Shown here: positions 1-64,000 of the stretch, in pieces
How positions within the stretch are numbered: the stretch's first letter is position 1
Layout of the letters: every line of letters starts with the position of its first letter
IMG/VR virus record: IMGVR_UViG_3300031918_000006
Coordinates: 51,599-115,598 of that record
DNA: 64,000 nt
Reading direction: 5' to 3' (one strand)
From: a virus
Program-made: the position numbers and the translations under genes
The notes under the pieces: model-generated
What the model saw: the letters and a program-made list of their open reading frames with translations, nothing else
What the model was told of the DNA's origin: nothing
Database searches by the model: none

Positions 1-2
1 AT

Positions 3-3000
3 AGTTCAGAAATTCAATTCACTAATAATTTAAATAATTTTATTAATCAAGAGTTTAATAAGACTTTCTTAGAAAATAGATATAAAGATGTTACTATTGA
101 AGGTAAAGAGTCTGATATGCCTACAGTAAGATTTGAATTATCTAAAGGAGTATTTATTACAGCTAATTTAGCAAACGGTGGTATCTCAATTACAGATGGT
201 ATTAAAACTACTGATTCTAAAGCACTTGATTTTAAAATAAGTCCTATACAAGAACAAAAATTAGTAGAAATTTTAAATAAAATCTTACCCCAATTACAAT
301 TAAGAGATGATAAAGGAAATGACTTTTATTATCCTCTTTTTACTCAAGTATTTTCTCCTACTCTGGATGATCATGTAGAAGCATTAACAGCTCTAGCTAA
401 AGTGGCTGGATATGTAGCTTATACTTCATCTATGGTTAATGAAATAGGTAAAGATGGTTTATTAGGTAGTAAATGGATGAAAAATTTTGGAGCAGACAAG
501 TCACCTTATATTAAAGATGATGAGGAGTTTTCTATTGCCAGAATGTTTCCAGGTTATAGTGATATAGCTAAAAATATTGGTAAAGGACTCTCTATTATTA
601 ATGGTGAAACACATAAAGCTGTAATTAAAGTAGGTAATGTTACTGTTCCTACAATTGGAGAAGTAAGACATTTATATGCTCTTCCTAAATGGAGGAATTG
701 GTTAATCAAGCAAAATGGTAATAAATTAACTGGAATGCCTATTGCTAGTAATCTATTTATGAGAAATCCTGATTTTTTAAAAGGATTTAAAATTAGAAGT
801 TTTGTAAAATCAGGTGATAATGTGAAACATTCCTCAGAGATGGCACCACTTGAAATAGCAACTACTTTCATAATGCATGACTATATAGCAGCTGCTAATA
901 AATACAATGAAGTTTACATTCAATCTACAGTATTCGCTGATAAAAATAGCCATAATAGTGTAGTTGTAAAACTAAATGAAGAAATTCAAATCCCAGGAAT
1001 TACTAATAAAATCTCTCTCTCAAATGTAACAGCTACTGAATTAAAACAAGCTGCTTTTTTGAATAATGCTACTTATTATAAAGCTATCTCAGATAAGTTA
1101 ACTTCTACTTATATACCAGTGCTACAGACTCTATTGCCTGGGACTACAATTGAATCTACTTTACAAGGAGTTCATGATGCCATGAGCAAAGTTCAAGAAC
1201 AGGATTTTAGAAATGCTTTTTATAAACATTATAATGGAAGTGAGTATATTATTGAAGATTTAGGAATAGAAAAGAATAAAAAAGATGGCACATGTGGTTT
1301 ATCTCCTTTATTAATTTACTATACTGAAATGTATACTGATAAATCAAAAACTACTCCTGCTTTTACAAAAATGATGAAAGCTAACGAATTGCTTTTTGCT
1401 AAAAGTTTAAACTCATATAATATGAATATTGAGTACATGGATGGTAAAGGAAGTCTTAATCCTTTATTTATTCGTAAGGGTACCTCAACTATTTTTGATA
1501 CTTTAAAAATAGCAGATGAAAAAACAGGAGATAGAATTACTAAAGAGAATTTTGAAAAAAATTGGGTAGATCCTTCTACAAAATACTTAACCATTTATAA
1601 AGGAGGAGAATTAAATCCTTTGCTTAGACATTATTTTTACATGGATAACTATATTTCTGAGAATTTATCTCAAGCTAGTATGGGGACTATTCATAATCAT
1701 CCATTTAAAGGAAAAGCTAAGGCTAAACCTGGTACTTTTGAGTTCTTTACTGAAATAGAATCTGCTAAAACAGCTGCTATGTATAAAAGACAACTTCAAG
1801 GTACTCCCATGAAACCTTTGAATTTAAATTTAATCAATGGTGTACGTGAAACTATGAGTTCTGTATTTTTAACTGATATAAATAATCCAGTTTATACTAG
1901 TTTTGGAATTAAAGATAAGATGACAGTAACTGACGGTTCAGCGCAAGTAACCCCTTTACAATATATTCTACAAAACAATTCATTACTAGAAAATTCAGTT
2001 GGTCCTAATGCTAAGATGTTTAGTTTATTTATGGATCCAAAGTATAACTCATATGGTTTAACTAAATATGCAGAATTTGGTATTACTAATGAAATGATTC
2101 AAAATTCTAAAGGTTCTACTTATGATCTTATGAATTTAATAGAAAAAAGTTACAGGTATAAACCTTTTACTAGGAGTATTACTATTGAGGAATTTAATCC
2201 TAATACATTTGATTATGATAAAACTTTAGTACAATATACTCCAGATATCTTAAAAGATTTTAAGGGTAATAATATAACTATTGAAACAATTGCTCCTAAT
2301 GGATTATTCTATGTAAAAAATGATCAAGTATATGAGATTAAATCTTTAACAAGAGGTACTACTATAACTCAACCTTCTGGAGAAGTAATAGTAGCAAAAG
2401 GAGAATCAAATGATTTTCAGGTGCAGGCTATAAATTTAACCACTGGAATGGCCGAAGTTCCTAAATCTGTTAAAATAAATGATTTATTTGATTTATGGCA
2501 AGCTTTGGGGGCCGAAAATTCAGTATCTATTGATAAAGAAGGACAATATTCTGGTAGTAGAAATCCTGGAGAGACATTAAACTTTACTGAATCTGATGCT
2601 TCTCATTATGCTTTAGCAGAATTTGTAAATAGAGTAGGCCATAAAATGGATTCTAATCAAAAGGTTAATTTAATCAATAAATATGGTTTAAGAGATCTAT
2701 CAGATCCACATACTAATGCTATATACTCTAAAGAAACTGAGGCTAATTTTGTAAAATTATTTCCAGAGTTTAAAGTAAATAAAACTGACTTTAAAGTACA
2801 CAATCAGACAAATACATGGCAACCTTTAAAAGCAATGTTCATTGGAAAATATATCCACACATCTGCACAAAAGTCAGGTGCTATAAATGTGCATAATATC
2901 GATGATGTGTATAACCAAACAAAACCAATTTATCCAGTAGATGTTCCAGCAATTTCTACAGGATTACTTATGACTACAGAGCATGAAGTAGAAGGCTCAG

Positions 3001-5951
3001 AGATCACTAAAATGACTCAAATCTATAGTGCTATAGAATTTATGGGTGATTCACATAATGTGTCTAGTGGGGTTTATAATGCCATTGCTGACGTCTTAAA
3101 TATTAAACTTAAATCTTTATTTGATGCTACTGAATTCCAAAATGTAAATAAAGAGGCATTATATAAAGAAGTTACTGACAATTTGATTCGCACATTTAAC
3201 TCTAAAGACCAACAATCTATTGGTAAGTTCATTGGACAGATGGTAGAAAGAAATTCAGACGAGATAAAAGCATTTACAGCTCAAGCCAAAGAAGCCGAAG
3301 CTATCACAGAAGATGCTACAGGTGAAGAGCCTGGAGTAGCTAGTACTATGAGTATGAGTATAGTTAGAGATGGTAAAAGAATGCCTTTTAGTACTTATAT
3401 GTACAGTTCTTTTATATCTCTTATGAGTAATTTTTTAAATAAAGAGGCTATTAAAGATAAACAGTCTGGCATTGCCTCTCCTATTAAACCTTCTGGAGGT
3501 ATGCTTCAAGTGTATGATTCAGAAGATATTAATGGTAAAAAAGATGTACTTTTAAGAAAAAATTACGATAAATTAAATGCTGCTGAAAATATAGTGGAAG
3601 CCCCAATTACTATTGGAGAGATTTCTTTAAATGATTGGGTAAGAGAAAGTGATGGTAAAACTATGAAAGAGTATCAAGTAAATACTCCAGAAAAGTTAAT
3701 TGCACTTAAAAGAAAGGATACAGGAGAATCTGTTCCAGTTCAAACTTTTAAAGGATTTTGGACAAGAGGTACAGTACAAAATGATACTAATAATGTTTAT
3801 CTATTTGGCGATAATACTAACGATAGGATGGTTACTAAATATATTCCTGGGGCAACCCAAGCTGTTATTAGAGGACTTCCTAATGCTATAGGAATTGATA
3901 CAAAGAGAGATAGAGGTACTACAAGTAAATCATTCTTAACAGATGCTGATCTTCCTTGGTTTAAATCACATGTAGACGAGCAATTAAAGAAAGCACAAGC
4001 TTTAGGTAAACCTATTATCCTTCCAGAAGATGGAATTGGAACTGGAAAAGCTATGTTAAAAGAGAAAGCTCCTGCATTATTTGCATACTTAAATGAGGCT
4101 CTATCTAAATTAGAAACAACTAAACCTTCAAAAGTAAAATTTGTAAAATTATATGGTAAACCAAGAGATTTACAACCACCACTTTTAACTTTTAAAGTTA
4201 TAGGTAAAGGAATGAAAGAATCTCCTATGTCTATTTATGAATTACCTGATTTTGCAATGGTTTATGACTATAAAGAAATTTTGGAAGATAAAAAACCCAT
4301 GACTGCAGAGTTAGGTTCTTTTTTAACTAAGAGATTTCCAGGAGAAAATATTGAGAAATTAATGAAGAATACCAAATTAGTAAACAATGCTTTACGAGTT
4401 AATATTCAAAGTATTTTTAATAGAATTGATACTCAACATAATGTCTTAATTAACGGAAAAGAGTATCCAGTAGAAGTGTTAACACGTTCTTCTGGGGAAG
4501 CCATTGGCCCAAATATTTATAGAACTATGTTTGACTTACCTAAGGGAACTTCAGTTAATCAAGTTACTGAAGATTTCTTATTTCAAAGAATGTATGATAA
4601 ATCTAAACCTGCTATCAATGATAAAAGTTGTTATGCTTACGTACAGAATCCAAATGGAAATCATATCTACATTTTTAATAAAGTTCCAACTGAATTTACA
4701 GAATATACTCAAGGTAAACAGATAAAAGAAATTAATGGACAGTATTGGGTAGTAGATGGTAATGGTGATCCCAGATATATAGCCCCATCAGGTCTTACAG
4801 GTACAGCACTTATTGGTGGAAAAAGAGTAGAAGTAATTGTCACTAATGATTTACCAAGTCTTCAAAAAACTCTTCAAGAGACTAAAAATTATGACAAAAG
4901 TTTACAAACTGGTAGAATTTATAATGTCAACGAAAATAATGATGCTATTCTTAAAGAAGAGTGTGCTATTCTAGCTAAAAAAAGATTTTCTAGTTTTAGA
5001 ACCACTTTAAATTATATTGCAGCACGTATTCCCGGACAAGGTTTCCAATCATTTACTGATTTAAAACTTGTAGACTTTATTCATACAGAAGGTAATACAG
5101 TTATGACTAACCATTTTACTTCCTGGTTAAAAGGAGAGGATTATGATATTGATAAAGGATTCTGGCTTGGATTAACTCTTAAAAATGGAATTGTAGTAGG
5201 TTGGGCTAATGAATTTGATTATAGCTCAGAAGAATCTCTTATAGCTTCTATGTCTCTGCCTTATCCTGATAAAAAATGGAGAAGTTTAGACACAGAAGAT
5301 AGTATTGATGATCCTGCAGAAGTTACACTTACTAACGAAGAAGTAGATAGCCTATTTGAAGAAAATATGTCCAAATTACGTAGTGATACTTTAGTTAAAT
5401 TAGGTAATATTGATAATTATAATTTCTTAGGAGAAAATCACACAGCTTATGAAGTACAAGAAAAAGTTAATGAATACTTTATGCAAACTATACCTTTAAA
5501 TGCTATGGAAGATGCTGTTAAGAATAAAATGGCTTGGGGTATTAGAGATGCTGTAGTTAAACCTGTAAACTTAAATCATACAGAGTCTCCTATTGGAATG
5601 GAAGAACTTAGAGATGAAGCCACGGAAGCTAATAGAGTTGTAAGTAATAATAATCCAATGAGTAAGGCTGATTTTCAATATGCAAACATGGTTGGTAAGA
5701 ATGTAATTGGTATTGCAGCTGTTGCATTAAAGATTTGGAGTGCTGCTTCTTTCTACGGAAATGATAAAGTAAAAAAGGGAGAATTTGCTTCTATATTAAT
5801 GGATAAAAATCTCAAAATTAACGGAAAAAATCGTTATATTGCGAGCCAAGCAAACCTTAACTTTAGTGCGAAGGCTTCTACTGTAATTACAGATGAATAT
5901 ATTGCTGATCAAGTAGGTAAAAATAATATTGAGGAAAATTGTAATGGATAA
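3..5951 (+). CDS. Virion-packaged double-psi-beta-barrel RNA polymerase of crAss-like phage, catalytic part (5'-partial)
   Basis: Frame is open from base 3, so the true start is upstream of the window. Has ARIPGQ followed by the catalytic DxDxD loop GEDYDIDK (5139-5153), plus TDGSAQ and SAQKSG motifs typical of crAss-like RNAPs. Ends ...EENCNG. Confidence 0.9.
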   Translation, partial: SSEIQFTNNLNNFINQEFNKTFLENRYKDVTIEGKESDMPTVRFELSKGVFITANLANGGISITDGIKTTDSKALDFKISPIQEQKLVEILNKILPQLQLRDDKGNDFYYPLFTQVFSPTLDDHVEALTALAKVAGYVAYTSSMVNEIGKDGLLGSKWMKNFGADKSPYIKDDEEFSIARMFPGYSDIAKNIGKGLSIINGETHKAVIKVGNVTVPTIGEVRHLYALPKWRNWLIKQNGNKLTGMPIASNLFMRNPDFLKGFKIRSFVKSGDNVKHSSEMAPLEIATTFIMHDYIAAANKYNEVYIQSTVFADKNSHNSVVVKLNEEIQIPGITNKISLSNVTATELKQAAFLNNATYYKAISDKLTSTYIPVLQTLLPGTTIESTLQGVHDAMSKVQEQDFRNAFYKHYNGSEYIIEDLGIEKNKKDGTCGLSPLLIYYTEMYTDKSKTTPAFTKMMKANELLFAKSLNSYNMNIEYMDGKGSLNPLFIRKGTSTIFDTLKIADEKTGDRITKENFEKNWVDPSTKYLTIYKGGELNPLLRHYFYMDNYISENLSQASMGTIHNHPFKGKAKAKPGTFEFFTEIESAKTAAMYKRQLQGTPMKPLNLNLINGVRETMSSVFLTDINNPVYTSFGIKDKMTVTDGSAQVTPLQYILQNNSLLENSVGPNAKMFSLFMDPKYNSYGLTKYAEFGITNEMIQNSKGSTYDLMNLIEKSYRYKPFTRSITIEEFNPNTFDYDKTLVQYTPDILKDFKGNNITIETIAPNGLFYVKNDQVYEIKSLTRGTTITQPSGEVIVAKGESNDFQVQAINLTTGMAEVPKSVKINDLFDLWQALGAENSVSIDKEGQYSGSRNPGETLNFTESDASHYALAEFVNRVGHKMDSNQKVNLINKYGLRDLSDPHTNAIYSKETEANFVKLFPEFKVNKTDFKVHNQTNTWQPLKAMFIGKYIHTSAQKSGAINVHNIDDVYNQTKPIYPVDVPAISTGLLMTTEHEVEGSEITKMTQIYSAIEFMGDSHNVSSGVYNAIADVLNIKLKSLFDATEFQNVNKEALYKEVTDNLIRTFNSKDQQSIGKFIGQMVERNSDEIKAFTAQAKEAEAITEDATGEEPGVASTMSMSIVRDGKRMPFSTYMYSSFISLMSNFLNKEAIKDKQSGIASPIKPSGGMLQVYDSEDINGKKDVLLRKNYDKLNAAENIVEAPITIGEISLNDWVRESDGKTMKEYQVNTPEKLIALKRKDTGESVPVQTFKGFWTRGTVQNDTNNVYLFGDNTNDRMVTKYIPGATQAVIRGLPNAIGIDTKRDRGTTSKSFLTDADLPWFKSHVDEQLKKAQALGKPIILPEDGIGTGKAMLKEKAPALFAYLNEALSKLETTKPSKVKFVKLYGKPRDLQPPLLTFKVIGKGMKESPMSIYELPDFAMVYDYKEILEDKKPMTAELGSFLTKRFPGENIEKLMKNTKLVNNALRVNIQSIFNRIDTQHNVLINGKEYPVEVLTRSSGEAIGPNIYRTMFDLPKGTSVNQVTEDFLFQRMYDKSKPAINDKSCYAYVQNPNGNHIYIFNKVPTEFTEYTQGKQIKEINGQYWVVDGNGDPRYIAPSGLTGTALIGGKRVEVIVTNDLPSLQKTLQETKNYDKSLQTGRIYNVNENNDAILKEECAILAKKRFSSFRTTLNYIAARIPGQGFQSFTDLKLVDFIHTEGNTVMTNHFTSWLKGEDYDIDKGFWLGLTLKNGIVVGWANEFDYSSEESLIASMSLPYPDKKWRSLDTEDSIDDPAEVTLTNEEVDSLFEENMSKLRSDTLVKLGNIDNYNFLGENHTAYEVQEKVNEYFMQTIPLNAMEDAVKNKMAWGIRDAVVKPVNLNHTESPIGMEELRDEATEANRVVSNNNPMSKADFQYANMVGKNVIGIAAVALKIWSAASFYGNDKVKKGEFASILMDKNLKINGKNRYIASQANLNFSAKASTVITDEYIADQVGKNNIEENCNG

Positions 5952-8451
5952 AGGATGTATACATACATACAAAGGCGTAGAATATAGGAATTATCAAGAT
6001 TTAAAAAATGCATTAATTGAGGAGCAGAGTAGTCACTACTTTGCTCCTTTTATGGCTGCAGTTTTAGAAAAATTAAAGAATAATCCCGATATAACGGGCG
6101 TGCAAGAGATTGAAAAGGTCGTGAAAGAAATTTCTGATCAATTTATGTTGAAAGAAGATGTTAGTTTAACTTTGAGTCAGTTATTAAGTGCTGCTACTGA
6201 TAATGCTAAAGAATTAATCTTAGCTAAAATTAATGCAGGACCTGAAACTGCTGGAGTTTATGCATACTTAACCATGTTAGGAGTTCCTTTTAAAGAAATT
6301 GCTCAAATGATGAAGAGTGATGCAGTTAAATGGGTTATTGAGAATTCTCGTAAAAATATTTTTGATAAACAAACTGATTTTAATAGTATTAAAAGTTCTA
6401 TTAAAGAGTTTGAAAATGGCCCTAACGTATATAAATATTTAGATTTTGATAGGGCCAATATTTTTTCTAATATTCTAAGAGATAGTTTAAAAAATAGTAC
6501 TTTTTTAGGAGCACTTCCTTATGGTAATATATTTAAAGATCCCGAAGTAATTAAGATTCTCTCTAATACTGATAAAAAGAAAGGCCCAGTCGTAAAAATG
6601 CATTCTATAGGTGCTTTAATGTCTCCTATAGATATTACAAGTAAAGTTGGAGATACAATAGTAACTAAATCTTTAGATTTTAATATTTCTAGAGAAGATA
6701 TTAGTGAATTTTACAAAACTTTGCAAGAAGGTAATTTTATAAAAGAGTCATATGAACCTGTAGTTAATAAATATACAGAAGACGAGGATATGGATATGGG
6801 TTGGGAAGATGGTGAAATTAGAAGTAATAAAATTCCTGTAAAAATTGAGGTATCTAGATTTATACAAAAAATGATAGAATATTTAGATAAAGCTCCAGAA
6901 GGAGACATATCTGAATTTGCTAATATTATGGAAGATTCAAAAGAAGTTCTTATCTTAGGTAGAATGCTTTCTATAAATCAAGGTATTAAAACTGATAGTT
7001 ACTCTCAATATGCTTTTTTTCAGAGAGTTACTGATTATATAATTGAAAAAAGCAAAGGTAAAATGTCTTTAGAAACTCCAGAGAAAATGATGTCTGAGAT
7101 GATGGAAGAAATGCCTACTCATAGAGTAGACCCTAAATTTTTAGAAGAAGTTATGAAAAGATTCGATTTTAAAAAATTTTTAGGGATAGGTTTAACACAA
7201 GAAGACGCTACTATTTATAGAGAAACTAGTAAATTGTGGTATAATAAGATTAAATCCTCCTTTAATATTTTAGCTATTGTCTCTGATACTCCCCATTTTA
7301 ATGCAATGCTAGGAGTTTCCTCTTTAATGGAAAATATGAAAAGCATGCTCTCAGTTAAAGCAAAATTAGTTGATAAATTAATTAAAGATGTTTATGATAA
7401 ACATATTATAGCTTCAGATTTAACTGAGGAACAGATGGAGTATAAAACAATTGCTGATAAGGACTATTTTAAAATTATGGATTTTGCAAATGATTCTATT
7501 ATATTAAAGTGGATTCGTTCTTTAGACGACTCTAAGAGAATTTTTGCACATGATTCAAATACTTATCACACTATTGTTGATAATAAGATTGTTAAAGTTA
7601 CTGAAGAAAATAGGGAGAGATATCCACGTAAAATTGATGTTAGTAGTGCTGAGGGAAGACTAGATTTTATAGACATGGTTCATGAGATGATGTCTGTGTT
7701 AAAAGATGGAAAATTCTTAGTTAATGGTGAGTATAAAGAACATCCTCTTCTAAAAAACAATGCTTTTATACATTCATTCGATATTGATAAGAAAAGAGAT
7801 CCTTTAACTGGTAAAAACAATAAGTTCTATAAGCTTCCTATGAATATATTAAATGTAAATGAAGCTAATACTCATAAGTTTAATAGTTACTTAATTGGAT
7901 TTTCAGACTTAGCTAAAATTGAGTATAATGGAGTTAATATACAGAATTTATTATTCTTATATAATACTTTTATTCACAGGGATAAAATTAATAGAGACTC
8001 TTTAACAAAATTGTTTGAATCTTCTACCTCTGGTATTGAACATACTATGATGGGTGATTTTATTAAATGGGCTGGAGATTTTGATTGGAATGAAAAAGAA
8101 TTACAATCTTTATCCGAATCTAAAGAGTATGATTATGATATAGACGATATTATAATTAAAGGATTGGCTACTAAGATCTTCTCAAAAAACTTGGATAGAA
8201 ATGTAGGAAAATATGCTTATGCAGTCTTGTATAATGCTTCTACAGGAGAGTCTACAAAGCAATATTATGAGTGGAACAATAGTGCTAGTACTTATCAAAA
8301 ATATGATCACTTTAGTAGTGATTTAGCAATAGCTTCTAGTGCGGGATCACAAATTGGAGTACAAAGAGGAAATGCAAATGACTTTAATGCTACTTTAAGA
8401 GAAATCTCAAATAGAGGAATAATAATAAACAATGTAAAAATAGAATGTTAA
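5944..8451 (+). CDS. RNA polymerase C-terminal part (split subunit), virion protein
   Basis: SQLLSAATDNAKELILAKINA is a motif I recognise from downstream of the DxDxD loop in crAss RNAPs. Likely start is ATG 5944 (MDKGC...), overlapping the upstream stop, with GAGGA upstream. Confidence 0.75.
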   Translation: MDKGCIHTYKGVEYRNYQDLKNALIEEQSSHYFAPFMAAVLEKLKNNPDITGVQEIEKVVKEISDQFMLKEDVSLTLSQLLSAATDNAKELILAKINAGPETAGVYAYLTMLGVPFKEIAQMMKSDAVKWVIENSRKNIFDKQTDFNSIKSSIKEFENGPNVYKYLDFDRANIFSNILRDSLKNSTFLGALPYGNIFKDPEVIKILSNTDKKKGPVVKMHSIGALMSPIDITSKVGDTIVTKSLDFNISREDISEFYKTLQEGNFIKESYEPVVNKYTEDEDMDMGWEDGEIRSNKIPVKIEVSRFIQKMIEYLDKAPEGDISEFANIMEDSKEVLILGRMLSINQGIKTDSYSQYAFFQRVTDYIIEKSKGKMSLETPEKMMSEMMEEMPTHRVDPKFLEEVMKRFDFKKFLGIGLTQEDATIYRETSKLWYNKIKSSFNILAIVSDTPHFNAMLGVSSLMENMKSMLSVKAKLVDKLIKDVYDKHIIASDLTEEQMEYKTIADKDYFKIMDFANDSIILKWIRSLDDSKRIFAHDSNTYHTIVDNKIVKVTEENRERYPRKIDVSSAEGRLDFIDMVHEMMSVLKDGKFLVNGEYKEHPLLKNNAFIHSFDIDKKRDPLTGKNNKFYKLPMNILNVNEANTHKFNSYLIGFSDLAKIEYNGVNIQNLLFLYNTFIHRDKINRDSLTKLFESSTSGIEHTMMGDFIKWAGDFDWNEKELQSLSESKEYDYDIDDIIIKGLATKIFSKNLDRNVGKYAYAVLYNASTGESTKQYYEWNNSASTYQKYDHFSSDLAIASSAGSQIGVQRGNANDFNATLREISNRGIIINNVKIEC

Positions 8452-8452
8452 C

Positions 8453-11400
8453 ATGGCATGTACACTAACGTTCACTTTAGGTGGAATAAAATATAATATA
8501 CCTGCAGAAGGTAATCTTGCTGATTATGACGGAAAAAACCTCACAGATATATTAGGATCTTTAGATTCTCATACACAAATTAATTTATTAGAGAATATTT
8601 TAAAATATTCTAACATTCAGCCGTATGATTATGAAGAAAATCCAACTGTAACTAATTTAATAGCTTCTAATAATATTCCGAATATTAGTGTAAGCAAGTT
8701 AACAGAAAAATTAGGAGATTTAGTTTTACCTGATGGATCTAATCATTTTAAATTACGTCAAGTAGTTTTAAGTATGTTAAATGAAAAGACTGATAAAATA
8801 TCTTTAGTTTCTGCACAAATCACAGATGGTTCCAAAAAAGGACATGGAGTATTTATTTCACAAACTGGAAGTATCTATGTGCATGCTAAACCTAATGATA
8901 AAATTGATACTCTTGAGGATTATTTTTTAGGAAAGGATAGCAAAGTCTTACTAGAACGTCTTGCTCATGAATTAACTCATAGTAAATTAGATGCATTAAT
9001 GGTTAATCAACCAGAACTTGCCAAGGAATTAGTTGAGGAATGGAATTCAAAAAAAGGAGGATTATCTGATGAATTTAAGAGTATTAAAAGTAGTATTGAC
9101 AAGTTAAAAACAAATGAAGCAAAAGCAAACGAAATTATTGCTTATTACTTTAGTGATTTCCAATTACAAGGGGCTTATCAAAGTAAAACACTAGAAGATG
9201 CTTTTAAAAGTATGGTTTCAAATATAATTCCATTAGAAACAATAGTTTCTACTTCTACTCCTGGCTATTTTGATTCTTCCAATCCATATGAGGATTATGA
9301 CCATTCTAGATATAAGAATCATTGGGATGATCCTGTTTGGCAATATAGACATCCTGAATTAGAACCTCCATTCACAGGAGATACTAATGCTTCTCTTCAA
9401 AAAATGGTTGCAGAGATAGATCCAACTTCTGAGAATTACCAAGCAGATAAAGCTAAACAAATCTTAGCTAGATTTAATGCTAATACCTCTGATATTCAAG
9501 AAAATTCTGAATTTAAATACCAGAAATATGATGTTTCTTATGGAGCACCTATTGTTATTGATGATTTTAATAGAGATATTCAAATCTTAAGATTAGCAGA
9601 AAATGACTTGGTATTAGTAAGTAAAGATATCTTCCTAAATCCCAAAACAAAAGAATGGGAAGCTAGGCCTACTAAAAAAGGTGAGGAAAAGTCTTCATAT
9701 CGTCCTGTTATTAGTACTTATATTAATGCTAATAATGAAGTAATGATTAATCTACCTATTAAAGATGGTAGTGGTAAAACATATTCTCTACCAGCTAAGT
9801 TTGTAGAAAGTTTACGTAAATATGATGGAGATTTAATAGATACTCCTTATAATAAAGAAAAAGCTAAAGAATATGCAGATTGGATGGTTGCTAATGTAAA
9901 TTCAGCATATGGTGATGATCCTGCCGATAGTTCTATAATTAGAACTATAGATATTACTTCTAAAACTGGAAAAAGCTTTCAAATTTCAGTGGCTTCTAAC
10001 TATGAATCTTATGGATTTAAATTTTATAACCAAGAATCTGCTAGAGAAATCTATGATGGAGCTGAAGTTGGAGATGTAGTTAAAGTGTTTATAAAAGAAA
10101 AAGGAGATAAGAAAGCGGGAGGATATCGCGCTAAAATACTACGTAAATTTGGAAACTCAGTTGAAGTAGTTACTTCTAAAGGTGCTGTACTTATTGTAAA
10201 ACCCTCTGCTATCAATGAGGTAATCTATTTAAAAGAAAATCATCCAGACTTTTTATCACAAGTAGAAAATATTGATAAAGGGACTATTAGCCAAGATCTT
10301 ATTGATGATGGTAATAGTCAATTTAGAAAATATCGTAAAGTAAATTTTGTATCACAAAATAAAAAAGATGGGGAATTTCAAGATAAGATTAATGATTATT
10401 TTGATATTTATTCAAAAGAAGATTCTGCTATTAAAGTAGAGAGACGTCGCGCTGAAGTTAAAAAACTTAAAGCCGGAGATCTTATAAAGGTTAAATGGTA
10501 TTACACAGATACAAAAACTAAAGAAGATAGAGAAGTGTCACACTGGTATCCAGTAGTTACTAAAACCTCTGATTTAGTTTACTATTACAATTCTACTTCT
10601 GAGAAAGTATCTTCTGTGAATATTTTAGATGGTAAAGGATATGAAATCTATGGATTAGCTATAAATAATACAAATTCTTCTAAATTATTTGATGAATTTA
10701 ATGAAATCAGAAAAAGTATAGAAGGATTACGTAGAGATGATACTGGTACATTACTCTCAGATGATGCTATTAAAAATAACTTAGGAGAAGCTCTTAGAAA
10801 TGCAGAACCATCTAGTTTACAAGACATTTATCATATCACAGAAATAGAAGATGTAGATGAAGTAGCAGCTGGAGAAGATAATGACCTTAAATTATCAGTA
10901 TCTCAAGTACAAAGAGGTAGTATTGTTAAAGCCTATGTATTTGATATAGATGAAGAAGGTAGAGACAAAAAAACTAAAATTTATAAATGGTTTGTAGTAA
11001 CTGGCTTTGATGAAAACACTGGAAGACCTATATGTGTTACACAAACTAAAGATAAAAATGGTAAAACTGGTGTATATAAAGAATATCCAATTGAATTTCA
11101 GAATATTAAAGCAATAGGTCATAGATTAACTGATAATGCTGATTTAGGAATTTATGGAAATAAAACTCTAAAAGAATACTTAGATAAGTTAAGAAAAACT
11201 TTTGATACTATTAGTGAACCTATTTTTATTACTCAAGCTGAAACTCCTAAATATGAGAGATCAAATAGAACTTTTAACACAGCTTTATATGGTTTACTTA
11301 AAAACGGAAAGATGGGTTATGCAGTGTCTGATAAATATGTAATAGAACAATTTAAAGATAAGACTGATTTTGAAGAATGGAAGAAAAATACACCAGAAGC

Positions 11401-12637
11401 TAAAGGATTAACCTGGACTTATACTGAACCTAAGTTGTATATTTTAAGAGGTAAACAATATATGAAGAAACTCTATATGAATTACTTAGAAGTACACGGT
11501 TTACTTAATTATGAACCCAACATACATGATAGTGTAAGAATTGGTGATATAGTTACTGAAACATGGAAGTACCAAGGAGATGATGTTAAAATGGACTCTA
11601 TGATTACTGCTAAAACTCCTACAGGATTATGGGTGGAACGTTTAGGAAAAAGTCCTTCAGGGGATTCTATTTCGGTTAGAAAAAAGATATATAGACATAG
11701 AGAAGGAGTTGAATATCCTCAGATCTCAGATGTATACTTACATAAAAAACGTGATACTACCTCAACTTCTAGAGAAGACGCTAAAAGTAGACAAACTAAT
11801 CTTTTAATTGGTAATACTCAGTATGAAGAGAAGATTAAAAATCTAGATCAGGAAACTAAAGAAAGAAAAGCAAGTACTTTAAAAAAACCACTTAAAGCTT
11901 CTTTAGATACTGATAATTTCTATAAGAGTAGAGATTCGGAAAGTAAGATTATGGAAATTGTAGATAAACTACAATCTACTTATAATGTGCCTATTATAAT
12001 GCTTAGAACTAATGAGATTGCTCAAAGTTTTGGTGATATTTTAGGAACTGATGCTACTAAAGTTAGAGGATTTATAAATGAGGGTAAAGTTTATATAAAT
12101 TTAGATAAAGCTTCTTCTGCAGAACCTCTACATGAGATGGCACATATTATATTAGAGAGTATTAAAGCCAATGACTATAATTTATATCAAACGGTTATTA
12201 ATTCTGTTAAGTCTCATCCATACTATGATGCTATAGCTAAAAATTATCCTAATAGGGCCCCGGAAGACTTAGATGAAGAAGTATTTGTTTCTATTTTTGG
12301 AGAAAAATATAGAACAGTTACTCATAATCAATATAATAAGTCTTGGTATGATCAAAATGAAAGTATATTTACAAATATCTGGAATTATATGAAAAATACT
12401 TTTGCTTCTATTTTTGACAATAAATCTATCTTGGATATTCCAAATGAAAAGCTTGCTATGATGCCTTTAGACGAATTAATTAGTACCTTTGGGGACAATT
12501 TGATGGAAGGTAAATTTAAACACGTTTTAAATTATGATACATCAACTCTTGAGAGAAAAGTGACCAATTTAAAGACAAATCTTTTATCAAATGAAGATGA
12601 ATCAGAAAGTTACCTTAGAAAAACTTGTAATACTTAA
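8453..12637 (+). CDS. Giant virion/ejection protein with two zincin-like HExxH motifs and SH3/KOW-like repeats
   Basis: LAHELTH (~8963-8980) and PLHEMAH (12131-12145), each followed by a downstream Glu (ANEIIA, DEEVFV). Repeated xxGDxV(K/T) strands in the middle. Confidence 0.7.
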   Translation: MACTLTFTLGGIKYNIPAEGNLADYDGKNLTDILGSLDSHTQINLLENILKYSNIQPYDYEENPTVTNLIASNNIPNISVSKLTEKLGDLVLPDGSNHFKLRQVVLSMLNEKTDKISLVSAQITDGSKKGHGVFISQTGSIYVHAKPNDKIDTLEDYFLGKDSKVLLERLAHELTHSKLDALMVNQPELAKELVEEWNSKKGGLSDEFKSIKSSIDKLKTNEAKANEIIAYYFSDFQLQGAYQSKTLEDAFKSMVSNIIPLETIVSTSTPGYFDSSNPYEDYDHSRYKNHWDDPVWQYRHPELEPPFTGDTNASLQKMVAEIDPTSENYQADKAKQILARFNANTSDIQENSEFKYQKYDVSYGAPIVIDDFNRDIQILRLAENDLVLVSKDIFLNPKTKEWEARPTKKGEEKSSYRPVISTYINANNEVMINLPIKDGSGKTYSLPAKFVESLRKYDGDLIDTPYNKEKAKEYADWMVANVNSAYGDDPADSSIIRTIDITSKTGKSFQISVASNYESYGFKFYNQESAREIYDGAEVGDVVKVFIKEKGDKKAGGYRAKILRKFGNSVEVVTSKGAVLIVKPSAINEVIYLKENHPDFLSQVENIDKGTISQDLIDDGNSQFRKYRKVNFVSQNKKDGEFQDKINDYFDIYSKEDSAIKVERRRAEVKKLKAGDLIKVKWYYTDTKTKEDREVSHWYPVVTKTSDLVYYYNSTSEKVSSVNILDGKGYEIYGLAINNTNSSKLFDEFNEIRKSIEGLRRDDTGTLLSDDAIKNNLGEALRNAEPSSLQDIYHITEIEDVDEVAAGEDNDLKLSVSQVQRGSIVKAYVFDIDEEGRDKKTKIYKWFVVTGFDENTGRPICVTQTKDKNGKTGVYKEYPIEFQNIKAIGHRLTDNADLGIYGNKTLKEYLDKLRKTFDTISEPIFITQAETPKYERSNRTFNTALYGLLKNGKMGYAVSDKYVIEQFKDKTDFEEWKKNTPEAKGLTWTYTEPKLYILRGKQYMKKLYMNYLEVHGLLNYEPNIHDSVRIGDIVTETWKYQGDDVKMDSMITAKTPTGLWVERLGKSPSGDSISVRKKIYRHREGVEYPQISDVYLHKKRDTTSTSREDAKSRQTNLLIGNTQYEEKIKNLDQETKERKASTLKKPLKASLDTDNFYKSRDSESKIMEIVDKLQSTYNVPIIMLRTNEIAQSFGDILGTDATKVRGFINEGKVYINLDKASSAEPLHEMAHIILESIKANDYNLYQTVINSVKSHPYYDAIAKNYPNRAPEDLDEEVFVSIFGEKYRTVTHNQYNKSWYDQNESIFTNIWNYMKNTFASIFDNKSILDIPNEKLAMMPLDELISTFGDNLMEGKFKHVLNYDTSTLERKVTNLKTNLLSNEDESESYLRKTCNT

Positions 12638-12647
12638 AATAATATAA

Positions 12648-15600
12648 ATGAGTAAATGTAAATTCACCTTAACAGTAAAAGGTAATAATATAGAATTTGA
12701 TACTGAAGAACAATTAAATTCATATCTTAAAACCAATTATGACACTCTTTCTAGAGGTCATATTGGCGGAGATGTGGAATTATCTACTGTATTAGAAGGG
12801 AAAGAAAAGACAAAATTAGAACAAACTGTGGCTAAATTACAAACCATTGCTTCAAAGACTCCTGAGATAACTACTGTAGAGTTTAACGAGAATGGTGAGA
12901 GAGTAATTAAATCAGCCTATGAAGGTGTTACTAAAAGAATAAAGCGTCTTGCAAAAGCCGGGGGATTACCTGTGACTTATTATGATGAAAAAAATTATAT
13001 TGATAATAGATTGATTCAAATACGAAGCGCACTTCGTAGGGGGGTAGGTCCGGAAACTTTAAAGGCAGACTATGCTAATATTATCTCTAAATTTACCACA
13101 GGAGTTGAGCAATTAAAAGGAGCAGAGTCTGAAACTTATGATAAGCTAACTAAAGCTCTTATTATGCCTTTAATTATTAAAGAACAGGCACAAAGAAAAT
13201 TATTGGGAACATTTGGAACAAACTTACATAGAATGGCAGAGACATACTTTGCAAACAGATTAGAAAACTCAGATAAGTCTTTTTCCATTGGTAATTTCCC
13301 CGCAGGTATTACAAATCTTTCTACAGAAGGAAAAGAAAATTATTTACAGTATTTAAAAGAATTAACTAACTTTTTAAAGTCAGAACATGGAGATGATGTA
13401 GTTCTTCTCCCAGAATATAAAATATTTGATGATGCTACCAAATTAGTAGGAATTATTGACTTATTAGCAATAGATAGTATGGGTAAAGTTCATATTTATG
13501 ACTTTAAAGCCTCATATAAAGATCCTTCTGATTGGCATTCAGCTAAACAGATTGAATTTAAATATCAATTAGGCATTTATTCTAATATGTTGAAAAATAA
13601 AGGATTTGATGTACGTGGAATACAGGTTTTACCTATTACCATGCTTGATATTAATTTTGATGATGAAACTATTCCAAGATTAGCCGAACATCTTCCTTTT
13701 GATGCAAGTCCCTCTGAAGATATTAAATATAATATCAATAATAGTGTTATTCCTTTAACAACTGCTGCTTTCTTTGAATCTACATCTAATAGTCATGCTA
13801 TTATCACTGAAAATCTAAAAAAGGCTTGGGGATACAATTTAAAATTAAAATCATCCTACGCTAATGTTCAAGCTTTTAAAGATAGTAGTAGAGTTACAAC
13901 TGATATAAATAAACCTGGAGTATTCACTTTCTGGGATAATATTAAACGTAAGTTTATTGATAATACTGCTGAGAGTTTAGATAAAAACATTGAGAATTAC
14001 TTAAAATCAGAAGCTGAGGCAACCTCTTCTGAGTTACTCCGTTTTAAAGATTGGATGATTGCCTCTATTGCTGGGAAAAAACAACTTATAGACTTCAAAA
14101 GAAGAAGTGAGATAGGTAATATTCATATGGTAAGAGCTTTTGAAAAATATACTAAAGGAGGATGGACTTTAGTTGCAGATGATGCAGATCTAGATAGTTT
14201 AGGACTTTTAATGTTTGTAAATGAATCTAATAAGTCCGTAGAATTTGTATCTTATACAGTAAATGCTTTAAATAAAAAGGTTAAACTTCCAATTGGTTCT
14301 ACTATAGTAGGAAACTTTATTTCTGATGGTAAAGGACTTGAATTACCTGATTTATTACCAGCTACAAATGGCAACATAGAATTATTAAAGACTTATTTCT
14401 ATATTAATGAAAATGCAGAAAAATTAAAAGATTTTACTGTAGGTAGAGTTATGGCTTATAATCCAATTAATTCTGAATTTGTAGTATATAACAATGATGT
14501 GCTTAAAACTAATTTTGGATATTTAATCTCTAGATTAGAAGGTAAAAATACAACTTTAGAAGTAAATACTACTGATAAATTATTAGCTCTTCATAATCAA
14601 TTTGTTGAAATTATAACTGAACCTTCTACTTCACAATCAGAAAAAGATTTAGTGAATAAATACTTAACCACTTTAAATGATTACCAGAACACTGGCCGTA
14701 TGGAGAGTCTTAAAATTATACAAAAAGATTTACATATGTTATTGAACAAATATGGTCAACATAAAGTAAATAGTTTTATGTTATTTGAGGAAAAACTCTA
14801 TGGTATGATCAGTGAGGCTATTGTAGCAGAAGCTGACTTAAGAATTTCTACCTCAGAAAAAGATATTCCTAAATATAGTGCAAATGGTACTATGCTTTCT
14901 AATCCTGGAAGTATTGGCTCTCGTAATTTACGTGTATTTGTGGATGTAATTAAGTTATCTATGCATAAAATACGTAGAAGACAAACTGAATTCAAAGCAA
15001 CTAACGTTGAGATCTTTGATAAGTATCTAACTTCTAAAGGAAAAACTAATTTACGTAGAGCTACTGTTGGAGACAACATTAGGGCTTATGATTCTTTGTT
15101 TGAGGGAAATTCTCCTAATAAAGAACTTATTTTAAAGAATCCATATGATAAAAATACTCCACTAAATAATGAGGAAAGAGAATTTTTAAAGTATTTCTTA
15201 AAAGAAATTAATTTTAGAAGATTTAACACTCAATCTCTTGATTCTGAAACAGCTCAAGACATGATTTCAAGTAAGGAATGGTTTAAATTGCCTTTATTAA
15301 GAGCATCTAGTTCTTCAAAAGCTTCTAATATGAGTCTTAAAGGATTAAGAGATGCTACTACAGAAAATTGGAATAGTTTCTTAAATACTAATCACTTATT
15401 TGATGAGAAAGATGAACAAGCTGTAAAAAACAGAAGTGAGGATATGTTTACTATGTTTAATGAGTTTAATTTTCATGCACATCCTGATGCTCGTATGAAA
15501 TTGATCGAGCAGCAGAGTCCTAATGCATTTGAAACTAATTTAGAGAGAGTTTTAGACAATTTTGTATTTTCCGCTATTAGAAAAGAAGAATATGATGACA

Positions 15601-17078
15601 TGTTACCTATTGCTAATGCTGTACGTACTACTATCGCTTATAATGGATTTGGAGTAAACATTCCAGTTCCTAATGCCTTAGAATTTATGGATAAGTACTC
15701 ACAAGCAGCTGTTTTCAATGAAAAATCTATACCACCTGAATTAAGAGGAGTATACAAAGGGATTAGTATAATTAAGGATATTACTAGTAAAATGAACTTA
15801 GGTATTAACCCATTAAGTGGTTTTGTTAATACTTTACAGGGTTTATGGGGTAATGTGTCTAGAATTACTGCTGGTAAGTACCCAAACATGTTCGGAAAAG
15901 AAGATTATTTTTGGGCTTTGAATCATTTTTGCAAAGATTCCTCTGAATCTATGACTAAATTGACTGTTTTGGAGAATTTAAACATGATTTATGGTATCAA
16001 TAATATGGATATTAATATCCTCTCAGAGGTCATGTCAAAGAATAATAGTGGTCTTTTAAACTTCAAATCCAAGTATTTATACTGGATGGCGTATGCTCCT
16101 GACTATTTTAATCGTATGACTCTTTTTATTGCTCAAATGCATAAAGATGGTTGTTTTGAAGCTCATAAGATGGTTGGAAACCAAATGGTATATGATTGGA
16201 CACTTGATAAAAGATTCTCTGAGTATGCTAAAGGAAACACTTCACACCCAGACTATAATAATCAATTCTCTTTATATATGGCTGTTTTAGCTGATTTTAA
16301 TAAAGAAGGGTATGCCTTAACAAAAGGACAAGCACTACCTTATGCTTATACTGGAGCGCAAAGAGAGAGTATGAAAATGTTCTCTGATAGTATTCATGGT
16401 TACTATGACCATGAAAGTAAAACACTTGCAAATAATACTATTTTAGGGGTTTTATTCTTTCAGTTTAAGACCTGGATTACTGCTAAAAAAGATCAATGGG
16501 CTCTTCATCCTGATACATATGCTATTGGGGATTATGGACCACTTGTCTTAGATGGGGTAAAGCAATTTATAGATAAAGATGGAAATCAGACTACTGAAGA
16601 TACTGGTATGCCTATGATGAAAATGCAAGGCTCTTTTCAAGAGGGTATATTATATTCATTAAAAGGTATGGCTCAAGATTTTCAAGAAGCTAAATGGGAT
16701 ATTGGTAAATTATGGGAAATGACGAAAGAACATCCTGAGAGAATGTCTAATATGAAATTAATGCTTTTTGATTTAGGAGTAGTTATAGCTATGGCAATTA
16801 CAACAGGTCTTATTGATTGGGATCAACTAAAAAAAGATGACACTTATGCTTATACTATGTATAGAGCCATTATCAGATCTAGTTCAGATTTAAATGTTTT
16901 AAATAACGTTACCACTGTATTAGATATGAAAAAGTCACCATTTATGTCGTTTAACTATATGGGAGATTTAATTTATGGGATGGGACCTGTATTAACAGGT
17001 GATCAAGATTTCTCTAAATATCTCTTCACAAATACTGGTCTTTTGAGGCCGTTTACACCGCTGCTTGCAACAAAGTAA
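12648..17078 (+). CDS. Giant virion/ejection protein with N-terminal PD-(D/E)xK (RecB/Cas4-like) nuclease domain and C-terminal hydrophobic helices
   Basis: GTNLH...E...GIIDLL...IYDFK...YQLGIY nuclease motifs. C-terminal LMLFDLGVVIAMAITTGLI is transmembrane-like. Confidence 0.75.
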   Translation: MSKCKFTLTVKGNNIEFDTEEQLNSYLKTNYDTLSRGHIGGDVELSTVLEGKEKTKLEQTVAKLQTIASKTPEITTVEFNENGERVIKSAYEGVTKRIKRLAKAGGLPVTYYDEKNYIDNRLIQIRSALRRGVGPETLKADYANIISKFTTGVEQLKGAESETYDKLTKALIMPLIIKEQAQRKLLGTFGTNLHRMAETYFANRLENSDKSFSIGNFPAGITNLSTEGKENYLQYLKELTNFLKSEHGDDVVLLPEYKIFDDATKLVGIIDLLAIDSMGKVHIYDFKASYKDPSDWHSAKQIEFKYQLGIYSNMLKNKGFDVRGIQVLPITMLDINFDDETIPRLAEHLPFDASPSEDIKYNINNSVIPLTTAAFFESTSNSHAIITENLKKAWGYNLKLKSSYANVQAFKDSSRVTTDINKPGVFTFWDNIKRKFIDNTAESLDKNIENYLKSEAEATSSELLRFKDWMIASIAGKKQLIDFKRRSEIGNIHMVRAFEKYTKGGWTLVADDADLDSLGLLMFVNESNKSVEFVSYTVNALNKKVKLPIGSTIVGNFISDGKGLELPDLLPATNGNIELLKTYFYINENAEKLKDFTVGRVMAYNPINSEFVVYNNDVLKTNFGYLISRLEGKNTTLEVNTTDKLLALHNQFVEIITEPSTSQSEKDLVNKYLTTLNDYQNTGRMESLKIIQKDLHMLLNKYGQHKVNSFMLFEEKLYGMISEAIVAEADLRISTSEKDIPKYSANGTMLSNPGSIGSRNLRVFVDVIKLSMHKIRRRQTEFKATNVEIFDKYLTSKGKTNLRRATVGDNIRAYDSLFEGNSPNKELILKNPYDKNTPLNNEEREFLKYFLKEINFRRFNTQSLDSETAQDMISSKEWFKLPLLRASSSSKASNMSLKGLRDATTENWNSFLNTNHLFDEKDEQAVKNRSEDMFTMFNEFNFHAHPDARMKLIEQQSPNAFETNLERVLDNFVFSAIRKEEYDDMLPIANAVRTTIAYNGFGVNIPVPNALEFMDKYSQAAVFNEKSIPPELRGVYKGISIIKDITSKMNLGINPLSGFVNTLQGLWGNVSRITAGKYPNMFGKEDYFWALNHFCKDSSESMTKLTVLENLNMIYGINNMDINILSEVMSKNNSGLLNFKSKYLYWMAYAPDYFNRMTLFIAQMHKDGCFEAHKMVGNQMVYDWTLDKRFSEYAKGNTSHPDYNNQFSLYMAVLADFNKEGYALTKGQALPYAYTGAQRESMKMFSDSIHGYYDHESKTLANNTILGVLFFQFKTWITAKKDQWALHPDTYAIGDYGPLVLDGVKQFIDKDGNQTTEDTGMPMMKMQGSFQEGILYSLKGMAQDFQEAKWDIGKLWEMTKEHPERMSNMKLMLFDLGVVIAMAITTGLIDWDQLKKDDTYAYTMYRAIIRSSSDLNVLNNVTTVLDMKKSPFMSFNYMGDLIYGMGPVLTGDQDFSKYLFTNTGLLRPFTPLLATK

Positions 17079-17122
17079 AAAAATAGCCCCTTAGAAATTT
17101 CTTTCTAAGGGGCTTTTAATTT
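17079..17122. terminator. Bidirectional intrinsic terminator at the strand switch
   Basis: Perfect 13-bp stem AGCCCCTTAGAAA (17085-17097) / TTTCTAAGGGGCT (17102-17114), with an A-run on the left and T-rich tail on the right, between convergent genes. Confidence 0.9.
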
Positions 17123-17808
17123 TATGAGGAAAACATTTTAAAATATTCAGTGATTGAGGTACCTAAAGCATCTACAAAACCTTTTTTAGCTCGATCTGAA
17201 TGTTTAGTACCATCAAACCAATCTTTTACTGTACCTGTGCCAAGTAAATGAGCTGCAGCAGCCATTCCATTCTCTGTAATTGGTATTCCTTTGAAACTAG
17301 TGCCTATATACTTCAAGTAAGGGGTCAACTTTTTAAGATTAATAGTTTTATAATTCAAAGCAGCATTATGTTGTGCATTTAAATCTGTATCATAATCTTG
17401 AGCAAGAATACCCACAGTTTTTAAACTATCATCATTAAATTGATATAGTCCTCTGTAAGATCCTTGTGTAGCAGTAGGTATTAAAGAGGATTCTCTTAAT
17501 CCTAATTTATATAAATAGTCTTTATTATACTCAGAAGTAGGTAACTGCTTTATTGATTGTATACTCTGTTGGACAGTTGGATTATTGGTATTAAAAGGGA
17601 CTTTTTTCTTTACAGGATAAGGAGTTTCTTCAGTAGGTCCATCTATTTCAGTCGATCCACCAGCTATTCCAGGTAATCCTGCCATAAAGTCCATATATTC
17701 TTTTAAATAAGGAGAGGGTTCTGGTATAGTAGAATCTATGCTTGTGGGTTTCACACCATTACGATAATTATTGATTTTTTCTTTAGAGGATTGATTAAGT
17801 AGGTCCAT
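17122..17808 (-). CDS. Lysozyme-fold / lytic transglycosylase-like protein
   Basis: RESS catalytic Glu, GLYQF motif, AAAHLLG helix. Confidence 0.7.
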   Translation of the reverse strand: MDLLNQSSKEKINNYRNGVKPTSIDSTIPEPSPYLKEYMDFMAGLPGIAGGSTEIDGPTEETPYPVKKKVPFNTNNPTVQQSIQSIKQLPTSEYNKDYLYKLGLRESSLIPTATQGSYRGLYQFNDDSLKTVGILAQDYDTDLNAQHNAALNYKTINLKKLTPYLKYIGTSFKGIPITENGMAAAAHLLGTGTVKDWFDGTKHSDRAKKGFVDALGTSITEYFKMFSS

Positions 17809-17828
17809 GTTCTTAGTTTTTGTTCAGA

Positions 17829-17859
17829 CAAAAATACGAAAAAAAAATACCCCACGCAA
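17829..17859 (-). promoter_or_regulatory. Bacteroidota sigma-A type promoter for the transglycosylase gene
   Basis: Minus strand TTG, 20 nt spacer, TATTTTTG (matches TAnnTTTG), about 20 nt upstream of the ATG. Confidence 0.55.
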
Positions 17860-17882
17860 GACTTTCGTCTCACATGGGGTAT
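17839..17882 (-). terminator. Intrinsic terminator
   Basis: ATACCCCA/TGGGGTAT outer stem with AGAC/GTCT inner stem, followed by a 9-U run on the minus strand. Confidence 0.8.
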
Positions 17883-17884
17883 AA

Positions 17885-18124
17885 TTATTTTTCAATAGGT
17901 TTTCTAAAGGATCTTTTGATTTGATTAGAAAAACTAGGCTTGATTATCTGTCGTTTCTGTTTCCTAGATAATGTCTGGAATTTTTCCATAGTCTCAAGCA
18001 TTTTTTTGTAATTTTCAGAGCTGTTTTGAACTTCTTCCATTGTAGTAGGAGTACTAAAATCAAACGCTGGATCTCTATCATTGAGATTGTTTTCTTCTGA
18101 GTAGTTTATTAGTCTATCTTGCAT
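17885..18124 (-). CDS. Hypothetical protein
   Basis: 79-aa ORF in operon context. Confidence 0.6.
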   Translation of the reverse strand: MQDRLINYSEENNLNDRDPAFDFSTPTTMEEVQNSSENYKKMLETMEKFQTLSRKQKRQIIKPSFSNQIKRSFRKPIEK

Positions 18125-18130
18125 TTTTTA

Positions 18131-18325
18131 TTAATTAATAAATAACTGCCCATCTTCATCGACTTTTATCGAGCATGCACAATTAATTCCTCGTACACCT
18201 TCATCCACTTCAATATCATCAGAAAGCTTACCATTTCCAAATTTAATTTGAACAAAATAAGCAGACCAAAATCCTGGATAAATTCCAGGAGCTATTATTG
18301 GATATTTTTCTAAACTTTTAGCCAT
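18131..18325 (-). CDS. Hypothetical protein
   Basis: 64-aa ORF; start overlaps the helicase stop. Confidence 0.6.
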   Translation of the reverse strand: MAKSLEKYPIIAPGIYPGFWSAYFVQIKFGNGKLSDDIEVDEGVRGINCACSIKVDEDGQLFIN

Positions 18326-19713
18326 TATTTGTAAATATGTGCTTTATGAGAAGCTCTAGAATAAGCAACATACTTAATCTTGTTTTTCTCAGCAATGTTA
18401 ATATTTTTATTGATATTAGGTTCACTTATAAAAGTATTAATATAAGTACTACCTTGTGCTTTATGACAACTTACAGCATAACCGTAATCGATGTCTTTAG
18501 TCTTTTTACTACCACTAGTGCAGTCTTGCATAAGAGAATGATTTTCTTTAAAAGGAAAGTATTCTTCTGAGAAGCATTTTCTTCTATTTTTACTTTTTGG
18601 TGCAAAATGAAGTGCTTTTTGTAGTAATTCATCATGAGTTCTTAAGTAAGCCCACTCTCCTTTTAATGTAGGTTCTACTATAAAAATCTCATGCACAGTT
18701 ATTCCACCCACTTCTTGTAATCCAGTAATATATCCTGGAACATTAAATGGACTCATAGCCCACTCAACCTTTTTTACTAGATAATCTTCTGAATTTTTTA
18801 TAATAGCACCAGTAGCATCTCTTCCAATATTAGAGTAACTCATTAATACATCTCCTATTACTAAGGGAAGAGTTTCCTCTGGAAATCTCATCTGACGTAT
18901 GATAGTGTTCCATTGCCTTACTGATGCATTGGTCCATGTAAGTAATTTAGCATACAAAGGATTCTCAATATACTCTTTCGAGCAGAATTTTAAGGCAAGT
19001 TGTTGTTTAAACTCTTCTAGATTAAACACTTCTAACCCTTCTCCTAATGTATTTAATATAGTTTTAATCTCTACTTCATCAAGACTTTTTGTAGAATCTC
19101 TTAGCATATCATTTAATATAAGTAAAGGATTTCCATCATTTTGTCTCTCAATTTTTGTTAAGGAGAATCTGGAGAGTTTTTCAGTAAAAACTTTACTTAT
19201 CTTTTCTTTTATAGGGGGAATTTGAGCAGAATCTCCAATGAAGATTATCTTAACTCTAGTTCTTTTAGCTATAATCTTCAAATAATCAAAGAGATCATCA
19301 TTAATCATAGAGGCCTCATCAATGATGAGAATCTCATATAGACTAATTTCATCTCGACCTGTTGGGTCAAATTGTAAATTATTTATATCAAAGTTCTCTA
19401 CGTTTAAATTAGGAGAAAGGCCAAGGAGAGACTGTAAAGTCCTTCCTTGTTCCCCCGTAAATTTAGAGATCACTTTTAATGCTTTATGAGTAGGTGCTGA
19501 AACTACAGCATCTAATTTTAAAGAGTCTAGTAGTTTTTTAATACTACAGCTCTTACCGGTACCAGCAAAACCTTCAAGAACAAACATTTGCTCCTTAGTT
19601 TGAAGCCATGCTTTTATTGTTTCTATTGCTTCTATCTGTTGAGGATTCAGAGTTATCAGAATCCCGGATGGAAGAAGTAATTGATCATCAGGTAAATTAT
19701 TCGTCAGTTTCAC
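18325..19713 (-). CDS. SF1B DNA helicase, Dda/RecD-like
   Basis: GFAGTGKS, APTHKA, IIDEASM, GDSAQIPP, ERQ, YAVSCHKAQGSTY, YVAYSRA. Confidence 0.92.
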   Translation of the reverse strand: MKLTNNLPDDQLLLPSGILITLNPQQIEAIETIKAWLQTKEQMFVLEGFAGTGKSCSIKKLLDSLKLDAVVSAPTHKALKVISKFTGEQGRTLQSLLGLSPNLNVENFDINNLQFDPTGRDEISLYEILIIDEASMINDDLFDYLKIIAKRTRVKIIFIGDSAQIPPIKEKISKVFTEKLSRFSLTKIERQNDGNPLLILNDMLRDSTKSLDEVEIKTILNTLGEGLEVFNLEEFKQQLALKFCSKEYIENPLYAKLLTWTNASVRQWNTIIRQMRFPEETLPLVIGDVLMSYSNIGRDATGAIIKNSEDYLVKKVEWAMSPFNVPGYITGLQEVGGITVHEIFIVEPTLKGEWAYLRTHDELLQKALHFAPKSKNRRKCFSEEYFPFKENHSLMQDCTSGSKKTKDIDYGYAVSCHKAQGSTYINTFISEPNINKNINIAEKNKIKYVAYSRASHKAHIYK

Positions 19714-20854
19714 GTATACACTTGAATATAGGTAGATTAGGCACTCCTTTTGGTGAGAGATGGAAGAATTTAATAGTAGCCATTTTTCCTATATAATCTT
19801 TAATATTTTCAAGATATTCAACTCTTTTAGCCACATTACCTGTGGGTTTAGCTTCAAATGCTATTCCTTTATCAGTAACTAAAGTGAACACCATATCCTC
19901 AGGACGAAGTCCTTTAGAACAACCGGTAATTTTAAACTCTGCATCTTGCATGAGTTTTACCTTAATCATACGTTTATCACGCCCACCTATTTTATATGTA
20001 GCAGAAGCGTCTCTCCAAATACCTCCTTCATAACCTTCTGAAATCCATTGGTCGTGGAGTTTCATAATAGTATCTATATCTTCAGATTCAATCTTAATGT
20101 GTTCAACTATAACTACTTTATCAGTAGTAGGTTGGATTTCTTTAAGAATTTTAAGTCTCTGCTCAAAAGTTAAGTCATCTGCTACAATATCAAAAATCCA
20201 ATACTGTAAAGCATCATGTCTCTCCGGAATATATTCTCTTTTGCGGGCATGTCCAGAAATTTCATCTAAGAATTTCCCGTGACAATATATTTCACCATCT
20301 AGTTGATAATCTGGATACTTGTCAAAGAAAGTCTTAAAACAACCATCTTTAACTATTTCAGTACAAGCAGGATCATAGTCCTTACCTCCTCTGCTTACAG
20401 TACCCATAAGTTTTTTAACCATCCTTACTCCGTCAAGTTTACGTGAAAGATAACCTATCTTTCCATTAATTATACGTAGTATTCTAGTTATAATAATTTT
20501 TCTAGCCTCATCTTCAGAGACTAATGAATCTATTTTACCTCTAGAATCTAGAGCTAACATAGGTTTTTTATTTCCGTTTCTATCTGTTTTGTGTTCAATA
20601 AGGTCAGTAATCTCATCTTTATATCCTTTGTCATAGGCTTTATTTATAAGACTATTAAATTCTAATTCCATTTGAGTTTTAATACATCTACCTGCTTTTC
20701 CTATCTTTATTTCTAAAGTAGGTTGAGAGACATCTGTTCCTCCAACTAAACCAGAGGATCTTTTAATTTCATATCCAGGAAATTTATCAATAACTTGAAA
20801 AGACACATATCGTGTCTTTCCTTTGCTATCAACATTATACAATGTTTTATCCAT
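19697..20854 (-). CDS. ATP-dependent DNA ligase
   Basis: KPMLA, KLDGVR, LDGEIY, FD, EGGIWR, MIKVK and C-terminal OB-fold motifs. Confidence 0.92.
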   Translation of the reverse strand: MDKTLYNVDSKGKTRYVSFQVIDKFPGYEIKRSSGLVGGTDVSQPTLEIKIGKAGRCIKTQMELEFNSLINKAYDKGYKDEITDLIEHKTDRNGNKKPMLALDSRGKIDSLVSEDEARKIIITRILRIINGKIGYLSRKLDGVRMVKKLMGTVSRGGKDYDPACTEIVKDGCFKTFFDKYPDYQLDGEIYCHGKFLDEISGHARKREYIPERHDALQYWIFDIVADDLTFEQRLKILKEIQPTTDKVVIVEHIKIESEDIDTIMKLHDQWISEGYEGGIWRDASATYKIGGRDKRMIKVKLMQDAEFKITGCSKGLRPEDMVFTLVTDKGIAFEAKPTGNVAKRVEYLENIKDYIGKMATIKFFHLSPKGVPNLPIFKCIRETDE

Positions 20855-21173
20855 TTTTGTGATCTTCTATAAATTTGTCTAATAAAGATAATGCTTTCAT
20901 TCTATCAGAATAATATCCGGACATTATAGCAGTTTTTAATTCTTCATAAATATCTCTTAAAGTATTTATCGGCAAGGGTTTTATTACCATAGGAATTATT
21001 TCTTTATACATAATTCCAGTTTCATCACTTCTCTCTGAGGGTAAACAACATGTATTAGAACATTCCCCTTTATATTCAAAATAACATCCAGCACATCCTT
21101 CTAATGGGTCAGGCACAACCATAAGAGTAATACCTTTATAATCAAATGTATCCCCAATTTTATGCTCTTCCAT
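20847..21173 (-). CDS. Hypothetical Cys-rich protein
   Basis: CAGCYF...CSNTCC cluster; overlaps both neighbours. Confidence 0.6.
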   Translation of the reverse strand: MEEHKIGDTFDYKGITLMVVPDPLEGCAGCYFEYKGECSNTCCLPSERSDETGIMYKEIIPMVIKPLPINTLRDIYEELKTAIMSGYYSDRMKALSLLDKFIEDHKNG

Positions 21174-22032
21174 AAATTATAAGATTTCTTGGTATATTAT
21201 AAGGATTATTTCGTTTGAAATCAGAAGCATCATGTCGTTTTTTAATTTTCAAATATACTTCTTCTTTTACAGTTGTAGGAAATCTAACCATCTTTAAAAG
21301 ACATTGATCTACTTCAGCATAACTAGAAGCACCTAGTTGATCTAAATCACTATTTGTAATGCCTAGACCATCTGTAGGAGTAGCATCTATACAAGCTCCT
21401 AAAGCATAAGCTTCAGCTTGTTTATCTTCTAATTCCAATTGATTTACTAAATACTTAGATAAACCATATACTTCTGTTTTCCAGAGATTTTGAAACATTC
21501 CATAGTCACCAACGTCACCATGTAAAGTCCAGAAACCTAATAGATACTCAGTAAAGTTATCTGTGGAGAGAACCATGCCTTTATTATACTGAGCTAGATT
21601 GTAAAGATAAATCATTCTCATACGAGCTTTAATGTTACCCATACGTATCTTTTTCTCAAATTCTGATTCTTTTTTTAAAGGATCTATAATAAAAGTATCC
21701 ATAGTGTGAGATAATTGCTGAAAAGGAAATCCCAGATCCATCTCATGAAATTGAGTACAAAAATGTTTACCTATACCTAAGGCACGATTAATCTCATCTT
21801 TGTGATTACTCTGAATCGGAATACTTACTCCAATTAAAGGTATATTTAATTCATCACAAATAGGTTTAGCTAAAACTGCGCATAAAGCAGAATCAATACC
21901 TCCTGAAATTCCTAATACTAGAGATTTTAATCCACTATTAGATAAGTAATCCATCAATTCTTTTCTTATGTTATCACACATCAATTCATAATCAGTTTGA
22001 ATTTCTAATTGATACGTTGTATCTGTTATCAT
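21160..22032 (-). CDS. nadE: NH3-dependent NAD+ synthetase
   Basis: LGISGGIDS PP-loop, GNIKARMRM, GFWTLHGD, KTEVY, PTDGL; no glutaminase domain. Confidence 0.93.
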   Translation of the reverse strand: MITDTTYQLEIQTDYELMCDNIRKELMDYLSNSGLKSLVLGISGGIDSALCAVLAKPICDELNIPLIGVSIPIQSNHKDEINRALGIGKHFCTQFHEMDLGFPFQQLSHTMDTFIIDPLKKESEFEKKIRMGNIKARMRMIYLYNLAQYNKGMVLSTDNFTEYLLGFWTLHGDVGDYGMFQNLWKTEVYGLSKYLVNQLELEDKQAEAYALGACIDATPTDGLGITNSDLDQLGASSYAEVDQCLLKMVRFPTTVKEEVYLKIKKRHDASDFKRNNPYNIPRNLIIYGRA

Positions 22033-23180
22033 AATTTTAATTCTTTTTTACAGGTTATTATTTCTTCCGAATCACCAGTATTTTTTCCCAGATCATCTGA
22101 GATTTTAACTGTATGCTTATCACCAACTTTACTTAATTTAATTACTATATTTAAAGGTTTTATTCCAGTAATATCATTGGTTATATAAGTACCCACACCA
22201 TAAGTTTTATCCAAGGTGGCATTAGGTCTATAAGAGTCAATTGCATTAATTTTCTCTAAATTTAGAGAATCACTATACATCACTCCTTTAGCTTTTGCAA
22301 TTTTATTGTCAAGTAAATATTTCAAAACTAAATCAGTATAAATTAATGGATCACCACTATCTTGTCTAAAACCATCTAATTCTCTAGCATCTTTAGGATC
22401 TAAATTACTAAAGAAATGTGTAGAAGTATAAGTGTCTGTTAAGACTATATTTAACTTTTTATCATACACAGTTTTCCAAGTTTTCATAGCTTTTTCATTA
22501 GCTAAGATATATCCAAATTTAGCACCATGAAACATTATCCATTCATGAGCAGTAGTTCCTTTAATAGGAAGATTATGGATCATTCCAAAATACATATTAC
22601 TGGTTCCTCTTAAACCATTATTCATTTTTAGAATACTGATAGCTAAGGATTGTGCTAATTTAGAAAATCTTCTACGAGTCCCAAACTCAATAATATGATA
22701 GTCTTTTTCAGACATAATCCTTCCTTTTTCGGCAGTACGAGTTTTAAAATCACTTAAACTTGTATTAGGATTTTCAATTTCAAAATATACTTGTGAAATT
22801 ATAGCCATAAGTGGAACTTCCCAAAGGATAATATTTTTCCAATTTCCTTTAATTTTTATAGATAAATTAGAACCTGATCCTGTAATAATTACATCTTCCG
22901 GATTAAATCTATAATTTTTAATAAATTCAAAAAAATCTTCGTCAAATAGAGAACCTAAATCTTTTCTTAAAAAAAGTTCTTCTATTTGAGTTAAACTAAT
23001 ATTTGACATAAGTTTAACTTGTTCTCGAATTTCTGCACATACTTCTGGGGAAAATTCTCTTTTATCTCTATTATGGAATGTATACTCAACCTGTTCTGTA
23101 GGATAAGTTTTTAGTACAGCATTCAACATTGTGCATTTGTACAAATCATTGTCTAAAAGACTAGTTATTATTTGGTTCAT
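22029..23180 (-). CDS. pncB: Nicotinate phosphoribosyltransferase
   Basis: SLLDNDLYK, WEVPLMA, EFGTRRR, GTSN, GTTAHEW, LTDTY, RQDSGDP, SDSL, GVGT, KISDD. Confidence 0.93.
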   Translation of the reverse strand: MNQIITSLLDNDLYKCTMLNAVLKTYPTEQVEYTFHNRDKREFSPEVCAEIREQVKLMSNISLTQIEELFLRKDLGSLFDEDFFEFIKNYRFNPEDVIITGSGSNLSIKIKGNWKNIILWEVPLMAIISQVYFEIENPNTSLSDFKTRTAEKGRIMSEKDYHIIEFGTRRRFSKLAQSLAISILKMNNGLRGTSNMYFGMIHNLPIKGTTAHEWIMFHGAKFGYILANEKAMKTWKTVYDKKLNIVLTDTYTSTHFFSNLDPKDARELDGFRQDSGDPLIYTDLVLKYLLDNKIAKAKGVMYSDSLNLEKINAIDSYRPNATLDKTYGVGTYITNDITGIKPLNIVIKLSKVGDKHTVKISDDLGKNTGDSEEIITCKKELKL

Positions 23181-23641
23181 GATGGTCTCATTATGTATTT
23201 ATTAGTATTTTCAATCTCAGGCATTTCGAATCCCTGTTCTTTGGCTCTCATCTTTTTATATTCTATAAATCGATTATTATAAAGTTCAGCTAAATCAGTT
23301 TGTACTCTTCTAAGTACCTCTAACTCATGTTCGGACCAGTATTTAGCGGCAACTCCTGCTTTAAAAGCAGCGTCATCATTAAATGGAGTTCTAAAATGGC
23401 CATAAACTTTAATTAGTCTAAAATACCACCACACTCTTCTTTTATGTCTTTCTGGCCATCCACTCCTTCCTGTATGTTGTACTGTTATGTTACTAAAACT
23501 TACTCCAGAAAATATATTTCCTGAACTACTTGCAGTTAGAGTACCTGTTGAGGTAATATTCCCTGAACTACTTGCAGTTAGAGTATCTGTTGAGGTAATA
23601 CTACCACTCATTGCATTAACTACTATTGCGGGTTGTGTCAT
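23177..23641 (-). CDS. Hypothetical protein with Ser/Thr-rich duplicated segment
   Basis: Likely start at ATG 23641, downstream of a terminator; ITSTxTLTASSSGN occurs twice. Confidence 0.6.
   Translation of the reverse strand: MTQPAIVVNAMSGSITSTDTLTASSSGNITSTGTLTASSSGNIFSGVSFSNITVQHTGRSGWPERHKRRVWWYFRLIKVYGHFRTPFNDDAAFKAGVAAKYWSEHELEVLRRVQTDLAELYNNRFIEYKKMRAKEQGFEMPEIENTNKYIMRPS
23514..23600. repeat. 42-bp tandem duplication (2 copies)
   Basis: CTGAACTACTTGCAGTTAGAGTA(C/T)CTGTTGAGGTAATA starts at 23521 and 23563. Confidence 0.9.
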
Positions 23642-23651
23642 ATCTAAATTT

Positions 23652-23684
23652 AAAAAAATAGCGAATCGGTTTCCCAATTCGCTA
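23652..23684 (-). terminator. Intrinsic terminator
   Basis: Minus strand UAGCGAAUUGG-GAAA-CCGAUUCGCUA followed by U7. Confidence 0.8.
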
Positions 23685-23695
23685 AAAAACATTAA

Positions 23696-24151
23696 TTAAA
23701 ATGGTAAGTCATTTGTGACTTCTATTTTTTTTACTTGCATAAACAAGTTTACATTTTTTTGGATGAAATCAATTTGCTGAACTAAAATAGCATTTACCAT
23801 CTCACGACCTAATGCTCCTCTAGACTCGGTAGAGATTTGCATCATTTGTTTATTAGGTTTTAAAGCCCTACCCTCTGCAATCATAGTACCTTTCACAACA
23901 TCATACTTATCAGTAGGGTTAGTAATAGACAATCCGATAGAAAGTTCTTTAACTATTCTATCTTCATTCCAACGGGTAATAGTTTGGACTGATTTGCCTT
24001 TAATCACATCCCATTTGGTTTTTTGATTAGGCTCTTGGTATTTGACAACCTCCAATACTCCAACTATTACTGCATTATGTTGCACTGCATTACTGTCTGT
24101 GATAATAAATTCTTTTACAATTGTTTCATGCGAATCTGAATCTTTTTTCAT
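23696..24151 (-). CDS. Hypothetical protein
   Basis: 151-aa ORF ending NDLPF. Confidence 0.65.
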   Translation of the reverse strand: MKKDSDSHETIVKEFIITDSNAVQHNAVIVGVLEVVKYQEPNQKTKWDVIKGKSVQTITRWNEDRIVKELSIGLSITNPTDKYDVVKGTMIAEGRALKPNKQMMQISTESRGALGREMVNAILVQQIDFIQKNVNLFMQVKKIEVTNDLPF

Positions 24152-24162
24152 GATCTTATTTT

Positions 24163-24627
24163 TTAAATTAACGGGATTGAATCCCCATATTTTTTATTAA
24201 GTGCTTTATTTATACCATCCAGAATTACTCTTGTTTCTGGGGTTACTCCGTCTACACTTGTAAGACGAAACATTTTTTTCCATTCATATTTAGAACCACT
24301 TACATAAAAATCTGTTCTTATCCCTAGTGGTAAAATTTTGAAGGCTATTTTAGGGGAAACCCCTGCTGCAATCAAACTGAAGTAATTAACTTCTGCTGCT
24401 GCACATCCATCATGATATATTAATTCTGCTAAAGAATTTTCTATCATAGTTTCAGGAGTGATGATAGAGATTTCATCTGCCCTAATATCATCTGAGATTG
24501 TTTTAACTTCTATATAAGAACTTATTTCTCTACAAACTAATGCATCACTAGTTATTGCAACTATTATGTTATCAGTCTCTCTAGATAATAAATCTATAAT
24601 TTCAAAATGTGGTGTTATATATTTCAC
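24163..24627 (-). CDS. Degenerate ThyX-like protein
   Basis: YFSLIAAGVSPKIAFKILPLGIRTDFYVSG...W..MFRL resembles the ThyX C-terminal half; the RHR...SxR signature is absent. Confidence 0.5.
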   Translation of the reverse strand: MKYITPHFEIIDLLSRETDNIIVAITSDALVCREISSYIEVKTISDDIRADEISIITPETMIENSLAELIYHDGCAAAEVNYFSLIAAGVSPKIAFKILPLGIRTDFYVSGSKYEWKKMFRLTSVDGVTPETRVILDGINKALNKKYGDSIPLI

Positions 24628-24884
24628 TCTTCATTGGTTTTATAAGTAAAAGTCTTAATATCTGCACTTTGATGAAAACCATTTGCTTGACAAGATGGTT
24701 TAAATACTGTAACTTTTATTTCATAACAGTCTTCCACTTCATTGTAAGATAATCTGGTTTCACTACCAATAGTCTCACATTTTACAGTAGTAATAACTCC
24801 ATGATTTCTAGAACCTACTCTACTTGCAGTTCCTTTACTTCCATACACATCACCAAACATAAAAAGTCCTTTAGGTTTAGCCAT
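24624..24884 (-). CDS. Hypothetical protein
   Basis: Probable start ATG 24884 overlaps the end of dut. Confidence 0.55.
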   Translation of the reverse strand: MAKPKGLFMFGDVYGSKGTASRVGSRNHGVITTVKCETIGSETRLSYNEVEDCYEIKVTVFKPSCQANGFHQSADIKTFTYKTNEE

Positions 24885-25323
24885 TAGCTTTTCTCCCATC
24901 GGTACCAGTATGGCCAAAGCCACCCTCGCCTCTTTCTGTTTCAGATAGTTCTACTGATTTTTCCCATTCTATTGACAAGACTTCAGCCCAAACAAGTTGA
25001 GCAATTCTATCTCCAGGATTAATTGTAAATGGATCTTTAGAGAGATTTACAAGAATTACTTTGATTTCTCCTCTGTAATCAGCATCTATGGTTCCTGGGC
25101 TATTTAAGACCGTTACACCATGTTTAAAAGCTATTCCAGACTTTGGTCTCACTTGTATCTCAGATCCCTTAGGAACCTCTACAAATAGACCTGTAGGAAT
25201 AGCAGCTCTCTCAAGCATACCTAAAATAATAGGTTCTGTAATATTGGCACTAACGTCCATTCCCGCTGCCCATCTAGTTTCATATCTAGGCAATGCATTA
25301 TCTGATTTGTTTATAATTTTCAT
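24877..25323 (-). CDS. dut: Trimeric dUTPase
   Basis: AGMD, RPKSG, GTIDADYRGE, RIAQL, RGEGGFGHTG motifs. Confidence 0.96.
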   Translation of the reverse strand: MKIINKSDNALPRYETRWAAGMDVSANITEPIILGMLERAAIPTGLFVEVPKGSEIQVRPKSGIAFKHGVTVLNSPGTIDADYRGEIKVILVNLSKDPFTINPGDRIAQLVWAEVLSIEWEKSVELSETERGEGGFGHTGTDGRKANG

Positions 25324-26342
25324 AACGGTTTTTGTATTAATTGTCTATATTGAATCCAACCTTTAAAATTTCCAGACCATAGATGACCTTTTGAGTCTGA
25401 ATGTGTAAATCCACTTCCTACTCCTAAATTATAATTACTAATTGTGGGAACTTGAGCACAATGTTCAAAAGGACTCATATGCTTATTTTCCAGTAAGTTA
25501 TCATGCAATTGAATATCTTTATGATAATCTATCTTTCCATCAAAATTATTGTAAGATGTTCTTGCACAACGTGCTGTAGCTACTTTAAGTTTTAATTCAT
25601 TTTCTAATGAACCATGCCAAATAGTAGTACCAGATGGTATATTTTCTCTAATAAAATCTTTTAAATTAATTCTATCACCAAATGGCATATGCCATTCTCC
25701 AAGTTTTAAGGACTTAGGAGTGCTTTCTATCATTGCATCATACATTGCTTCAGCTAAAGCTTGTATATGTATTTCTGCTCCAGAATGACTTAAGTTCCAC
25801 CATTCCCATTCATTTAATTCATAAGGAAGTGTATGTACTTTTTCTAATTCTTTTCTTGATTTATAAAAAACATCAGGTTCAGTATTTACTGCATATTTTG
25901 GACATCTTAATTCAAAGAATCCGCTAAATTCAGTAGCTGTTACCAGTACTTTATGCCATAAAAATGGCTCTAAAAGACGGTTACAAAGTTGTTTTGTTAT
26001 ATTACTTTCACTAAACTGTATTGCTGCTTTCAATGCTGATTCTTTTGCATTTATCCAACCCCAATAAGGACTATTTGGATTTTCTTTTCCTGGTAAATAT
26101 TCTGTACCTTGCATTCCAGAATGATCTTTTTGCCACGCAATTGGAATAAAAGGATCTTCTATTACAGATGCCACCATTTTATAAAATGGAATAGCTCTAG
26201 AAGAAGCACTATTTCTACTAAAAACTCTATGAGTCATTAGTTCCGAATGTATAAATCTCGGATATGTTAAAACATAAGTAGTGATCCTATCTCCCTTTGG
26301 GGACATAGAATCACATATTATTTCTGCATTTATTTTGTTCAT
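25320..26342 (-). CDS. thyX: FAD-dependent thymidylate synthase (ThyX-like)
   Basis: THRVFSRNSASSR signature, KQLCNRLLEPF, FFELR, ARCARTSY, HMSPFEH. Confidence 0.85.
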   Translation of the reverse strand: MNKINAEIICDSMSPKGDRITTYVLTYPRFIHSELMTHRVFSRNSASSRAIPFYKMVASVIEDPFIPIAWQKDHSGMQGTEYLPGKENPNSPYWGWINAKESALKAAIQFSESNITKQLCNRLLEPFLWHKVLVTATEFSGFFELRCPKYAVNTEPDVFYKSRKELEKVHTLPYELNEWEWWNLSHSGAEIHIQALAEAMYDAMIESTPKSLKLGEWHMPFGDRINLKDFIRENIPSGTTIWHGSLENELKLKVATARCARTSYNNFDGKIDYHKDIQLHDNLLENKHMSPFEHCAQVPTISNYNLGVGSGFTHSDSKGHLWSGNFKGWIQYRQLIQKPL

Positions 26343-28756
26343 TAACCACATTTGTTATAACCACAATCCACATCAGAACATTTTACACATCCTTCAATAC
26401 GAATCATTTTTTTACCACATTCAGGACATTTTTCCTCTAAAATAGCCTCTATTGCATATTTTGCAAGAGTTCTTGTAATAGCTTTACAGAAAGCAGTCAC
26501 AGAAGTTGGAACTTGTCCAAGTTGATCTATGATAAAGTTTAAATCAATTCCTTGTCTTAAACCTAAAACAGAGATCATTCTTGTTAAAGCCTGCTCTTCA
26601 TCACTTCCAAAATAATTTGCAATATTTTTTATAGTGACTGATTCAGTCTCTAAGTTATAATTTTTACCTACTTTTACTAAATTACCCTTTTTTACAGCTT
26701 TACCTAAAGAAATTTCCATTTCTTTAAAAGCAAAGATTTCATATGGTTTATCTTTAAATAATCCTACAATTACTAACCAATCATCTCCAGAGGCTTTCAA
26801 GTGATGTATATCACAAGGAAGTGTTTTAGGACGTTTAGTTGTTATTGTTTGAGGATCACTTTTTTCAACCTTTTTTAACACTGCAGACATAGTACCTGCT
26901 CGATAAGTAGTTAAACCTTTAATCGTCCCAGTTTTCCAAGCCTTAATATAAAGACTCTTAAAGTCTTCATAAGGATAGTCATTTGGTAAATTAATAGTCT
27001 TACTTAAAGCTGCGTCTACATAACTTGAAACTATGGTCATGATACTTAAATGAGCATCTACATTTAACTGTTCAGTAGTTTTGGCCCACTCAGCTTTTGG
27101 ATCCCACTCACCAATACTTTTAAGATAATGTACAGCATAATCTTCAACTAAGGATTCTTTTACGTATCCTCCAGTTTGAGACCATTTATAAGTTATTCCG
27201 TCTAAAATAGTAGATTTAAATTGTGTATCACCTTCCATTTTAGTACCAAGCCATTTATCATGAGTACCTAAATCTCTTGGTAACACGTCTACACCATGAG
27301 TTCTTATATATTCTGTCATAAAGACAGGTTCAAATCCCCCAGATATATTATTAGCTAAAATACCAGTATTTCCTGTTGGTTGTACTGAAGTTAAATGGCT
27401 ATTTCTTAAGCCATAAAGCTTAATAAGATCCATAGTTTCAGAAGTTAGAGCTTGAGTCCAAAAATCAGATTCTAAGAAATTCTCATAATTCCATAAAGGA
27501 AATGGTCCTTTTTCTTTAGCCAATAAAGCAGAGGCTTGATAAATTTGATTAGTTACAAATTCAAAGTACTTCTTAACTAAGAGTTTACTTTCTTCAGATC
27601 CATACTCAACTTTTAATATCATTAAAGCAGAACCTAAACCAGTTACACCGATTCCAATTCTTCTCTTATTCTGAATTTCTGTATATTGTTCTGGAAGTGG
27701 CATAAATGTCACATCTATTACATTATCTAACAATCGGACAATTGAAGGGATATGTACTTCTAAGGCATCATAGTTCCAATCTTTCCTATCATCACTGATA
27801 AATTGAGTAGCATTAATACTACCTAATAAACAAGCTCCTCCAATTGGAAGTGGCTGTTCTCCACAAGGATTAGTAGCATTTATAGTTTCGATAACTTTTA
27901 GATTATTCATACCATTTACGGTATCAATAAACAAACAACCTGGTTCTGCTCTATTATAAGTAGAGGTCATTATTAAATTATACAATTCTCTAGCTGGTAT
28001 AGTCTTATAAACTATAATTTTTCCACCTAGTTTTTGCCATCCTTCAATATCACCATCCCAAGATTTTTTATAAAGAGGTTTATCTGCCTCAATATCAGGA
28101 AATATTAATTGCCAATCTTCATCGGCAAGTACAGCTTCCATAAACTTATCTGTTAATAGCACTGACATATTGAATTTAGTCAATCTACCTTCAGTTTGTT
28201 TCGCTGTTATAAATTCTAGAATATCAGGATGCCACACATAAGCTGTAACCATTTGAGCTCCTTTTCTATTCTTTTTCTTACCTTCTGTATTTTCTAATCC
28301 ACTTCCTGAAGTTATAACTCTAGATTGTGTATCCCACATATCTAATTGAGCTACACTACCTGGAGTAGAACTTCCAATTCCTTTAATCATAGCTCCTCTT
28401 GGTCTCATTACTGAGCAACAGAATCCATAACCTCCCTCGGATTTTAAAATAAGAGCCTGTCTCCTAAGTTCGGCCATGATGCCTTCCATAGAATCTTGGT
28501 CTTCTCCTCTAAATCCAGAGACAAAACAATTAATATAACTTGTTGATTGATAATCGGTACCAGCATTAGAAAGTATTCTACCTCCTGGGACGAATTTAAA
28601 ATTTTCTAAGGCTGAGTAAAAATCTTTTTTATACTTACCTGAATCGGCCTCAGCCTCGGATAACTTTTCAGCTACCCGAAGCCACATGCCTTCAATTGAT
28701 TCTTCTTTATACTGGTAAGTAGTCTTAAATATTTCTTCTGACAGCTTATTCAACAT
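26342..28756 (-). CDS. nrdJ: Class II (B12-dependent) ribonucleotide reductase
   Basis: PGGRIL, NCFV, TNPCGEQPL, CLLGSIN, RRIGIG, QPTG, SKTINLP, C-terminal CPEC...C zinc ribbon; no nrdB nearby. Confidence 0.9.
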   Translation of the reverse strand: MLNKLSEEIFKTTYQYKEESIEGMWLRVAEKLSEAEADSGKYKKDFYSALENFKFVPGGRILSNAGTDYQSTSYINCFVSGFRGEDQDSMEGIMAELRRQALILKSEGGYGFCCSVMRPRGAMIKGIGSSTPGSVAQLDMWDTQSRVITSGSGLENTEGKKKNRKGAQMVTAYVWHPDILEFITAKQTEGRLTKFNMSVLLTDKFMEAVLADEDWQLIFPDIEADKPLYKKSWDGDIEGWQKLGGKIIVYKTIPARELYNLIMTSTYNRAEPGCLFIDTVNGMNNLKVIETINATNPCGEQPLPIGGACLLGSINATQFISDDRKDWNYDALEVHIPSIVRLLDNVIDVTFMPLPEQYTEIQNKRRIGIGVTGLGSALMILKVEYGSEESKLLVKKYFEFVTNQIYQASALLAKEKGPFPLWNYENFLESDFWTQALTSETMDLIKLYGLRNSHLTSVQPTGNTGILANNISGGFEPVFMTEYIRTHGVDVLPRDLGTHDKWLGTKMEGDTQFKSTILDGITYKWSQTGGYVKESLVEDYAVHYLKSIGEWDPKAEWAKTTEQLNVDAHLSIMTIVSSYVDAALSKTINLPNDYPYEDFKSLYIKAWKTGTIKGLTTYRAGTMSAVLKKVEKSDPQTITTKRPKTLPCDIHHLKASGDDWLVIVGLFKDKPYEIFAFKEMEISLGKAVKKGNLVKVGKNYNLETESVTIKNIANYFGSDEEQALTRMISVLGLRQGIDLNFIIDQLGQVPTSVTAFCKAITRTLAKYAIEAILEEKCPECGKKMIRIEGCVKCSDVDCGYNKCG

Positions 28757-29129
28757 CTACTCCTGGTTCTACTGGTTTTGGTATTTCTGGAACAACAATA
28801 GCTTCGATAGCTTCCTGCAGTTTTCTCATATAAGAGGCATCAGCAGCCAAATAAGCCTGTTTAATGTCATCATATAAGCTAGAGGTAATATCTATGTCTA
28901 ATTTATATTCCAAGCCTGAAAAACCACTTAAAATAGCAGCTTTAAAGGTATCTTTAGTATCTATATTTTCTTTTGTGAAACATAAAATATAAGAGTAGGA
29001 GTTAATCTCCTTGTCAAATATAAATGCTTTTAATTTTTCTACATTCTCGTTGATTGAGATCTGAACTTTTCCACCTTTAGCAGGATCTAAGTTGTTATCT
29101 AAAAATACGAGAATTTGATTAAACATCAT
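28746..29129 (-). CDS. Hypothetical protein
   Basis: Overlapping ORF in operon. Confidence 0.6.
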   Translation of the reverse strand: MMFNQILVFLDNNLDPAKGGKVQISINENVEKLKAFIFDKEINSYSYILCFTKENIDTKDTFKAAILSGFSGLEYKLDIDITSSLYDDIKQAYLAADASYMRKLQEAIEAIVVPEIPKPVEPGVDVE

Positions 29130-29875
29130 AAAATTGAATTAATTAACAGAGTTCTCTCTGCTGGGTTAATAATTTCTTTTTTGTCGTCTGTTATAATTTG
29201 TGTGAAAGCATTGTACACATTAAACATAGACACTTCTTTTGTTAGAGGAACATAATATTTAGAATCTTCATTAATAAAAACACTCTTATATGCCTGGATT
29301 GCTATATCCGGGGATAATTTTACAGAATGTATGCTATTAACATGTTCTTTACGTAAACAATTGTCTACCCACTTTCCTAAATAATTAAGCACTTCTCCTC
29401 GATCTAAAAATGTTTCCTTCAACGTTTTGATTTCGTTGTCAAAGTTACTTTCCATTTCTAGTAATTCTTTTATATTGTACTTCATGACAGTTTCTGGAAG
29501 TAACTCCTGTACCGTGATCCATTTCGGATCAAATACACTTAAGTTCATACAAGCACTGTTTAAGTACCCTCTATATATTTTATATAAAGGTTTTCTCACG
29601 TCTAAAGCATAGATAAATCCTATAACTTCTTGATGATCTTCCACTGAATTTTCTTCTGGTAACAATGCTTGAATCCACACCTTATTATAGGTAATGTCTT
29701 TAACAGCTTGCTCAGTAGTTAATTGAGATGGTAATATAGCATTTATAATGAAATTGTCTGTAAAATCAGACATTTTTTCAATAAAGGGGTTTACATATTT
29801 TTCGGTAGAGAAGTATTCTTTTCCTTTAATAGTAGTTGCTTTACCCTTAATTAGATTTTCTAATTGTAAAATCAT
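29126..29875 (-). CDS. Hypothetical protein (possibly DUF932-like)
   Basis: ACMNL and FNVYNAFTQ motifs recall DUF932-like phage proteins; family call is tentative. Confidence 0.5.
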   Translation of the reverse strand: MILQLENLIKGKATTIKGKEYFSTEKYVNPFIEKMSDFTDNFIINAILPSQLTTEQAVKDITYNKVWIQALLPEENSVEDHQEVIGFIYALDVRKPLYKIYRGYLNSACMNLSVFDPKWITVQELLPETVMKYNIKELLEMESNFDNEIKTLKETFLDRGEVLNYLGKWVDNCLRKEHVNSIHSVKLSPDIAIQAYKSVFINEDSKYYVPLTKEVSMFNVYNAFTQIITDDKKEIINPAERTLLINSIL

Positions 29876-30513
29876 GGTCTTGTCCTCCCAAAAGTATTGT
29901 TGGCTTTTATTATATAGCCCTCATTACTTAATTCATCACGTACATTTAAAAACTTAGGAGCTAATCTTAAAATAGGATCCCCAGTGATGTAATGTTGTAG
30001 TAAATTTATAACTTTAATAGAATCAGCTTCTCCCCATTTAGCTCTAGTTTCATCAAAATCTTTGAATAAAATAACAACTTTAGGTTCTATCCCTTGAGCC
30101 CTCCAACCTACTATATAAGAATTTAATCTTATCTCAGCTTTTGAGGCATTTTTAGACAGTTTTTCATGACTGATTACTCGATCAATTGTCCCTTTACCTA
30201 CATATAAAGGAGCATGATAAAAAGTTTTCCCTGCAAAAGTCCAGGTAACTTCGTAATCTGGGTATAAGAACATGTAAGTGACCCAGTTAGGTGTTTCACT
30301 CATACTATCTTTATACTTATCCAGATGATCGCCAATATCTTTCAGATTAAATACAGCAGGTATCATATTCATGAAATCTGTTTTCTTTAACTGTAAATCA
30401 TCTTTAGTTTCGCGATATTCTAATTTTTTGGTGGTTAAATCTCTTAATTCTAAAAGGTTACCATCATACTTATCTTTAGCGTTAAATTTGTCTTTAGTAG
30501 ACTGAATTATCAT
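29872..30513 (-). CDS. Free-standing GIY-YIG (LEM-3-like) endonuclease
   Basis: VTYMF...LYVGKG..DRV..H, E in AKWGEADSI, late N in FLNVR. Confidence 0.65.
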   Translation of the reverse strand: MIIQSTKDKFNAKDKYDGNLLELRDLTTKKLEYRETKDDLQLKKTDFMNMIPAVFNLKDIGDHLDKYKDSMSETPNWVTYMFLYPDYEVTWTFAGKTFYHAPLYVGKGTIDRVISHEKLSKNASKAEIRLNSYIVGWRAQGIEPKVVILFKDFDETRAKWGEADSIKVINLLQHYITGDPILRLAPKFLNVRDELSNEGYIIKANNTFGRTRP

Positions 30514-30514
30514 A

Positions 30515-31060
30515 TTATGCTTCTGGTACTACCACTTCTTCTACTCCAAAGAAAATGTATCTTCCTGGAATTATTTGAGGTGTCTGAATTTTTACTACTG
30601 CTGCTGAAGCAGTTCCTGCCGTCATTGTTTTACTGACATTGATGAGGATATCTGTGTTTAAAGTAACAGCTAATTCCTTAGCTTGTTTAATAACTTCTGC
30701 TTTCTTATCAGCAATTATAAAAGATGGGATGATGGGTAGTTCTGTTTTCACATCAACAAATTGATATACAGTTTTCCATTTACGAGTTCCAACTCCTACT
30801 ATGTTTTCAGACTTAACTGGTTTAGTAGGTTCAGTTACCTTATATTTTTGGATGATAACAAACGCACCTAGTCCGTTTTCTAATTGTGTTTTTTCTTTCA
30901 GCAAAAGTGCTGCAAATCCATCGATAGAATCGTCTATTTGTGGTTGTCCAGCTTTATTCCAAGCCTTAGTGGCATCTACCGCTAATTCAAAGTTTGCTTG
31001 ATCATTGAAGGTCTCGTCTAAAAAAGTACCTTCTGCATGTATTATTTTGATTGTTTGCAT
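30515..31060 (-). CDS. Hypothetical protein
   Basis: 181-aa ORF in operon. Confidence 0.65.
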   Translation of the reverse strand: MQTIKIIHAEGTFLDETFNDQANFELAVDATKAWNKAGQPQIDDSIDGFAALLLKEKTQLENGLGAFVIIQKYKVTEPTKPVKSENIVGVGTRKWKTVYQFVDVKTELPIIPSFIIADKKAEVIKQAKELAVTLNTDILINVSKTMTAGTASAAVVKIQTPQIIPGRYIFFGVEEVVVPEA

Positions 31061-31065
31061 TTTAT

Positions 31066-31422
31066 TTAAAATGGTAAAAAATTGTTTGTAACTTCTCTAA
31101 TTTTTAGTACTTTATCTTTAATTTCTTTTAATCCTAAATCAGAGAATGGTTCTTGTTGACCTGAAAGAAGTGATTCACAATAAAAGGAAACTTTTATTAA
31201 AAATTCTTCTAATCCTTGGCCCACATCATCATCTTTTATAAGTTTCTCTATCACATCTATTACTTTTACAGAAGAATCTCCTTTACGAAGATCTTGAGTA
31301 ATATTACAAAGTAGTATTATGAGAGTAATTCTTTCTGTGTTTTTTATGCCAAAATCTAAGGCCCAGAATTCTTGAAATTCTTTTAGCTTTAAATTATAAG
31401 CAACTTTATCTTTTATTTTCAT
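31066..31422 (-). CDS. Hypothetical protein
   Basis: 118-aa ORF with ATGA overlap. Confidence 0.65.
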   Translation of the reverse strand: MKIKDKVAYNLKLKEFQEFWALDFGIKNTERITLIILLCNITQDLRKGDSSVKVIDVIEKLIKDDDVGQGLEEFLIKVSFYCESLLSGQQEPFSDLGLKEIKDKVLKIREVTNNFLPF

Positions 31423-32513
31423 GGTATCATAACTGAATCGATTCCCTCTAATTCAGGAATTTTATAAAATGTATTTTTTGTATGATATGCAACCCGTTTC
31501 ACTAGGTCATTGTATTCCTTCATTCCTTTTTGTAAGGAATGTTGTCCAATTCTAAAAACTTGACAACGAAATGGATAAATAGTCTCCACAGCTACAATAT
31601 TAATTTGTAAATTCCATTCTCTTTCTCCATAAACTTTATTACAGTATGCTACTAACATAGCCATATAAAAGGCTAATTGCCTATTATAGTGATATTTTTG
31701 ATAACTACCTTCAATAAAAATTTGTTCACCCTCTTTATATTTATCTTCTTGCCATCTGCCTGGAAAAGATTGAATGGGACTTCCGGTTGATTTTAAGTCA
31801 TTCATAATAATAGTATTGGTGTCTAAATCAATACTCCAATTATCAATCTTACCTTTAATGGGCATCACAATTTCTTCTTTTTCAAGACCATTAGTGAATC
31901 TAGCAATAATATCCATAAGAATTACATCTTCATCAAAAGAGATGACGTTCTCTGAAGTTTCTGGATATAGTAGAGCGAAAGCATGAGGATTTGCTTTTAC
32001 GGACCCTACACATTTTAAACATTTATCTCTTTGATCTGCTGTAAGTACAACCATTCCTGGTTTACTATCCTCTTTAAGAAAATCAAGATAGGCAGCGCCT
32101 TTTTCTTTAAGTGCCTTTAACCTAGCCTCTGTAAGACATGTACTGTAATAATCATGCGTTTTGCATGCTACAGTTAGGGCATCATCATAAGTTAAGGGAT
32201 TTGACTCTCTTGTGCTTAATGTGTATGCTGTCTTGATAAGTAAGGACACCTTGCCACCTGGTTTTTCAAACTCTGAGAGATAATTTTTATCTTTCTCTAA
32301 GAGCAGAGCATGAATTGCTGATCCAAGTTCAAGTGCATTTGATTCAGAACTTTTTTGTTCTCTAAAGAATTTTTGAGGACTTCCACCTTGATCTGGATTA
32401 ATAAGAGCTAGTTTACTATTACTTATTGCTTCCAAAGCAAAATATTCAGGATCTTCCATTTTAATTCTTTCAACACTTTCTAGTACTGGGATTAATTCTA
32501 TGTCTTCGAACAT
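31419..32513 (-). CDS. PD-(D/E)xK exonuclease (ExoVIII/RecE- or Cas4-like)
   Basis: ISNSKL, GSAIHALLLE, KGKID, DLKST, RQLAFY. Confidence 0.85.
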   Translation of the reverse strand: MFEDIELIPVLESVERIKMEDPEYFALEAISNSKLALINPDQGGSPQKFFREQKSSESNALELGSAIHALLLEKDKNYLSEFEKPGGKVSLLIKTAYTLSTRESNPLTYDDALTVACKTHDYYSTCLTEARLKALKEKGAAYLDFLKEDSKPGMVVLTADQRDKCLKCVGSVKANPHAFALLYPETSENVISFDEDVILMDIIARFTNGLEKEEIVMPIKGKIDNWSIDLDTNTIIMNDLKSTGSPIQSFPGRWQEDKYKEGEQIFIEGSYQKYHYNRQLAFYMAMLVAYCNKVYGEREWNLQINIVAVETIYPFRCQVFRIGQHSLQKGMKEYNDLVKRVAYHTKNTFYKIPELEGIDSVMIP

Positions 32514-32515
32514 TT

Positions 32516-32902
32516 TTATACTTCTAGGTAAGTTGTATAAAATGCCATTACTTCTTTAAAATTAGGAGTAACAAGGAAGAAACCATCAACTGGTTCTATA
32601 TCTAAAAATGAATTTTCAATAGTAGTTTCACATAGATAATTTTCAATCTCATCTTCTTCTATTCCAAGTGAAGTAAGTAAATCTTCTACGAATTCAGAGA
32701 TATCTTCATTTTCATTAATGTAATCAAACACATCAATTTCTTCAATTTCTAGATCTCCCATATCAATTAAGATACCTTTGATCATTTCATCTAGATCCTG
32801 ACAATCACATGTTTCTACATAAAATTCTTCGTCTTCAACGAAAATTTCTTTTACTTTTTGCTGTTCTAAACTTAAAACAGCCTGTTCCAATAAATTCTTC
32901 AT
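32516..32902 (-). CDS. Very acidic small protein
   Basis: About 37 D/E versus 5 K and no R in 128 aa (hand count). Confidence 0.65.
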   Translation of the reverse strand: MKNLLEQAVLSLEQQKVKEIFVEDEEFYVETCDCQDLDEMIKGILIDMGDLEIEEIDVFDYINENEDISEFVEDLLTSLGIEEDEIENYLCETTIENSFLDIEPVDGFFLVTPNFKEVMAFYTTYLEV

Positions 32903-32915
32903 ATAAAATATATAT

Positions 32916-32942
32916 AAAAAGGCCGGTATTATCCGGCCTTTT
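32916..32942. terminator. Intrinsic terminator after rIIB-like gene
   Basis: AAAAGGCCGG-TATTAT-CCGGCCTTTT perfect hairpin. Confidence 0.88.
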
Positions 32943-32947
32943 ATTGT

Positions 32948-34087
32948 TTAGAGAGCTAAAAGCTCAGCTTGTTTATCTTGTTGTTTCTTGATCTTTGCTT
33001 CAGAAAGAGAAATTGCTTCACTACGAAGTTTTTCCCATTCTTTAGTTGTATGAGCATCGTATTCAGATTCTCTGTAAAGATTCTTGTTTGGTGCAAATAC
33101 TGCAGAGTGTACAAAGTACTCTCTAACTTTTAAAGCATCGAAATTACCACCTCTATAGAAAGAAGCAATATTAGCAGGATCAACGAAACAGTTCATCAAA
33201 AGACGATCTGGTGCATCATATGCTTTAATGTAAGAAAGACCACCAATCCAAAGACCAGCAGACATGCTATCATTATTAGTATTTACTTCATTCCAATCTA
33301 AAGTATGGATCGCTCCAACTACGATACGATGTGCTTTCTCACCACCATTGATGGAAACTGGATCACATCCTTGTCCCATGATAGGTGGCTCAAGTGCATA
33401 ATCTTCAGCATAATCAGGTAATGTAATAGAAACTTTACCAGATTCTTCATCGTACACCTTAGTATAACGATCAACTCTTTCACCAGTTTCTTTATTAAAC
33501 TTAGTAAAGATAACTCTACCATATTTATAGGTAGAAATTAAACCAGTTTTAGTAAGAGACACATCACGGAAAGTAGAACGTTCTGTAGCAACTTCAGAGG
33601 ACAAGCCATCTTCAGTCATAAGACGTTCTTTTTCTTTATGGTCTACTACAGTAGTAGTTAGATAAGAAGCAAATCTCTCTGCTTTATCCTTAGTAAAATA
33701 AGGATTTCTTAAGAATCTTGTCCAAGCATAAACTACTGGCATGTAGTCAATTTTCTTTTCAATACTCTCGATGATCCAGTCAACCAAGATCTTAGGTACT
33801 GGAATAGAAGAGACTACTCCTCTACTTTTTAGGTAATAACGATTTGTTTTACTGTTAAAAACCAACTCTTTACAAGCAGTTGTTACAATTTCAGACACAG
33901 TTGTCTGTACCAATGGTAATGTAGCAGCTAAAACAGCTTGAGCTTCTTCCATGGTTTCAGCAGCTTCAAATGCAGTTTCCTGTACTTTAAGAGCAGCATA
34001 TAATTCATCTGTGAAAAGTACATTGTACTTTGTTTCACCAATAATTCCTGAGAGTCTATCTCCCAATTTGTTAATCAATAATTTCAT
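32948..34087 (-). CDS. rIIB-like protein
   Basis: Directly downstream of rIIA-like gene. WTRFLRNP, TYK, GLWIGGLSY, FVDPANI and LKVREY resemble rIIB motifs. Confidence 0.7.
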   Translation of the reverse strand: MKLLINKLGDRLSGIIGETKYNVLFTDELYAALKVQETAFEAAETMEEAQAVLAATLPLVQTTVSEIVTTACKELVFNSKTNRYYLKSRGVVSSIPVPKILVDWIIESIEKKIDYMPVVYAWTRFLRNPYFTKDKAERFASYLTTTVVDHKEKERLMTEDGLSSEVATERSTFRDVSLTKTGLISTYKYGRVIFTKFNKETGERVDRYTKVYDEESGKVSITLPDYAEDYALEPPIMGQGCDPVSINGGEKAHRIVVGAIHTLDWNEVNTNNDSMSAGLWIGGLSYIKAYDAPDRLLMNCFVDPANIASFYRGGNFDALKVREYFVHSAVFAPNKNLYRESEYDAHTTKEWEKLRSEAISLSEAKIKKQQDKQAELLAL

Positions 34088-34102
34088 TCTTTGTTTTTAA
34101 AT

Positions 34103-36742
34103 TTAACAACATAAATCAGGGTAATCCTTTTCAAGTCTATCCCTTTTAATTTCAATAATTTCTTTAATCTCCATAGCTAATGCTGGAGTAATTTTTGAAG
34201 AATAGTCATTTAAACAACTAATCTCCGAGAACAACACTCCAAATACGGAGTCAAAGTCAAGAACCCATTCTAATTTATCTAGAATAGTTTTTTCGAAAAC
34301 TTCCACATGAATGTAGTCATCATCTCCAAACTTTTCAATACATAATTTAGTGGCTTCTTCTAATCCTTCATTCAAGATAGAAGTTTGTACACTAATGCTA
34401 TTATCAAGGAAAGTCTTCCAGGCAGCAGGTAAAACACCGAATGTCTTATCCCACCCATATACTTTGTTGAAGTCATTAATATACTTAGTAATTTCCTCAT
34501 AAGTAGTTTTTAAAGTAACACTATGTTCCTCTAATTTAGTAAAATATTTATTTCTACCATTAATCTTATGAGATATCATTCTTGCAGTAAAGATTTTCTT
34601 TAATTCAGGACACAAAGTTTTACCTTCGGCTCCAAATAAATATTTCTCCACATGTGTATAGGATCTAAAATGTTTTTCAATCTGTTTAGAGATTATACAT
34701 ACTCTAGGGTTTCCTTTAAATGGCGTAGAAGCGTCATCAGTAAATCTTTTATCTTCCCTACTAATAACATATAAGAAATGTAGTAGAGGTAAATCTTCTT
34801 TAGTCCCATAGACTATAGTATCTGTGCAATCTTGTAAATCTGAGAGTTTCATTTCAGTTTTTGATGAAATTAATTGGGTATCCCCTTCAATTCTGGGATA
34901 CTGTATTAGAATTTTTCCGTTGAGTTTTCTAAGTTTATTATAGTCTATTTTTTCAGCAGGGACTGTTAAGTCCACTATGTCTTCAGAAACAACTTCTTCA
35001 TCATCGGGATCAGCGTCTGCTTTAAAACCAGCAGGGACTACTATGTTTTCATATAAAGGAAGATTCTGATCTAAAATAACAGATAAGAAATATAAACCAT
35101 TTGTATAGCTTTTAATTCTTTCTTTTAATTTATCTTTATCCTCAACTATACTTAGTAGTTTCATTAATGGAACTTGATCTACAGCTTCTTCATAAGTAAT
35201 GGTCTTTTCCATGAAATCTTTAACGATTTTTTTGTACTCATCTCCACTTCCTTTAGATGCTTTTATAATCAAATTGATCTTATCATCTTTACAGATATAT
35301 GCAGATTTAAGTACTTCAGAATGACCTGTTTGTACATAAACCTTAGCTAATTGTAATATATTAGAGGTATTAACGTCTTCATATTTCAATTTATTTACAT
35401 AGTCTCTTTTAACTGAGCTATATTCTCTAACTTTTTTAAGAGACTTAGTTTCAATATAAGAAGAATTTATCATAGCTGATAAAGTCTGACTATATTTAAT
35501 CTTAGTGTCCTTATATTTAAGAGATAAAGAACTAAAACCAGTAAGACTGGCAAGATTCGAGAGAATCTTAAGTTCCTTAGAAGCTCCATTATTCATGGTA
35601 TTGATAGCTGCACAATTTTGTGCCCAATCTATAAAACCTAACTTAGATAAAGTATCATTTATCAGTTTTTCAGAGGTTTTAGCAAGATTATCATATTTCA
35701 TGAGAATACCTTCTTTTGTCTTAGTATCCCACACACAAGATTCTCTAGACGGAGTAACAGTGATGTCCTCCATGTTTACTTTCAAACCTAAAGAACCATA
35801 TTTTTGATCTAATTCTAATTCCTGGAAATCAATAAAACCATAACATACACCACCAATGATAAGATGGGGACGTGAATAGTAATGTTGCTCTGCAAGAATA
35901 TAGTCTTCTGTTTCTTGTAAGATTGTAGCTTGAAAATTAATATCTTCTACCCAATCGGTATGTTTTACTACAAATTTAAGTGGATTCTTAAAGTATAGTA
36001 GTTGAGACTTTACAGCATCAATATAGTCTCGTTTTTGATGTTTTTTAACATCCCAAGAAATTTCAACAAAATTCTTTGCCTCAGTTTTCTTGTAATAAAC
36101 CACATATCCATTACTAAATGTGATAGAATCATTTAAGGTTCCATCTAAGTTCCATTTAGAATAACAATTATCAATCTTATCTTTGTAGATAAGAAAGTGG
36201 AATTCTTTACCGTTATGTGCGGTTTTTAAAGTGTAATAATCAACTCCCGTAGCAAGAGGTGATTTACAACCTAACCCAAAGGTTCCTAATGTTTTAGTAC
36301 TTAATCTTTTAGTACTGTATGATATTTTAAAATATCCTTCTAGTCTTTTTCCTCCAAGACCTACGCCATTATCTTTAATAATGACTTTATCTCTAAGTTC
36401 TGAACCACCAGTTTCTACATAAGTCATGTAGACATTATCATCATTTGAAAGATACTTTGCATCATAGTAATCTTTATCAAATCTACTATCCCTATAAATA
36501 TCTCCTTCTCTTTCTACATAGAATTCACCCATTCTTTCTGGGTGAGCAAGGAGTATTTTAGCAATGTTTCTTTCCGTGATTGAATCAATTGCATTACTAC
36601 AACTTTCCCTCATAGAACTCTTTACGGGAAACTGATAGATATAAATCTGCACTGTATCCAATAACAGTGATATTCCGGCTTCATCTATTTCCTTTCGGTA
36701 ACCAGATGACCCTTCAGTTATTTCTTGATTTAATACTGACAT
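34103..36742 (-). CDS. rIIA-like protein with N-terminal GHKL (HATPase_c) domain
   Basis: RESCSNAIDS, IKDNGVGL, STKR, GTFGLGCKS, VTPSRES. Confidence 0.8.
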   Translation of the reverse strand: MSVLNQEITEGSSGYRKEIDEAGISLLLDTVQIYIYQFPVKSSMRESCSNAIDSITERNIAKILLAHPERMGEFYVEREGDIYRDSRFDKDYYDAKYLSNDDNVYMTYVETGGSELRDKVIIKDNGVGLGGKRLEGYFKISYSTKRLSTKTLGTFGLGCKSPLATGVDYYTLKTAHNGKEFHFLIYKDKIDNCYSKWNLDGTLNDSITFSNGYVVYYKKTEAKNFVEISWDVKKHQKRDYIDAVKSQLLYFKNPLKFVVKHTDWVEDINFQATILQETEDYILAEQHYYSRPHLIIGGVCYGFIDFQELELDQKYGSLGLKVNMEDITVTPSRESCVWDTKTKEGILMKYDNLAKTSEKLINDTLSKLGFIDWAQNCAAINTMNNGASKELKILSNLASLTGFSSLSLKYKDTKIKYSQTLSAMINSSYIETKSLKKVREYSSVKRDYVNKLKYEDVNTSNILQLAKVYVQTGHSEVLKSAYICKDDKINLIIKASKGSGDEYKKIVKDFMEKTITYEEAVDQVPLMKLLSIVEDKDKLKERIKSYTNGLYFLSVILDQNLPLYENIVVPAGFKADADPDDEEVVSEDIVDLTVPAEKIDYNKLRKLNGKILIQYPRIEGDTQLISSKTEMKLSDLQDCTDTIVYGTKEDLPLLHFLYVISREDKRFTDDASTPFKGNPRVCIISKQIEKHFRSYTHVEKYLFGAEGKTLCPELKKIFTARMISHKINGRNKYFTKLEEHSVTLKTTYEEITKYINDFNKVYGWDKTFGVLPAAWKTFLDNSISVQTSILNEGLEEATKLCIEKFGDDDYIHVEVFEKTILDKLEWVLDFDSVFGVLFSEISCLNDYSSKITPALAMEIKEIIEIKRDRLEKDYPDLCC

Positions 36743-36770
36743 TCTTTATTTTTAATCTTAATTCTTATTC

Positions 36771-37028
36771 TTATCTTATTTTTTCTATTAAGTCCATAGG
36801 CACTTCTTTAACAGGAGCTTTTCTCATAGTTTCTATTATATCTAAAGTAGATATTGTATACTTTTGTAAATCACATACAGAATAATCCATATTATTATAA
36901 CTTCTATAATTTATTCTAAATAAACAAAGTACTCCTCCTCTTTCTACTAAAATATATTCTATTCTCCCATCAGTACCTTTTGAGGAATTAATTATTTGCT
37001 CGGGTCTACAATTACCATATAAAAACAT
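36771..37028 (-). CDS. Hypothetical protein
   Basis: 85-aa coupled ORF. Confidence 0.55.
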   Translation of the reverse strand: MFLYGNCRPEQIINSSKGTDGRIEYILVERGGVLCLFRINYRSYNNMDYSVCDLQKYTISTLDIIETMRKAPVKEVPMDLIEKIR

Positions 37029-37837
37029 TAAAATCCATCTAAATTAAATAGTCTTCTTGCTCCTACGTCAAATTGCTTATTAGCAGGGGTATCCATTAAA
37101 TAACCAGTAATTCCAATACTTTCAGCCTCAATCATATTGTCTAGTTTATCATCAATTAAGATGTTTGCACCAGATTTCTTTAAAGATTCTTTCTTTGATT
37201 CTCCCCATGGAACCACATAAATAGGTCTACAAGGTAAATTATTTTTCTCTAAAGATTCTTTAATCCATTCGATTGGAATGGAACGAGCTGTGATATAACA
37301 ATGAGGAACAAATTTAGGAAAATGCTTTACCGGCAAGTTAACCCAAAAATCTTTATCACTCTCTAATTCTTTAAGTTGTGCTGATGTAGCATAACTAAAA
37401 TCCCACCACATTATGCTCTCTTTGATGCCATATCTTTCTGCAAATGCAGGACTCCAATCAAAAATGCAATCATCTAAATCAAGGGCAACCTTTTTATTGT
37501 ATTTTTCCCATGCTTTAGGCCTATTATCCAACTCAGGATGAGTTTTATAATATTCTTTGATGAATGCGGCATTTGTAAGTACATGATCTATATGTAATAA
37601 ACCACTTTCTTTGTCAAAATCTTCTCCTCCTCTGAATGCTTCAAAATGTCTAAATAGACTTGCTGCAACAGATTCCCAGGATAATCCTTTTTCCCAATTT
37701 CTTACTCCTCCTTCTGCACTATATTTAGCATCACCATAAGTTAAAACTTCTGCTAATCCTTTTAAAGCGGAGGTCGGTATTAAATCATACCGTAATTTGT
37801 TTTTATTAAAGCGTAATGCTTTAGGTTTTTCTTCCAT
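37028..37837 (-). CDS. dATP/dGTP diphosphohydrolase-like (DUF5664) domain fused to a HAD 5'-nucleotidase-like domain
   Basis: N-terminal KLRYDLIP...VLTYG.AKY...NWEKG...RH...D.ESGLLHIDH; C-terminal ALDLDD, ITAR, K, LIDD. Confidence 0.8.
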   Translation of the reverse strand: MEEKPKALRFNKNKLRYDLIPTSALKGLAEVLTYGDAKYSAEGGVRNWEKGLSWESVAASLFRHFEAFRGGEDFDKESGLLHIDHVLTNAAFIKEYYKTHPELDNRPKAWEKYNKKVALDLDDCIFDWSPAFAERYGIKESIMWWDFSYATSAQLKELESDKDFWVNLPVKHFPKFVPHCYITARSIPIEWIKESLEKNNLPCRPIYVVPWGESKKESLKKSGANILIDDKLDNMIEAESIGITGYLMDTPANKQFDVGARRLFNLDGF

Positions 37838-38133
37838 TATTTCTTTTTTAATCTGCCCCAGATAACTACATCACACGGATAGTAATTAGCTGATACTCTT
37901 TTACGACAATCTTTAAATTGCCATTTATCCCAAGTCTTTGACTTAAATTTATGGAAAGTGGTTAATGTAAACATACAAATATCACTAGGCAATCCAATAC
38001 GAGGTACTCCTCGTGTAGTTTCATCTGAACTTTGTAATACAATCCAAACTTCTTCCTTATCTTCTGGTAATTTTACAAAAGGATTATAAAATTCCATAGT
38101 AATAAGATCCATTTTTACAGTTGTATCTATCAT
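37837..38133 (-). CDS. DUF551-like small protein, paralog 1
   Basis: MEFY...KLPE...V ... VVIWGRL. Confidence 0.6.
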   Translation of the reverse strand: MIDTTVKMDLITMEFYNPFVKLPEDKEEVWIVLQSSDETTRGVPRIGLPSDICMFTLTTFHKFKSKTWDKWQFKDCRKRVSANYYPCDVVIWGRLKKK

Positions 38134-38137
38134 AATT

Positions 38138-38392
38138 TTATTTCTTTTTTAATCTACCCCAACATTTAATATCGGCTTTTCTATAATCCTTATAACCATA
38201 TTCTCCAATTTCTGCAAATCTGGGAGGAGTTTTTTTGTAAATATGTGCTTTACATACTGTAATTTCTTCTTGAAATCTAGGATAACGAGAAGAAGCTCCT
38301 TCTTTAATTACCATGATTACTTGTTCTTGATTTTCTGGGAGTTCTTCATTAATATCAAAAAATTCCATTTCAACTCCATCAAATATTTTCAT
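38138..38392 (-). CDS. DUF551-like small protein, paralog 2
   Basis: MEFF...ELPE...V ... IKCWGRL. Confidence 0.6.
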   Translation of the reverse strand: MKIFDGVEMEFFDINEELPENQEQVIMVIKEGASSRYPRFQEEITVCKAHIYKKTPPRFAEIGEYGYKDYRKADIKCWGRLKKK

Positions 38393-38676
38393 GGTTTAAG
38401 TCTCCCCCAACAGACTATGTCATCGGCTATGTGTTGCTCATGACGACTTCCAGTTGCATCAAAGAATACTATTCTCTCTTTTTTATAAATTTTAGTTCTA
38501 CAAACTCTTAAAAGAGAAAATGGATTATTTCCAATTGTATAGATATGCCCTCTAACACCTGTCCAAGTTTTTGCAGGAGATTCTTGTTTTAAAACCAATA
38601 AAACAAACTCACCCTGATTAGGATGATCAGTTTTAATATCAAACATTTCTATATTTACTGTGGGAAATATTATCAT
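38389..38676 (-). CDS. DUF551-like small protein, paralog 3
   Basis: IEMF...DHP...V ... IVCWGRL. Confidence 0.6.
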   Translation of the reverse strand: MIIFPTVNIEMFDIKTDHPNQGEFVLLVLKQESPAKTWTGVRGHIYTIGNNPFSLLRVCRTKIYKKERIVFFDATGSRHEQHIADDIVCWGRLKP

Positions 38677-38927
38677 TTCTTCAACTTTATATTAAAGTGC
38701 TTCATGAATGCAGAGGCAACTGCATTTCTCCCAAACGCATCATTAGCTGTCATTTTGCTAATAGTTCTCTTATCAGTGCCATAAGTAAGAATCGTTAATT
38801 CTTCTTGACTTAATTCAAAAGTATCTCCAAAAAATTCTTCTATAGAAGGCCCTTTGAAGTTCTTTATTTCCTCTATTTGAGCTTTTACATAATCTTCAGC
38901 ACTTGTAATTTCTTTATTCTTTGCCAT
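38673..38927 (-). CDS. Hypothetical protein
   Basis: 84-aa coupled ORF. Confidence 0.55.
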   Translation of the reverse strand: MAKNKEITSAEDYVKAQIEEIKNFKGPSIEEFFGDTFELSQEELTILTYGTDKRTISKMTANDAFGRNAVASAFMKHFNIKLKK

Positions 38928-39411
38928 CTTGTTTTAAAATTAATTTAACAGTTTGATCGACTTGTAAATGATTTTTAGGCATGTATAATGTATAATCTAA
39001 TTGTTTTTGATTTAAATATCTTTTAAATAATTTAAATCTCATATTAAACACATCAGTTTGTACCCCTTTTGTTTCTATAATCCAATCTTTTCCTACAAAA
39101 TCTGGAGTATATTTTATGCTTTGTAAATTTTGTGACTTGGGTCTTAACAAATTTCCCATTCGTTTATCTGCTTCATATGAAACATTTTCACTCTTAAAAC
39201 CCTCTATTAATACGTAGGTTGTGGGTTCATATTTAAAGTCTATCTCAGCTTTTTGTAAAGCTTTGTAACAATACACTTCTAAACTACTTTGAAATTTAAC
39301 TCCATCATACTCAGATTTTACTGATCTAGCTTTACGTGGAACCTTTACTTTAGGCACTTTAATTACCTTAGGTTTTGGATCCTTTTTAATTCTTACTTTC
39401 TTCATTATCAA
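38914..39411 (-). CDS. PD-(D/E)xK endonuclease, T7 endonuclease I / DUF1064-like (resolvase candidate)
   Basis: FQSSLE, FKYEP, YTPDF, IIETKG. Confidence 0.8.
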   Translation of the reverse strand: MIMKKVRIKKDPKPKVIKVPKVKVPRKARSVKSEYDGVKFQSSLEVYCYKALQKAEIDFKYEPTTYVLIEGFKSENVSYEADKRMGNLLRPKSQNLQSIKYTPDFVGKDWIIETKGVQTDVFNMRFKLFKRYLNQKQLDYTLYMPKNHLQVDQTVKLILKQDGKE

Positions 39412-39700
39412 AATTTAGATAATGCAGTTGTCCCCAATAAGCTACTTTGTCTATTGGTATTTTAACTACAGTCTTCTTGCCTGAATATACAAAATAAGGT
39501 GGACCACTTCTGTATTTTTTTAAGTAACCACTAAATATCCTACCATAATCTAAGAAGTTTTGAGTTTTTTTATCTAAGACCACAAAGGACTCATATGTTA
39601 TAAACACAATTTGTCCATTAGGTCTAGGTAACATTTCCGAAGTCTTATAAAAATCTAAATTTAAGTTTTTTTTTATTTCTGATAAATCTAATTTATCCAT
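39386..39700 (-). CDS. DUF551-like small protein, paralog 4
   Basis: LDFY...MLP ... VAYWGQL. Confidence 0.55.
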   Translation of the reverse strand: MDKLDLSEIKKNLNLDFYKTSEMLPRPNGQIVFITYESFVVLDKKTQNFLDYGRIFSGYLKKYRSGPPYFVYSGKKTVVKIPIDKVAYWGQLHYLNFDNEESKN

Positions 39701-40751
39701 TCTTTTCTAATTTTGTATGTTTAGTTTCCCAAACATCGTGTTTTTTATAGTGGTAGTCTAACTTTCCACTTTGTATCATTGCATCTAAATTATCTAAAAA
39801 TAACTTAGTTTTCTCTCTTCCATGTTTCTTATGAAAATCAGAAATATCTTTTGATTTATAATTACTTGGAATCCAATAGAATAATGCCTTATACATTTTT
39901 CTAAGAGTGCTCATAGCCTTCATACCAGCTCTATCTGGATCATACCAAAAAACCACATGTGTAAATCTTTTTTGTAAAGCTTCTACTTGTTCTTTTTTTA
40001 AATATGAATTTTCAGATTGTGCTGAGATTGCATAAAATCCTAATCCTCTTAAAGTTAAAATATCTTTCATAGATTTAGTAACTATCACTAATTCTCCTTT
40101 TTTAGGTAATAAGTGAAGTCCCTGTAATTTAGAAGTATTTAATAAAAATCTGTATTTTATCTTAGATGGAAAATAAATCTTCCACAATTCTCTATTATCT
40201 TCATGCCCTAAAAAATATCCATAAATTGGACATTTATCAGTAGAAAAATAAGAGGGGATATTGTTAAGAAATACACTTTTTATAGAATAAACTCTTCCTT
40301 CTTTTAGTAACTCTTTTGTTACACCAAAACTATTCCACCATTCAAGTTCTTTTTCACTAAAATCTTTTACCTCAACTTTGATATCACAAGGTTCCTTATT
40401 ATCAATAATTTCTCCTGTATAAACACACCTTGGATCACTTTTGGCAACATCTGGTATATCACATATTCTGAAATCATTAGCAATTATTTGTAAAGCTTTG
40501 TGATAAGTGCATTTATTTAAATACATTACCACATCGATAAAATTGAAATTAGTACCACTTCCAAAATCTTTATAACGTAAACCTGCCTTATCACTTCTAT
40601 AGAAGCTACAAGTTTCTCTGTGATCTACTCTTAGAGTAGATTTAAATAATTTTTTGGTGACTGGAACTCCCAGATAAAAACTCATGTATTGTTCTTCTGG
40701 GTATTTCTTCAGTAAAAGTTCTTTGGTTATTTCTGGTTGTATTAAAAACAT
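39693..40751 (-). CDS. DNA primase (TOPRIM), crAss-type
   Basis: Degenerate Zn-binding domain (LRVDHRETCSFY, KDFG), TOPRIM VTKSMKD, YDPDRAG, KDISD; likely start ATG 40751. Confidence 0.85.
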   Translation of the reverse strand: MFLIQPEITKELLLKKYPEEQYMSFYLGVPVTKKLFKSTLRVDHRETCSFYRSDKAGLRYKDFGSGTNFNFIDVVMYLNKCTYHKALQIIANDFRICDIPDVAKSDPRCVYTGEIIDNKEPCDIKVEVKDFSEKELEWWNSFGVTKELLKEGRVYSIKSVFLNNIPSYFSTDKCPIYGYFLGHEDNRELWKIYFPSKIKYRFLLNTSKLQGLHLLPKKGELVIVTKSMKDILTLRGLGFYAISAQSENSYLKKEQVEALQKRFTHVVFWYDPDRAGMKAMSTLRKMYKALFYWIPSNYKSKDISDFHKKHGREKTKLFLDNLDAMIQSGKLDYHYKKHDVWETKHTKLEKNG

Positions 40752-40827
40752 TTTTTTGATTTTTTGCACAAAATAGAACATTGTTTAATAAACAATCTTC
40801 ACAATGATCATTTGGGTAGTACATTTT

Positions 40828-40854
40828 AAAATAAAGGGGGTTTCCCCCCTTTTA
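40828..40854 (-). terminator. Intrinsic terminator
   Basis: AAAGGGGG-TTTC-CCCCCTTT hairpin with AT-rich flanks, after the SSB-like gene. Confidence 0.75.
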
Positions 40855-41526
40855 TTATAAATCCGTTAAACTGTCCATTTTTAAATTACTGGGTGAACTT
40901 TTAGGAACATCCAGTCCTTCTAATTCAGCAACAGGTTGTCTAGGCATACTTGTTGGAGTTGCTTGAACAAAATTAGCAATTCTCTTCATCTCCTTATCGG
41001 TAAAACCTAAATTTGTACCAACATAAGTAGATGTTCTATAAACTACTTTTTCCTTATTAATTGCTAATGGGAAGCCAGGAAATTTAGCTGCACCATTCTT
41101 GTCTTTATCTAACTTGATTTGGATCTTAGCTCCTACGAAGTCTTTGGTAGAATCTACGAAAATGTTTCTCATATCTTCCCAACTCTTAATAGTTAAAACT
41201 TTAGTTCCATCTGTGATTTCTTTGTATAATACAGGATTAACTGCAGCAATAAGCTGTTTGAAATAGTCTTGAATTACCTCAGCGTTAGAAGGATTTTCTC
41301 CAAATTGGGAAGTAGTCCTTTTATAACCTTCTGGTTTTGGCTCAAAAATAGTATCTCTAAATTGTCCATGTTCGTTCTCGAACTTCACAACTATTACTTT
41401 AAATTCACCATTTTTATAATCTGCTTTTTCAACTCCTTTAAATTCAACATCATGAATCTTAAAGCCCTCTAATAGGGGTTTGCTTGTGCTTACATTTACA
41501 CTGTTATCAATACTAAATCCGTTCAT
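40855..41526 (-). CDS. Putative ssDNA-binding protein
   Basis: Position between Sak4-like ATPase and primase; beta-rich N-terminus; disordered tail ending DSLTDL. Confidence 0.5.
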   Translation of the reverse strand: MNGFSIDNSVNVSTSKPLLEGFKIHDVEFKGVEKADYKNGEFKVIVVKFENEHGQFRDTIFEPKPEGYKRTTSQFGENPSNAEVIQDYFKQLIAAVNPVLYKEITDGTKVLTIKSWEDMRNIFVDSTKDFVGAKIQIKLDKDKNGAAKFPGFPLAINKEKVVYRTSTYVGTNLGFTDKEMKRIANFVQATPTSMPRQPVAELEGLDVPKSSPSNLKMDSLTDL

Positions 41527-41528
41527 TC

Positions 41529-42038
41529 TTACTTAATTATAAATTTTCCTATATTCAACTCTAAATCATCCCCTATATTAGTAGAATGTTCTAAAGTCTC
41601 TAGTGTTACTGCAGGTACAGATCCTTTAACTAATGACTGTCCTATTAATTTTACGCTGCCGTCTCCCATGTCTTTTACATCGAATATTTCCCCGTGTTTT
41701 AATAAGCTATCTCGTTGATCTCCCCTAAATGACACTGTAGATGCCTTTGTGAGTTTATTACCATTTCCTTCTTCATTGAAGACTTTAGCCGGAGCTAAGA
41801 AAGGTACGATAAACTCTCCATCATCTTTATATCTAACCACTAATCTATCCCCTTCCTTAACTTTTAAAAGTTCAGTAAGTCTGGGAGTTAATAGTAATTT
41901 GTTTGTGTCGAGTGTTACTTGTAACGCCTCGTTTATCTCAATTTGTTTTTTATTCTTTGTAGGTGTTTTGACAGAATCACCAACAGTGACCGATACAACC
42001 TCTTGGTTGATCGGATCAAAGTCAATTATAATCTTCAT
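41529..42038 (-). CDS. Hypothetical protein (AbrB-like strand pattern)
   Basis: LLKVKEGDRLVV; likely start ATG 42038. Confidence 0.55.
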   Translation of the reverse strand: MKIIIDFDPINQEVVSVTVGDSVKTPTKNKKQIEINEALQVTLDTNKLLLTPRLTELLKVKEGDRLVVRYKDDGEFIVPFLAPAKVFNEEGNGNKLTKASTVSFRGDQRDSLLKHGEIFDVKDMGDGSVKLIGQSLVKGSVPAVTLETLEHSTNIGDDLELNIGKFIIK

Positions 42039-42775
42039 TACTCTTTGATTAAAGATGGATAGATTCGTTCCCAATAGGAAATGAACTTGCCATCGATTTT
42101 CTCAGCTACAACAATTTCTTGTCCACTTAAATGCTCTGGTCTAGCACCACACATAAACTCATCTCCAGTTCCAAAATTGATTACTGTCTGATTCTCAGCA
42201 TTTCTATATACATAGCCAATTGCATCAGAATTAGCCGAAGCTATTCTTTTACTCTTACCTACTAAATCTAAATCCTTTAAATTAAATTCAGCACCAGCTT
42301 TTTCTAACTGAGTGTCTTTTACGTGTCCTACTAAAATAACATTAGGACATACTGTTTCTACCCAACCAATTACTTTGAAAAAAGCTTGTCTAAGATACAG
42401 ATATCCTGCACCGTTAGGTAGAGTTAAAATGTTAGTCCCTACATAGTTAGCGCCCATTGGCGTTTGCTGATACATTTGAACAGCAAGAGGAGCACAAATG
42501 TCTTCTAATGCAGTTACAGTATCTAATGCTACAAATTCATAGGGATTACCTGCTTTTTTGATTTCTCTACAGATTTCTAGAATATCCTCTGCAGTTTTAG
42601 CTTTAACCTTTAAGGCTTCTACATAATCACTACCTGATTCTAGATCTATAATTAAGCAATTAGGTAAAGTGCTTAATAGAGTTGTTTTTCCAACCTTTGG
42701 TAATCCAAAAAGAATTAAATTCTTTGGATTCTGGGTTGTTGCTTTAATTTTTTCAGTTGGCAAACTTACAGCCAT
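42038..42775 (-). CDS. Sak4-like / AAA_24 ATPase (single-strand annealing recombinase candidate)
   Basis: GLPKVGKT, IIDLESG, VALDT, LVGH. Confidence 0.8.
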   Translation of the reverse strand: MAVSLPTEKIKATTQNPKNLILFGLPKVGKTTLLSTLPNCLIIDLESGSDYVEALKVKAKTAEDILEICREIKKAGNPYEFVALDTVTALEDICAPLAVQMYQQTPMGANYVGTNILTLPNGAGYLYLRQAFFKVIGWVETVCPNVILVGHVKDTQLEKAGAEFNLKDLDLVGKSKRIASANSDAIGYVYRNAENQTVINFGTGDEFMCGARPEHLSGQEIVVAEKIDGKFISYWERIYPSLIKE

Positions 42776-42909
42776 AATATTTTTAATCGTATTAGTTAAA
42801 CATATAGTAAATATAAATATTCACTTTACGTAAGAGCCATCTTTTTCTTTGTGTTTGCTCTAAATGTTTAACTTGGGGGAATTACTTCACCCGGCCAGGA
42901 TATACCTGA

Positions 42910-44001
42910 CTAAAGGAAGAATCCAGTTTTTTCTTCTGGTTGTGTACTTCCTAATTTTTTATCAATCCACATGGGATTGTTAAATATTGAATAATCAATA
43001 TTAGAATCATCTCCATCACCAGTAAGTTCTGGTAATTCTTTGACTCTGTTAACTTTTCCATAAAAAGAGACAGGGACTACTTTTTCAGAGTCACCATATC
43101 TATTTTTCAATAAACATAGAAATCTTGCTTTATCACGAAGTTTTGTTATATCATAACCTCTGTGCTTCATCTGCTTTTCTTTAAAAGGATTGTATATTCC
43201 AATCACGATCTCTGCATCTTCACTTGGAGCTCCACTATCCTTAATATCCTCAAGGGTGGGTTCTAATAAATTTGCATTTCTTCTATCCATAGAAGTTTGA
43301 TCTCTATTTACTTGCATCAACACTAAAATAGCATATTTGCATTTATTTCTAAACCATAGTAAATAGGATGAAGCTAAATCAATCTCTTCTTTTTTACTTC
43401 TTCCTTTTGATCTTCTCATTAATCCAATATGGTCCATTATGACCAGACGAATTTGTTCAGGATTATTAGGAGTATAAAATTCAGAATTTCCCCTTTCTTC
43501 AAAGGTACCTTCAGATTCTGCATAAGTTTTTAAGAAAGCCCATAGGCTTTCACAATGCAAAGTTTTATCAAAAATCACTAAATGAGATTCGATTAACTCT
43601 AACCACTCCAGTGCTTTTAAAATATATGCATAATTATCATCTGATAAAGATTCTTTCTTTGAGAATATTTCCTTGTAACCTAACTGTATTCCATATGTTT
43701 CCATCATGAAAATACTCGCGAGTTTAGCAAGAAGCATCTCTCCAGTCATCTCTAAACTGAAATAAATTATTTTAAAATCTTTTCCTTCTTTCAACATGGC
43801 CATTAATGGCCGATAAATATAACAATATAAGGCTATTGAAGTTTTTCCACTTCCGGTTTTACCAAAAAGAACTGTATACATCTCTGGAGTTACACCATAA
43901 ATATACTCTTCTAATCTAGGCATTCCCATAGAAATACCTATATTTTTACCTTCTCTTCCTCTATCTATCTGATTCTTAAGCTTACTTCTATAATTACTCA
44001 T
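42910..44001 (-). CDS. dnaB: Replicative SF4 helicase, DnaB-like
   Basis: GKTGSGKT, FSLEM, IMDHIGL, QVNR, DIKDSG, KNRYG. Confidence 0.9.
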   Translation of the reverse strand: MSNYRSKLKNQIDRGREGKNIGISMGMPRLEEYIYGVTPEMYTVLFGKTGSGKTSIALYCYIYRPLMAMLKEGKDFKIIYFSLEMTGEMLLAKLASIFMMETYGIQLGYKEIFSKKESLSDDNYAYILKALEWLELIESHLVIFDKTLHCESLWAFLKTYAESEGTFEERGNSEFYTPNNPEQIRLVIMDHIGLMRRSKGRSKKEEIDLASSYLLWFRNKCKYAILVLMQVNRDQTSMDRRNANLLEPTLEDIKDSGAPSEDAEIVIGIYNPFKEKQMKHRGYDITKLRDKARFLCLLKNRYGDSEKVVPVSFYGKVNRVKELPELTGDGDDSNIDYSIFNNPMWIDKKLGSTQPEEKTGFFL

Positions 44002-44618
44002 ACTAATTCTGAGGAATCAAAAGTTGCTTGAAAGTTAGCTTTTACCTCTCCAGATTTAATTTTTGAAAGGTCTATCCATTTCCGTGAAATCACGAATTCG
44101 GCTAAACCAAATTGAATTAAATTGTTTTCTGTTGCCCACTTAACTAATTCTATTATTTCATTATGCTTATCTATTTTAAAGCGAATTGCTTTAGCATACA
44201 TGAAAGAAAAATCCTCTAAACTTCTAAAATGTTTAGCAATATTTTTCATTGGAAATGATTTATTTCCTGAAGTAATAAAACATGGATATGTAGTCAATAG
44301 TTCAAATCCCATATCTCCAGCAGTTTTAAAATATTTCTCACTAAATAGTTTTGAAAGTTTTATCTTGCTAGGATCAAAGGATACACCTGGACCAGGTATT
44401 TTAAAAGATTCATCAATAATTCCTTTTTCGAGTAGAGACTCTAATGTTTGTTTCGGAATATTGTCTTTTTTTGCTTGTGTAAAATATCTGAATAAACTAT
44501 CTGTATCACCTTCTTCACAGAGGTACAGTAACTGAATAAAAAACCACTCTTCAGCAGAAATTTGTAATGCTACCATTACATCTAGTTCTTTATTTAACTC
44601 AAGCTTTAATTTGTTCAT
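43998..44618 (-). CDS. Hypothetical replication-associated protein (helicase loader candidate)
   Basis: Coupled to dnaB by ATGA overlap; function inferred from position only. Confidence 0.5.
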   Translation of the reverse strand: MNKLKLELNKELDVMVALQISAEEWFFIQLLYLCEEGDTDSLFRYFTQAKKDNIPKQTLESLLEKGIIDESFKIPGPGVSFDPSKIKLSKLFSEKYFKTAGDMGFELLTTYPCFITSGNKSFPMKNIAKHFRSLEDFSFMYAKAIRFKIDKHNEIIELVKWATENNLIQFGLAEFVISRKWIDLSKIKSGEVKANFQATFDSSELV

Positions 44619-44890
44619 ACTATTTGATGTGCTCCTTCTGGTGTTTTTACAATACACCACTCATATTGATCAATATATCTCTTCACAATATCTGTAAATT
44701 CCATACCTTCATCTTCTGTGTTAAACACAATGATGTATTCTATAACATCATCTTTGAATTTATAATTAGCAACTCCTATCTGTACCACTTGATCACCGAT
44801 CATGATGGTACCACATTTGTAGCAAATAAACTCAGTATCTTCTTTTTTAACCCTTAACGGATTCTTGCAATTAGGACATTCTATAACCAT
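44615..44890 (-). CDS. Zinc-ribbon protein
   Basis: CPNC...CYKC. Confidence 0.65.
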   Translation of the reverse strand: MVIECPNCKNPLRVKKEDTEFICYKCGTIMIGDQVVQIGVANYKFKDDVIEYIIVFNTEDEGMEFTDIVKRYIDQYEWCIVKTPEGAHQIV

Positions 44891-45153
44891 TATTTTTTTT
44901 GTAATCGGTCTATTTGTGCTGCAATCAAAGCTGCAGCTACTGTCAATCTCTGTACTTCTGTTTTTTGGAGAATTTTATCTCTAAATTTCTCCAACCAATA
45001 AAAAGGCCATTCAAATTGATCTGGATTAATACAAAATAATGCAGCTTTTATAAGTTCATTTTGAGAATAATCTCTATCATTTTGCTCATCAAACCCGTGT
45101 TTTTCGATTTGTTCTCGTCTTTCTTGCGTAATTAATTCTATTCCTGTTGGCAT
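44890..45153 (-). CDS. Hypothetical phage protein with its own promoter
   Basis: Likely start ATG 45153 (MPTGIELITQERREQIEKHG...AAALIAAQIDRL). Confidence 0.65.
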   Translation of the reverse strand: MPTGIELITQERREQIEKHGFDEQNDRDYSQNELIKAALFCINPDQFEWPFYWLEKFRDKILQKTEVQRLTVAAALIAAQIDRLQKK

Positions 45154-45173
45154 TATTTTTTGTTGTAAGAGTA

Positions 45174-45204
45174 TAAAGTTAGTAAAAATCTTTGATTTCT
45201 CAAA
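45174..45204 (-). promoter_or_regulatory. Bacteroidota sigma-A type promoter
   Basis: Minus strand TTTG, 19 nt spacer, TAACTTTA (near TAnnTTTG), about 20 nt upstream of ATG 45153. Confidence 0.6.
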
Positions 45205-46417
45205 ATCTAAACAGATATTTATTCTCTTTGTGTTCTTTTTGTTCAATATCTCCATTGGTCAAAACAATTGCGAGTTGTTCTTCATCAATGGTAATAATAC
45301 TTGCATCTTCTTTAGAGGCTTTTCTGAACCATTCTTCTTCTACAGTTCCTCGTAATACCAAATGAAAAATCTCGGAGGTTTTCTCTCCCTCGAGCCGTAT
45401 AGCTCTGCCTTTTCTCTGATAATTACTAGTCCATGAGGAAGTTCCTCCTAACACTATTGCTAAATTAACTCCTTTGATGTCTGCTCCTAATTCTATAGTT
45501 CTTATGCTATTTAGGACTCCCGATTCTACATCATTAAAAGCTTCTTCAATTAACTTTCTCTTTTTAGGAGTTAATTTGGAATGAATTGTTGATCCAATTC
45601 CAATACTTTCTGCCATTTCTATACTTTGTGAAAAAGTTATAGCTTTAGCATTTGGTCTAAAAGTTAGAATTTGTTTAGCTATTATAGCTTTAAATGCATG
45701 ATTATAAATAAATTTCTTTCTACCTTGTAAAGCTCTATTAAAGCCAAAAGTATGAATATCAACGTCTTTATAATCTAGATTATTTACTTTTGCGTATCTT
45801 CTACGGTTTATAACATTGCCTAACATAGACATAGCTAGGTCAAAATCATAATTAAAATAAGAGAAGTGAGCTATAAACTCAGTATTCATTTTCTGGTATT
45901 CTGTGAGATCCACATCTAAAAGAACTTTATACTCTCTGAATGGAGCTAGCCATTTATTAAGTATGCATTCTTTTAAAGTAACTTCCGCACAGACTGGTGC
46001 ATATTTTTTAATCAAAGTTTCCTTCCCATCCAATCTCTCGATTGTAGCAGTAAGTCCCATGATTATTTTATAATCCGTTTTTCTAAATACTTTACTAAAA
46101 GTATCTCCAGCCATAGAATGAATTTCATCAATTATTAGAAAATCAACTATGTGATCTCCTACAATAACTGAGTTTATAACCCAAACTTCAATATTGTTTA
46201 ATTCCCAGGCTTTTAGCAATTCCATCCATTGATTTTTAAGATATAATGTAGGTACTACTACCATTACTATACCCTCAGGATTATTTTTAAGGAACCATTT
46301 AATTGCACGCAATCCAATTCTAGTTTTACCAAAACCAGTTGCCCCAATTACAGTTCCTCTACATCCTCCTTTAACCCATGACATTAGAACGTCTGTTTGT
46401 CTTTCGTCTCTAGTCAT
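45200..46417 (-). CDS. SF2 DExH helicase (UvsW/ResIII-like)
   Basis: ATGFGKT, VPT, IIDEIH, GLTAT, GADI, QRKGRAIR. Confidence 0.9.
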   Translation of the reverse strand: MTRDERQTDVLMSWVKGGCRGTVIGATGFGKTRIGLRAIKWFLKNNPEGIVMVVVPTLYLKNQWMELLKAWELNNIEVWVINSVIVGDHIVDFLIIDEIHSMAGDTFSKVFRKTDYKIIMGLTATIERLDGKETLIKKYAPVCAEVTLKECILNKWLAPFREYKVLLDVDLTEYQKMNTEFIAHFSYFNYDFDLAMSMLGNVINRRRYAKVNNLDYKDVDIHTFGFNRALQGRKKFIYNHAFKAIIAKQILTFRPNAKAITFSQSIEMAESIGIGSTIHSKLTPKKRKLIEEAFNDVESGVLNSIRTIELGADIKGVNLAIVLGGTSSWTSNYQRKGRAIRLEGEKTSEIFHLVLRGTVEEEWFRKASKEDASIITIDEEQLAIVLTNGDIEQKEHKENKYLFRF

Positions 46418-48670
46418 TAATGCTTCCAGAATGTATTAATAGCAGCATCAGCCTTTAAAGGAATAATTTTACAAAAAGGAGTTCCTCCTTTTACCATACA
46501 TTTCTCTAAGATATTCTTCCACTTTTCTGCTTCACTTTCTGGGACTTCCATTAGAATTTCATCATAGATAAAATTTACTATTTTCACCACATTAAATAAG
46601 TCTTGTTTCATAATTTCATTAAACAGCAGTACCAAAGCATATTTGCTAATAGAAGATGCTGTCCCTTGAATACGGTAATTCTGGGCTTTTCTCTGTATTT
46701 CACCTTTTGTCTTGAAATATTCTTTAACACGCGCTCTTAAGACTAAATCATTCGTATTTTCTCTATAAATCTTCCAGAAATTATTTTCCCTGGTTTCAGA
46801 GTCAATTTCTTTAAATTCTTCAAAATGTGGTATAAAATATTTATGACGAGTTACATCATTAAATTCAATATAACCATCTCTTACAGCATTCTGATATACC
46901 TTTTTAAAATAAGCAGGTAAATCTGGGAAAGCCTTAAAGTAAGCATTATATACAAATTCTCCTTGTGCTTCTGAAATATCACATCCTCTTGCGATTGTTG
47001 TGCCATTTCCACCATAAGCAATTGCGACATTTTTTCTTACATTTATCCATTCATGTAAGGTTAGACTATATCATCATCTTAGATTTCTCTAAGAGCCGGA
47101 CGCTTTTTCACTATATCACTACATATAGTTACTTCCTGTTATTAAGCCAATGTATAGCTCAGGTAGTCGTTGCACCTTCACAGAGTTTACTCTGTGCTTG
47201 GCTCAGGATTAGCATTACAGCCTTCCCTGAGTTCATCCGATTTTCTAATGAAATCACTCTCATTAGGGGCCCGCATTATAAAATAATGTCCCTTGTACAA
47301 GGTTTATTTTTTAAAGGCAACCCAGCCTTTTTTGCTAACTGTCTCTTATCAGCATGTTGTTTTTTGATCTCATCAGAAGTCAATCCAGAAAGTTCATCAT
47401 ACATCTTACTAGCAACAAAACAATGCTGATCACCAAATCCAGTCTTAAAGAACTCAATCATACCTCTATCTTGTGAAAGATTAGCAAGTACTACTGTTTC
47501 TTGTCCACTGTAATCACAATCTATCATCACATTACCAGGTTCAGATATAAAACAACTTCTTGTCTCAGGATCTGAAGGTAAATTACACATATTTGGGAGA
47601 TCTCTCTTACTATCTCCAGAGGAGATTCTAGAAGTATCCATTAATTGAGTAAAGTTAGTATGAATTCTGCCAGTAGCAGGTTCAATATACTTTAACCAAT
47701 TTTCACCATATGTTCCACATTCCTTCTGAAGTTCCTTGTACTTAATATAAGGAGTAATTATAGGAAATTCTTTCTTTTGTTTCTCAATCATCTTAGCATC
47801 CACTGATTCCCGTTCTTCTCCTTTTTTATATTCTGTGGTTTTTATACCCAGTTGATTAAAAAAAGGAAGTACTTGTTTAGATGAATTCCAATTCATGATG
47901 CATTTTCTCTCTGTAGAGAATAGATCCAATTGACTATCAAAATATTGATGATAATTGTTATCCCATAGATATTGGTTTAGCCCTTCTTCGGCAAGTCCGA
48001 GGTCCTGTTTGTTTTTCTCAAACTTAGCCATCCACTTTTCAGTATCCAATTTGATTCCACAATGCTCTATATATGCAAGAACTTTAACAAAATTATTTTC
48101 CAGGTTTAAAGCAGTTACTAAATCAAGTTCATTGATTTTTTCTATTTGTAGTTCCATGATTGGAATGATGTGTTCGACATCAGCCAATGCATAGTTAACA
48201 GTAGATTCTGTTAGTCCTTTATAAATAATTTCTCCTCTTACACTTTTATCCAGGGTCACCCCTAAATAATTAAACGCCAAATCTTTCAAAGTTCTGCCAT
48301 TATACTTTAAACCATTGGTTAGAAGTATTTCTGCAATATAAGTATCATATATTTTTCTAGGAATTATTCCATGATAATACATAAATCTTATATCAAATTT
48401 TAGATTTTGACCTACGATTAAAATATCCGATTCTAGTAAAGGTTTTATAACTTGTACACTTACACTTTCATGATCAAAAAGAACTTGAAAATCTTTTGTG
48501 CCAAATTGACTAGATAGAATAGCATCTTTATAACAATTTAAACCTCGAGTTTCAGTATCAAAGCCTAATATTTGTTGTTTTAGTAGCATTTCTAAAGCCT
48601 CTTCTACCGAAATAAGCTTTGCCACTTCCCAATCAAATAATCTAGGATTATTAGAAACTATATATTTCAT
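46417..48670 (-). CDS. polA: Family A DNA polymerase with 3'-5' exonuclease, intron-split: join(47320..48670,46417..47027), 653 aa
   Basis: Exo DTET, QNLKFD, YALAD; motif A DYSGQE. Splicing restores motif B RQLAKKAG-F-AIAYGG. Exon 2 is open through NYRIQGT and motif C IYDEI. 1351+611=1962 nt. Confidence 0.92.
47028..47319 (-). mobile_element. Group I self-splicing intron (292 nt, no homing endonuclease ORF)
   Basis: 5' exon ends in U and intron ends in G. IGS UGCGG-GCCC pairs with exon 2 UCGCA (P10) and exon 1 GGGU (P1, U.G). P3 UCGGAUG/CGUCCGG, P4 CUCAGG/CCUGAG, R GUGCAACGACUA, S GAUAUAGUC (P7 GACUA/UAGUC). Confidence 0.93.
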
Positions 48671-49512
48671 CTTAGTATAAATTCTTTACTAATAGCTACC
48701 TTCTGCAGTTCTATTTCTTTTTTTTCCCAGAAATCAATATGTTTTTTCACATCATCACTTAATGTGTATAATATTCTTTTTCTCAAGATATTTAACTGAT
48801 CCGTAGTTAATTCACTATACTTTCTGCTTTTTAAAGTAATTAATGCTCTAAATTGAGTATAGTTTAATCCGGTTGGAGTAAGTATTAAATTTACAGTTGG
48901 AGATAGATTTAACCTCTCTCTTATCACTGATTTTTTATCCTTCTCTGCACCTGCCTCATCCAATTCGGTGAGGTCTTTGTTCTCTTCTTTTGTAAACCAA
49001 ATTCCTTGCTTCAATATAAAAGAAAGGGTAATGTGTCGTCTATCAAATTTACCAAGCTTATCGAGACATCCCTCAATTATAAGTTCTATTGGTAAACTTC
49101 TGTGTTCCCTGGCTACGCTTAGTAAGTCAGAGAGTAATAGAAATTTTACATCAGTTGGAGTAATATTATTGCTCTTTATGCTACCTCTTATAGCATCTAA
49201 GATTGCAGTTCTGCTACTGCCTATTGATTCTGAGTATCTCAGAAATAATTCAACACCACACCGAAGTTGTTGTTGTTGAATCTCTTTAAAAAGAGAAATT
49301 CTACCTAAATTGCTTCTATCCTGAGATAAAAGCATAGACTGTATATGATTGTGAAACTGTTGAAGTTCTTCTTTTGTACAATCTACTAGTCTTACTTCTT
49401 CTTGAGTAAAACTATCTCCTACTCTTACTTTTGGAAATTTCCAAACGAAAGAATTAATATCATTTTCTTTTTCTTTTAAAGCTGTTTTTAGCTTTTCATT
49501 TAAATCACCCAT
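48667..49512 (-). CDS. Hypothetical protein upstream of polA
   Basis: 281-aa ORF with ATGA overlap into polA. Confidence 0.7.
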   Translation of the reverse strand: MGDLNEKLKTALKEKENDINSFVWKFPKVRVGDSFTQEEVRLVDCTKEELQQFHNHIQSMLLSQDRSNLGRISLFKEIQQQQLRCGVELFLRYSESIGSSRTAILDAIRGSIKSNNITPTDVKFLLLSDLLSVAREHRSLPIELIIEGCLDKLGKFDRRHITLSFILKQGIWFTKEENKDLTELDEAGAEKDKKSVIRERLNLSPTVNLILTPTGLNYTQFRALITLKSRKYSELTTDQLNILRKRILYTLSDDVKKHIDFWEKKEIELQKVAISKEFILR

Positions 49513-49594
49513 CTACTTGTTTTTTAATTATTTATATCTTTCCGATACATGTAGATTTTATGTGGCTTAGACTCCTTTAAGGAGCTTTAATTCT

Positions 49595-49921
49595 TTACTT
49601 TACATACAGTTCCTTAGAAATAACGGAACCGTCTTTTATTACATGTGTTTGCGGAATAAAGGAAAGGTAATAATTTGCTGAATATTGATAAGGAACTATT
49701 TCACCAGTATCTTTATTTGTCCAAGTTTCCTTGAAAGCTCTTACAAATTTATAAGTTAAGAATCCTTCTTGTCCTACATCAACTTCATCATCTATCCAAT
49801 TTGGACATTTGGTGACAGTTATATATTCATTGGTTTCTAAGTTCTTAAAAATATATACAGTGTAATTACCTGCCCTTTTCGCCATAAGCTGGACGCTTAT
49901 AGTTATTCCATGCTGTTCCAT
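49595..49921 (-). CDS. Hypothetical protein (OB-fold-like)
   Basis: Beta-rich 108-aa ORF. Confidence 0.55.
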   Translation of the reverse strand: MEQHGITISVQLMAKRAGNYTVYIFKNLETNEYITVTKCPNWIDDEVDVGQEGFLTYKFVRAFKETWTNKDTGEIVPYQYSANYYLSFIPQTHVIKDGSVISKELYVK

Positions 49922-50317
49922 TTAAATCAATCCTTTTTCTATTAGCATTTTTCTAATCACATCCCAATCTGCATATGGTCTTGAACTTAATTCAGGATCA
50001 TATACTAAAGGACATCCTAGTGCATCATCACCAATATAGAGATTTGCATAGCATTTATTAGAAGAAGTCCATCTTTCTTGTCCTGGATCTTTTTGTGCTG
50101 CATAAAGGGAAATTCCATTTTCAGCAAACCAATTTATAGCATCTGCTAAGTGATTACCACTTCGCATAGTATAAAGTATAATTAGGTGTCCCCTATTTAC
50201 TAAATCTATTAGTATAGGTACTGCTCCTATATCTTTTCCTATTTTGGGATACTCATGTGTCACACAAGTACCATCAAAATCCAAGCCCACTTTAATAGGG
50301 CCTACTATCTTTTCCAT
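49922..50317 (-). CDS. HAD-family phosphatase (BT0820-like)
   Basis: LDFDGT, YTMR, K, YIGDD; likely start ATG 50317. Confidence 0.8.
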   Translation of the reverse strand: MEKIVGPIKVGLDFDGTCVTHEYPKIGKDIGAVPILIDLVNRGHLIILYTMRSGNHLADAINWFAENGISLYAAQKDPGQERWTSSNKCYANLYIGDDALGCPLVYDPELSSRPYADWDVIRKMLIEKGLI

Positions 50318-50327
50318 ATAGATCTCT

Positions 50328-51344
50328 TCATTTACTAAATCCCGTTTTACTCTGAGTAGTTTTGAATCGACTACTAGAGATAAATTTTCCCATATCTTTA
50401 AGTTCACCTATTGAATCTTCAATAGACTTACCAAAGATAAATACACTTTTTATAAACTCACCTAAGTGAGCTAGACTCAAACCTTCTGTTTTTGAAACAA
50501 CATCGTCTAAATCAACTTTGTCTAAATCAGTAGATTTGATTTTCTTTTCCAGATAGAACTTTCTAGTTTCTGCATTAGGTAAATCTATAAGATACCTTTT
50601 ATCAAAACGAGATGGCCTATTTAGAATTCTCTCTTCTAATTTTTCAGGATAGTTAGTACAAGCCAAGTATACCACATTGTGGCTCTGGTATATACCATCT
50701 AAAATGTTTAAAAGAAGAGTTTCATTATCTTTATATGCTAATAATCCATCAATATCCTCAATCAATGTTAGAATAGGAGTAGTAGGTTCAATATGTCTAA
50801 AGGCTTTGCCAATAGCGTTAACATACCTAACTAAATCATCCCCATTTTTAATACTAATTACAACTCCTTGTTTTTTAATAATAGCCTCGGATAATAGTGC
50901 TACTAAACTACTTTTTCCACTTCCAGGAGGTCCATATAATAGAATGCCTCTTTTATAAGCATATTTGTAATTCTTGAATTTTATTTCATTATCCCAGAAA
51001 TATTTCATATCATTTAAAATGGTATTAAATACAGGATCTGGTAATACAAATAATTCATCAAGATTTATTTTTTGCTTTAAAAAGACAGGCCATCCATTCT
51101 GATGGTCCCATTCTATATTATACATTCCTGGCTGTACAAATTTTGTAATTTTTACAGTATCTGAGGGAATATATTCACCTGGACGTATTTCAATCCATTC
51201 CTTATAGAAAGGTTTTACCTCTTCTTCAGCAGGCTCATCTCCAAATAATGGAGTCTTTATTGGAGGGGCCTCTATGTAATCAAACTTAATTTCTGCTGTA
51301 GGCTTTTTTGAAGCTCTCTTAGTTACGTTTGTAATTTCATCCAT
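50328..51344 (-). CDS. AAA+ ATPase
   Basis: GILLYGPPGSGKS, IEDID, LLNILDG, TNYPE, RPSRFD. Confidence 0.9.
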   Translation of the reverse strand: MDEITNVTKRASKKPTAEIKFDYIEAPPIKTPLFGDEPAEEEVKPFYKEWIEIRPGEYIPSDTVKITKFVQPGMYNIEWDHQNGWPVFLKQKINLDELFVLPDPVFNTILNDMKYFWDNEIKFKNYKYAYKRGILLYGPPGSGKSSLVALLSEAIIKKQGVVISIKNGDDLVRYVNAIGKAFRHIEPTTPILTLIEDIDGLLAYKDNETLLLNILDGIYQSHNVVYLACTNYPEKLEERILNRPSRFDKRYLIDLPNAETRKFYLEKKIKSTDLDKVDLDDVVSKTEGLSLAHLGEFIKSVFIFGKSIEDSIGELKDMGKFISSSRFKTTQSKTGFSK

Positions 51345-51601
51345 TATTTTTTACCTTTTAGATATTCTAGAGTTTCCTCTAACTGAGCTATATGGGTCTC
51401 ATCAAGAATCATTTCATCCCAATTTCCATACTTACTTTTATAACCACACACATATTTTAATCCTACCCATATTCTTTGAAATACATTACGATAGTTTACT
51501 AAATGGATTTGTACTACTACAAGTCCTTTATTCAAACTAACTACAATCTGGTGTTCCAGACTGCAACAACTCATCAATACTAAGTTTTTCTTCGTTTTCA
51601 T
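51344..51601 (-). CDS. Hypothetical protein
   Basis: 85-aa ORF, CCSLEH motif. Confidence 0.6.
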   Translation of the reverse strand: MKTKKNLVLMSCCSLEHQIVVSLNKGLVVVQIHLVNYRNVFQRIWVGLKYVCGYKSKYGNWDEMILDETHIAQLEETLEYLKGKK

Positions 51602-52103
51602 TTTTAAAAGTTTTAATGATGTGTTCTAAAGAAACAGGTGTGAAGCCATTTGCATCAACTCCAACATCATACCAATTATCATATGAATGATAAGGAATGA
51701 GTCTATGTAGATGTCCACACAAATATTTTTGTTTATTAAAATGATTAGCAGAGGCTTCTGCTGGATTATGTACTAAAATAAAATCATAACCATCTCCTAT
51801 TAAATGCAGTCTTTCACATACAGTTTGAAAACATTCGGTAGGAATATTCTTCGTTCTATCATGATTACCTTTTATTAATATTTTTATTCCATTTAATTGG
51901 TCAAAGATTTCTTTTATTTTAGCTTTATTATAAGACATGGAGATGTCTCCTATAATATATACTAAATCATCTGGACCTACTACTGAATTCCAATTATCAA
52001 TTAAAGTACGATTCATTTCTTCTACATAGTAAAATGGCCTGTTACAGTATTTTATAATGTTTAGATGACCAAAATGTTGGTCCGATGTAAAAAATATTTT
52101 CAT
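51537..52103 (-). CDS. Calcineurin-like metallophosphoesterase
   Basis: SDQHFGH, GD, GNHD, H, GHLH, DVGVD. Confidence 0.9.
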   Translation of the reverse strand: MKIFFTSDQHFGHLNIIKYCNRPFYYVEEMNRTLIDNWNSVVGPDDLVYIIGDISMSYNKAKIKEIFDQLNGIKILIKGNHDRTKNIPTECFQTVCERLHLIGDGYDFILVHNPAEASANHFNKQKYLCGHLHRLIPYHSYDNWYDVGVDANGFTPVSLEHIIKTFKNENEEKLSIDELLQSGTPDCS

Positions 52104-52426
52104 CTCATTATAAACATTTGTCTTGCTAAAAAAACATTACTTCTAGAGTGTACTTTTGGGTATACTCCCTCAAATAAACACTTTATTATTATTTTTTTAT
52201 CAATAGTTGCTTTTGAAAAACAAGTTAAGTAATCCTCAGCTTCTTCATATGTCGGTAAGAAGTGAAATCCTGAGGTGTAAGTAGATCCTCTGGGGCCATC
52301 ACTAACTATTTCTTTAGTGGCAGTTATCCACTGGTTTCTGCACATTTTTCTAGATTTATTTATACCATGAAATAATGTAAGCAAAGTACCATCTGTATGT
52401 AAATCAAATATTTTATATCCTATCAT
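52100..52426 (-). CDS. Hypothetical protein
   Basis: GYKIF...SGFH motifs; coupled ORF. Confidence 0.6.
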   Translation of the reverse strand: MIGYKIFDLHTDGTLLTLFHGINKSRKMCRNQWITATKEIVSDGPRGSTYTSGFHFLPTYEEAEDYLTCFSKATIDKKIIIKCLFEGVYPKVHSRSNVFLARQMFIMR

Positions 52427-52992
52427 TTTCTTCCAAAATCAGCTGGGATTTCTGTCCCGATTAGACCATTGTTCCAGTGGATAATTTTATTAGTATCCAC
52501 TTGCATAGCTTCTATTATAATGTCTTCCAACATTTTACGAGTTTCTAAAGAAATTAATTCTGACTTCATATTATAATGACCTTTGCTTAATGCTGATATA
52601 GCAGTTTTAGAATCAGTATAAATGTTACAGTTTAATTTATTCTTTGCTCTATAAATAGCGGCATAAGCCAAACCCATTACCTCTCCGGTATTGTTAGTAC
52701 CATCTTTATAAGTAGGAGACCTATAAATCACCTCATGTGTATCACTCCAAACCATTTGAAACTCCCAGAAGTTTTCTTTGATAGAACTGGAGGCATCCAC
52801 AGTAATATGGTGACCAACAGGGTACACATCTAAGACATAAGGTTTATAGTTTAAATATAGTTTAGCGTCTTCTTCTGTGGAAAATGACTTGAAATCAGCA
52901 CCTTTGCAGCCTTTTACAGCCTTGGAACACTCATCCCAGGAAGTATAAACTTTAGGTCCATCGTGTCCTATTCTTACTGCATAATACTTCAT
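52423..52992 (-). CDS. rnhA: Ribonuclease HI with N-terminal viroplasmin (hybrid-binding) domain
   Basis: KYYAV..G...VY.SW.EC...V.G...FKSF; VDAS, TNNTGE, YTDS, IPADFGRK. Confidence 0.88.
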   Translation of the reverse strand: MKYYAVRIGHDGPKVYTSWDECSKAVKGCKGADFKSFSTEEDAKLYLNYKPYVLDVYPVGHHITVDASSSIKENFWEFQMVWSDTHEVIYRSPTYKDGTNNTGEVMGLAYAAIYRAKNKLNCNIYTDSKTAISALSKGHYNMKSELISLETRKMLEDIIIEAMQVDTNKIIHWNNGLIGTEIPADFGRK

Positions 52993-53328
52993 TTAATACT
53001 TCTCGTAAGAAAATTCATTTCCAATGATTTCTCTTATAACAGCAGAAGGAATACAATCCATATCTTCAACTTCAGCAGTATCAGGAAATAAAGCATAAGT
53101 ATCATCAGATAAAAGTCCAACAGTATTGGAATCAATTCTCACCAATTTATGAACCTGGCTATGACTTCCATCTTCAAAAGGACCTTCAATGGTGAAATCA
53201 TCTCCCAATTCATACTCGCCTTCTAAAGCACCTTGATCATCAAGAAAACTTTTTAGATCTTCTTCATTGATCATATCCACATCTATAACCCAACTATCTG
53301 GGACTTCAATTATTAAACTTTGTGTCAT
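52993..53328 (-). CDS. Very acidic small protein
   Basis: About 28 D/E versus 5 K/R in 111 aa (hand count). Confidence 0.65.
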   Translation of the reverse strand: MTQSLIIEVPDSWVIDVDMINEEDLKSFLDDQGALEGEYELGDDFTIEGPFEDGSHSQVHKLVRIDSNTVGLLSDDTYALFPDTAEVEDMDCIPSAVIREIIGNEFSYEKY

Positions 53329-53459
53329 TTTTTAAAAATTTTACCACACCTTTGACAGGTGTATTCATTAAACATGTCTGGGACTTTCTTAACATCGTCC
53401 TTTACAGTATGAATGTCATAGTACCAATAACTCCACCAACAAACAAACCAGTTTCTCAT
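53325..53459 (-). CDS. Small Cys/His protein, 44 aa (not in ORF track)
   Basis: MRNWFVCWWSYWYYDIH...YTCQRCGKIFKK; ATGA overlaps at both ends fill the gap exactly. Confidence 0.6.
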   Translation of the reverse strand: MRNWFVCWWSYWYYDIHTVKDDVKKVPDMFNEYTCQRCGKIFKK

Positions 53460-53707
53460 AAGGTTAATCTCATTGATGATTGTAAGTCTTTAATGTCCTT
53501 GTAATAACCACTCATTCCGAACTGACCATCAATTCGAAATTCTATGTTAGTGCCAAGTTCATTTTCTAAGTCATCTAACTTTAATTCCAAAATGAAAGGC
53601 ACACCTTGTGGTGCACCTAACATATTGTGTTGTTGATAACTTTTAATCAGGATATTTTCAGATTTTTCTGAAAATCCTAAAGCTAGTAAGTCTTCTTTAA
53701 AAGCCAT
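53456..53707 (-). CDS. Hypothetical protein
   Basis: 83-aa coupled ORF. Confidence 0.6.
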   Translation of the reverse strand: MAFKEDLLALGFSEKSENILIKSYQQHNMLGAPQGVPFILELKLDDLENELGTNIEFRIDGQFGMSGYYKDIKDLQSSMRLTL

Positions 53708-54068
53708 GAATTAGTCTTTTAATTTGAATTTTGCATTTTTTTTGAAAGATTAGAATACGATAATCTAAGACTCTCTTTACATAAGACTTAAGTTTTCGCT
53801 TAACTAATTCTCCGACTTTTACGTCTAGATAGGATTTAGTATTCGTTACTATCAATCTGTCTTTATATAAAGTGAATTCAATAGCACCATCCTTTATCTT
53901 GGTCATATCACCATTATCACTAATTTCAATAGAAGAACTGTTTCTTATGTGCAATTTTACAAATGCCAATAATTCATTCTCTTCTTCTGTCCATTCAGGA
54001 TCTATTGATTTAGAAGCACGATATCTTAACATCGTGTATTTCAAAAATAATCTTATTCTAGTTTTCAT
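53697..54068 (-). CDS. Hypothetical protein
   Basis: 123-aa ORF. Confidence 0.6.
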   Translation of the reverse strand: MKTRIRLFLKYTMLRYRASKSIDPEWTEEENELLAFVKLHIRNSSSIEISDNGDMTKIKDGAIEFTLYKDRLIVTNTKSYLDVKVGELVKRKLKSYVKRVLDYRILIFQKKCKIQIKRLIHGF

Positions 54069-54083
54069 TTTTTCTATTAAATT

Positions 54084-54109
54084 AAAAAAGGAGGTATTAC
54101 CCTCCTTTT
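54084..54109 (-). terminator. Intrinsic terminator after ferritin gene
   Basis: AAAAGGAGG-TATTAC-CCTCCTTTT hairpin; U-run on the minus strand. Confidence 0.85.
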
Positions 54110-54635
54110 ATGCTAACTCTTTAATTCTATTATCCAAGATAATCATATCCTGAGTAAATTCAAATTGATCTAAAGCCGTAGTTTGTTTGTTTTCTTCTTC
54201 TCGCTGTTCGATCACTAAAGGTTGTATTGCATTAAAAGATATAAAATCTCCCTTCTCCATACAAACCCTACAAATGTTCAAGATCTTCTCAGTTGTTTCA
54301 ATTTCTCTTTGTAATGCAGCTTCATGTAAACTCTTCAATTGTGCAATTGGAGTTTCACCTTCGATTTTTAAATCCTGTTCCTCTAAAGCTGGTATTGTAA
54401 AATCATAATTAGATTCAACTAAGTGACTGTATACCAATTCAGAATGAACTAATTCTCCATCTGCTGCTGTTTTAAAATATATTGAATTTCCTGTTAATCC
54501 TCGTACATCGCACCAAGTGGACGCATTAAGATACAATAAATTGTTTTGCTTCTCATGTGCTACCTGCTTGATAAACAAATCTGCTACTTCCTCAGATAAA
54601 TAAGTGACTTTTCTTCGTTCTGTTATTTCTCCCAT
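54108..54635 (-). CDS. Ferritin-like protein
   Basis: QVAHE...LY....WC...L.G...YF....ELVH, RE..TT..I, EQREEE four-helix ferroxidase pattern. Confidence 0.85.
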   Translation of the reverse strand: MGEITERRKVTYLSEEVADLFIKQVAHEKQNNLLYLNASTWCDVRGLTGNSIYFKTAADGELVHSELVYSHLVESNYDFTIPALEEQDLKIEGETPIAQLKSLHEAALQREIETTEKILNICRVCMEKGDFISFNAIQPLVIEQREEENKQTTALDQFEFTQDMIILDNRIKELA

Positions 54636-54685
54636 ATTATAAATTTTTGTAAAGTTACTCACAAAAATAATAATATCAAAGAGAT

Positions 54686-55090
54686 TTAAGAGAAGAAAGG
54701 AAAAACTTTTCCGTGGTAATACACAACCTTTACTTCTTCTGCCATATCATCAAAGAAAGTATGAAGATAACCAAGAATTTCATCCTGGTATAACTTAACA
54801 GAATAAGTAGTTTTAAAGTCCGGGACTTTTTTCAGGTTCTTCAAATGTACAGTAAGACCATGTTTGCATGTCCTAAGTGTTCTTGAAGGGGCTGATGCAC
54901 GATACCCTTTAATCTTGGGGAACATCTCCAATTCTGCTTTTTCCTGTGGTGTTTTTTTATGCCACTCGGGGTTCTGTACGAATAAAGGAAGGCGTAAACC
55001 TTCACGTACCATCAAGGCATCATCCTTGGTATTAACTGGTGAAATCTCTGATTTTTTCTTCTCAGAGACTTTTTTAATTTCTGCGCTCAT
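54686..55090 (-). CDS. Hypothetical protein
   Basis: 134-aa ORF. Confidence 0.6.
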   Translation of the reverse strand: MSAEIKKVSEKKKSEISPVNTKDDALMVREGLRLPLFVQNPEWHKKTPQEKAELEMFPKIKGYRASAPSRTLRTCKHGLTVHLKNLKKVPDFKTTYSVKLYQDEILGYLHTFFDDMAEEVKVVYYHGKVFPFFS

Positions 55091-55112
55091 TACTAAGTGT
55101 CTTTAGGTGTTG

Positions 55113-55436
55113 TTAAAACAATAAATCGATGTTTATAGGTTCTCCATCTTCGCACATTTTTATAGCTGTCTTAACGATAGTTACAACATCTGCACGTGAA
55201 TACCTTTGTGGGACTGGGACATGAATTGCCACTGTTTGATCTACTAATCTCCTTATAGGTTTCCCTTCAGAATCCACTTCTATTTCAAAATGGTCTCCTG
55301 CTTTAAAAGTACCTAAAGTTAAAGAATTAGAAACTGTGCTTCTAAAATCTTCTGGAGATAAGATAACTTTATCAGCTTCATCTACCCCATACAGTTTATG
55401 CCCGTCTACTACAACAAGCATTAATTTTTTTCTCAT
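55113..55436 (-). CDS. Hypothetical protein
   Basis: 107-aa ORF. Confidence 0.6.
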   Translation of the reverse strand: MRKKLMLVVVDGHKLYGVDEADKVILSPEDFRSTVSNSLTLGTFKAGDHFEIEVDSEGKPIRRLVDQTVAIHVPVPQRYSRADVVTIVKTAIKMCEDGEPINIDLLF

Positions 55437-55440
55437 ATAT

Positions 55441-57108
55441 TTATTTTTTATTTGTCAAGTAAACGCTAGTAGGATTAACAATAATAATACCAGCATTACA
55501 ACAATGAATTACACTATTTTCTGACACTTCACTACACTGAAATTCATCCAATATAGACATGTCCAAACTTCTCATTAAGACAAGTTTATCATCTTGGGGG
55601 ACAACAATAATATCGTTGTTTAAAGTGTCATAGTATCTCAAACCTAAGAAATTACAATCAAAAAATTCAACTTGTAAGTTTTTAATAGAGAATACTTTAT
55701 ATATAATCTTGTCACTTTCAAGATATTCTACAATACCTGTTTGACCTGATTGTACTAAATTCTTTATTCTTTTCTGTAAGACTACTGAATTTAATGTGCC
55801 TTTCTCGTAAAATATTACAGATGAATCTGCTACTCTTTGAAAAAGACCATCAATATTGGTAAATCCCCCACCATATACATTATGTGATTGCATAGCAACT
55901 TGATGATTAAATATACTATTTAAAGTAAAATGAAATCTCATGTTATCTGTAACAATTATTAAAGTATCTCCAAATTGTCTTGATTTAAGCTTACCTAAAT
56001 GAGAAAATTCTTTAACCATATAATGTGTTTTATAATCACCATCTGCATAATAAAGAACTAAGTCTCTTAACAGTAAGAAATTATCATTAGAGGAAAAGAA
56101 TATAAGATCCTTAGATTCTGCTCTAAAAGAATGCATCACTCTGTAATTACCCTTTATAGAACAATCATAAATAATAGTAACTCCATTGTTTGTTATGGCT
56201 AATCTAGTTTTACTACTCGCACTTTTTGTTATTAAACCTCTAGTTATCTCTTTCATAATCAATTGATCAGTTTTAACGATGATCTGTGGGTTTACTAGTA
56301 TGTTGTGTTGTTGTGTTGTTAGTATATTAAGTTGAATAATGAATCTATTCCCCTTAACAAACAGCTCCATGAACTGATCAAAGAGTGCAATGTTAGTAAT
56401 GGGTTGATAACATTTTGGAATAATAACATCCTTATCATTCATTACAGTGAGTTTTTTAATCATTCTCTCTGCAATACTTAGCACCTTTTTGTTCACTCCT
56501 TTAAAAGGGTGGATATAAGTGAGTAAATTAAAAATAATTAATCCTATAGAAAAATAGTCAGCTTTAATACTAACAGTTCCACTATAAAGATAATCTCTAA
56601 TTTCATCAAATAATAAACCAGAGTGTTTACAGTTTGGTGTTTCATATGAGTCCACATCTATTAAATAAACAGAGCCAGATTCATTTACAAGTATATTATA
56701 AGGATTATAATCTCCAATGATTATGTTCTTACTATGTGCAAATTTCATTGCATCTATGAGCTTCTCAGCTATGTTTAACTTGACTTTGTCAGAGATATTT
56801 TCTCTGATACAAAAAGTTTTATTAAAAAGTGAGAGAATTGGATAGTGATCAGATGGTACTTTATTCATGGTAAATCCTAAGATTTTACCCTTAGAGTCAT
56901 AAACAAGTTTTTCTGGCTTAACAAAGATGTTGCTCTTTAATTCAGCCAAATCATTGAACTTAATTTCAGTAATGGTCTTTATACCAGGTAGGTATAGCTT
57001 CACTACTTCAATTCCATTATCAATAATCATACCTTCTCCACCTCTTGCAATCTCTTTTGAAGTATCGAGATCTACAATTAAAACTTTTTGTTTATTATAG
57101 AGTTTCAT
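55441..57108 (-). CDS. Ser/Thr protein kinase (YegI/TerY-associated type) with beta-rich C-terminal domain
   Basis: ARGGEG, VVKLY, IGDYNPYNILV, LIDVDS, ADYFS, HPFKG. Confidence 0.85.
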   Translation of the reverse strand: MKLYNKQKVLIVDLDTSKEIARGGEGMIIDNGIEVVKLYLPGIKTITEIKFNDLAELKSNIFVKPEKLVYDSKGKILGFTMNKVPSDHYPILSLFNKTFCIRENISDKVKLNIAEKLIDAMKFAHSKNIIIGDYNPYNILVNESGSVYLIDVDSYETPNCKHSGLLFDEIRDYLYSGTVSIKADYFSIGLIIFNLLTYIHPFKGVNKKVLSIAERMIKKLTVMNDKDVIIPKCYQPITNIALFDQFMELFVKGNRFIIQLNILTTQQHNILVNPQIIVKTDQLIMKEITRGLITKSASSKTRLAITNNGVTIIYDCSIKGNYRVMHSFRAESKDLIFFSSNDNFLLLRDLVLYYADGDYKTHYMVKEFSHLGKLKSRQFGDTLIIVTDNMRFHFTLNSIFNHQVAMQSHNVYGGGFTNIDGLFQRVADSSVIFYEKGTLNSVVLQKRIKNLVQSGQTGIVEYLESDKIIYKVFSIKNLQVEFFDCNFLGLRYYDTLNNDIIVVPQDDKLVLMRSLDMSILDEFQCSEVSENSVIHCCNAGIIIVNPTSVYLTNKK

Positions 57109-57376
57109 TGAGATAAACTATTTTATCAAGAGCATCTTCTCTATTTTTCTTATTAAGAAAAATATATTGCTGATTATCATTATTCCAACCATCCCAGATT
57201 TTATCTGAGTCTTTGTAGATAATAATAGTAGGTAAATCCGGAGTACTTTTAATAAGTTCATCAATGACATTTTCAATATCATTAGTTAAAGATCTTCCTG
57301 CATCTAGATCTTCTAAACACAGTATACGATGTCCTTTATGTACTACTATTTCTGAGGTGTATTTACATTTTACCAT
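57095..57376 (-). CDS. Hypothetical protein
   Basis: SLTNDIENVI...IIYKDSD..WDG. Confidence 0.6.
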   Translation of the reverse strand: MVKCKYTSEIVVHKGHRILCLEDLDAGRSLTNDIENVIDELIKSTPDLPTIIIYKDSDKIWDGWNNDNQQYIFLNKKNREDALDKIVYLNETL

Positions 57377-57386
57377 TTTCTTTTTA

Positions 57387-57713
57387 TTAAATTTTTTTTG
57401 GTTCTCCCATCAACACATCAAGTTCAGGGGGATTAGACGGAGTGTCTTTTATTTCATCCTTAAATATGAAATCTATAGCCTCTTCTAAACTATATTTAGA
57501 AGGAATTTCCCAATTCCAACGTCTATTTACCATATGATAAAAGTTCCAAGAACTATAATATTTAGTAAATATACATTTAGGAGGTTCAATGTTACTTCTT
57601 TTACAATCTTTGTTTATTTGAATAAGAAACTGTGTTTCAATTTCTTCTTCTTCTGTAACAGCTATATATTCACCATCTTTAAATATTAGATAATATTCAT
57701 AGTCAGTTTTCAT
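57387..57713 (-). CDS. Hypothetical protein
   Basis: 108-aa coupled ORF. Confidence 0.55.
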   Translation of the reverse strand: MKTDYEYYLIFKDGEYIAVTEEEEIETQFLIQINKDCKRSNIEPPKCIFTKYYSSWNFYHMVNRRWNWEIPSKYSLEEAIDFIFKDEIKDTPSNPPELDVLMGEPKKI

Positions 57714-58420
57714 AATATAAATCTTACTATAGACAAATCATCATAGTTAGAATATCCTTCTTTTAAAAGCATATTATATTTTCTAGCTAACATAGCTTCA
57801 CTTTTTATTAGAGTTTCCTCATAAAGTAAAGATTCTATTACTCTTGAACTAACATCTTTCTTTTCTTTGTCCGTGAAGGAATAAATTCCATCTGAACAAA
57901 TTGAAAAAGTCTTTTGCATTTCAAAAGTATACTCTTTAGTAGATAAAAGAGCTTCCTCAATACTATTTAAATGGTAAGCTAAATAATCAGGAGCATTACC
58001 AGGACTTTCAATTTTAGTTTCTTCAGCGCTTTTTCCATCACTTATATAGAAACATCCATCTCCTGAGACTAATACAAAGACTCGCCCATCTCGTATAACT
58101 GTTAAAATCACTGTAGAAAGCAATTCTAAAGGATCTAGATATAAAGAGGTTTTTACTTCATTTAAGGAATGATATAAACTTTTAAAAATGCTTCTACCAA
58201 TTCCTTCTAAAGACCACTCCTTATATATAGGAAAAAGATTATTACAGTAAGCATTTAAAATTTTATTGTATAGTGTTGAGACAAAATGACTTTTAATTCC
58301 AGTACTACATCCATCAAAGACGGCTCCAATATAAGTGTTGCCATCATTAAAAGTGAACAGATCATCTTCGCAATTTACGTGATGATCTGCTCCTCTTTTA
58401 AGTAAGGTTCTAACTTCCAT
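57710..58420 (-). CDS. PP2C-family protein phosphatase (PphC/YegK-like)
   Basis: NCEDD, VFDGCST, SGDG, CSDG, DDLSIV. Confidence 0.88.
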   Translation of the reverse strand: MEVRTLLKRGADHHVNCEDDLFTFNDGNTYIGAVFDGCSTGIKSHFVSTLYNKILNAYCNNLFPIYKEWSLEGIGRSIFKSLYHSLNEVKTSLYLDPLELLSTVILTVIRDGRVFVLVSGDGCFYISDGKSAEETKIESPGNAPDYLAYHLNSIEEALLSTKEYTFEMQKTFSICSDGIYSFTDKEKKDVSSRVIESLLYEETLIKSEAMLARKYNMLLKEGYSNYDDLSIVRFIL

Positions 58421-59103
58421 TAGAAGCTGGTAGTAATGGGATTAGCACCAGATGAAGATTTAGAAATTGAAGAGCTGATAAAGCTAATCATTTTCTTAAT
58501 TTCTGCACCGGTATTTCCAACTACAGCAAGATGTTGAAATCCCATATCCTGTTGTGCTCTTTTGAATGAACTATCACTTCCTACTCCGAAGAGGATAGTA
58601 GTGAATGAAAAAGCATTGGCCTCTTTAGATGTAATATCTTCTAAGGTTTTTTTGATTACAGTTGGACGACATCTGCTGGAATTATCTTCACCATCGGTGA
58701 TACAGAATATCAATGTTTTCACATTAATACCAGATTGCTCAAGTGTATCACGATAATCTACAGCATTTTTAATACCATAAGCAACACCGTCATACAAAGC
58801 TGTACCGCCACCTTGTGGTACAAAGTTAATAACAGGTACTCCGGCAATTGGTTGAAATCCACTTCTTACTTTAACTTGGTGGTCAAACTCAATGATTGAG
58901 ACTAAAAGTCTATCACTGATATGAGATTGCTGCATTGTTTGAATAAAATCATTGAAAGCAGCATTAAAATCTTTTGCATAACTAGCAACTGATGGTGATA
59001 TATCAATTACAAATACAGCATTGACTGTTTCTTCTACCTGAATTAAATCAGTATCTACGTTATGGAAATCCAAGTGGATATCCAGATCATCTAAATCTTC
59101 CAT
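58420..59103 (-). CDS. von Willebrand A domain protein (TerY/YegL-like)
   Basis: MIDAS DISPS, GGTALYD, ITDGED. Confidence 0.88.
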   Translation of the reverse strand: MEDLDDLDIHLDFHNVDTDLIQVEETVNAVFVIDISPSVASYAKDFNAAFNDFIQTMQQSHISDRLLVSIIEFDHQVKVRSGFQPIAGVPVINFVPQGGGTALYDGVAYGIKNAVDYRDTLEQSGINVKTLIFCITDGEDNSSRCRPTVIKKTLEDITSKEANAFSFTTILFGVGSDSSFKRAQQDMGFQHLAVVGNTGAEIKKMISFISSSISKSSSGANPITTSF

Positions 59104-59114
59104 TTCTTTTAAAA

Positions 59115-59954
59115 TTAAAGGGTTACATCAACTGATTTAATAAATTCAATGCCCATTGCTTTTGCACTTGCATAGGTAGCATCTCCTAGGAATCCTAGGC
59201 CAGGTACATCAGACATACAGTCCTCAAGAATAACAAATTTCTTTGCTAAAGTTGGAAATTGCATAGCTTGTCGTAATGTGTTTGCAACACAATGACTCTT
59301 AGCTTCTCCTGCAAAATATACTTTTTCAAATTTTTCCAATTTGTGTATAAGGTTTGCATTTAGCTGAGTTTCAGGATGTCCTTCAACTGGCACGTTAGCA
59401 CGAAAAGCACCAAAATGTTCAGTAAGAGGCCATGTGCCTTTGGTTACTACTTGGTGAAACTCACCTTTAGCACGACACCAAGACTCAACAGACAAGATAA
59501 CTTCTGGCATAATGGCAGCACCGGGACTTCCAATGATACAATGTTCTGGCCAAATATAATGAGGAAATTCTCCTTGTTTTTCCAATTCTGCTACATAAGC
59601 TGTGGCTTCTTTTGGATAATACTTTGGAGTCCACTTGCCTGCTAAGATATCAGCAGAAGTGATTTGTGTGAAAGGGCCTGGTAAATTACCGTCCTTATCT
59701 TGCCAGAATCCCGGATGTGATATGTCTATCACTTGATGAGAGTCCATGGTTAAACCGATGTAATCAATCTCAGCTAAATTTTTAGCTATAAAATTTCCTA
59801 CACGAGCCATATCGTTTTCAGCTCCAGGAACATACAAAGATCCTACCGGTCTTACTTGAATAGTTATTCCATCTTTATCCAGTATACTTTCACCTGGATC
59901 ACAAAAATCGACTTGTGCGTCGATAATCAGCAAAGCATTCTTTGTTCTTTTCAT
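59115..59954 (-). CDS. pncA: Nicotinamidase (isochorismatase family)
   Basis: IIDAQVDF, GSLYVPGA, DSH, WPEHC, VTKG, GEAKSHCV (D-K-C triad). Confidence 0.88.
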   Translation of the reverse strand: MKRTKNALLIIDAQVDFCDPGESILDKDGITIQVRPVGSLYVPGAENDMARVGNFIAKNLAEIDYIGLTMDSHQVIDISHPGFWQDKDGNLPGPFTQITSADILAGKWTPKYYPKEATAYVAELEKQGEFPHYIWPEHCIIGSPGAAIMPEVILSVESWCRAKGEFHQVVTKGTWPLTEHFGAFRANVPVEGHPETQLNANLIHKLEKFEKVYFAGEAKSHCVANTLRQAMQFPTLAKKFVILEDCMSDVPGLGFLGDATYASAKAMGIEFIKSVDVTL

Positions 59955-59971
59955 TTTAACTTTTTATTAAT

Positions 59972-60157
59972 TCAACAATAATTCTCATATCCACATTCTG
60001 TGCAAGTATAGTATGTTTTATGACTATCATAACTAGATTCAATCATATCTTTATGAGGACAAGCTGTTTGTATAGCTTTAATAGCTTTTTTTAGAACATC
60101 TTCCCTTTTAGCAAGAGTTATCAGTTCCTCATTCCAGGCTTTTATTAGTACATTCAT
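59972..60157 (-). CDS. Small zinc-binding protein
   Basis: CPH...CTECG. Confidence 0.6.
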   Translation of the reverse strand: MNVLIKAWNEELITLAKREDVLKKAIKAIQTACPHKDMIESSYDSHKTYYTCTECGYENYC

Positions 60158-60166
60158 TTTTTTTAC

Positions 60167-60198
60167 AATAAAAAATCCCCAGCTTGTGGCTGAGGATT
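60167..60198 (-). terminator. Probable intrinsic terminator
   Basis: AATCC-C-CAGC/GCTG-A-GGATT hairpin followed by a U-run on the minus strand. Confidence 0.65.
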
Positions 60199-60201
60199 AT
60201 A

Positions 60202-60381
60202 TTAATCTTCGTCTTCTTCTTGTTTAATTCTTTTAGGTTTGACTTTAATCTTACCTTTTAATTTTGTATTACTTGTATCTGTATTACAGTTAAAACAGAT
60301 AGTTCCTGTTAAAATAGCACTGTCGCACACGGGACACCATGTCTTAATTCTCTTTACTTTTGGAGCTTCTCTATTTGCCAT
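60202..60381 (-). CDS. Small zinc-ribbon protein, 59 aa (not in ORF track)
   Basis: MANREAPKVKRIKTWCPVCDSAILTGTICFNCN...EEDED; start overlaps the end of the upstream ORF. Confidence 0.65.
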   Translation of the reverse strand: MANREAPKVKRIKTWCPVCDSAILTGTICFNCNTDTSNTKLKGKIKVKPKRIKQEEDED

Positions 60382-60667
60382 CAGTAGATACTATAGTTTG
60401 AGTTCCAGAATCATATTTAACCTCATAAGGGTTAATTCCACTATTATAAGGTGGTCCTGTTTTACCATCTCTCATATTAGGACCACCTAATGTAACAGAT
60501 CCTAAAGATTGCCAAGGATTAAATAAATTAGTAACTCCAGGAATAATAACATAATCCTTTAATTCTTCTTTAGTAAATCTCTTTTCTAATTCTTGTACCA
60601 TATCGTAAAGTTTATACGATTCTTTTATAGTAATGGTCTTACTTTGTGTATCAATAACGAAATTCAT
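60371..60667 (-). CDS. Hypothetical protein
   Basis: Likely start ATG 60667, downstream of a promoter. Confidence 0.6.
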   Translation of the reverse strand: MNFVIDTQSKTITIKESYKLYDMVQELEKRFTKEELKDYVIIPGVTNLFNPWQSLGSVTLGGPNMRDGKTGPPYNSGINPYEVKYDSGTQTIVSTDGK

Positions 60668-60686
60668 TTGTTTATAATTTAAAACA

Positions 60687-60716
60687 CAAATATACAAAAT
60701 TTATTTGTTAAAACAA
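60687..60716 (-). promoter_or_regulatory. Bacteroidota sigma-A type promoter
   Basis: Minus strand TTG, 19 nt spacer, TATATTTG, about 20 nt upstream of the ATG. Confidence 0.6.
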
Positions 60717-60729
60717 GTTTTCTTGTTAG

Positions 60730-60812
60730 TTGCGGGGGTGGAACTCGAATCCACGTTCCTTTCGGTTAATGCTTATGAGACATCGCTGGTTCCAACTCCA
60801 GTCTACCCCGCT
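60730..60812 (-). tRNA. tRNA-Met/Ile2 (CAT), atypical with long variable arm
   Basis: GCGGGG/CCCCGC acceptor, GATGT-CTCATAA-GCATT anticodon arm, GTGGA-TTCGAGT-TCCAC T arm. Confidence 0.8.
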
Positions 60813-60817
60813 GTGTG

Positions 60818-60889
60818 TGGCGATAGTAGGATTTGAACCTACGACCAGAGGCCTATGATGCCCCTGCTCTACCACTGAGCTATATCGCT
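60818..60889 (-). tRNA. tRNA-Met/Ile2 (CAT)
   Basis: GCGATA/TATCGC acceptor, GCTC-AGTGGTA-GAGC D arm, GGGGC-ATCATAG-GCCTC, GTAGG-TTCAAAT-CCTAC. Confidence 0.85.
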
Positions 60890-60890
60890 A

Positions 60891-61100
60891 TTATACATTA
60901 CATTTACCACTGTGGTCTCTACCACAATCCATACAGGATCCATAATCATCCTCTGGCATTTGAGATACAGTAAGTTTAGATTTTACGATGTTATTAAGTA
61001 AAGTATCTATTCTATCCATTTCTTTTTTAACAGCCCACCAATCTTTTACATTATAGGCTCTATTTAAATTTGTGCGAATTTCTCTTATTTCTTTTTCCAT
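60891..61100 (-). CDS. Hypothetical small protein between tRNAs
   Basis: CMDCG..H..C at the C-terminus. Confidence 0.55.
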   Translation of the reverse strand: MEKEIREIRTNLNRAYNVKDWWAVKKEMDRIDTLLNNIVKSKLTVSQMPEDDYGSCMDCGRDHSGKCNV

Positions 61101-61114
61101 AATAATTAAATTTG

Positions 61115-61186
61115 TGCAGGATGTCGGGTTCGAACCGCGTTTTCTGATTGGAAGTCAGACACTTTACCAATTAAGCTACACCCTGC
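61115..61186 (-). tRNA. tRNA-Gly (TCC), atypical acceptor/T stem
   Basis: GCAGGGTG/CATCCTGC acceptor, TCTGA-CTTCCAA-TCAGA anticodon arm, CGG-TTCGAAC-CCG T arm. Confidence 0.8.
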
Positions 61187-61384
61187 GTTTTCGCTCACCT
61201 GAGTAATGAGCTAACAATTTCCGGTTTTTCTTTCCAAACCCTGCGGATGCTAATCCAAGAAAAAAGTCAAACATTACTGAGGAGAGTCGTTACACTCTTT
61301 ATCCTATCAGATCCTTTTGTACACAGAAGGATTAACTGACTCGCGTTTAAATCTGCGTTAGATTCTGAGTTCTCACACTCATTG
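61187..61384 (-). ncRNA. Candidate structured ncRNA between tRNAs
   Basis: About 200 nt without an ORF in the track; at least six hairpins and a 10/11-bp long-range complement. Confidence 0.4.
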
Positions 61385-61471
61385 AGGAAGAAGTAGGGCA
61401 CCATCCCAAGTCCATTTCCATGGACCGTACTGATTTCAAGTCAGCCCTGCACGCCGTGCAGTTCATCTTCC
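61385..61471 (-). tRNA. tRNA-Ser (TGA) with tRNA-Sec-like 8/4 fold
   Basis: GGAAGATG/CTTCTTCC acceptor, CTGCAC/GTGCAG D stem, GCTGA-CTTGAAA-TCAGT, GTCCAT-GGAA-ATGGAC variable arm, TGGG-ATGGTGC-CCTA T arm. Confidence 0.7.
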
Positions 61472-61809
61472 ATATCTTTTATTATTTTTTCTTTCCAATA
61501 ATTTCTTCTAGTAGAATTTTTATTTTTAGATTTAAATGTACTTAATTGACTATCACAATTAGGACATATTAATCTTAAATTTATTCTTTTATTATTAGAA
61601 GCATCTCCATCTATATGGTCTAAAACAAAAACTAAATTTTGATTATTCCATTTAGGAGTTATTTGGCAAATACTACATTGATTATTTTGCTCTTTTAAAA
61701 AGAAATCTTTAAAGTTTTTTGGTGTATAATTTCCTACACAATATTTATCGTTATCTGTAAGAAACCTTTGGTATGCATTTTCGTGATTGTGTAAAGAACT
61801 TTGTCTCAT
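61441..61809 (-). CDS. HNH endonuclease
   Basis: CSIC...LDHIDG...NN...NLRLICPNCD; last 10 codons lie inside the tRNA-Ser gene. Confidence 0.85.
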   Translation of the reverse strand: MRQSSLHNHENAYQRFLTDNDKYCVGNYTPKNFKDFFLKEQNNQCSICQITPKWNNQNLVFVLDHIDGDASNNKRINLRLICPNCDSQLSTFKSKNKNSTRRNYWKEKIIKDMEDELHGVQG

Positions 61810-61925
61810 AAAAAATTTTAAATTAAAATACAAGATACTAATTTTTTTAGTATTTATGCATTTAATTTAAAATTTTTTATAAATTTTTAGTCTCTTAAAG
61901 CACTTGAGTACTCTTCCAATTCCTT

Positions 61926-62444
61926 TTAATGCCCCAATATTCTAGCTATTGCTAGTCTAACTAAAGGAGCTTGACCAAAAGCCAGATTCTTTTCTTTTAT
62001 AGAAATTACATCTGCTTTACACCACTCAACATCTGATGTTTCATCTGTGATGGTAACTTTTGGTAATTCTTTTTTCTCAAACAAATATGCACTGCCAATT
62101 GAAACGTTCTGGCGATTACCAGTTGGGTCTGAGTGTACGTATACATTTGGATATACTGTCATTTCACCATCTCCTTTTGTGAAAGGTTCTTGTGCATTTA
62201 CATCAAATCCAGTTTCTTCCCTAATTTCTCTTGCAGTAGCTTCTTCCAAGGTTTCATCCCAATCAAGATAACCACATGGTAAACACCACCTTCCGGGCAT
62301 GTCTTCCATACTCTCAGCTCTCTTTGTCAATAGCACATATAATTCTTTTTTAAAGATTACAAAAACTATGCCAGTTACAGCTACACTTCTAGAATGCCAG
62401 ATGATTCCATCTTCTGTTTTGTATGCTTTATTAGGTCTGCTCAT
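61926..62444 (-). CDS. Nudix hydrolase (ADP-ribose pyrophosphatase-like)
   Basis: LPCGYLDWDETLEEATAREIREETG Nudix box; SDP..NRQNVS; LAF. Confidence 0.9.
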   Translation of the reverse strand: MSRPNKAYKTEDGIIWHSRSVAVTGIVFVIFKKELYVLLTKRAESMEDMPGRWCLPCGYLDWDETLEEATAREIREETGFDVNAQEPFTKGDGEMTVYPNVYVHSDPTGNRQNVSIGSAYLFEKKELPKVTITDETSDVEWCKADVISIKEKNLAFGQAPLVRLAIARILGH

Positions 62445-62447
62445 ATT

Positions 62448-63998
62448 TTAAATTTTTGGTACATCAATTAAAATAACTTTGATTTCATCTTTTTTAGGTT
62501 CTTCTGGTTTAAAAAAAGGACTGGCATAAGGAAATCCAGAGATGGCCCAATCATAGGACACTTCGAATCCTAAAGGAGTGATTTTACGTTCACCTAAAAA
62601 AGAGTCTTTTATTGAATCATAAATAGATTCAGAGAGCACTTTTTCTTCCTCATATAATTTAAATGATTTTTCTCCTATAAAACCATCAAAGTGACCATTT
62701 TTGGTATTACCAATAGCAGGAGATACTTTATATCCAGCTTCACCATTATATCTACCAATTTCAGTAATAGTCACTAATTTACCTAGTTCACTGTCTTTAA
62801 TCCCACTTCCAGGCCATACTGTTTCTACTAGATCACCTACTTTAAATTTATATGGGTACTTTGGAATTGAAAATTCAGTGACATTAAAAGGTTTTTCTAA
62901 GAAGTTATATTTTGAAATCTCAGATGAAGTAGCATATCTCCATGCTAATAAATCATCAGATAAGTCAAACATTAATCCGGAATGACCATTACTAGTATCA
63001 CCTGATAAGTCTTTACAAGGTCTTAGATAAGGATGATTTTCTCTTACTTTAAAACAATAATTTACTTTTGCACAATCAGTACAAACAGAAGTCAACTCTA
63101 AAATAACTATATAATCACCTTTTTTAGGCATAATTACAGTTTTAATTTGAGTAACATCATAAGGTTTACCTATCCTGTTGTATTCTTTGATTTCTTCTTC
63201 TGAGGCAAATCTCCATTTTTTCAATTTGCTAGATAAATCATAACACATAGTAGTAGTACCACTAGCCATTTGTCCAAATAAGTCTACATAAGGTCTAATA
63301 AAGGAATGAGCTTCACGTATTTTAAAACAGTAATTCATTTTTCCACAATATGTTGTGCCAAAATCACCTTCTAAAGTTACTATATAATCATCCTTTTTAG
63401 GAAAACCTTTTTTTAAATCAAAAACATTGTAAGGTTTTCCAAGTCTATCATATTCTGTAATCTCTTCTGGTGTAGCAAATCGCCACTCTAATAAATAATG
63501 TTGTAGATCCCAAGACATATAATCATGTCCATTGTTAGTAGAGCCTCTTAAATCTATGCATGGATATACTCCTACATTTGTTGTTCTTAATTTAAAACAA
63601 TAATTATTTCTGCCACAATTATGAGTTTGATCTGTGACTCTTACAGTAACAATATAATCTCCTGCTGTAGGAGTGTTTTTAATATTAGTAATATCGAATG
63701 GTTTTTTGAGTCTATCGTATTCTGCTATCTCAATATCAGTTGCATATCTCCATTCTTTAAGATCTCTTGATAAATCCCAAGACATTTGAGCATGACCATT
63801 ACCATTACTACCATGCAAATCAACACTAGGTCTTAAATAAGAAGTAGAATCTCTAACTTTAAAGCAATAATTTTCTTTTCCACAACTTCCTTCAATAAAA
63901 TTACCTTTTACAGTAACTATATAGTCACCTCTTGCAGGATATTTAATTGCAGTAAATAGTTTAAAAACTACTGTGGGATAACTATAATGATTAGACGT
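62448..63998 (-). CDS. Repeat protein with four ~89-aa Cys/His repeats and an SH3-like domain (5'-partial)
   Basis: Frame is open to the window end. Repeat consensus GDYIVT...C(G/A)K.NYCFK.R...P..DL.G...NGH..M..DL...L..WR.AT..EI..Y....KP; then YKFKVGDLV. Confidence 0.75.
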   Translation of the reverse strand, partial: TSNHYSYPTVVFKLFTAIKYPARGDYIVTVKGNFIEGSCGKENYCFKVRDSTSYLRPSVDLHGSNGNGHAQMSWDLSRDLKEWRYATDIEIAEYDRLKKPFDITNIKNTPTAGDYIVTVRVTDQTHNCGRNNYCFKLRTTNVGVYPCIDLRGSTNNGHDYMSWDLQHYLLEWRFATPEEITEYDRLGKPYNVFDLKKGFPKKDDYIVTLEGDFGTTYCGKMNYCFKIREAHSFIRPYVDLFGQMASGTTTMCYDLSSKLKKWRFASEEEIKEYNRIGKPYDVTQIKTVIMPKKGDYIVILELTSVCTDCAKVNYCFKVRENHPYLRPCKDLSGDTSNGHSGLMFDLSDDLLAWRYATSSEISKYNFLEKPFNVTEFSIPKYPYKFKVGDLVETVWPGSGIKDSELGKLVTITEIGRYNGEAGYKVSPAIGNTKNGHFDGFIGEKSFKLYEEEKVLSESIYDSIKDSFLGERKITPLGFEVSYDWAISGFPYASPFFKPEEPKKDEIKVILIDVPKI

Positions 63999-64000
63999 GT

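Follow-up and report, generated by a model that had tools for sequence, protein, structure and literature searches.

What could a cysteine be doing at each facing end of a row of giant viral proteins that otherwise hardly contain this residue? The pattern, described in an earlier note on the window (the whole stretch of 64,000 nucleotides that was analyzed), is real, lies far beyond chance and is larger than first reported. It points to end-to-end links, most likely disulfides, which string injected proteins into one thread. The earlier note had counted three junctions and a chain of more than 5,600 aa. The chain pattern as such holds, but its extent had been underestimated, with five consecutive giant proteins of this crAss-like phage (2718, 2534, 835, 1394, and 1476 aa) facing each other at four junctions and adding up to 8,957 aa. 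According to the full record, the first chain member is a protein of 2718 aa that lies upstream of the window (genome positions 41789–49945) and contains three cysteines, one of them being its penultimate residue. Protein A also begins upstream of the window and actually comprises 2534 aa, not 1944–1982 aa as had been given for it. All three junctions quoted before are present in the sequence as written, and the 835-aa protein B indeed has exactly two cysteines, at residue 5 and at its very end. C and D have three cysteines each, and A has five in 2534 aa. The features within the window are listed in Table 1.

Table 1. Coordinates of chain proteins, motifs, and terminal cysteines in the window.
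Feature	Position in window	Strand	Details
Protein A, 2534 aa, 5 Cys	1..5951 (residues 553-2534; start upstream, genome 49945)	+	Cys at residue 5
DYDID, DxDxD catalytic motif of two-barrel RNA polymerase, A residues 2265-2269	5139..5153	+	Context matches crAss001 gp50 DFDVD
Cys2532 in the C-terminal tag of A, third from the end	5940..5942	+	Sequence
Protein B, 835 aa	5944..8451	+	Two Cys only: residue 5 (5956-5958), last residue (8446-8448)
Protein C, 1394 aa	8453..12637	+	Cys3 (8459-8461), Cys861, Cys1392 (12626-12628)
HExxH, C residues 1227-1231, zincin-like domain just ahead of C-terminal tag of C	12131..12145	+	Motif
Protein D, 1476 aa, final chain member	12648..17078	+	Cys4 (12657-12659), Cys1095, Cys1169; C-terminus without Cys
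PD-(D/E)XK nuclease domain of D, residues 186-341	13203-13670	+	PF12705
GC-rich hairpin followed by T run, terminator-like operon end directly 3' of D	17086..17117	.	Sequence read

With only 16 cysteines in the entire chain (0.18%, compared to 1.00% in the genome's remaining 79 ORFs), the giants are almost cysteine-free, as had been noticed before, and eight of these 16 residues sit at facing termini. None of the 79 other ORFs has a cysteine among its first six residues and seven have one among their last five, while four of the five chain proteins carry an N-terminal cysteine (Fisher p = 2.6e-6) and four a C-terminal one. By our own arithmetic, the probability of finding four junctions with cysteines on both sides is ~3e-11 at the background cysteine frequency. 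The first protein of the chain has its terminal cysteine at the C-terminal end only and the last one, D, at the N-terminal end only, in line with the earlier observation that the last protein lacks a C-terminal cysteine. As the two outer ends are spared in this way, the arrangement supports the idea that the cysteines join protein i to protein i + 1, and not the N- to the C-terminus of one and the same protein.

Judging from its sequence, A is the N-terminal, catalytic part of a virion RNA polymerase and B is the C-terminal part, which is fused to A in most relatives. The large terminase shares 25–29% identity over 83–88% of the protein with terminases annotated as crAss-like (lowest E value 1e-38). 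For D, the nuclease domain was recognized with 27.5 bits (cut-off 22), and D also matches an exonuclease PHROG (2.3e-8). Apart from these and DUF7831, searches of the giants against PHROGs and Pfam yielded nothing. The HExxH motif of C, together with a downstream pair of glutamates, is kept in 13 of 14 tails. Pfam gave no match for this zincin-like tail, and a Foldseek search with its model (pLDDT 70.5) returned nothing at E <= 0.001 and only weak matches to M34-type zinc proteases (E > 0.6); a zincin-like domain has been reported for orthologues of phi14:2 gp65. PDB sequence searches with D, a profile of B, and A gave no match, nor did a megablast search of the region against phage records, and tblastn with B and D found three unannotated gut-phage records only.

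The scoring of terminal cysteines in homologs, which had been proposed as a check of the pattern, was performed on 99 non-redundant junctions from 80 related contigs, some of them with recoded stops, using a terminal window of six residues. Cysteines were present on both sides at 70 of 74 tight gene junctions, on the N-terminal side only at two, on neither side at two, and never on the upstream side only. Intron-like gapped interruptions, on the other hand, had cysteines on neither side in 21 of 25 cases. Several of the deviating junctions belong to a single contig (L002). At its tight N-only junction the upstream cysteine does exist, yet it lies 15 residues from the end and thus beyond the six-residue window, and at its gapped C-only junction an N-terminal cysteine was found behind a GTG start; one L002 junction without any cysteine in the upstream tail is a genuine exception. 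Behind the C-terminal cysteine there are 0–5 residues, with 0–1 at 55 of the 70 junctions; 2–5 residues precede the N-terminal cysteine, which is at position 3–4 in 57 of 70. In an alignment of 35 B homologs with a mean column identity of 21%, the C-terminal cysteine occupies one of 16 invariant columns, and nearly all of 120 B homologs end in a cysteine plus 0–2 residues. The pattern is kept at 20–25% protein identity and across three genetic codes, the distance from the end varies, and both TGT and TGC are used with TGT being dominant. This supports the view that the terminal cysteine is a conserved feature at the protein level. Three classes of junctions can be told apart, each with conserved features of its own, and the type of tag follows the partner. 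The tags of different junctions are nevertheless similar in outline, so that the order of links could be looser than the order of genes.

A further line of evidence comes from the polymerase, which is a single chain in most relatives and split in the source genome, with a cysteine pair at the split only. Of 21 fused polymerases, 18 lack a cysteine at the position homologous to this split, and the split form carries ~57 extra residues there. The A|B pair is retained in relatives at ~55–80% identity, including the metagenome contig L092, in which the upstream gene was read for this comparison in place of the 54% relatives P0004 and P0005. These data support the idea that terminal cysteines are present at breaks in the polypeptide and missing from its continuous forms. 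An apparent cysteine/serine swap in distant B homologs, which would have hinted at a nucleophile, was rejected, the N-termini in question being gene-call artifacts. They follow an insert that is located at the DxDxD motif, and the true A|B split comes only ~260 residues downstream of it. A search for group I introns in this insert gave one weak match (23 bits, threshold 50) and one blank.

The same rule can be read from the sequences of two cultured members of the Crassvirales. In crAss001, gp47 has its sole cysteine at position 2339 of 2341, gp50 has cysteines at 5, 1334, and 2404 of 2412, and gp49 has a sole cysteine at 5. In phi14:2, the sole cysteine of gp67 is its last residue, gp66 contains only Cys3 and Cys2179 (of 2180), and gp65 only Cys3. 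Both sets share the polymerase motif, the neighbors, and the terminal-cysteine rule with the source phage, but consist of three proteins and two links instead of five proteins and four links, the latter including a lineage-specific split of the polymerase and an extra protein with a zincin-like domain. Packaging into the virion is known by mass spectrometry for the crAss001 (PMC10172136) and phi14:2 proteins only, the annotation of gp67, gp66, and gp65 of phi14:2 as virion proteins being based on MS/MS proteomics. In crAss001 particles, disulfides stabilize the tail and the portal vertex, and the structural atlas left these cargo proteins unresolved (PMC10172136). The cysteines are mentioned neither there nor in the phi14:2 paper (bioRxiv 10.1101/2020.03.07.982082).

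The closest precedent is the cyanophage A4 (Anabaena phage A-4L, KF356198), for which cryo-EM revealed a disulfide between Cys1715 of gp27 and Cys5 of gp26, with the C-terminal end of gp27 being inserted in gp26 (PMC12002296, PNAS 2025). Here, too, consecutive genes encode giant, cysteine-poor internal proteins with cysteines at the facing ends, each being the only one of its protein (position 1715 of 1717 in gp27 and 5 in gp26). A4 differs, however, in having one link between two proteins, which alternate in a pentameric ring within the head (PMC12002296), and no RNA polymerase; the A4 paper neither formulates a general rule nor considers chains. A BLAST comparison of gp27 and gp26 with the chain proteins gave nothing better than E = 0.05, and the resemblance is, as far as can be seen, one of mechanism and not of descent. 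The injected giants of N4-like phages (Schitoviridae), including their vRNAP, are strongly depleted in cysteine as well, which was explained by the avoidance of unwanted disulfides during passage through the periplasm in the paper on phage DEV (PMC11445570). Yet, cysteine is wholly absent there, whereas one is left per facing end in the source phage. The earlier remark that no description of such links is known holds for crAss-like phages in the literature found, the single link of A4 being a precedent.

That the ends act as docking tags, as the earlier note proposed, is supported by a predicted complex of the tail of C with the head of D, the score of which was 0.71 against 0.00 for the best of three controls. 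Among solved complexes, 58 of 80 attain this mark, compared to two of 110 mismatched pairs. The model was built from our own shallow alignments (13–14 rows); its runs have 53% or more of their contacts in common. The partner chain was modeled with a pLDDT of at least 52, which is low (52–54). The predicted contact pairs 243-9, 244-8, 245-7, 246-6, and 247-5 describe an antiparallel register that would set Cys248 (residue 1392 of C) opposite Cys4 of D, as read from the contacts and not from an S-S distance. The HExxH residues of C contact residues 40–49 of D in this model.

Taken together, it appears probable that the five giants are head-packed, injected cargo that is docked by tags and joined by disulfides into one linear chain in gene order. 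The cargo would comprise the 2718-aa protein, the virion RNA polymerase as A and B, protein C with its zincin-like domain, and the nuclease-domain protein D. The tail of each protein, with its cysteine 0–5 residues from the end, would dock on the head of the following one, whose cysteine at position 3–6 is probably followed by a beta-hairpin in C and D, and the facing pair would form an intermolecular disulfide inside the particle. In such a linear chain, no more than a few residues would project sideways at each joint. The tether would set stoichiometry and order of the cargo, which may travel through the tail like a quasi-continuous thread and be freed by the reducing cytoplasm. Against this reading stand the anaerobic hosts and the reducing assembly compartment, which require oxidation to occur during or after particle formation. 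In addition, neither a thioredoxin nor a glutaredoxin was found in the 115.6-kb record (estimated to be 65% complete). The interpretation given in the earlier note is partly supported by these results.

A chance effect, a compositional bias or a DNA signal in the start and stop context of the junctions might be suspected from the AT-rich genome, the overlap of the A and B genes at junction 1, and the dominance of TGT. This has practically no probability left, considering the value calculated for the source genome alone and the persistence of the pattern in diverged proteins with different genetic codes, and it is refuted by the junction tally of the relatives and by the layout of crAss001, where gp47 is encoded on the opposite strand from gp50 and gp49 and the pattern links non-adjacent, convergent genes. 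Very improbable, too, is that the cysteines are nucleophiles for processing or ligation (intein-like trans-splicing or polyprotein cleavage) instead of a tether. In some crAss-like phages, a fusion joins the three proteins into a polyprotein whose cleavage is presumed, and a zincin-like domain adjoins junction 3, both of which would fit such a role. Split inteins, however, consist of an N-intein of ~100 aa that starts with a cysteine and a C-intein of ~35 aa that ends before one, and the few residues beyond the terminal cysteines leave no room for such halves; the fused forms, moreover, lack a cysteine at the homologous site.

A non-covalent docking of the tags, with the cysteine pair sharing a metal ion or serving other thiol chemistry, would agree with the one invariant ligand per side, as the terminal amino or carboxyl group and a nearby Glu, Asp or Asn ('-E-x-C' tags) could complete a site, and with a reducing assembly compartment and the absence of an Erv-type oxidase match in the record, although this search was blank in every control genome as well. 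We regard this as rather improbable, with a second ligand (His or Cys) being conserved in no tag class, a disulfide being seen in A4, the one such pair with a known structure, and crAss001 particles containing disulfides. It is by this analogy with A4 and crAss001 that the bond of the source phage is considered to be a disulfide. Somewhat less remote, albeit still unlikely, is that the disulfides are real but act as static staples of a packed core, a pre-ejectosome like the ring in the A4 head, and are broken before ejection without any threading as a single chain. A staple could sit anywhere in an interface, whereas the cysteines are located at the extreme ends, and the pair substitutes for a peptide bond exactly at gene splits, in agreement with a requirement for a continuous chain.

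In its furthest form, the favored reading of a disulfide-joined cargo would make the whole set a 'virtual polyprotein', a reduction-cleavable thread of ~9,000 aa whose order is written in cognate tags and which moves through the tail in one piece to come apart in the cytoplasm. This is conceivable but remains rather doubtful. If true, genes could be cut anywhere given an inserted tag pair, as the extra residues at the A|B split exemplify, the zincin-like domain adjoining junction 3 may act on the joint, and the tags would be small, portable, and orthogonal modules for linking proteins. The rule itself applies throughout the group: one cysteine is found per facing end; it arrives with the splitting of a gene and disappears upon fusion. 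This rule makes the idea testable at the bench in two cultured phages, explains the free drift of gene boundaries within the cargo block, and offers short natural tags for an ordered and reversible linking of proteins.

The source phage is, judged by its sequence, a divergent crAss-like phage; its large terminase shares 25-29% identity with annotated Crassvirales terminases and no close record of it was found in the phage collection searched. Protein A carries at residue 2265 a DYDID motif, whose local context matches that of DFDVD in gp50 of crAss001, and protein B aligns to the segment of the relatives' polymerases which follows the A-equivalent part. In most relatives A and B are encoded together as a single protein of ~3,000-3,700 aa, and the two are therefore the virion RNA polymerase. 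At A residues 1800-1917 this polymerase contains an inserted, discrete DUF7831 domain (87 bits). The last 170 residues of protein C contain a conserved HExxH and Glu-pair motif, which fits with the zincin-like domain reported for this gene block (bioRxiv 10.1101/2020.03.07.982082), and protein D has a PD-(D/E)XK domain and weakly matches crAss001 gp49.

Features of the giant protein chain and its surroundings (window positions unless marked as genome, i.e., whole record, or by contig)
Feature	Coordinates	Strand	Description
143-aa ORF	genome 35378-35809		Cys as last residue
First chain protein	genome 41789-49945		2718 aa, 3 Cys; Cys second from last, no N-terminal Cys
A	start genome 49945	+	2534 aa; Cys at residue 5 and third from last
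DUF7831 domain	3744-4097		within A
B	5944-8451	+	835 aa; Cys at residue 5 and last residue only
C	8453-12637	+	1394 aa; Cys at 3, 861, 1392
HExxH of C	12131-12145		C residues 1227-1231
D	12648-17078	+	1476 aa; Cys at 4, 1095, 1169; none near C-end
Predicted D contact segment	12765-12794		D residues 40-49
Hairpin	17086-17117		GC-rich, with T run
Convergent gene	17122-17808
L002 junction	L002:12180-12200		gapped, upstream only
L019 insert	L019 8061-9122		at GSDY/DIDK
Weak group I intron match	L019 8094-8300		23 bits

All three junctions quoted in the earlier note were found by ORF listing and translation, and translation likewise confirmed the two Cys of the 835-aa protein and the lack of a C-terminal Cys in the last protein. 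The junction pattern of the proposed chain also held, yet its size of more than 5,600 aa was too low. The window covers bases 51599-115598 of a virus record of 115,598 bases. Reading the whole record revealed that the window edge cuts through the chain, with the start of A and the gene of the 2718-aa protein falling upstream, and that the chain comprises five proteins totalling 8,957 aa, which meet at four Cys/Cys junctions. As the first protein has a terminal Cys only at its C-terminus and the last only at its N-terminus, the links would join neighbours and not the two ends of one protein. The two proteins preceding the 2718-aa protein (1364 and 605 aa) are entirely devoid of Cys; the 143-aa ORF directly before this pair has no partner Cys after its own. 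Lying between the ends of D and of the convergent gene, the hairpin resembles a bidirectional terminator that would close off the structural operon.

Cys accounts for 0.18% of the chain (16 of 8,957 residues) compared to 1.00% (268 of 26,739) in the 79 other ORFs, and half of these 16 Cys sit at termini. Four of the five chain proteins, but none of the 79 other ORFs, have a Cys within the first six residues (p = 2.6e-6), while seven of the 79 have one within the last five.

For comparison, 80 related contigs were translated by table 11, with TAG=Q or with TGA=W, whichever gave open frames. Recoding was found in 25 of them (e.g., L002 and L006 with TAG=Q; L011, L041 and L060 with TGA=W), and the terminal-Cys rule is kept in the late-gene block under all three codes. 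Between large co-directed ORFs 99 non-redundant junctions were collected, which were termed tight at -40 to +60 nt and otherwise gapped. Scoring facing ends across relatives, as had been proposed earlier, gave Cys on both sides at 70 of 74 tight junctions, on the downstream side only at two, on neither at two and on the upstream side only at none. The 25 gapped junctions included none with Cys on both sides, four upstream only, none downstream only and 21 with neither. Both tight downstream-only junctions stem from L002, and both tight neither-side junctions flank an ORF located inside an insert. At one of the former an upstream Cys does exist, 15 residues before the end, and at one gapped, upstream-only L002 junction the next protein begins with a GTG overlapping the polymerase stop, its N-terminal Cys tag being missed by ATG-only calling, which weakens these two apparent exceptions. 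Several polymerases of >3,000 aa (L004, L012, L060) contain exactly two Cys, one per end. Across 35 homologues with a mean column identity of 21%, the Cys at the C-terminus of B is conserved without exception, and nearly all of 120 B homologues terminate with a hydrophobic strand followed by Cys and 0-2 further residues.

Most gapped junctions are inserts of ~0.3-2 kb exactly at the GSDY/DIDK catalytic motif of the polymerase gene (L019, L031, L036, L043, L047, L054, L056, L081), some with an ORF of their own, and their flanks carry no terminal Cys on either side. One of them weakly matches a group I intron. Interruptions at the DxDxD motif and intron-borne endonucleases have already been described in this block (PMC7886860). 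If such inserts are spliced out, the protein would be continuous and they would represent a natural negative control for the Cys rule. The break between A and B, by comparison, lies ~260 residues past DYDID, and 18 of 21 non-redundant fused polymerases lack Cys in the homologous stretch. The split form has ~57 extra residues at the break, which belong partly to the C-terminus of A and partly to the N-terminus of B; split and both Cys are kept, with shifted offsets, in L090 and L091 (~80% identity) and L092 (~55-63%). Where a lineage has three rather than four proteins, the polymerase joins the D homologue directly, and its C-end is homologous to the C tail, with the tag type that elsewhere precedes D.

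The rule is perfect in phage phi14:2: the sole Cys of gp67 is its last residue, the Cys of gp66 are confined to positions 3 and 2179 of 2180, and gp65 contains a single Cys, at 3. In crAss001, gp50 has Cys at 5, 1334 and 2404 of 2412, gp49 (1349 aa) has a sole Cys at 5 and gp47 (2341 aa) a sole Cys at 2339. A DNA signal as the source of this pattern is ruled out, as gp47 lies on the strand opposite to gp50 and gp49, as 0-5 residues follow the C-terminal Cys and the N-terminal Cys varies between positions 3 and 10, and as both Cys codons are used.

A single terminal link of this kind is already known from cyanophage A4, in which the C-terminal helix of gp27 enters gp26 and is held by a Cys1715-Cys5 disulfide, as seen by cryo-EM (PMC12002296). 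In the A4 genome both genes are consecutive, and gp27 (1717 aa) and gp26 have one Cys each, at 1715 and 5. BLAST detected no similarity between these two and the chain proteins. A4 has one such link, the present chain four Cys/Cys junctions. Such bonds do form in crassvirus particles, as crAss001 has disulfides in its tail and portal vertex (PMC10172136). N4-like phages eject proteins that contain almost no Cys, which was attributed to periplasm passage (PMC11445570) and makes the terminal Cys kept here more telling.

Cognate docking was examined for the C tail (last 250 aa) and D head (first 200 aa), each with an alignment of relatives, alongside three controls. The model score was 0.71 (runs: 0.66, 0.73, 0.71) and that of the best control 0.00; among solved complexes 58 of 80 reached this mark, among mismatched pairs 2 of 110. 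The runs share at least 53% of their contacts, and partner pLDDT is at least 52. The surest contacts are antiparallel (243-9, 244-8, 245-7, 246-6, 247-5), so that Cys248 (C residue 1392) would face Cys4 of D. The model supports binding as a prediction, and gives contacts but no S-S distance. The putative zincin-like domain with the HExxH directly precedes the C-terminal tag of C, and its His and Glu are predicted to contact D residues 40-49, as if the D head were positioned in the active-site cleft.

Of the earlier daisy-chain reading, which is partly supported, docking and linkage of neighbours are well supported by the comparison and the C/D model, whereas we infer that the bond is a disulfide and that the cargo threads as one unit. 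A staple could sit anywhere in an interface, but joints with stubs of 0-5 residues would keep the assembly near a linear polypeptide, as a chain would need if it had to pass the tail constrictions, which are reported to require partial unfolding of the cargo in crAss001 (PMC10172136). Terminal links may set cargo stoichiometry and order, and linked cargo may be released by reduction. These cysteines are unmentioned in the crAss001 atlas (PMC10172136), the phi14:2 preprint, the comparative study (PMC7886860) and full-text literature searches; the earlier statement that no description exists therefore holds for crAss-like phages in the literature searched, but not beyond them, given A4. As far as can be told, two things are new: a chain with several links that includes a virion RNA polymerase, and the rule by which each real polypeptide break is marked by a pair of Cys.

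Follow-up and report, generated by a model that had tools for sequence, protein, structure and literature searches.

The locus raises the question of whether this virus carries its own means of rebuilding NAD+ and, if so, what purpose it serves. In the window, i.e., the whole stretch of 64,000 nucleotides that was analyzed, an initial annotation had placed a coupled pncB-nadE pair, pncA, and a Nudix gene, all with catalytic motifs. These genes were confirmed at their coordinates as four intact ORFs, all on the minus strand:

21160..22032, minus strand: nadE, single-domain ammonia-type NAD+ synthetase, 290 aa (PF02540, 2.7e-37)
22029..23180, minus strand: pncB, nicotinate phosphoribosyltransferase, 383 aa (PF04095 and PF17767)
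59115..59954, minus strand: long-type Bacteroidota nicotinamidase PncA, 279 aa, first gene of a cassette (invariant residues and fold)
61926..62444, minus strand: stand-alone Nudix hydrolase, 172 aa (PF00293, 4.8e-18)

The four genes were spread over three separate places and did not form one operon. The reading preferred here, with a probability of about 0.6, is that a crAss-like phage holds NAD+ salvage pathway I genes captured from Bacteroidota, which would rebuild NAD+ from the two products of its cleavage.

Identity and relatives of the salvage genes

The source contig of 115.6 kb was identified as crAss-like by Crass_capsid and crAss_MUZ matches. It was ~65% complete, from which a full genome of ~180 kb was estimated. 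The host is most likely a member of the Bacteroidota.

PncB scored 328.5 bits against TIGR01514 (cut-off 269.55) and was therefore classified as the nicotinate type, not as Nampt. Its best PDB sequence match was 2im5 (1e-69), and H212 in the GTTAHE motif was invariant in the PncB alignment. NadE scored 124.8 bits against TIGR00552 (cut-off 63.65) and had the P-loop SGGIDS at residues 43–48. No CN_hydrolase domain was found in NadE by the Pfam scan; single-domain NadE uses free ammonia as its ammonia source, according to the available text of PMC3376133. The nadE and pncB genes overlapped by 4 bp at the stop codon (ATGA). PncB was ~45% identical to PncB of Bacteroidales (Butyricimonas, Odoribacteraceae, and Dysgonomonas), and NadE shared 55–60% identity with single-domain NAD(+) synthases encoded in Bacteroidota MAGs. 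Both proteins resembled their Bacteroidota counterparts more closely than the proteins of another crAss-like lineage. In a quick tree of PncB, the branch uniting the clade with Bacteroidales had 55% support, which is too low to fix the direction of transfer. The sequences hint at repeated capture of PncB and NadE, and thus at selection on them.

The Pfam match of PncA was weak (PF00857, 23.1 bits, under the cut-off of 27). The PncA family had a length of ~262 aa and 1714 matches. In 35 aligned sequences, D12, D71, H73, W135-P136-x-H138-C139, K172, and C222 were invariant; we take D12/K172/C222 to be the triad and D71, H73, and H138 to be the metal site. The AF2 model of PncA had a pLDDT of 96, and the best 15 Foldseek matches listed (ranks 1–17) were all nicotinamidases or pyrazinamidases. 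PncA was 55–60% identical to Cytophagales and Bacteroidales proteins, and no relative with more than 61% identity was found in IMG/VR. The long PncA gene adjoined pncB in 15 of the 80 Bacteroidota loci, some of these 15 being from isolates of Butyricimonas and Odoribacter.

Co-occurrence of the genes in other phages was investigated. PncB relatives were found in 175 viral stretches of IMG/VR. Among 78 PncB-bearing IMG/VR virus records, NadE was present in 66, isochorismatase-family PF00857 in 54, NadD-like PF01467 in 47, and this Nudix in 37. In GenBank phages, 11 of the 20 PncB-matching records were also in the NadE match list, against a background NadE rate of 43 in 50,697 phage records. The grouping was thus beyond chance; a test of pncA-pncB-nadE co-occurrence in phages had been proposed in the initial annotation.

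The genome designated G047, a complete crAss-like genome of 186 kb with 46 of 104 ORFs common with this phage, carried a single block of pncA-pncB-nadE-nadD-(180-aa ORF)-Nudix. The full pncA-pncB-nadE-nadD-Nudix block was found in dozens of crAss-like genomes. The only close relative in IMG/VR was G001, a 46.8-kb record with a PncB of 78% identity that ended at the RNR gene. A metagenome scan for close relatives gave three short contigs and a 106-kb record (L135). The pncB-nadE pair was retained in G001 and L135. In this sub-lineage, pncB-nadE abutted the ligase gene with no nadD, and two relatives likewise lacked nadD beside nadE.

Proposed route and purpose

According to family membership, PncA would convert nicotinamide into nicotinate and NH3, and PncB would form NaMN from nicotinate, PRPP, and ATP. 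NaMN would then be converted into NaAD by NadD of the host, which is required because no phage adenylyltransferase is encoded on the contig. Single-domain NadE would convert NaAD into NAD+ with free ammonia. The Nudix hydrolase would most likely split ADP-ribose into AMP and ribose-5-phosphate, and the latter could be returned to PRPP by host Prs. Both products of NAD+ cleavage would be remade into NAD+, quicker than via the NrtR-repressed salvage genes of the host.

The deamidating route proposed from the window stood as to the identities of the enzymes and the order nicotinamide, nicotinate, NaMN, NaAD, and NAD+, but it was incomplete, with no PF01467. NadD and prs had not been seen in the window, and their absence was found to extend to the whole 115.6-kb contig. 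PF01467 (NadD/NadM/NadR) gave 0 candidates on the contig and was detected in 14 of 14 control genomes. The search of the contig with NadD of G047 found nothing (best E-value 3.1), and no PRPP synthetase domain (PF13793) was found on the contig. Because no NadD, NadM, or NadR is present, the phage set on the contig does not suffice by itself for NAD+ synthesis; ~35% of the phage genome lies outside the contig, and these absences hold for the 115.6 kb only. The ORFs flanking the pair were considered as a hidden NadD and rejected. Neither the 108-aa ORF beside nadE (20847–21173) nor the 171-aa ORF beside pncB (23177–23692) had a Pfam match or resembled NadD of G047. The 108-aa ORF was missing from L135, in which nadE directly abutted the ligase gene.

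As to purpose, we infer, tentatively and at somewhat below even odds, that the genes protect the phage against abortive-infection systems that deplete NAD+. A general supply of NAD+ for replication, likewise only inferred, is unlikely but carries real weight. The genes would then be ordinary auxiliary metabolic genes of a replication-heavy phage, or of one in weak-salvage hosts, unrelated to NADase defenses. The NAD genes were located among genes of nucleotide metabolism and replication (ligase, helicase, dUTPase, ThyX, and RNR), consistent with general supply. In the available text of PMC11662467, the main reading of such phage genes is NAD+ for phage NAD-consuming enzymes. Infection by the jumbo phage PA5oct up-regulates the host pncA-pncB1-nadE operon, which suggests a general demand for NAD+ (PMC7318152, available text). 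However, the ligase of this phage was ATP-dependent (PF01068), and no NAD-consuming enzyme was recognized among the scanned ORFs of the contig. Furthermore, nicotinamide and ADP-ribose, the inputs of the route, are exactly the products of NADases.

The recycling of ADP-ribose depends on the Nudix hydrolase. The Nudix box GX5EX7REUXEEXGU was perfect at residues 58–80, and the AF2 model had a pLDDT of 92.9. The best folds were 3gz8, an NrtR Nudix domain with ADP-ribose, followed by 2qjt/2r5w, a NadM-Nudix ADP-ribose pyrophosphatase. The fold of a Nudix protein does not reveal its substrate, and by sequence, NudI and MutT-like proteins scored equal to NadM-Nudix. Over the Nudix domain, the protein was 25–31% identical to Bacteroidota NrtRs heading salvage operons. 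It had no winged-helix domain and stopped where the Bacteroidota NrtR_WHD starts. Among 14 fused or longer Nudix relatives scanned, an adenylyltransferase domain was found in none; one had a Ham1 domain and one had AAA_33. In related phages, homologues immediately followed nadD within the NAD block. From its fold neighbors and gene neighborhood, the protein is probably an ADP-ribose pyrophosphatase, and its earlier assignment to the NAD set was upheld.

A Nudix hydrolase unrelated to ADP-ribose, which would clean damaged or non-canonical nucleotides or decap RNA 5' ends including NAD caps, is improbable. Its best PDB sequence matches were NudI nucleoside triphosphatases (3oga, 5.6e-07); Dcp2, NudC, and Ap4A hydrolases were among the fold matches; and the Ham1 domain of the fused relative is an ITPase domain. 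The ADP-ribose complex as top fold, the position after nadD, and the identity to NrtR Nudix domains of salvage operons argue against this role and are consistent with recycling of ADP-ribose.

The nicotinamidase cassette

The nicotinamidase gene is not a lone pathway gene. Together with vWA, PP2C, and Ser/Thr kinase genes, it makes up a conserved cassette of four genes, the remainder of which was as follows:

58420..59103, minus strand: TerY-like vWA protein, 227 aa (complete MIDAS motif)
57710..58420, minus strand: PP2C-type protein phosphatase, 236 aa (PF13672, 1.3e-08)
57095..57713, minus strand: two small ORFs, 108 aa and 93 aa, lying between PP2C and kinase genes
55441..57108, minus strand: Ser/Thr protein kinase, 555 aa (PF00069, 1.2e-08, residues 103–223)

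The MIDAS residues D34-x-S36-x-S38...T101...D137 of the vWA protein were invariant in 34 sequences, and its PDB matches were weak ones to integrin I-domains. In the C-terminal ~300 aa of the kinase, no Pfam domain was found past residue 223 and no Atlas family was found. The two small ORFs gave no Pfam or PADLOC match and had no homologue in the 26 viral cassette loci, so they are probably not part of the core. The vWA gene adjoined PncA in nearly all viral loci (25 of 26) and in 24 of the 80 bacterial ones. PP2C and kinase genes were each present in 24 of the 26 viral loci, and the cassette was complete in 24.

In chromosomal Bacteroidota operons, the same genes occurred as NrtR-PncA-vWA-PP2C-kinase and NrtR-PncB-NADAR-PncA-vWA-PP2C-kinase-NadE. 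Because PncA heads a PncA-vWA-PP2C-kinase operon, its activity or assembly is probably under phosphorylation control. A further reading is that phosphorylation gates the nicotinamidase, so that the cassette would act as a sensor-controlled valve at the entry to NAD+ recycling; Bacteroidota would keep it under the ADP-ribose-sensing repressor NrtR, and phages would have captured it repeatedly without the repressor. This reading is doubtful. If it is true, nicotinamide freed by NADase defenses would enter resynthesis once NAD+ breakdown begins, with pncB-nadE and the Nudix gene as the downstream arm. The cassette alone would suffice in hosts with their own PncB, NadD, and NadE.

The cassette could also be a self-contained signaling or conflict module, i.e., a triad of the TerY-P type that has an amidase as its effector. 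Phages would then carry it for some purpose besides supplying PncB-NadE, and its occurrence in the same genome as pncB-nadE would be incidental. No pncB was found within 10 kb of the long-PncA cassette in any of the 26 viral loci. PF04095 anywhere in the record was found in 7 of the 26 cassette phages, and in three of the five that were at least 90% complete. Since the cassette is common in phages without PncB, it may have its own separate purpose. The GC content of pncA (0.389) was above that of pncB (0.278) and nadE (0.307), suggesting that they were acquired separately. TerY-P triads have been described as mobile phosphorylation switches, and TerY-P-like modules as stand-alone antiphage systems (PMC11090510, available text). 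However, the Bacteroidota cassette stands behind NrtR, and in two loci (L142 and L144) it has pncB on one side and nadE or a Nudix gene on the other. The catalytic and metal-binding residues of the nicotinamidase were invariant. PADLOC gave no defense model for PncA, the vWA protein, PP2C, PncB, or NadE, and for the kinase, generic matches only; the Nudix gene matched PDC-S07. An independent module of this kind is thus considered quite improbable, and a cassette belonging to NAD+ salvage is preferred.

The closest relatives of the phage genes were the NrtR-(PncB)-PncA-vWA-PP2C-kinase-(NadE) operons of Bacteroidota. In bacteria, NrtR is freed from DNA by ADP-ribose, and one NrtR-regulated salvage I operon is nrtR-pncA-pncB-nadD-nadE (Rodionov et al. 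2008, PMC2330246, available text). The phage has the same enzymes but lacks NrtR, and its Nudix lacks the winged helix; expression in the phage would therefore be freed from ADP-ribose control. Compared with the TerY-P triad (vWA, PP2C, and Ser/Thr kinase), the cassette likewise combined these domain types in a single operon, and its vWA protein had a perfect MIDAS, but the partner was a nicotinamidase. According to the available text of PMC11090510, citing Anantharaman et al. 2012, TerY-P triads occur alongside genes of tellurite resistance, restriction, or CoCoNuT systems, and the C-terminus of the TerY-P kinase is a zinc ribbon or OB fold. A link of nicotinamidase with kinase, phosphatase, and vWA genes was not found in the searchable literature for bacteria or phages; among matches on TerY with nicotinamidases, TerY was named in none of the 12 listed out of 435. 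This link offers a testable handle on post-translational regulation of NAD+ salvage.

Comparison with known NAD+ pathways

NadE could alternatively be a Francisella-type NMN synthetase on a route of nicotinate, NaMN, and NMN that needs an NMN adenylyltransferase instead of NadD, given that its second-best PDB match was F. tularensis 3fiu (1e-17), that F. tularensis NadE is an NMN synthetase with NadM in place of NadD (PMC3376133, available text), and that the contig lacks NadD; yet this is highly improbable, as its nearest relatives are the Bacteroidota NAD(+) synthases, related phages pair such a NadE with a NadD-sized PF01467 ORF, an archaeal single-domain NadE assayed in the same source had no NMN synthetase activity, and the adenylyltransferase would still be absent from the contig.

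NAD+ synthesis via NaAD is compared here with the known phage pathways. NARP1 consists of Adps, a PRPS-like ADPR pyrophosphokinase, and Namat, and produces NAD+ from nicotinamide and ADP-ribose; NARP2 consists of Nampt and Nmnat/Nudix and rebuilds NAD+ from nicotinamide (Osterman et al., bioRxiv 10.1101/2024.02.11.579819). The outcome would be the same in this phage, namely NAD+ rebuilt during infection, but NARP1 and NARP2 are amidated routes with other enzymes, and the contig has no Nampt, PF01467, or PRPS-like gene. The sole PF04095 gene on the contig was of the PncB type. The terms PncA, PncB, NadE, and nicotinic acid are absent from the text of 10.1101/2024.02.11.579819. NARP3 consists of PnuC and NadR with import of nicotinamide riboside (Sci Adv 2026, PMC13464706, available text). 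It has no deamidation step, PncA, PncB, and NadE are not mentioned in that text, and PnuC (PF04973) and NadR were absent from this contig. Since it has no NadD/NadM/NadR, PRPP synthetase, Nampt, or PnuC, the contig belongs to none of NARP1, NARP2, and NARP3.

The claim of a third NAD-reconstitution strategy was not sustained. NARP3 already exists (PMC13464706), and phage Preiss-Handler clusters have been published (PMC11662467, PMC11780533). A 2024 study in Microbiome described phage clusters of pncB-nadD-nadE and suggested that they may act against NAD+ depletion (PMC11662467, available text). The literature search for "NARP4" gave no relevant paper. In the literature examined, the experimentally shown phage NAD+ reconstitution pathways are three, all amidated; the deamidating route is common across phage metagenomes. 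The deamidating gene set in gut phages is already known from sequence; what is added here is the cassette of the nicotinamidase.

The "NAD-jumbo phages" in the available text of PMC11662467 (e.g., Kuafu_71 with pncB-nadD-nadE) resemble this phage in carrying pncB and nadE for the deamidated route and in having hosts that are mostly Bacteroidota. Their genomes exceed 200 kb and encode every step including nadD. Unlike them, this phage is crAss-like with ~180 kb, has no nadD on the contig and its genes at three places, and, as far as that text describes them, differs in carrying pncA inside a vWA/PP2C/kinase cassette. In this phage, the deamidating route exists outside jumbo phages and persists without its own nadD.

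The literature search on crAss and NAD gave PMC11780533 only (Theranostics 2025). In its available text, human gut vOTUs carry K08281/K00763 (pncAB), K00969 (nadD), and K01916 (nadE) in several gene contexts. That study is a survey of KEGG numbers, and its available text does not treat the Nudix gene, the missing nadD, or the kinase/phosphatase cassette. The healthy-enriched gut virus set in the same text was rich in crAss-like viruses.

NAD+ salvage genes and their crAss-like carrier

The IMG/VR record was linear, 115,598 bp long with a G+C content of 31.7%, and about 65% complete by CheckV; the window was its second half. The carrier is a crAss-like phage, since its genes include those for a Crassvirus major capsid protein (PF23898, 1.6e-15) and a Crassvirus muzzle protein (PF25731, 2.6e-26), with a row of giant proteins after them. 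Replication and nucleotide-metabolism genes were located on the minus strand from about 17 kb of the window onward. They included a PIF1/RecD-type helicase, an ATP-dependent DNA ligase, dUTPase, ThyX, ribonucleotide reductase, a primase, a DnaB-type helicase, and a family A DNA polymerase. The initial annotation had named a coupled pncB-nadE pair, a pncA, and a Nudix gene, and all four ORFs were borne out:

21160-22032, minus strand: nadE, 290 aa (PF02540, 2.7e-37)
22029-23180, minus strand: pncB, 383 aa (TIGR01514, nicotinate phosphoribosyltransferase)
59115-59954, minus strand: pncA, 279 aa (long-type nicotinamidase family, about 262 aa)
61926-62444, minus strand: Nudix hydrolase, 172 aa (Nudix box)

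PncB scored 328.5 bits against the TIGR01514 cut-off of 269.55, and its best solved relative was 2im5 (1e-69). By these matches, the gene product is of the PncB type, not Nampt. NadE exceeded the curated TIGR00552 cut-off (124.8 vs 63.65 bits) and had the SGGIDS P-loop; domain search found no glutaminase domain in it. The two genes were joined by an ATGA overlap and formed part of an unbroken series of overlapping ORFs continuing into the ligase gene.

PncA fell under the Pfam threshold for PF00857 (23.1 vs 27 bits). Its family was large, with 1714 matches of about 262 aa, and it was 55–60% identical to proteins named nicotinamidase in Cytophagales, Bacteroidales, and related MAGs. The catalytic motifs, described earlier as intact, were invariant in the alignment of 35 members: D12, K172, C222, D71, H73, and WPxHC, which we take to be the nicotinamidase triad and metal-site positions. 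The AlphaFold model was of high confidence (pLDDT 96). The 15 best listed PDB Foldseek rows (ranks 1–17) were all nicotinamidases or pyrazinamidases, with sources including A. baumannii, yeast (Pnc1), Leishmania, Drosophila, P. horikoshii, M. tuberculosis, S. pneumoniae, and B. subtilis. An insertion of 17 residues close to the start of the protein (residues ~21–37), a beta-hairpin in the model, recurred in just two of the other 34 sequences in the alignment, P0011 and P0032 (462-kb contig).

The Nudix motif was likewise intact, with a perfect Nudix box at residues 58–80. The model (pLDDT 92.9) had as its nearest fold the ADP-ribose-bound Nudix domain of NrtR from Shewanella (3gz8; E 3e-11, TM 0.69/0.76). 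The top seven folds also contained 2qjt and 2r5w, the F. tularensis bifunctional NMN adenylyltransferase/ADP-ribose pyrophosphatase. A 130-aa HNH/endonuclease VII-like ORF under Pfam cut-offs lay shortly downstream of the Nudix gene (61441-61833, minus strand). tRNA-Met (CAT; 60817-60889, minus strand) and tRNA-Gly (TCC; 61114-61186, minus strand) were located between pncA and the Nudix gene.

The nicotinamidase cassette

Five ORFs followed pncA without gaps:

58420-59103, minus strand: vWA protein, 227 aa, MIDAS motif
57710-58420, minus strand: PP2C phosphatase
between the PP2C phosphatase and the kinase, minus strand: two small ORFs
55441-57108, minus strand: Ser/Thr kinase, 555 aa

The MIDAS motif of the vWA protein (D34-x-S36-x-S38...T101...D137) was invariant, and its PDB matches were weak ones to integrin I-domains. 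A ferritin-like protein (PF00210, 3.8e-13) was encoded shortly downstream of the kinase cassette (54108-54662, minus strand).

In IMG/VR, the vWA gene adjoined long PncA in 25 of 26 loci, and the phosphatase and kinase were also present in 24. Within 10 kb of long PncA, PncB was found in 0 and NadE in 2 of the 26 loci; at any distance, 7 of the 26 records had a PF04095 gene. Among the best 80 of 546 long-PncA loci in Bacteroidota genomes, the adjoining gene was vWA in 24, pncB in 15 (Butyricimonas and Odoribacter isolates among them), PP2C in 14, and kinase in 12.

Gene orders were assigned by Pfam in four bacterial loci. Two of them (L167 and L161) had the order NrtR-PncA-vWA-PP2C-kinase and lay on chromosomes, bordered by genes for ATP synthase, AcrB, and an aminotransferase. 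The third (L142) was NrtR-PncB-NADAR-PncA-vWA-PP2C-kinase-NadE with a glutamine-type NadE, and the fourth (L144) was NrtR-PncB-PncA-vWA-PP2C-kinase-Nudix. The NADAR-domain protein (PF08719, 1.4e-53) lay between pncB and pncA of a Bacteroidales operon (L142 2303-3247, plus strand). NrtR is an ADP-ribose-responsive repressor of NAD genes (PMC2330246). Going by these NrtR-headed loci, the cassette is part of bacterial NAD salvage; in phages it occurs both with pncB and without it.

The vWA, PP2C, and kinase set fits the TerY-P triad. According to PMC11090510, that triad is a phosphorylation switch of mobile character, and one form of it is a stand-alone antiphage system. The cassette neighbourhoods suggest that the nicotinamidase may be controlled by phosphorylation. 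A limited literature search found no nicotinamidase within a TerY-P-like cassette.

Absent steps, known pathways, and proposed role

The initial annotation had seen no NadD/NadM or PRPP synthetase in the window, and the whole contig gave the same result. There were 0 candidates for a PF01467 adenylyltransferase (NadD, NadM, NadR) on the whole 115,598-bp, ~65%-complete contig; all 14 control genomes gave the family in this search. Nothing on the contig matched NadD from a related phage (best E-value 3.1), and no PRPP-synthetase-like gene, second PF04095 gene, or PnuC was present either. Since the adenylyltransferase is absent, the gene set on this ~65%-complete contig cannot make NAD+ without host NadD.

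These absences also distinguish the set from NARP1, NARP2, and NARP3. NARP1 and NARP2 are amidated routes, unlike the deamidating set here, and the preprint text on them has no mention of PncA, PncB, NadE, nicotinamidase, or nicotinic acid. NARP3 is described as PnuC plus NadR (PMC13464706), and neither is on this contig. Complete salvage or Preiss-Handler pathways were reported in 174 of 668 gut jumbo phages (Microbiome 2024, PMC11662467), and viral contigs from the human gut were reported to carry pncAB, nadD, and nadE (Theranostics 2025, PMC11780533). Going by these two reports, the finding adds a case to a kind that sequence data had already revealed. The earlier interpretation was partly supported: the gene identities stood, and the proposal of a third NAD-reconstitution strategy did not stand as a new one, given NARP3 and the kind already described. 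The particular traits of this case are the crAss-like non-jumbo carrier, the lack of nadD on the contig, and the nicotinamidase inside a TerY-P-like cassette.

In the proposed route, nicotinamide would be converted to NAD+ by PncA, PncB, host NadD, and NadE, and the Nudix enzyme would convert ADP-ribose to AMP and ribose-5-phosphate. Single-domain NadE takes free ammonia as its nitrogen source (PMC3376133); the phage enzyme, being single-domain, would use free ammonia, which PncA would release as its second product. Lacking NrtR, the phage copies would escape host repression. The predicted inputs of the pathway coincide exactly with what NADases produce, which makes a counter-defence role against NADase systems plausible. 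The genes may instead have a plain role in NAD+ supply. The interest of the set rests mainly on the putative counter-defence role and the kinase/phosphatase-linked nicotinamidase.

Occurrence and origin in viruses

The initial annotation had suggested looking for co-occurrence of pncA, pncB, and nadE in phages. GenBank phage records gave 20 matches to PncB, 43 to NadE, and 4 to long PncA, and 11 of the 20 PncB records were also among the NadE matches. LR756500 (462 kb) had all three genes (PncA 59%, NadE 55%, and PncB 40% identical to those of this phage). In MT835470 (117 kb), pncB adjoined nadE, with a PF01467 ORF 1.4 kb beyond. A PncB relative was encoded by 175 viral stretches in IMG/VR, the best 80 of which gave 78 records, with loci L019 and L020 left out. 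Co-occurrence was borne out in these 78: NadE was present in 66, an isochorismatase-family ORF in 54 (plus this phage's own record), a PF01467 ORF in 47 (44 above cut-off), and a homologue of this Nudix in 37. Twelve of the records had a completeness of 90% or more; of these, 10 had NadE, 9 PF01467, 9 the isochorismatase family, and 8 the Nudix. By coordinates, these genes were mostly neighbours.

A related viral genome, G047, is complete (186 kb with terminal repeats). By Pfam, its block runs metallophosphoesterase, pncA (224 aa), pncB, nadE, nadD (186 aa), a 180-aa ORF, Nudix (191 aa), two small ORFs, a HAD-family gene, and YqeY. The 180-aa ORF between nadD and Nudix had no Pfam match (locus L100, 4198-4740, minus strand), and the HAD_SAK_2 and YqeY genes end the block (1988-3096, minus strand); all three may be further NAD-module parts. 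G047 shared 46 of the 104 ORFs of this phage, largely in the same order and including the capsid module, and falls within the same broad crAss-like group.

The sub-lineage of this phage had a different layout, seen in the viral genome G001 (PncB 78% identical) and the metagenome contig L135 (65%). Both had the order unknowns-pncB-nadE-ligase-helicase, with the ligase gene directly abutting nadE in L135, and nadD was absent near pncB-nadE in both. Identity to the G047 proteins was only 36% for PncB and 39% for NadE of this phage, versus about 45% and 55–60% to Bacteroidota proteins. In a quick PncB tree, the clade of this phage (11 rows, full support) was separate from the G047 clade and stood beside Bacteroidales, with only 55% support for the joining branch. 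G047 had no long-type PncA counterpart; its short form alone gave a match, a weak one at 26% identity. The G+C content was 0.389 in pncA versus 0.278 in pncB and 0.307 in nadE. The simplest reading, on which the tree is not decisive, is that, on more than one occasion, different crAss-like lineages acquired these genes from Bacteroidota or exchanged their own copies for Bacteroidota ones.

Further features were observed in the window. A protein longer than 516 aa (62448-63998, minus strand), extending past the window end, had several repeats of roughly 100 aa sharing GDYIV...NYCFK...W(R)(Y/F)A...EI.EY motifs and no Pfam family above threshold. A 269-aa ORF (37028-37837, minus strand) carried the dATP/dGTP diphosphohydrolase N-terminal domain (PF18909, 1.4e-26), a domain that occurs in phages whose purines are modified; a PurZ-like gene was not noticed. 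The DNA polymerase gene (46417-48670, minus strand) was in two ORFs, 47276-48670 and 46417-46635, with a group I intron at 47042-47295 (Rfam, 72 bits), and a similar gap was seen in the G047 polymerase. Two ThyX-like ORFs lay at 24163-26351 (minus strand), separated by dUTPase and a 99-aa ORF. The match of the 343-aa ORF (25320-26351) was limited to Thy1 positions 13–58, and that of the 154-aa ORF (24163-24627) covered positions 96–187. In L135, one 309-aa ORF holds the part matching the 154-aa ORF.
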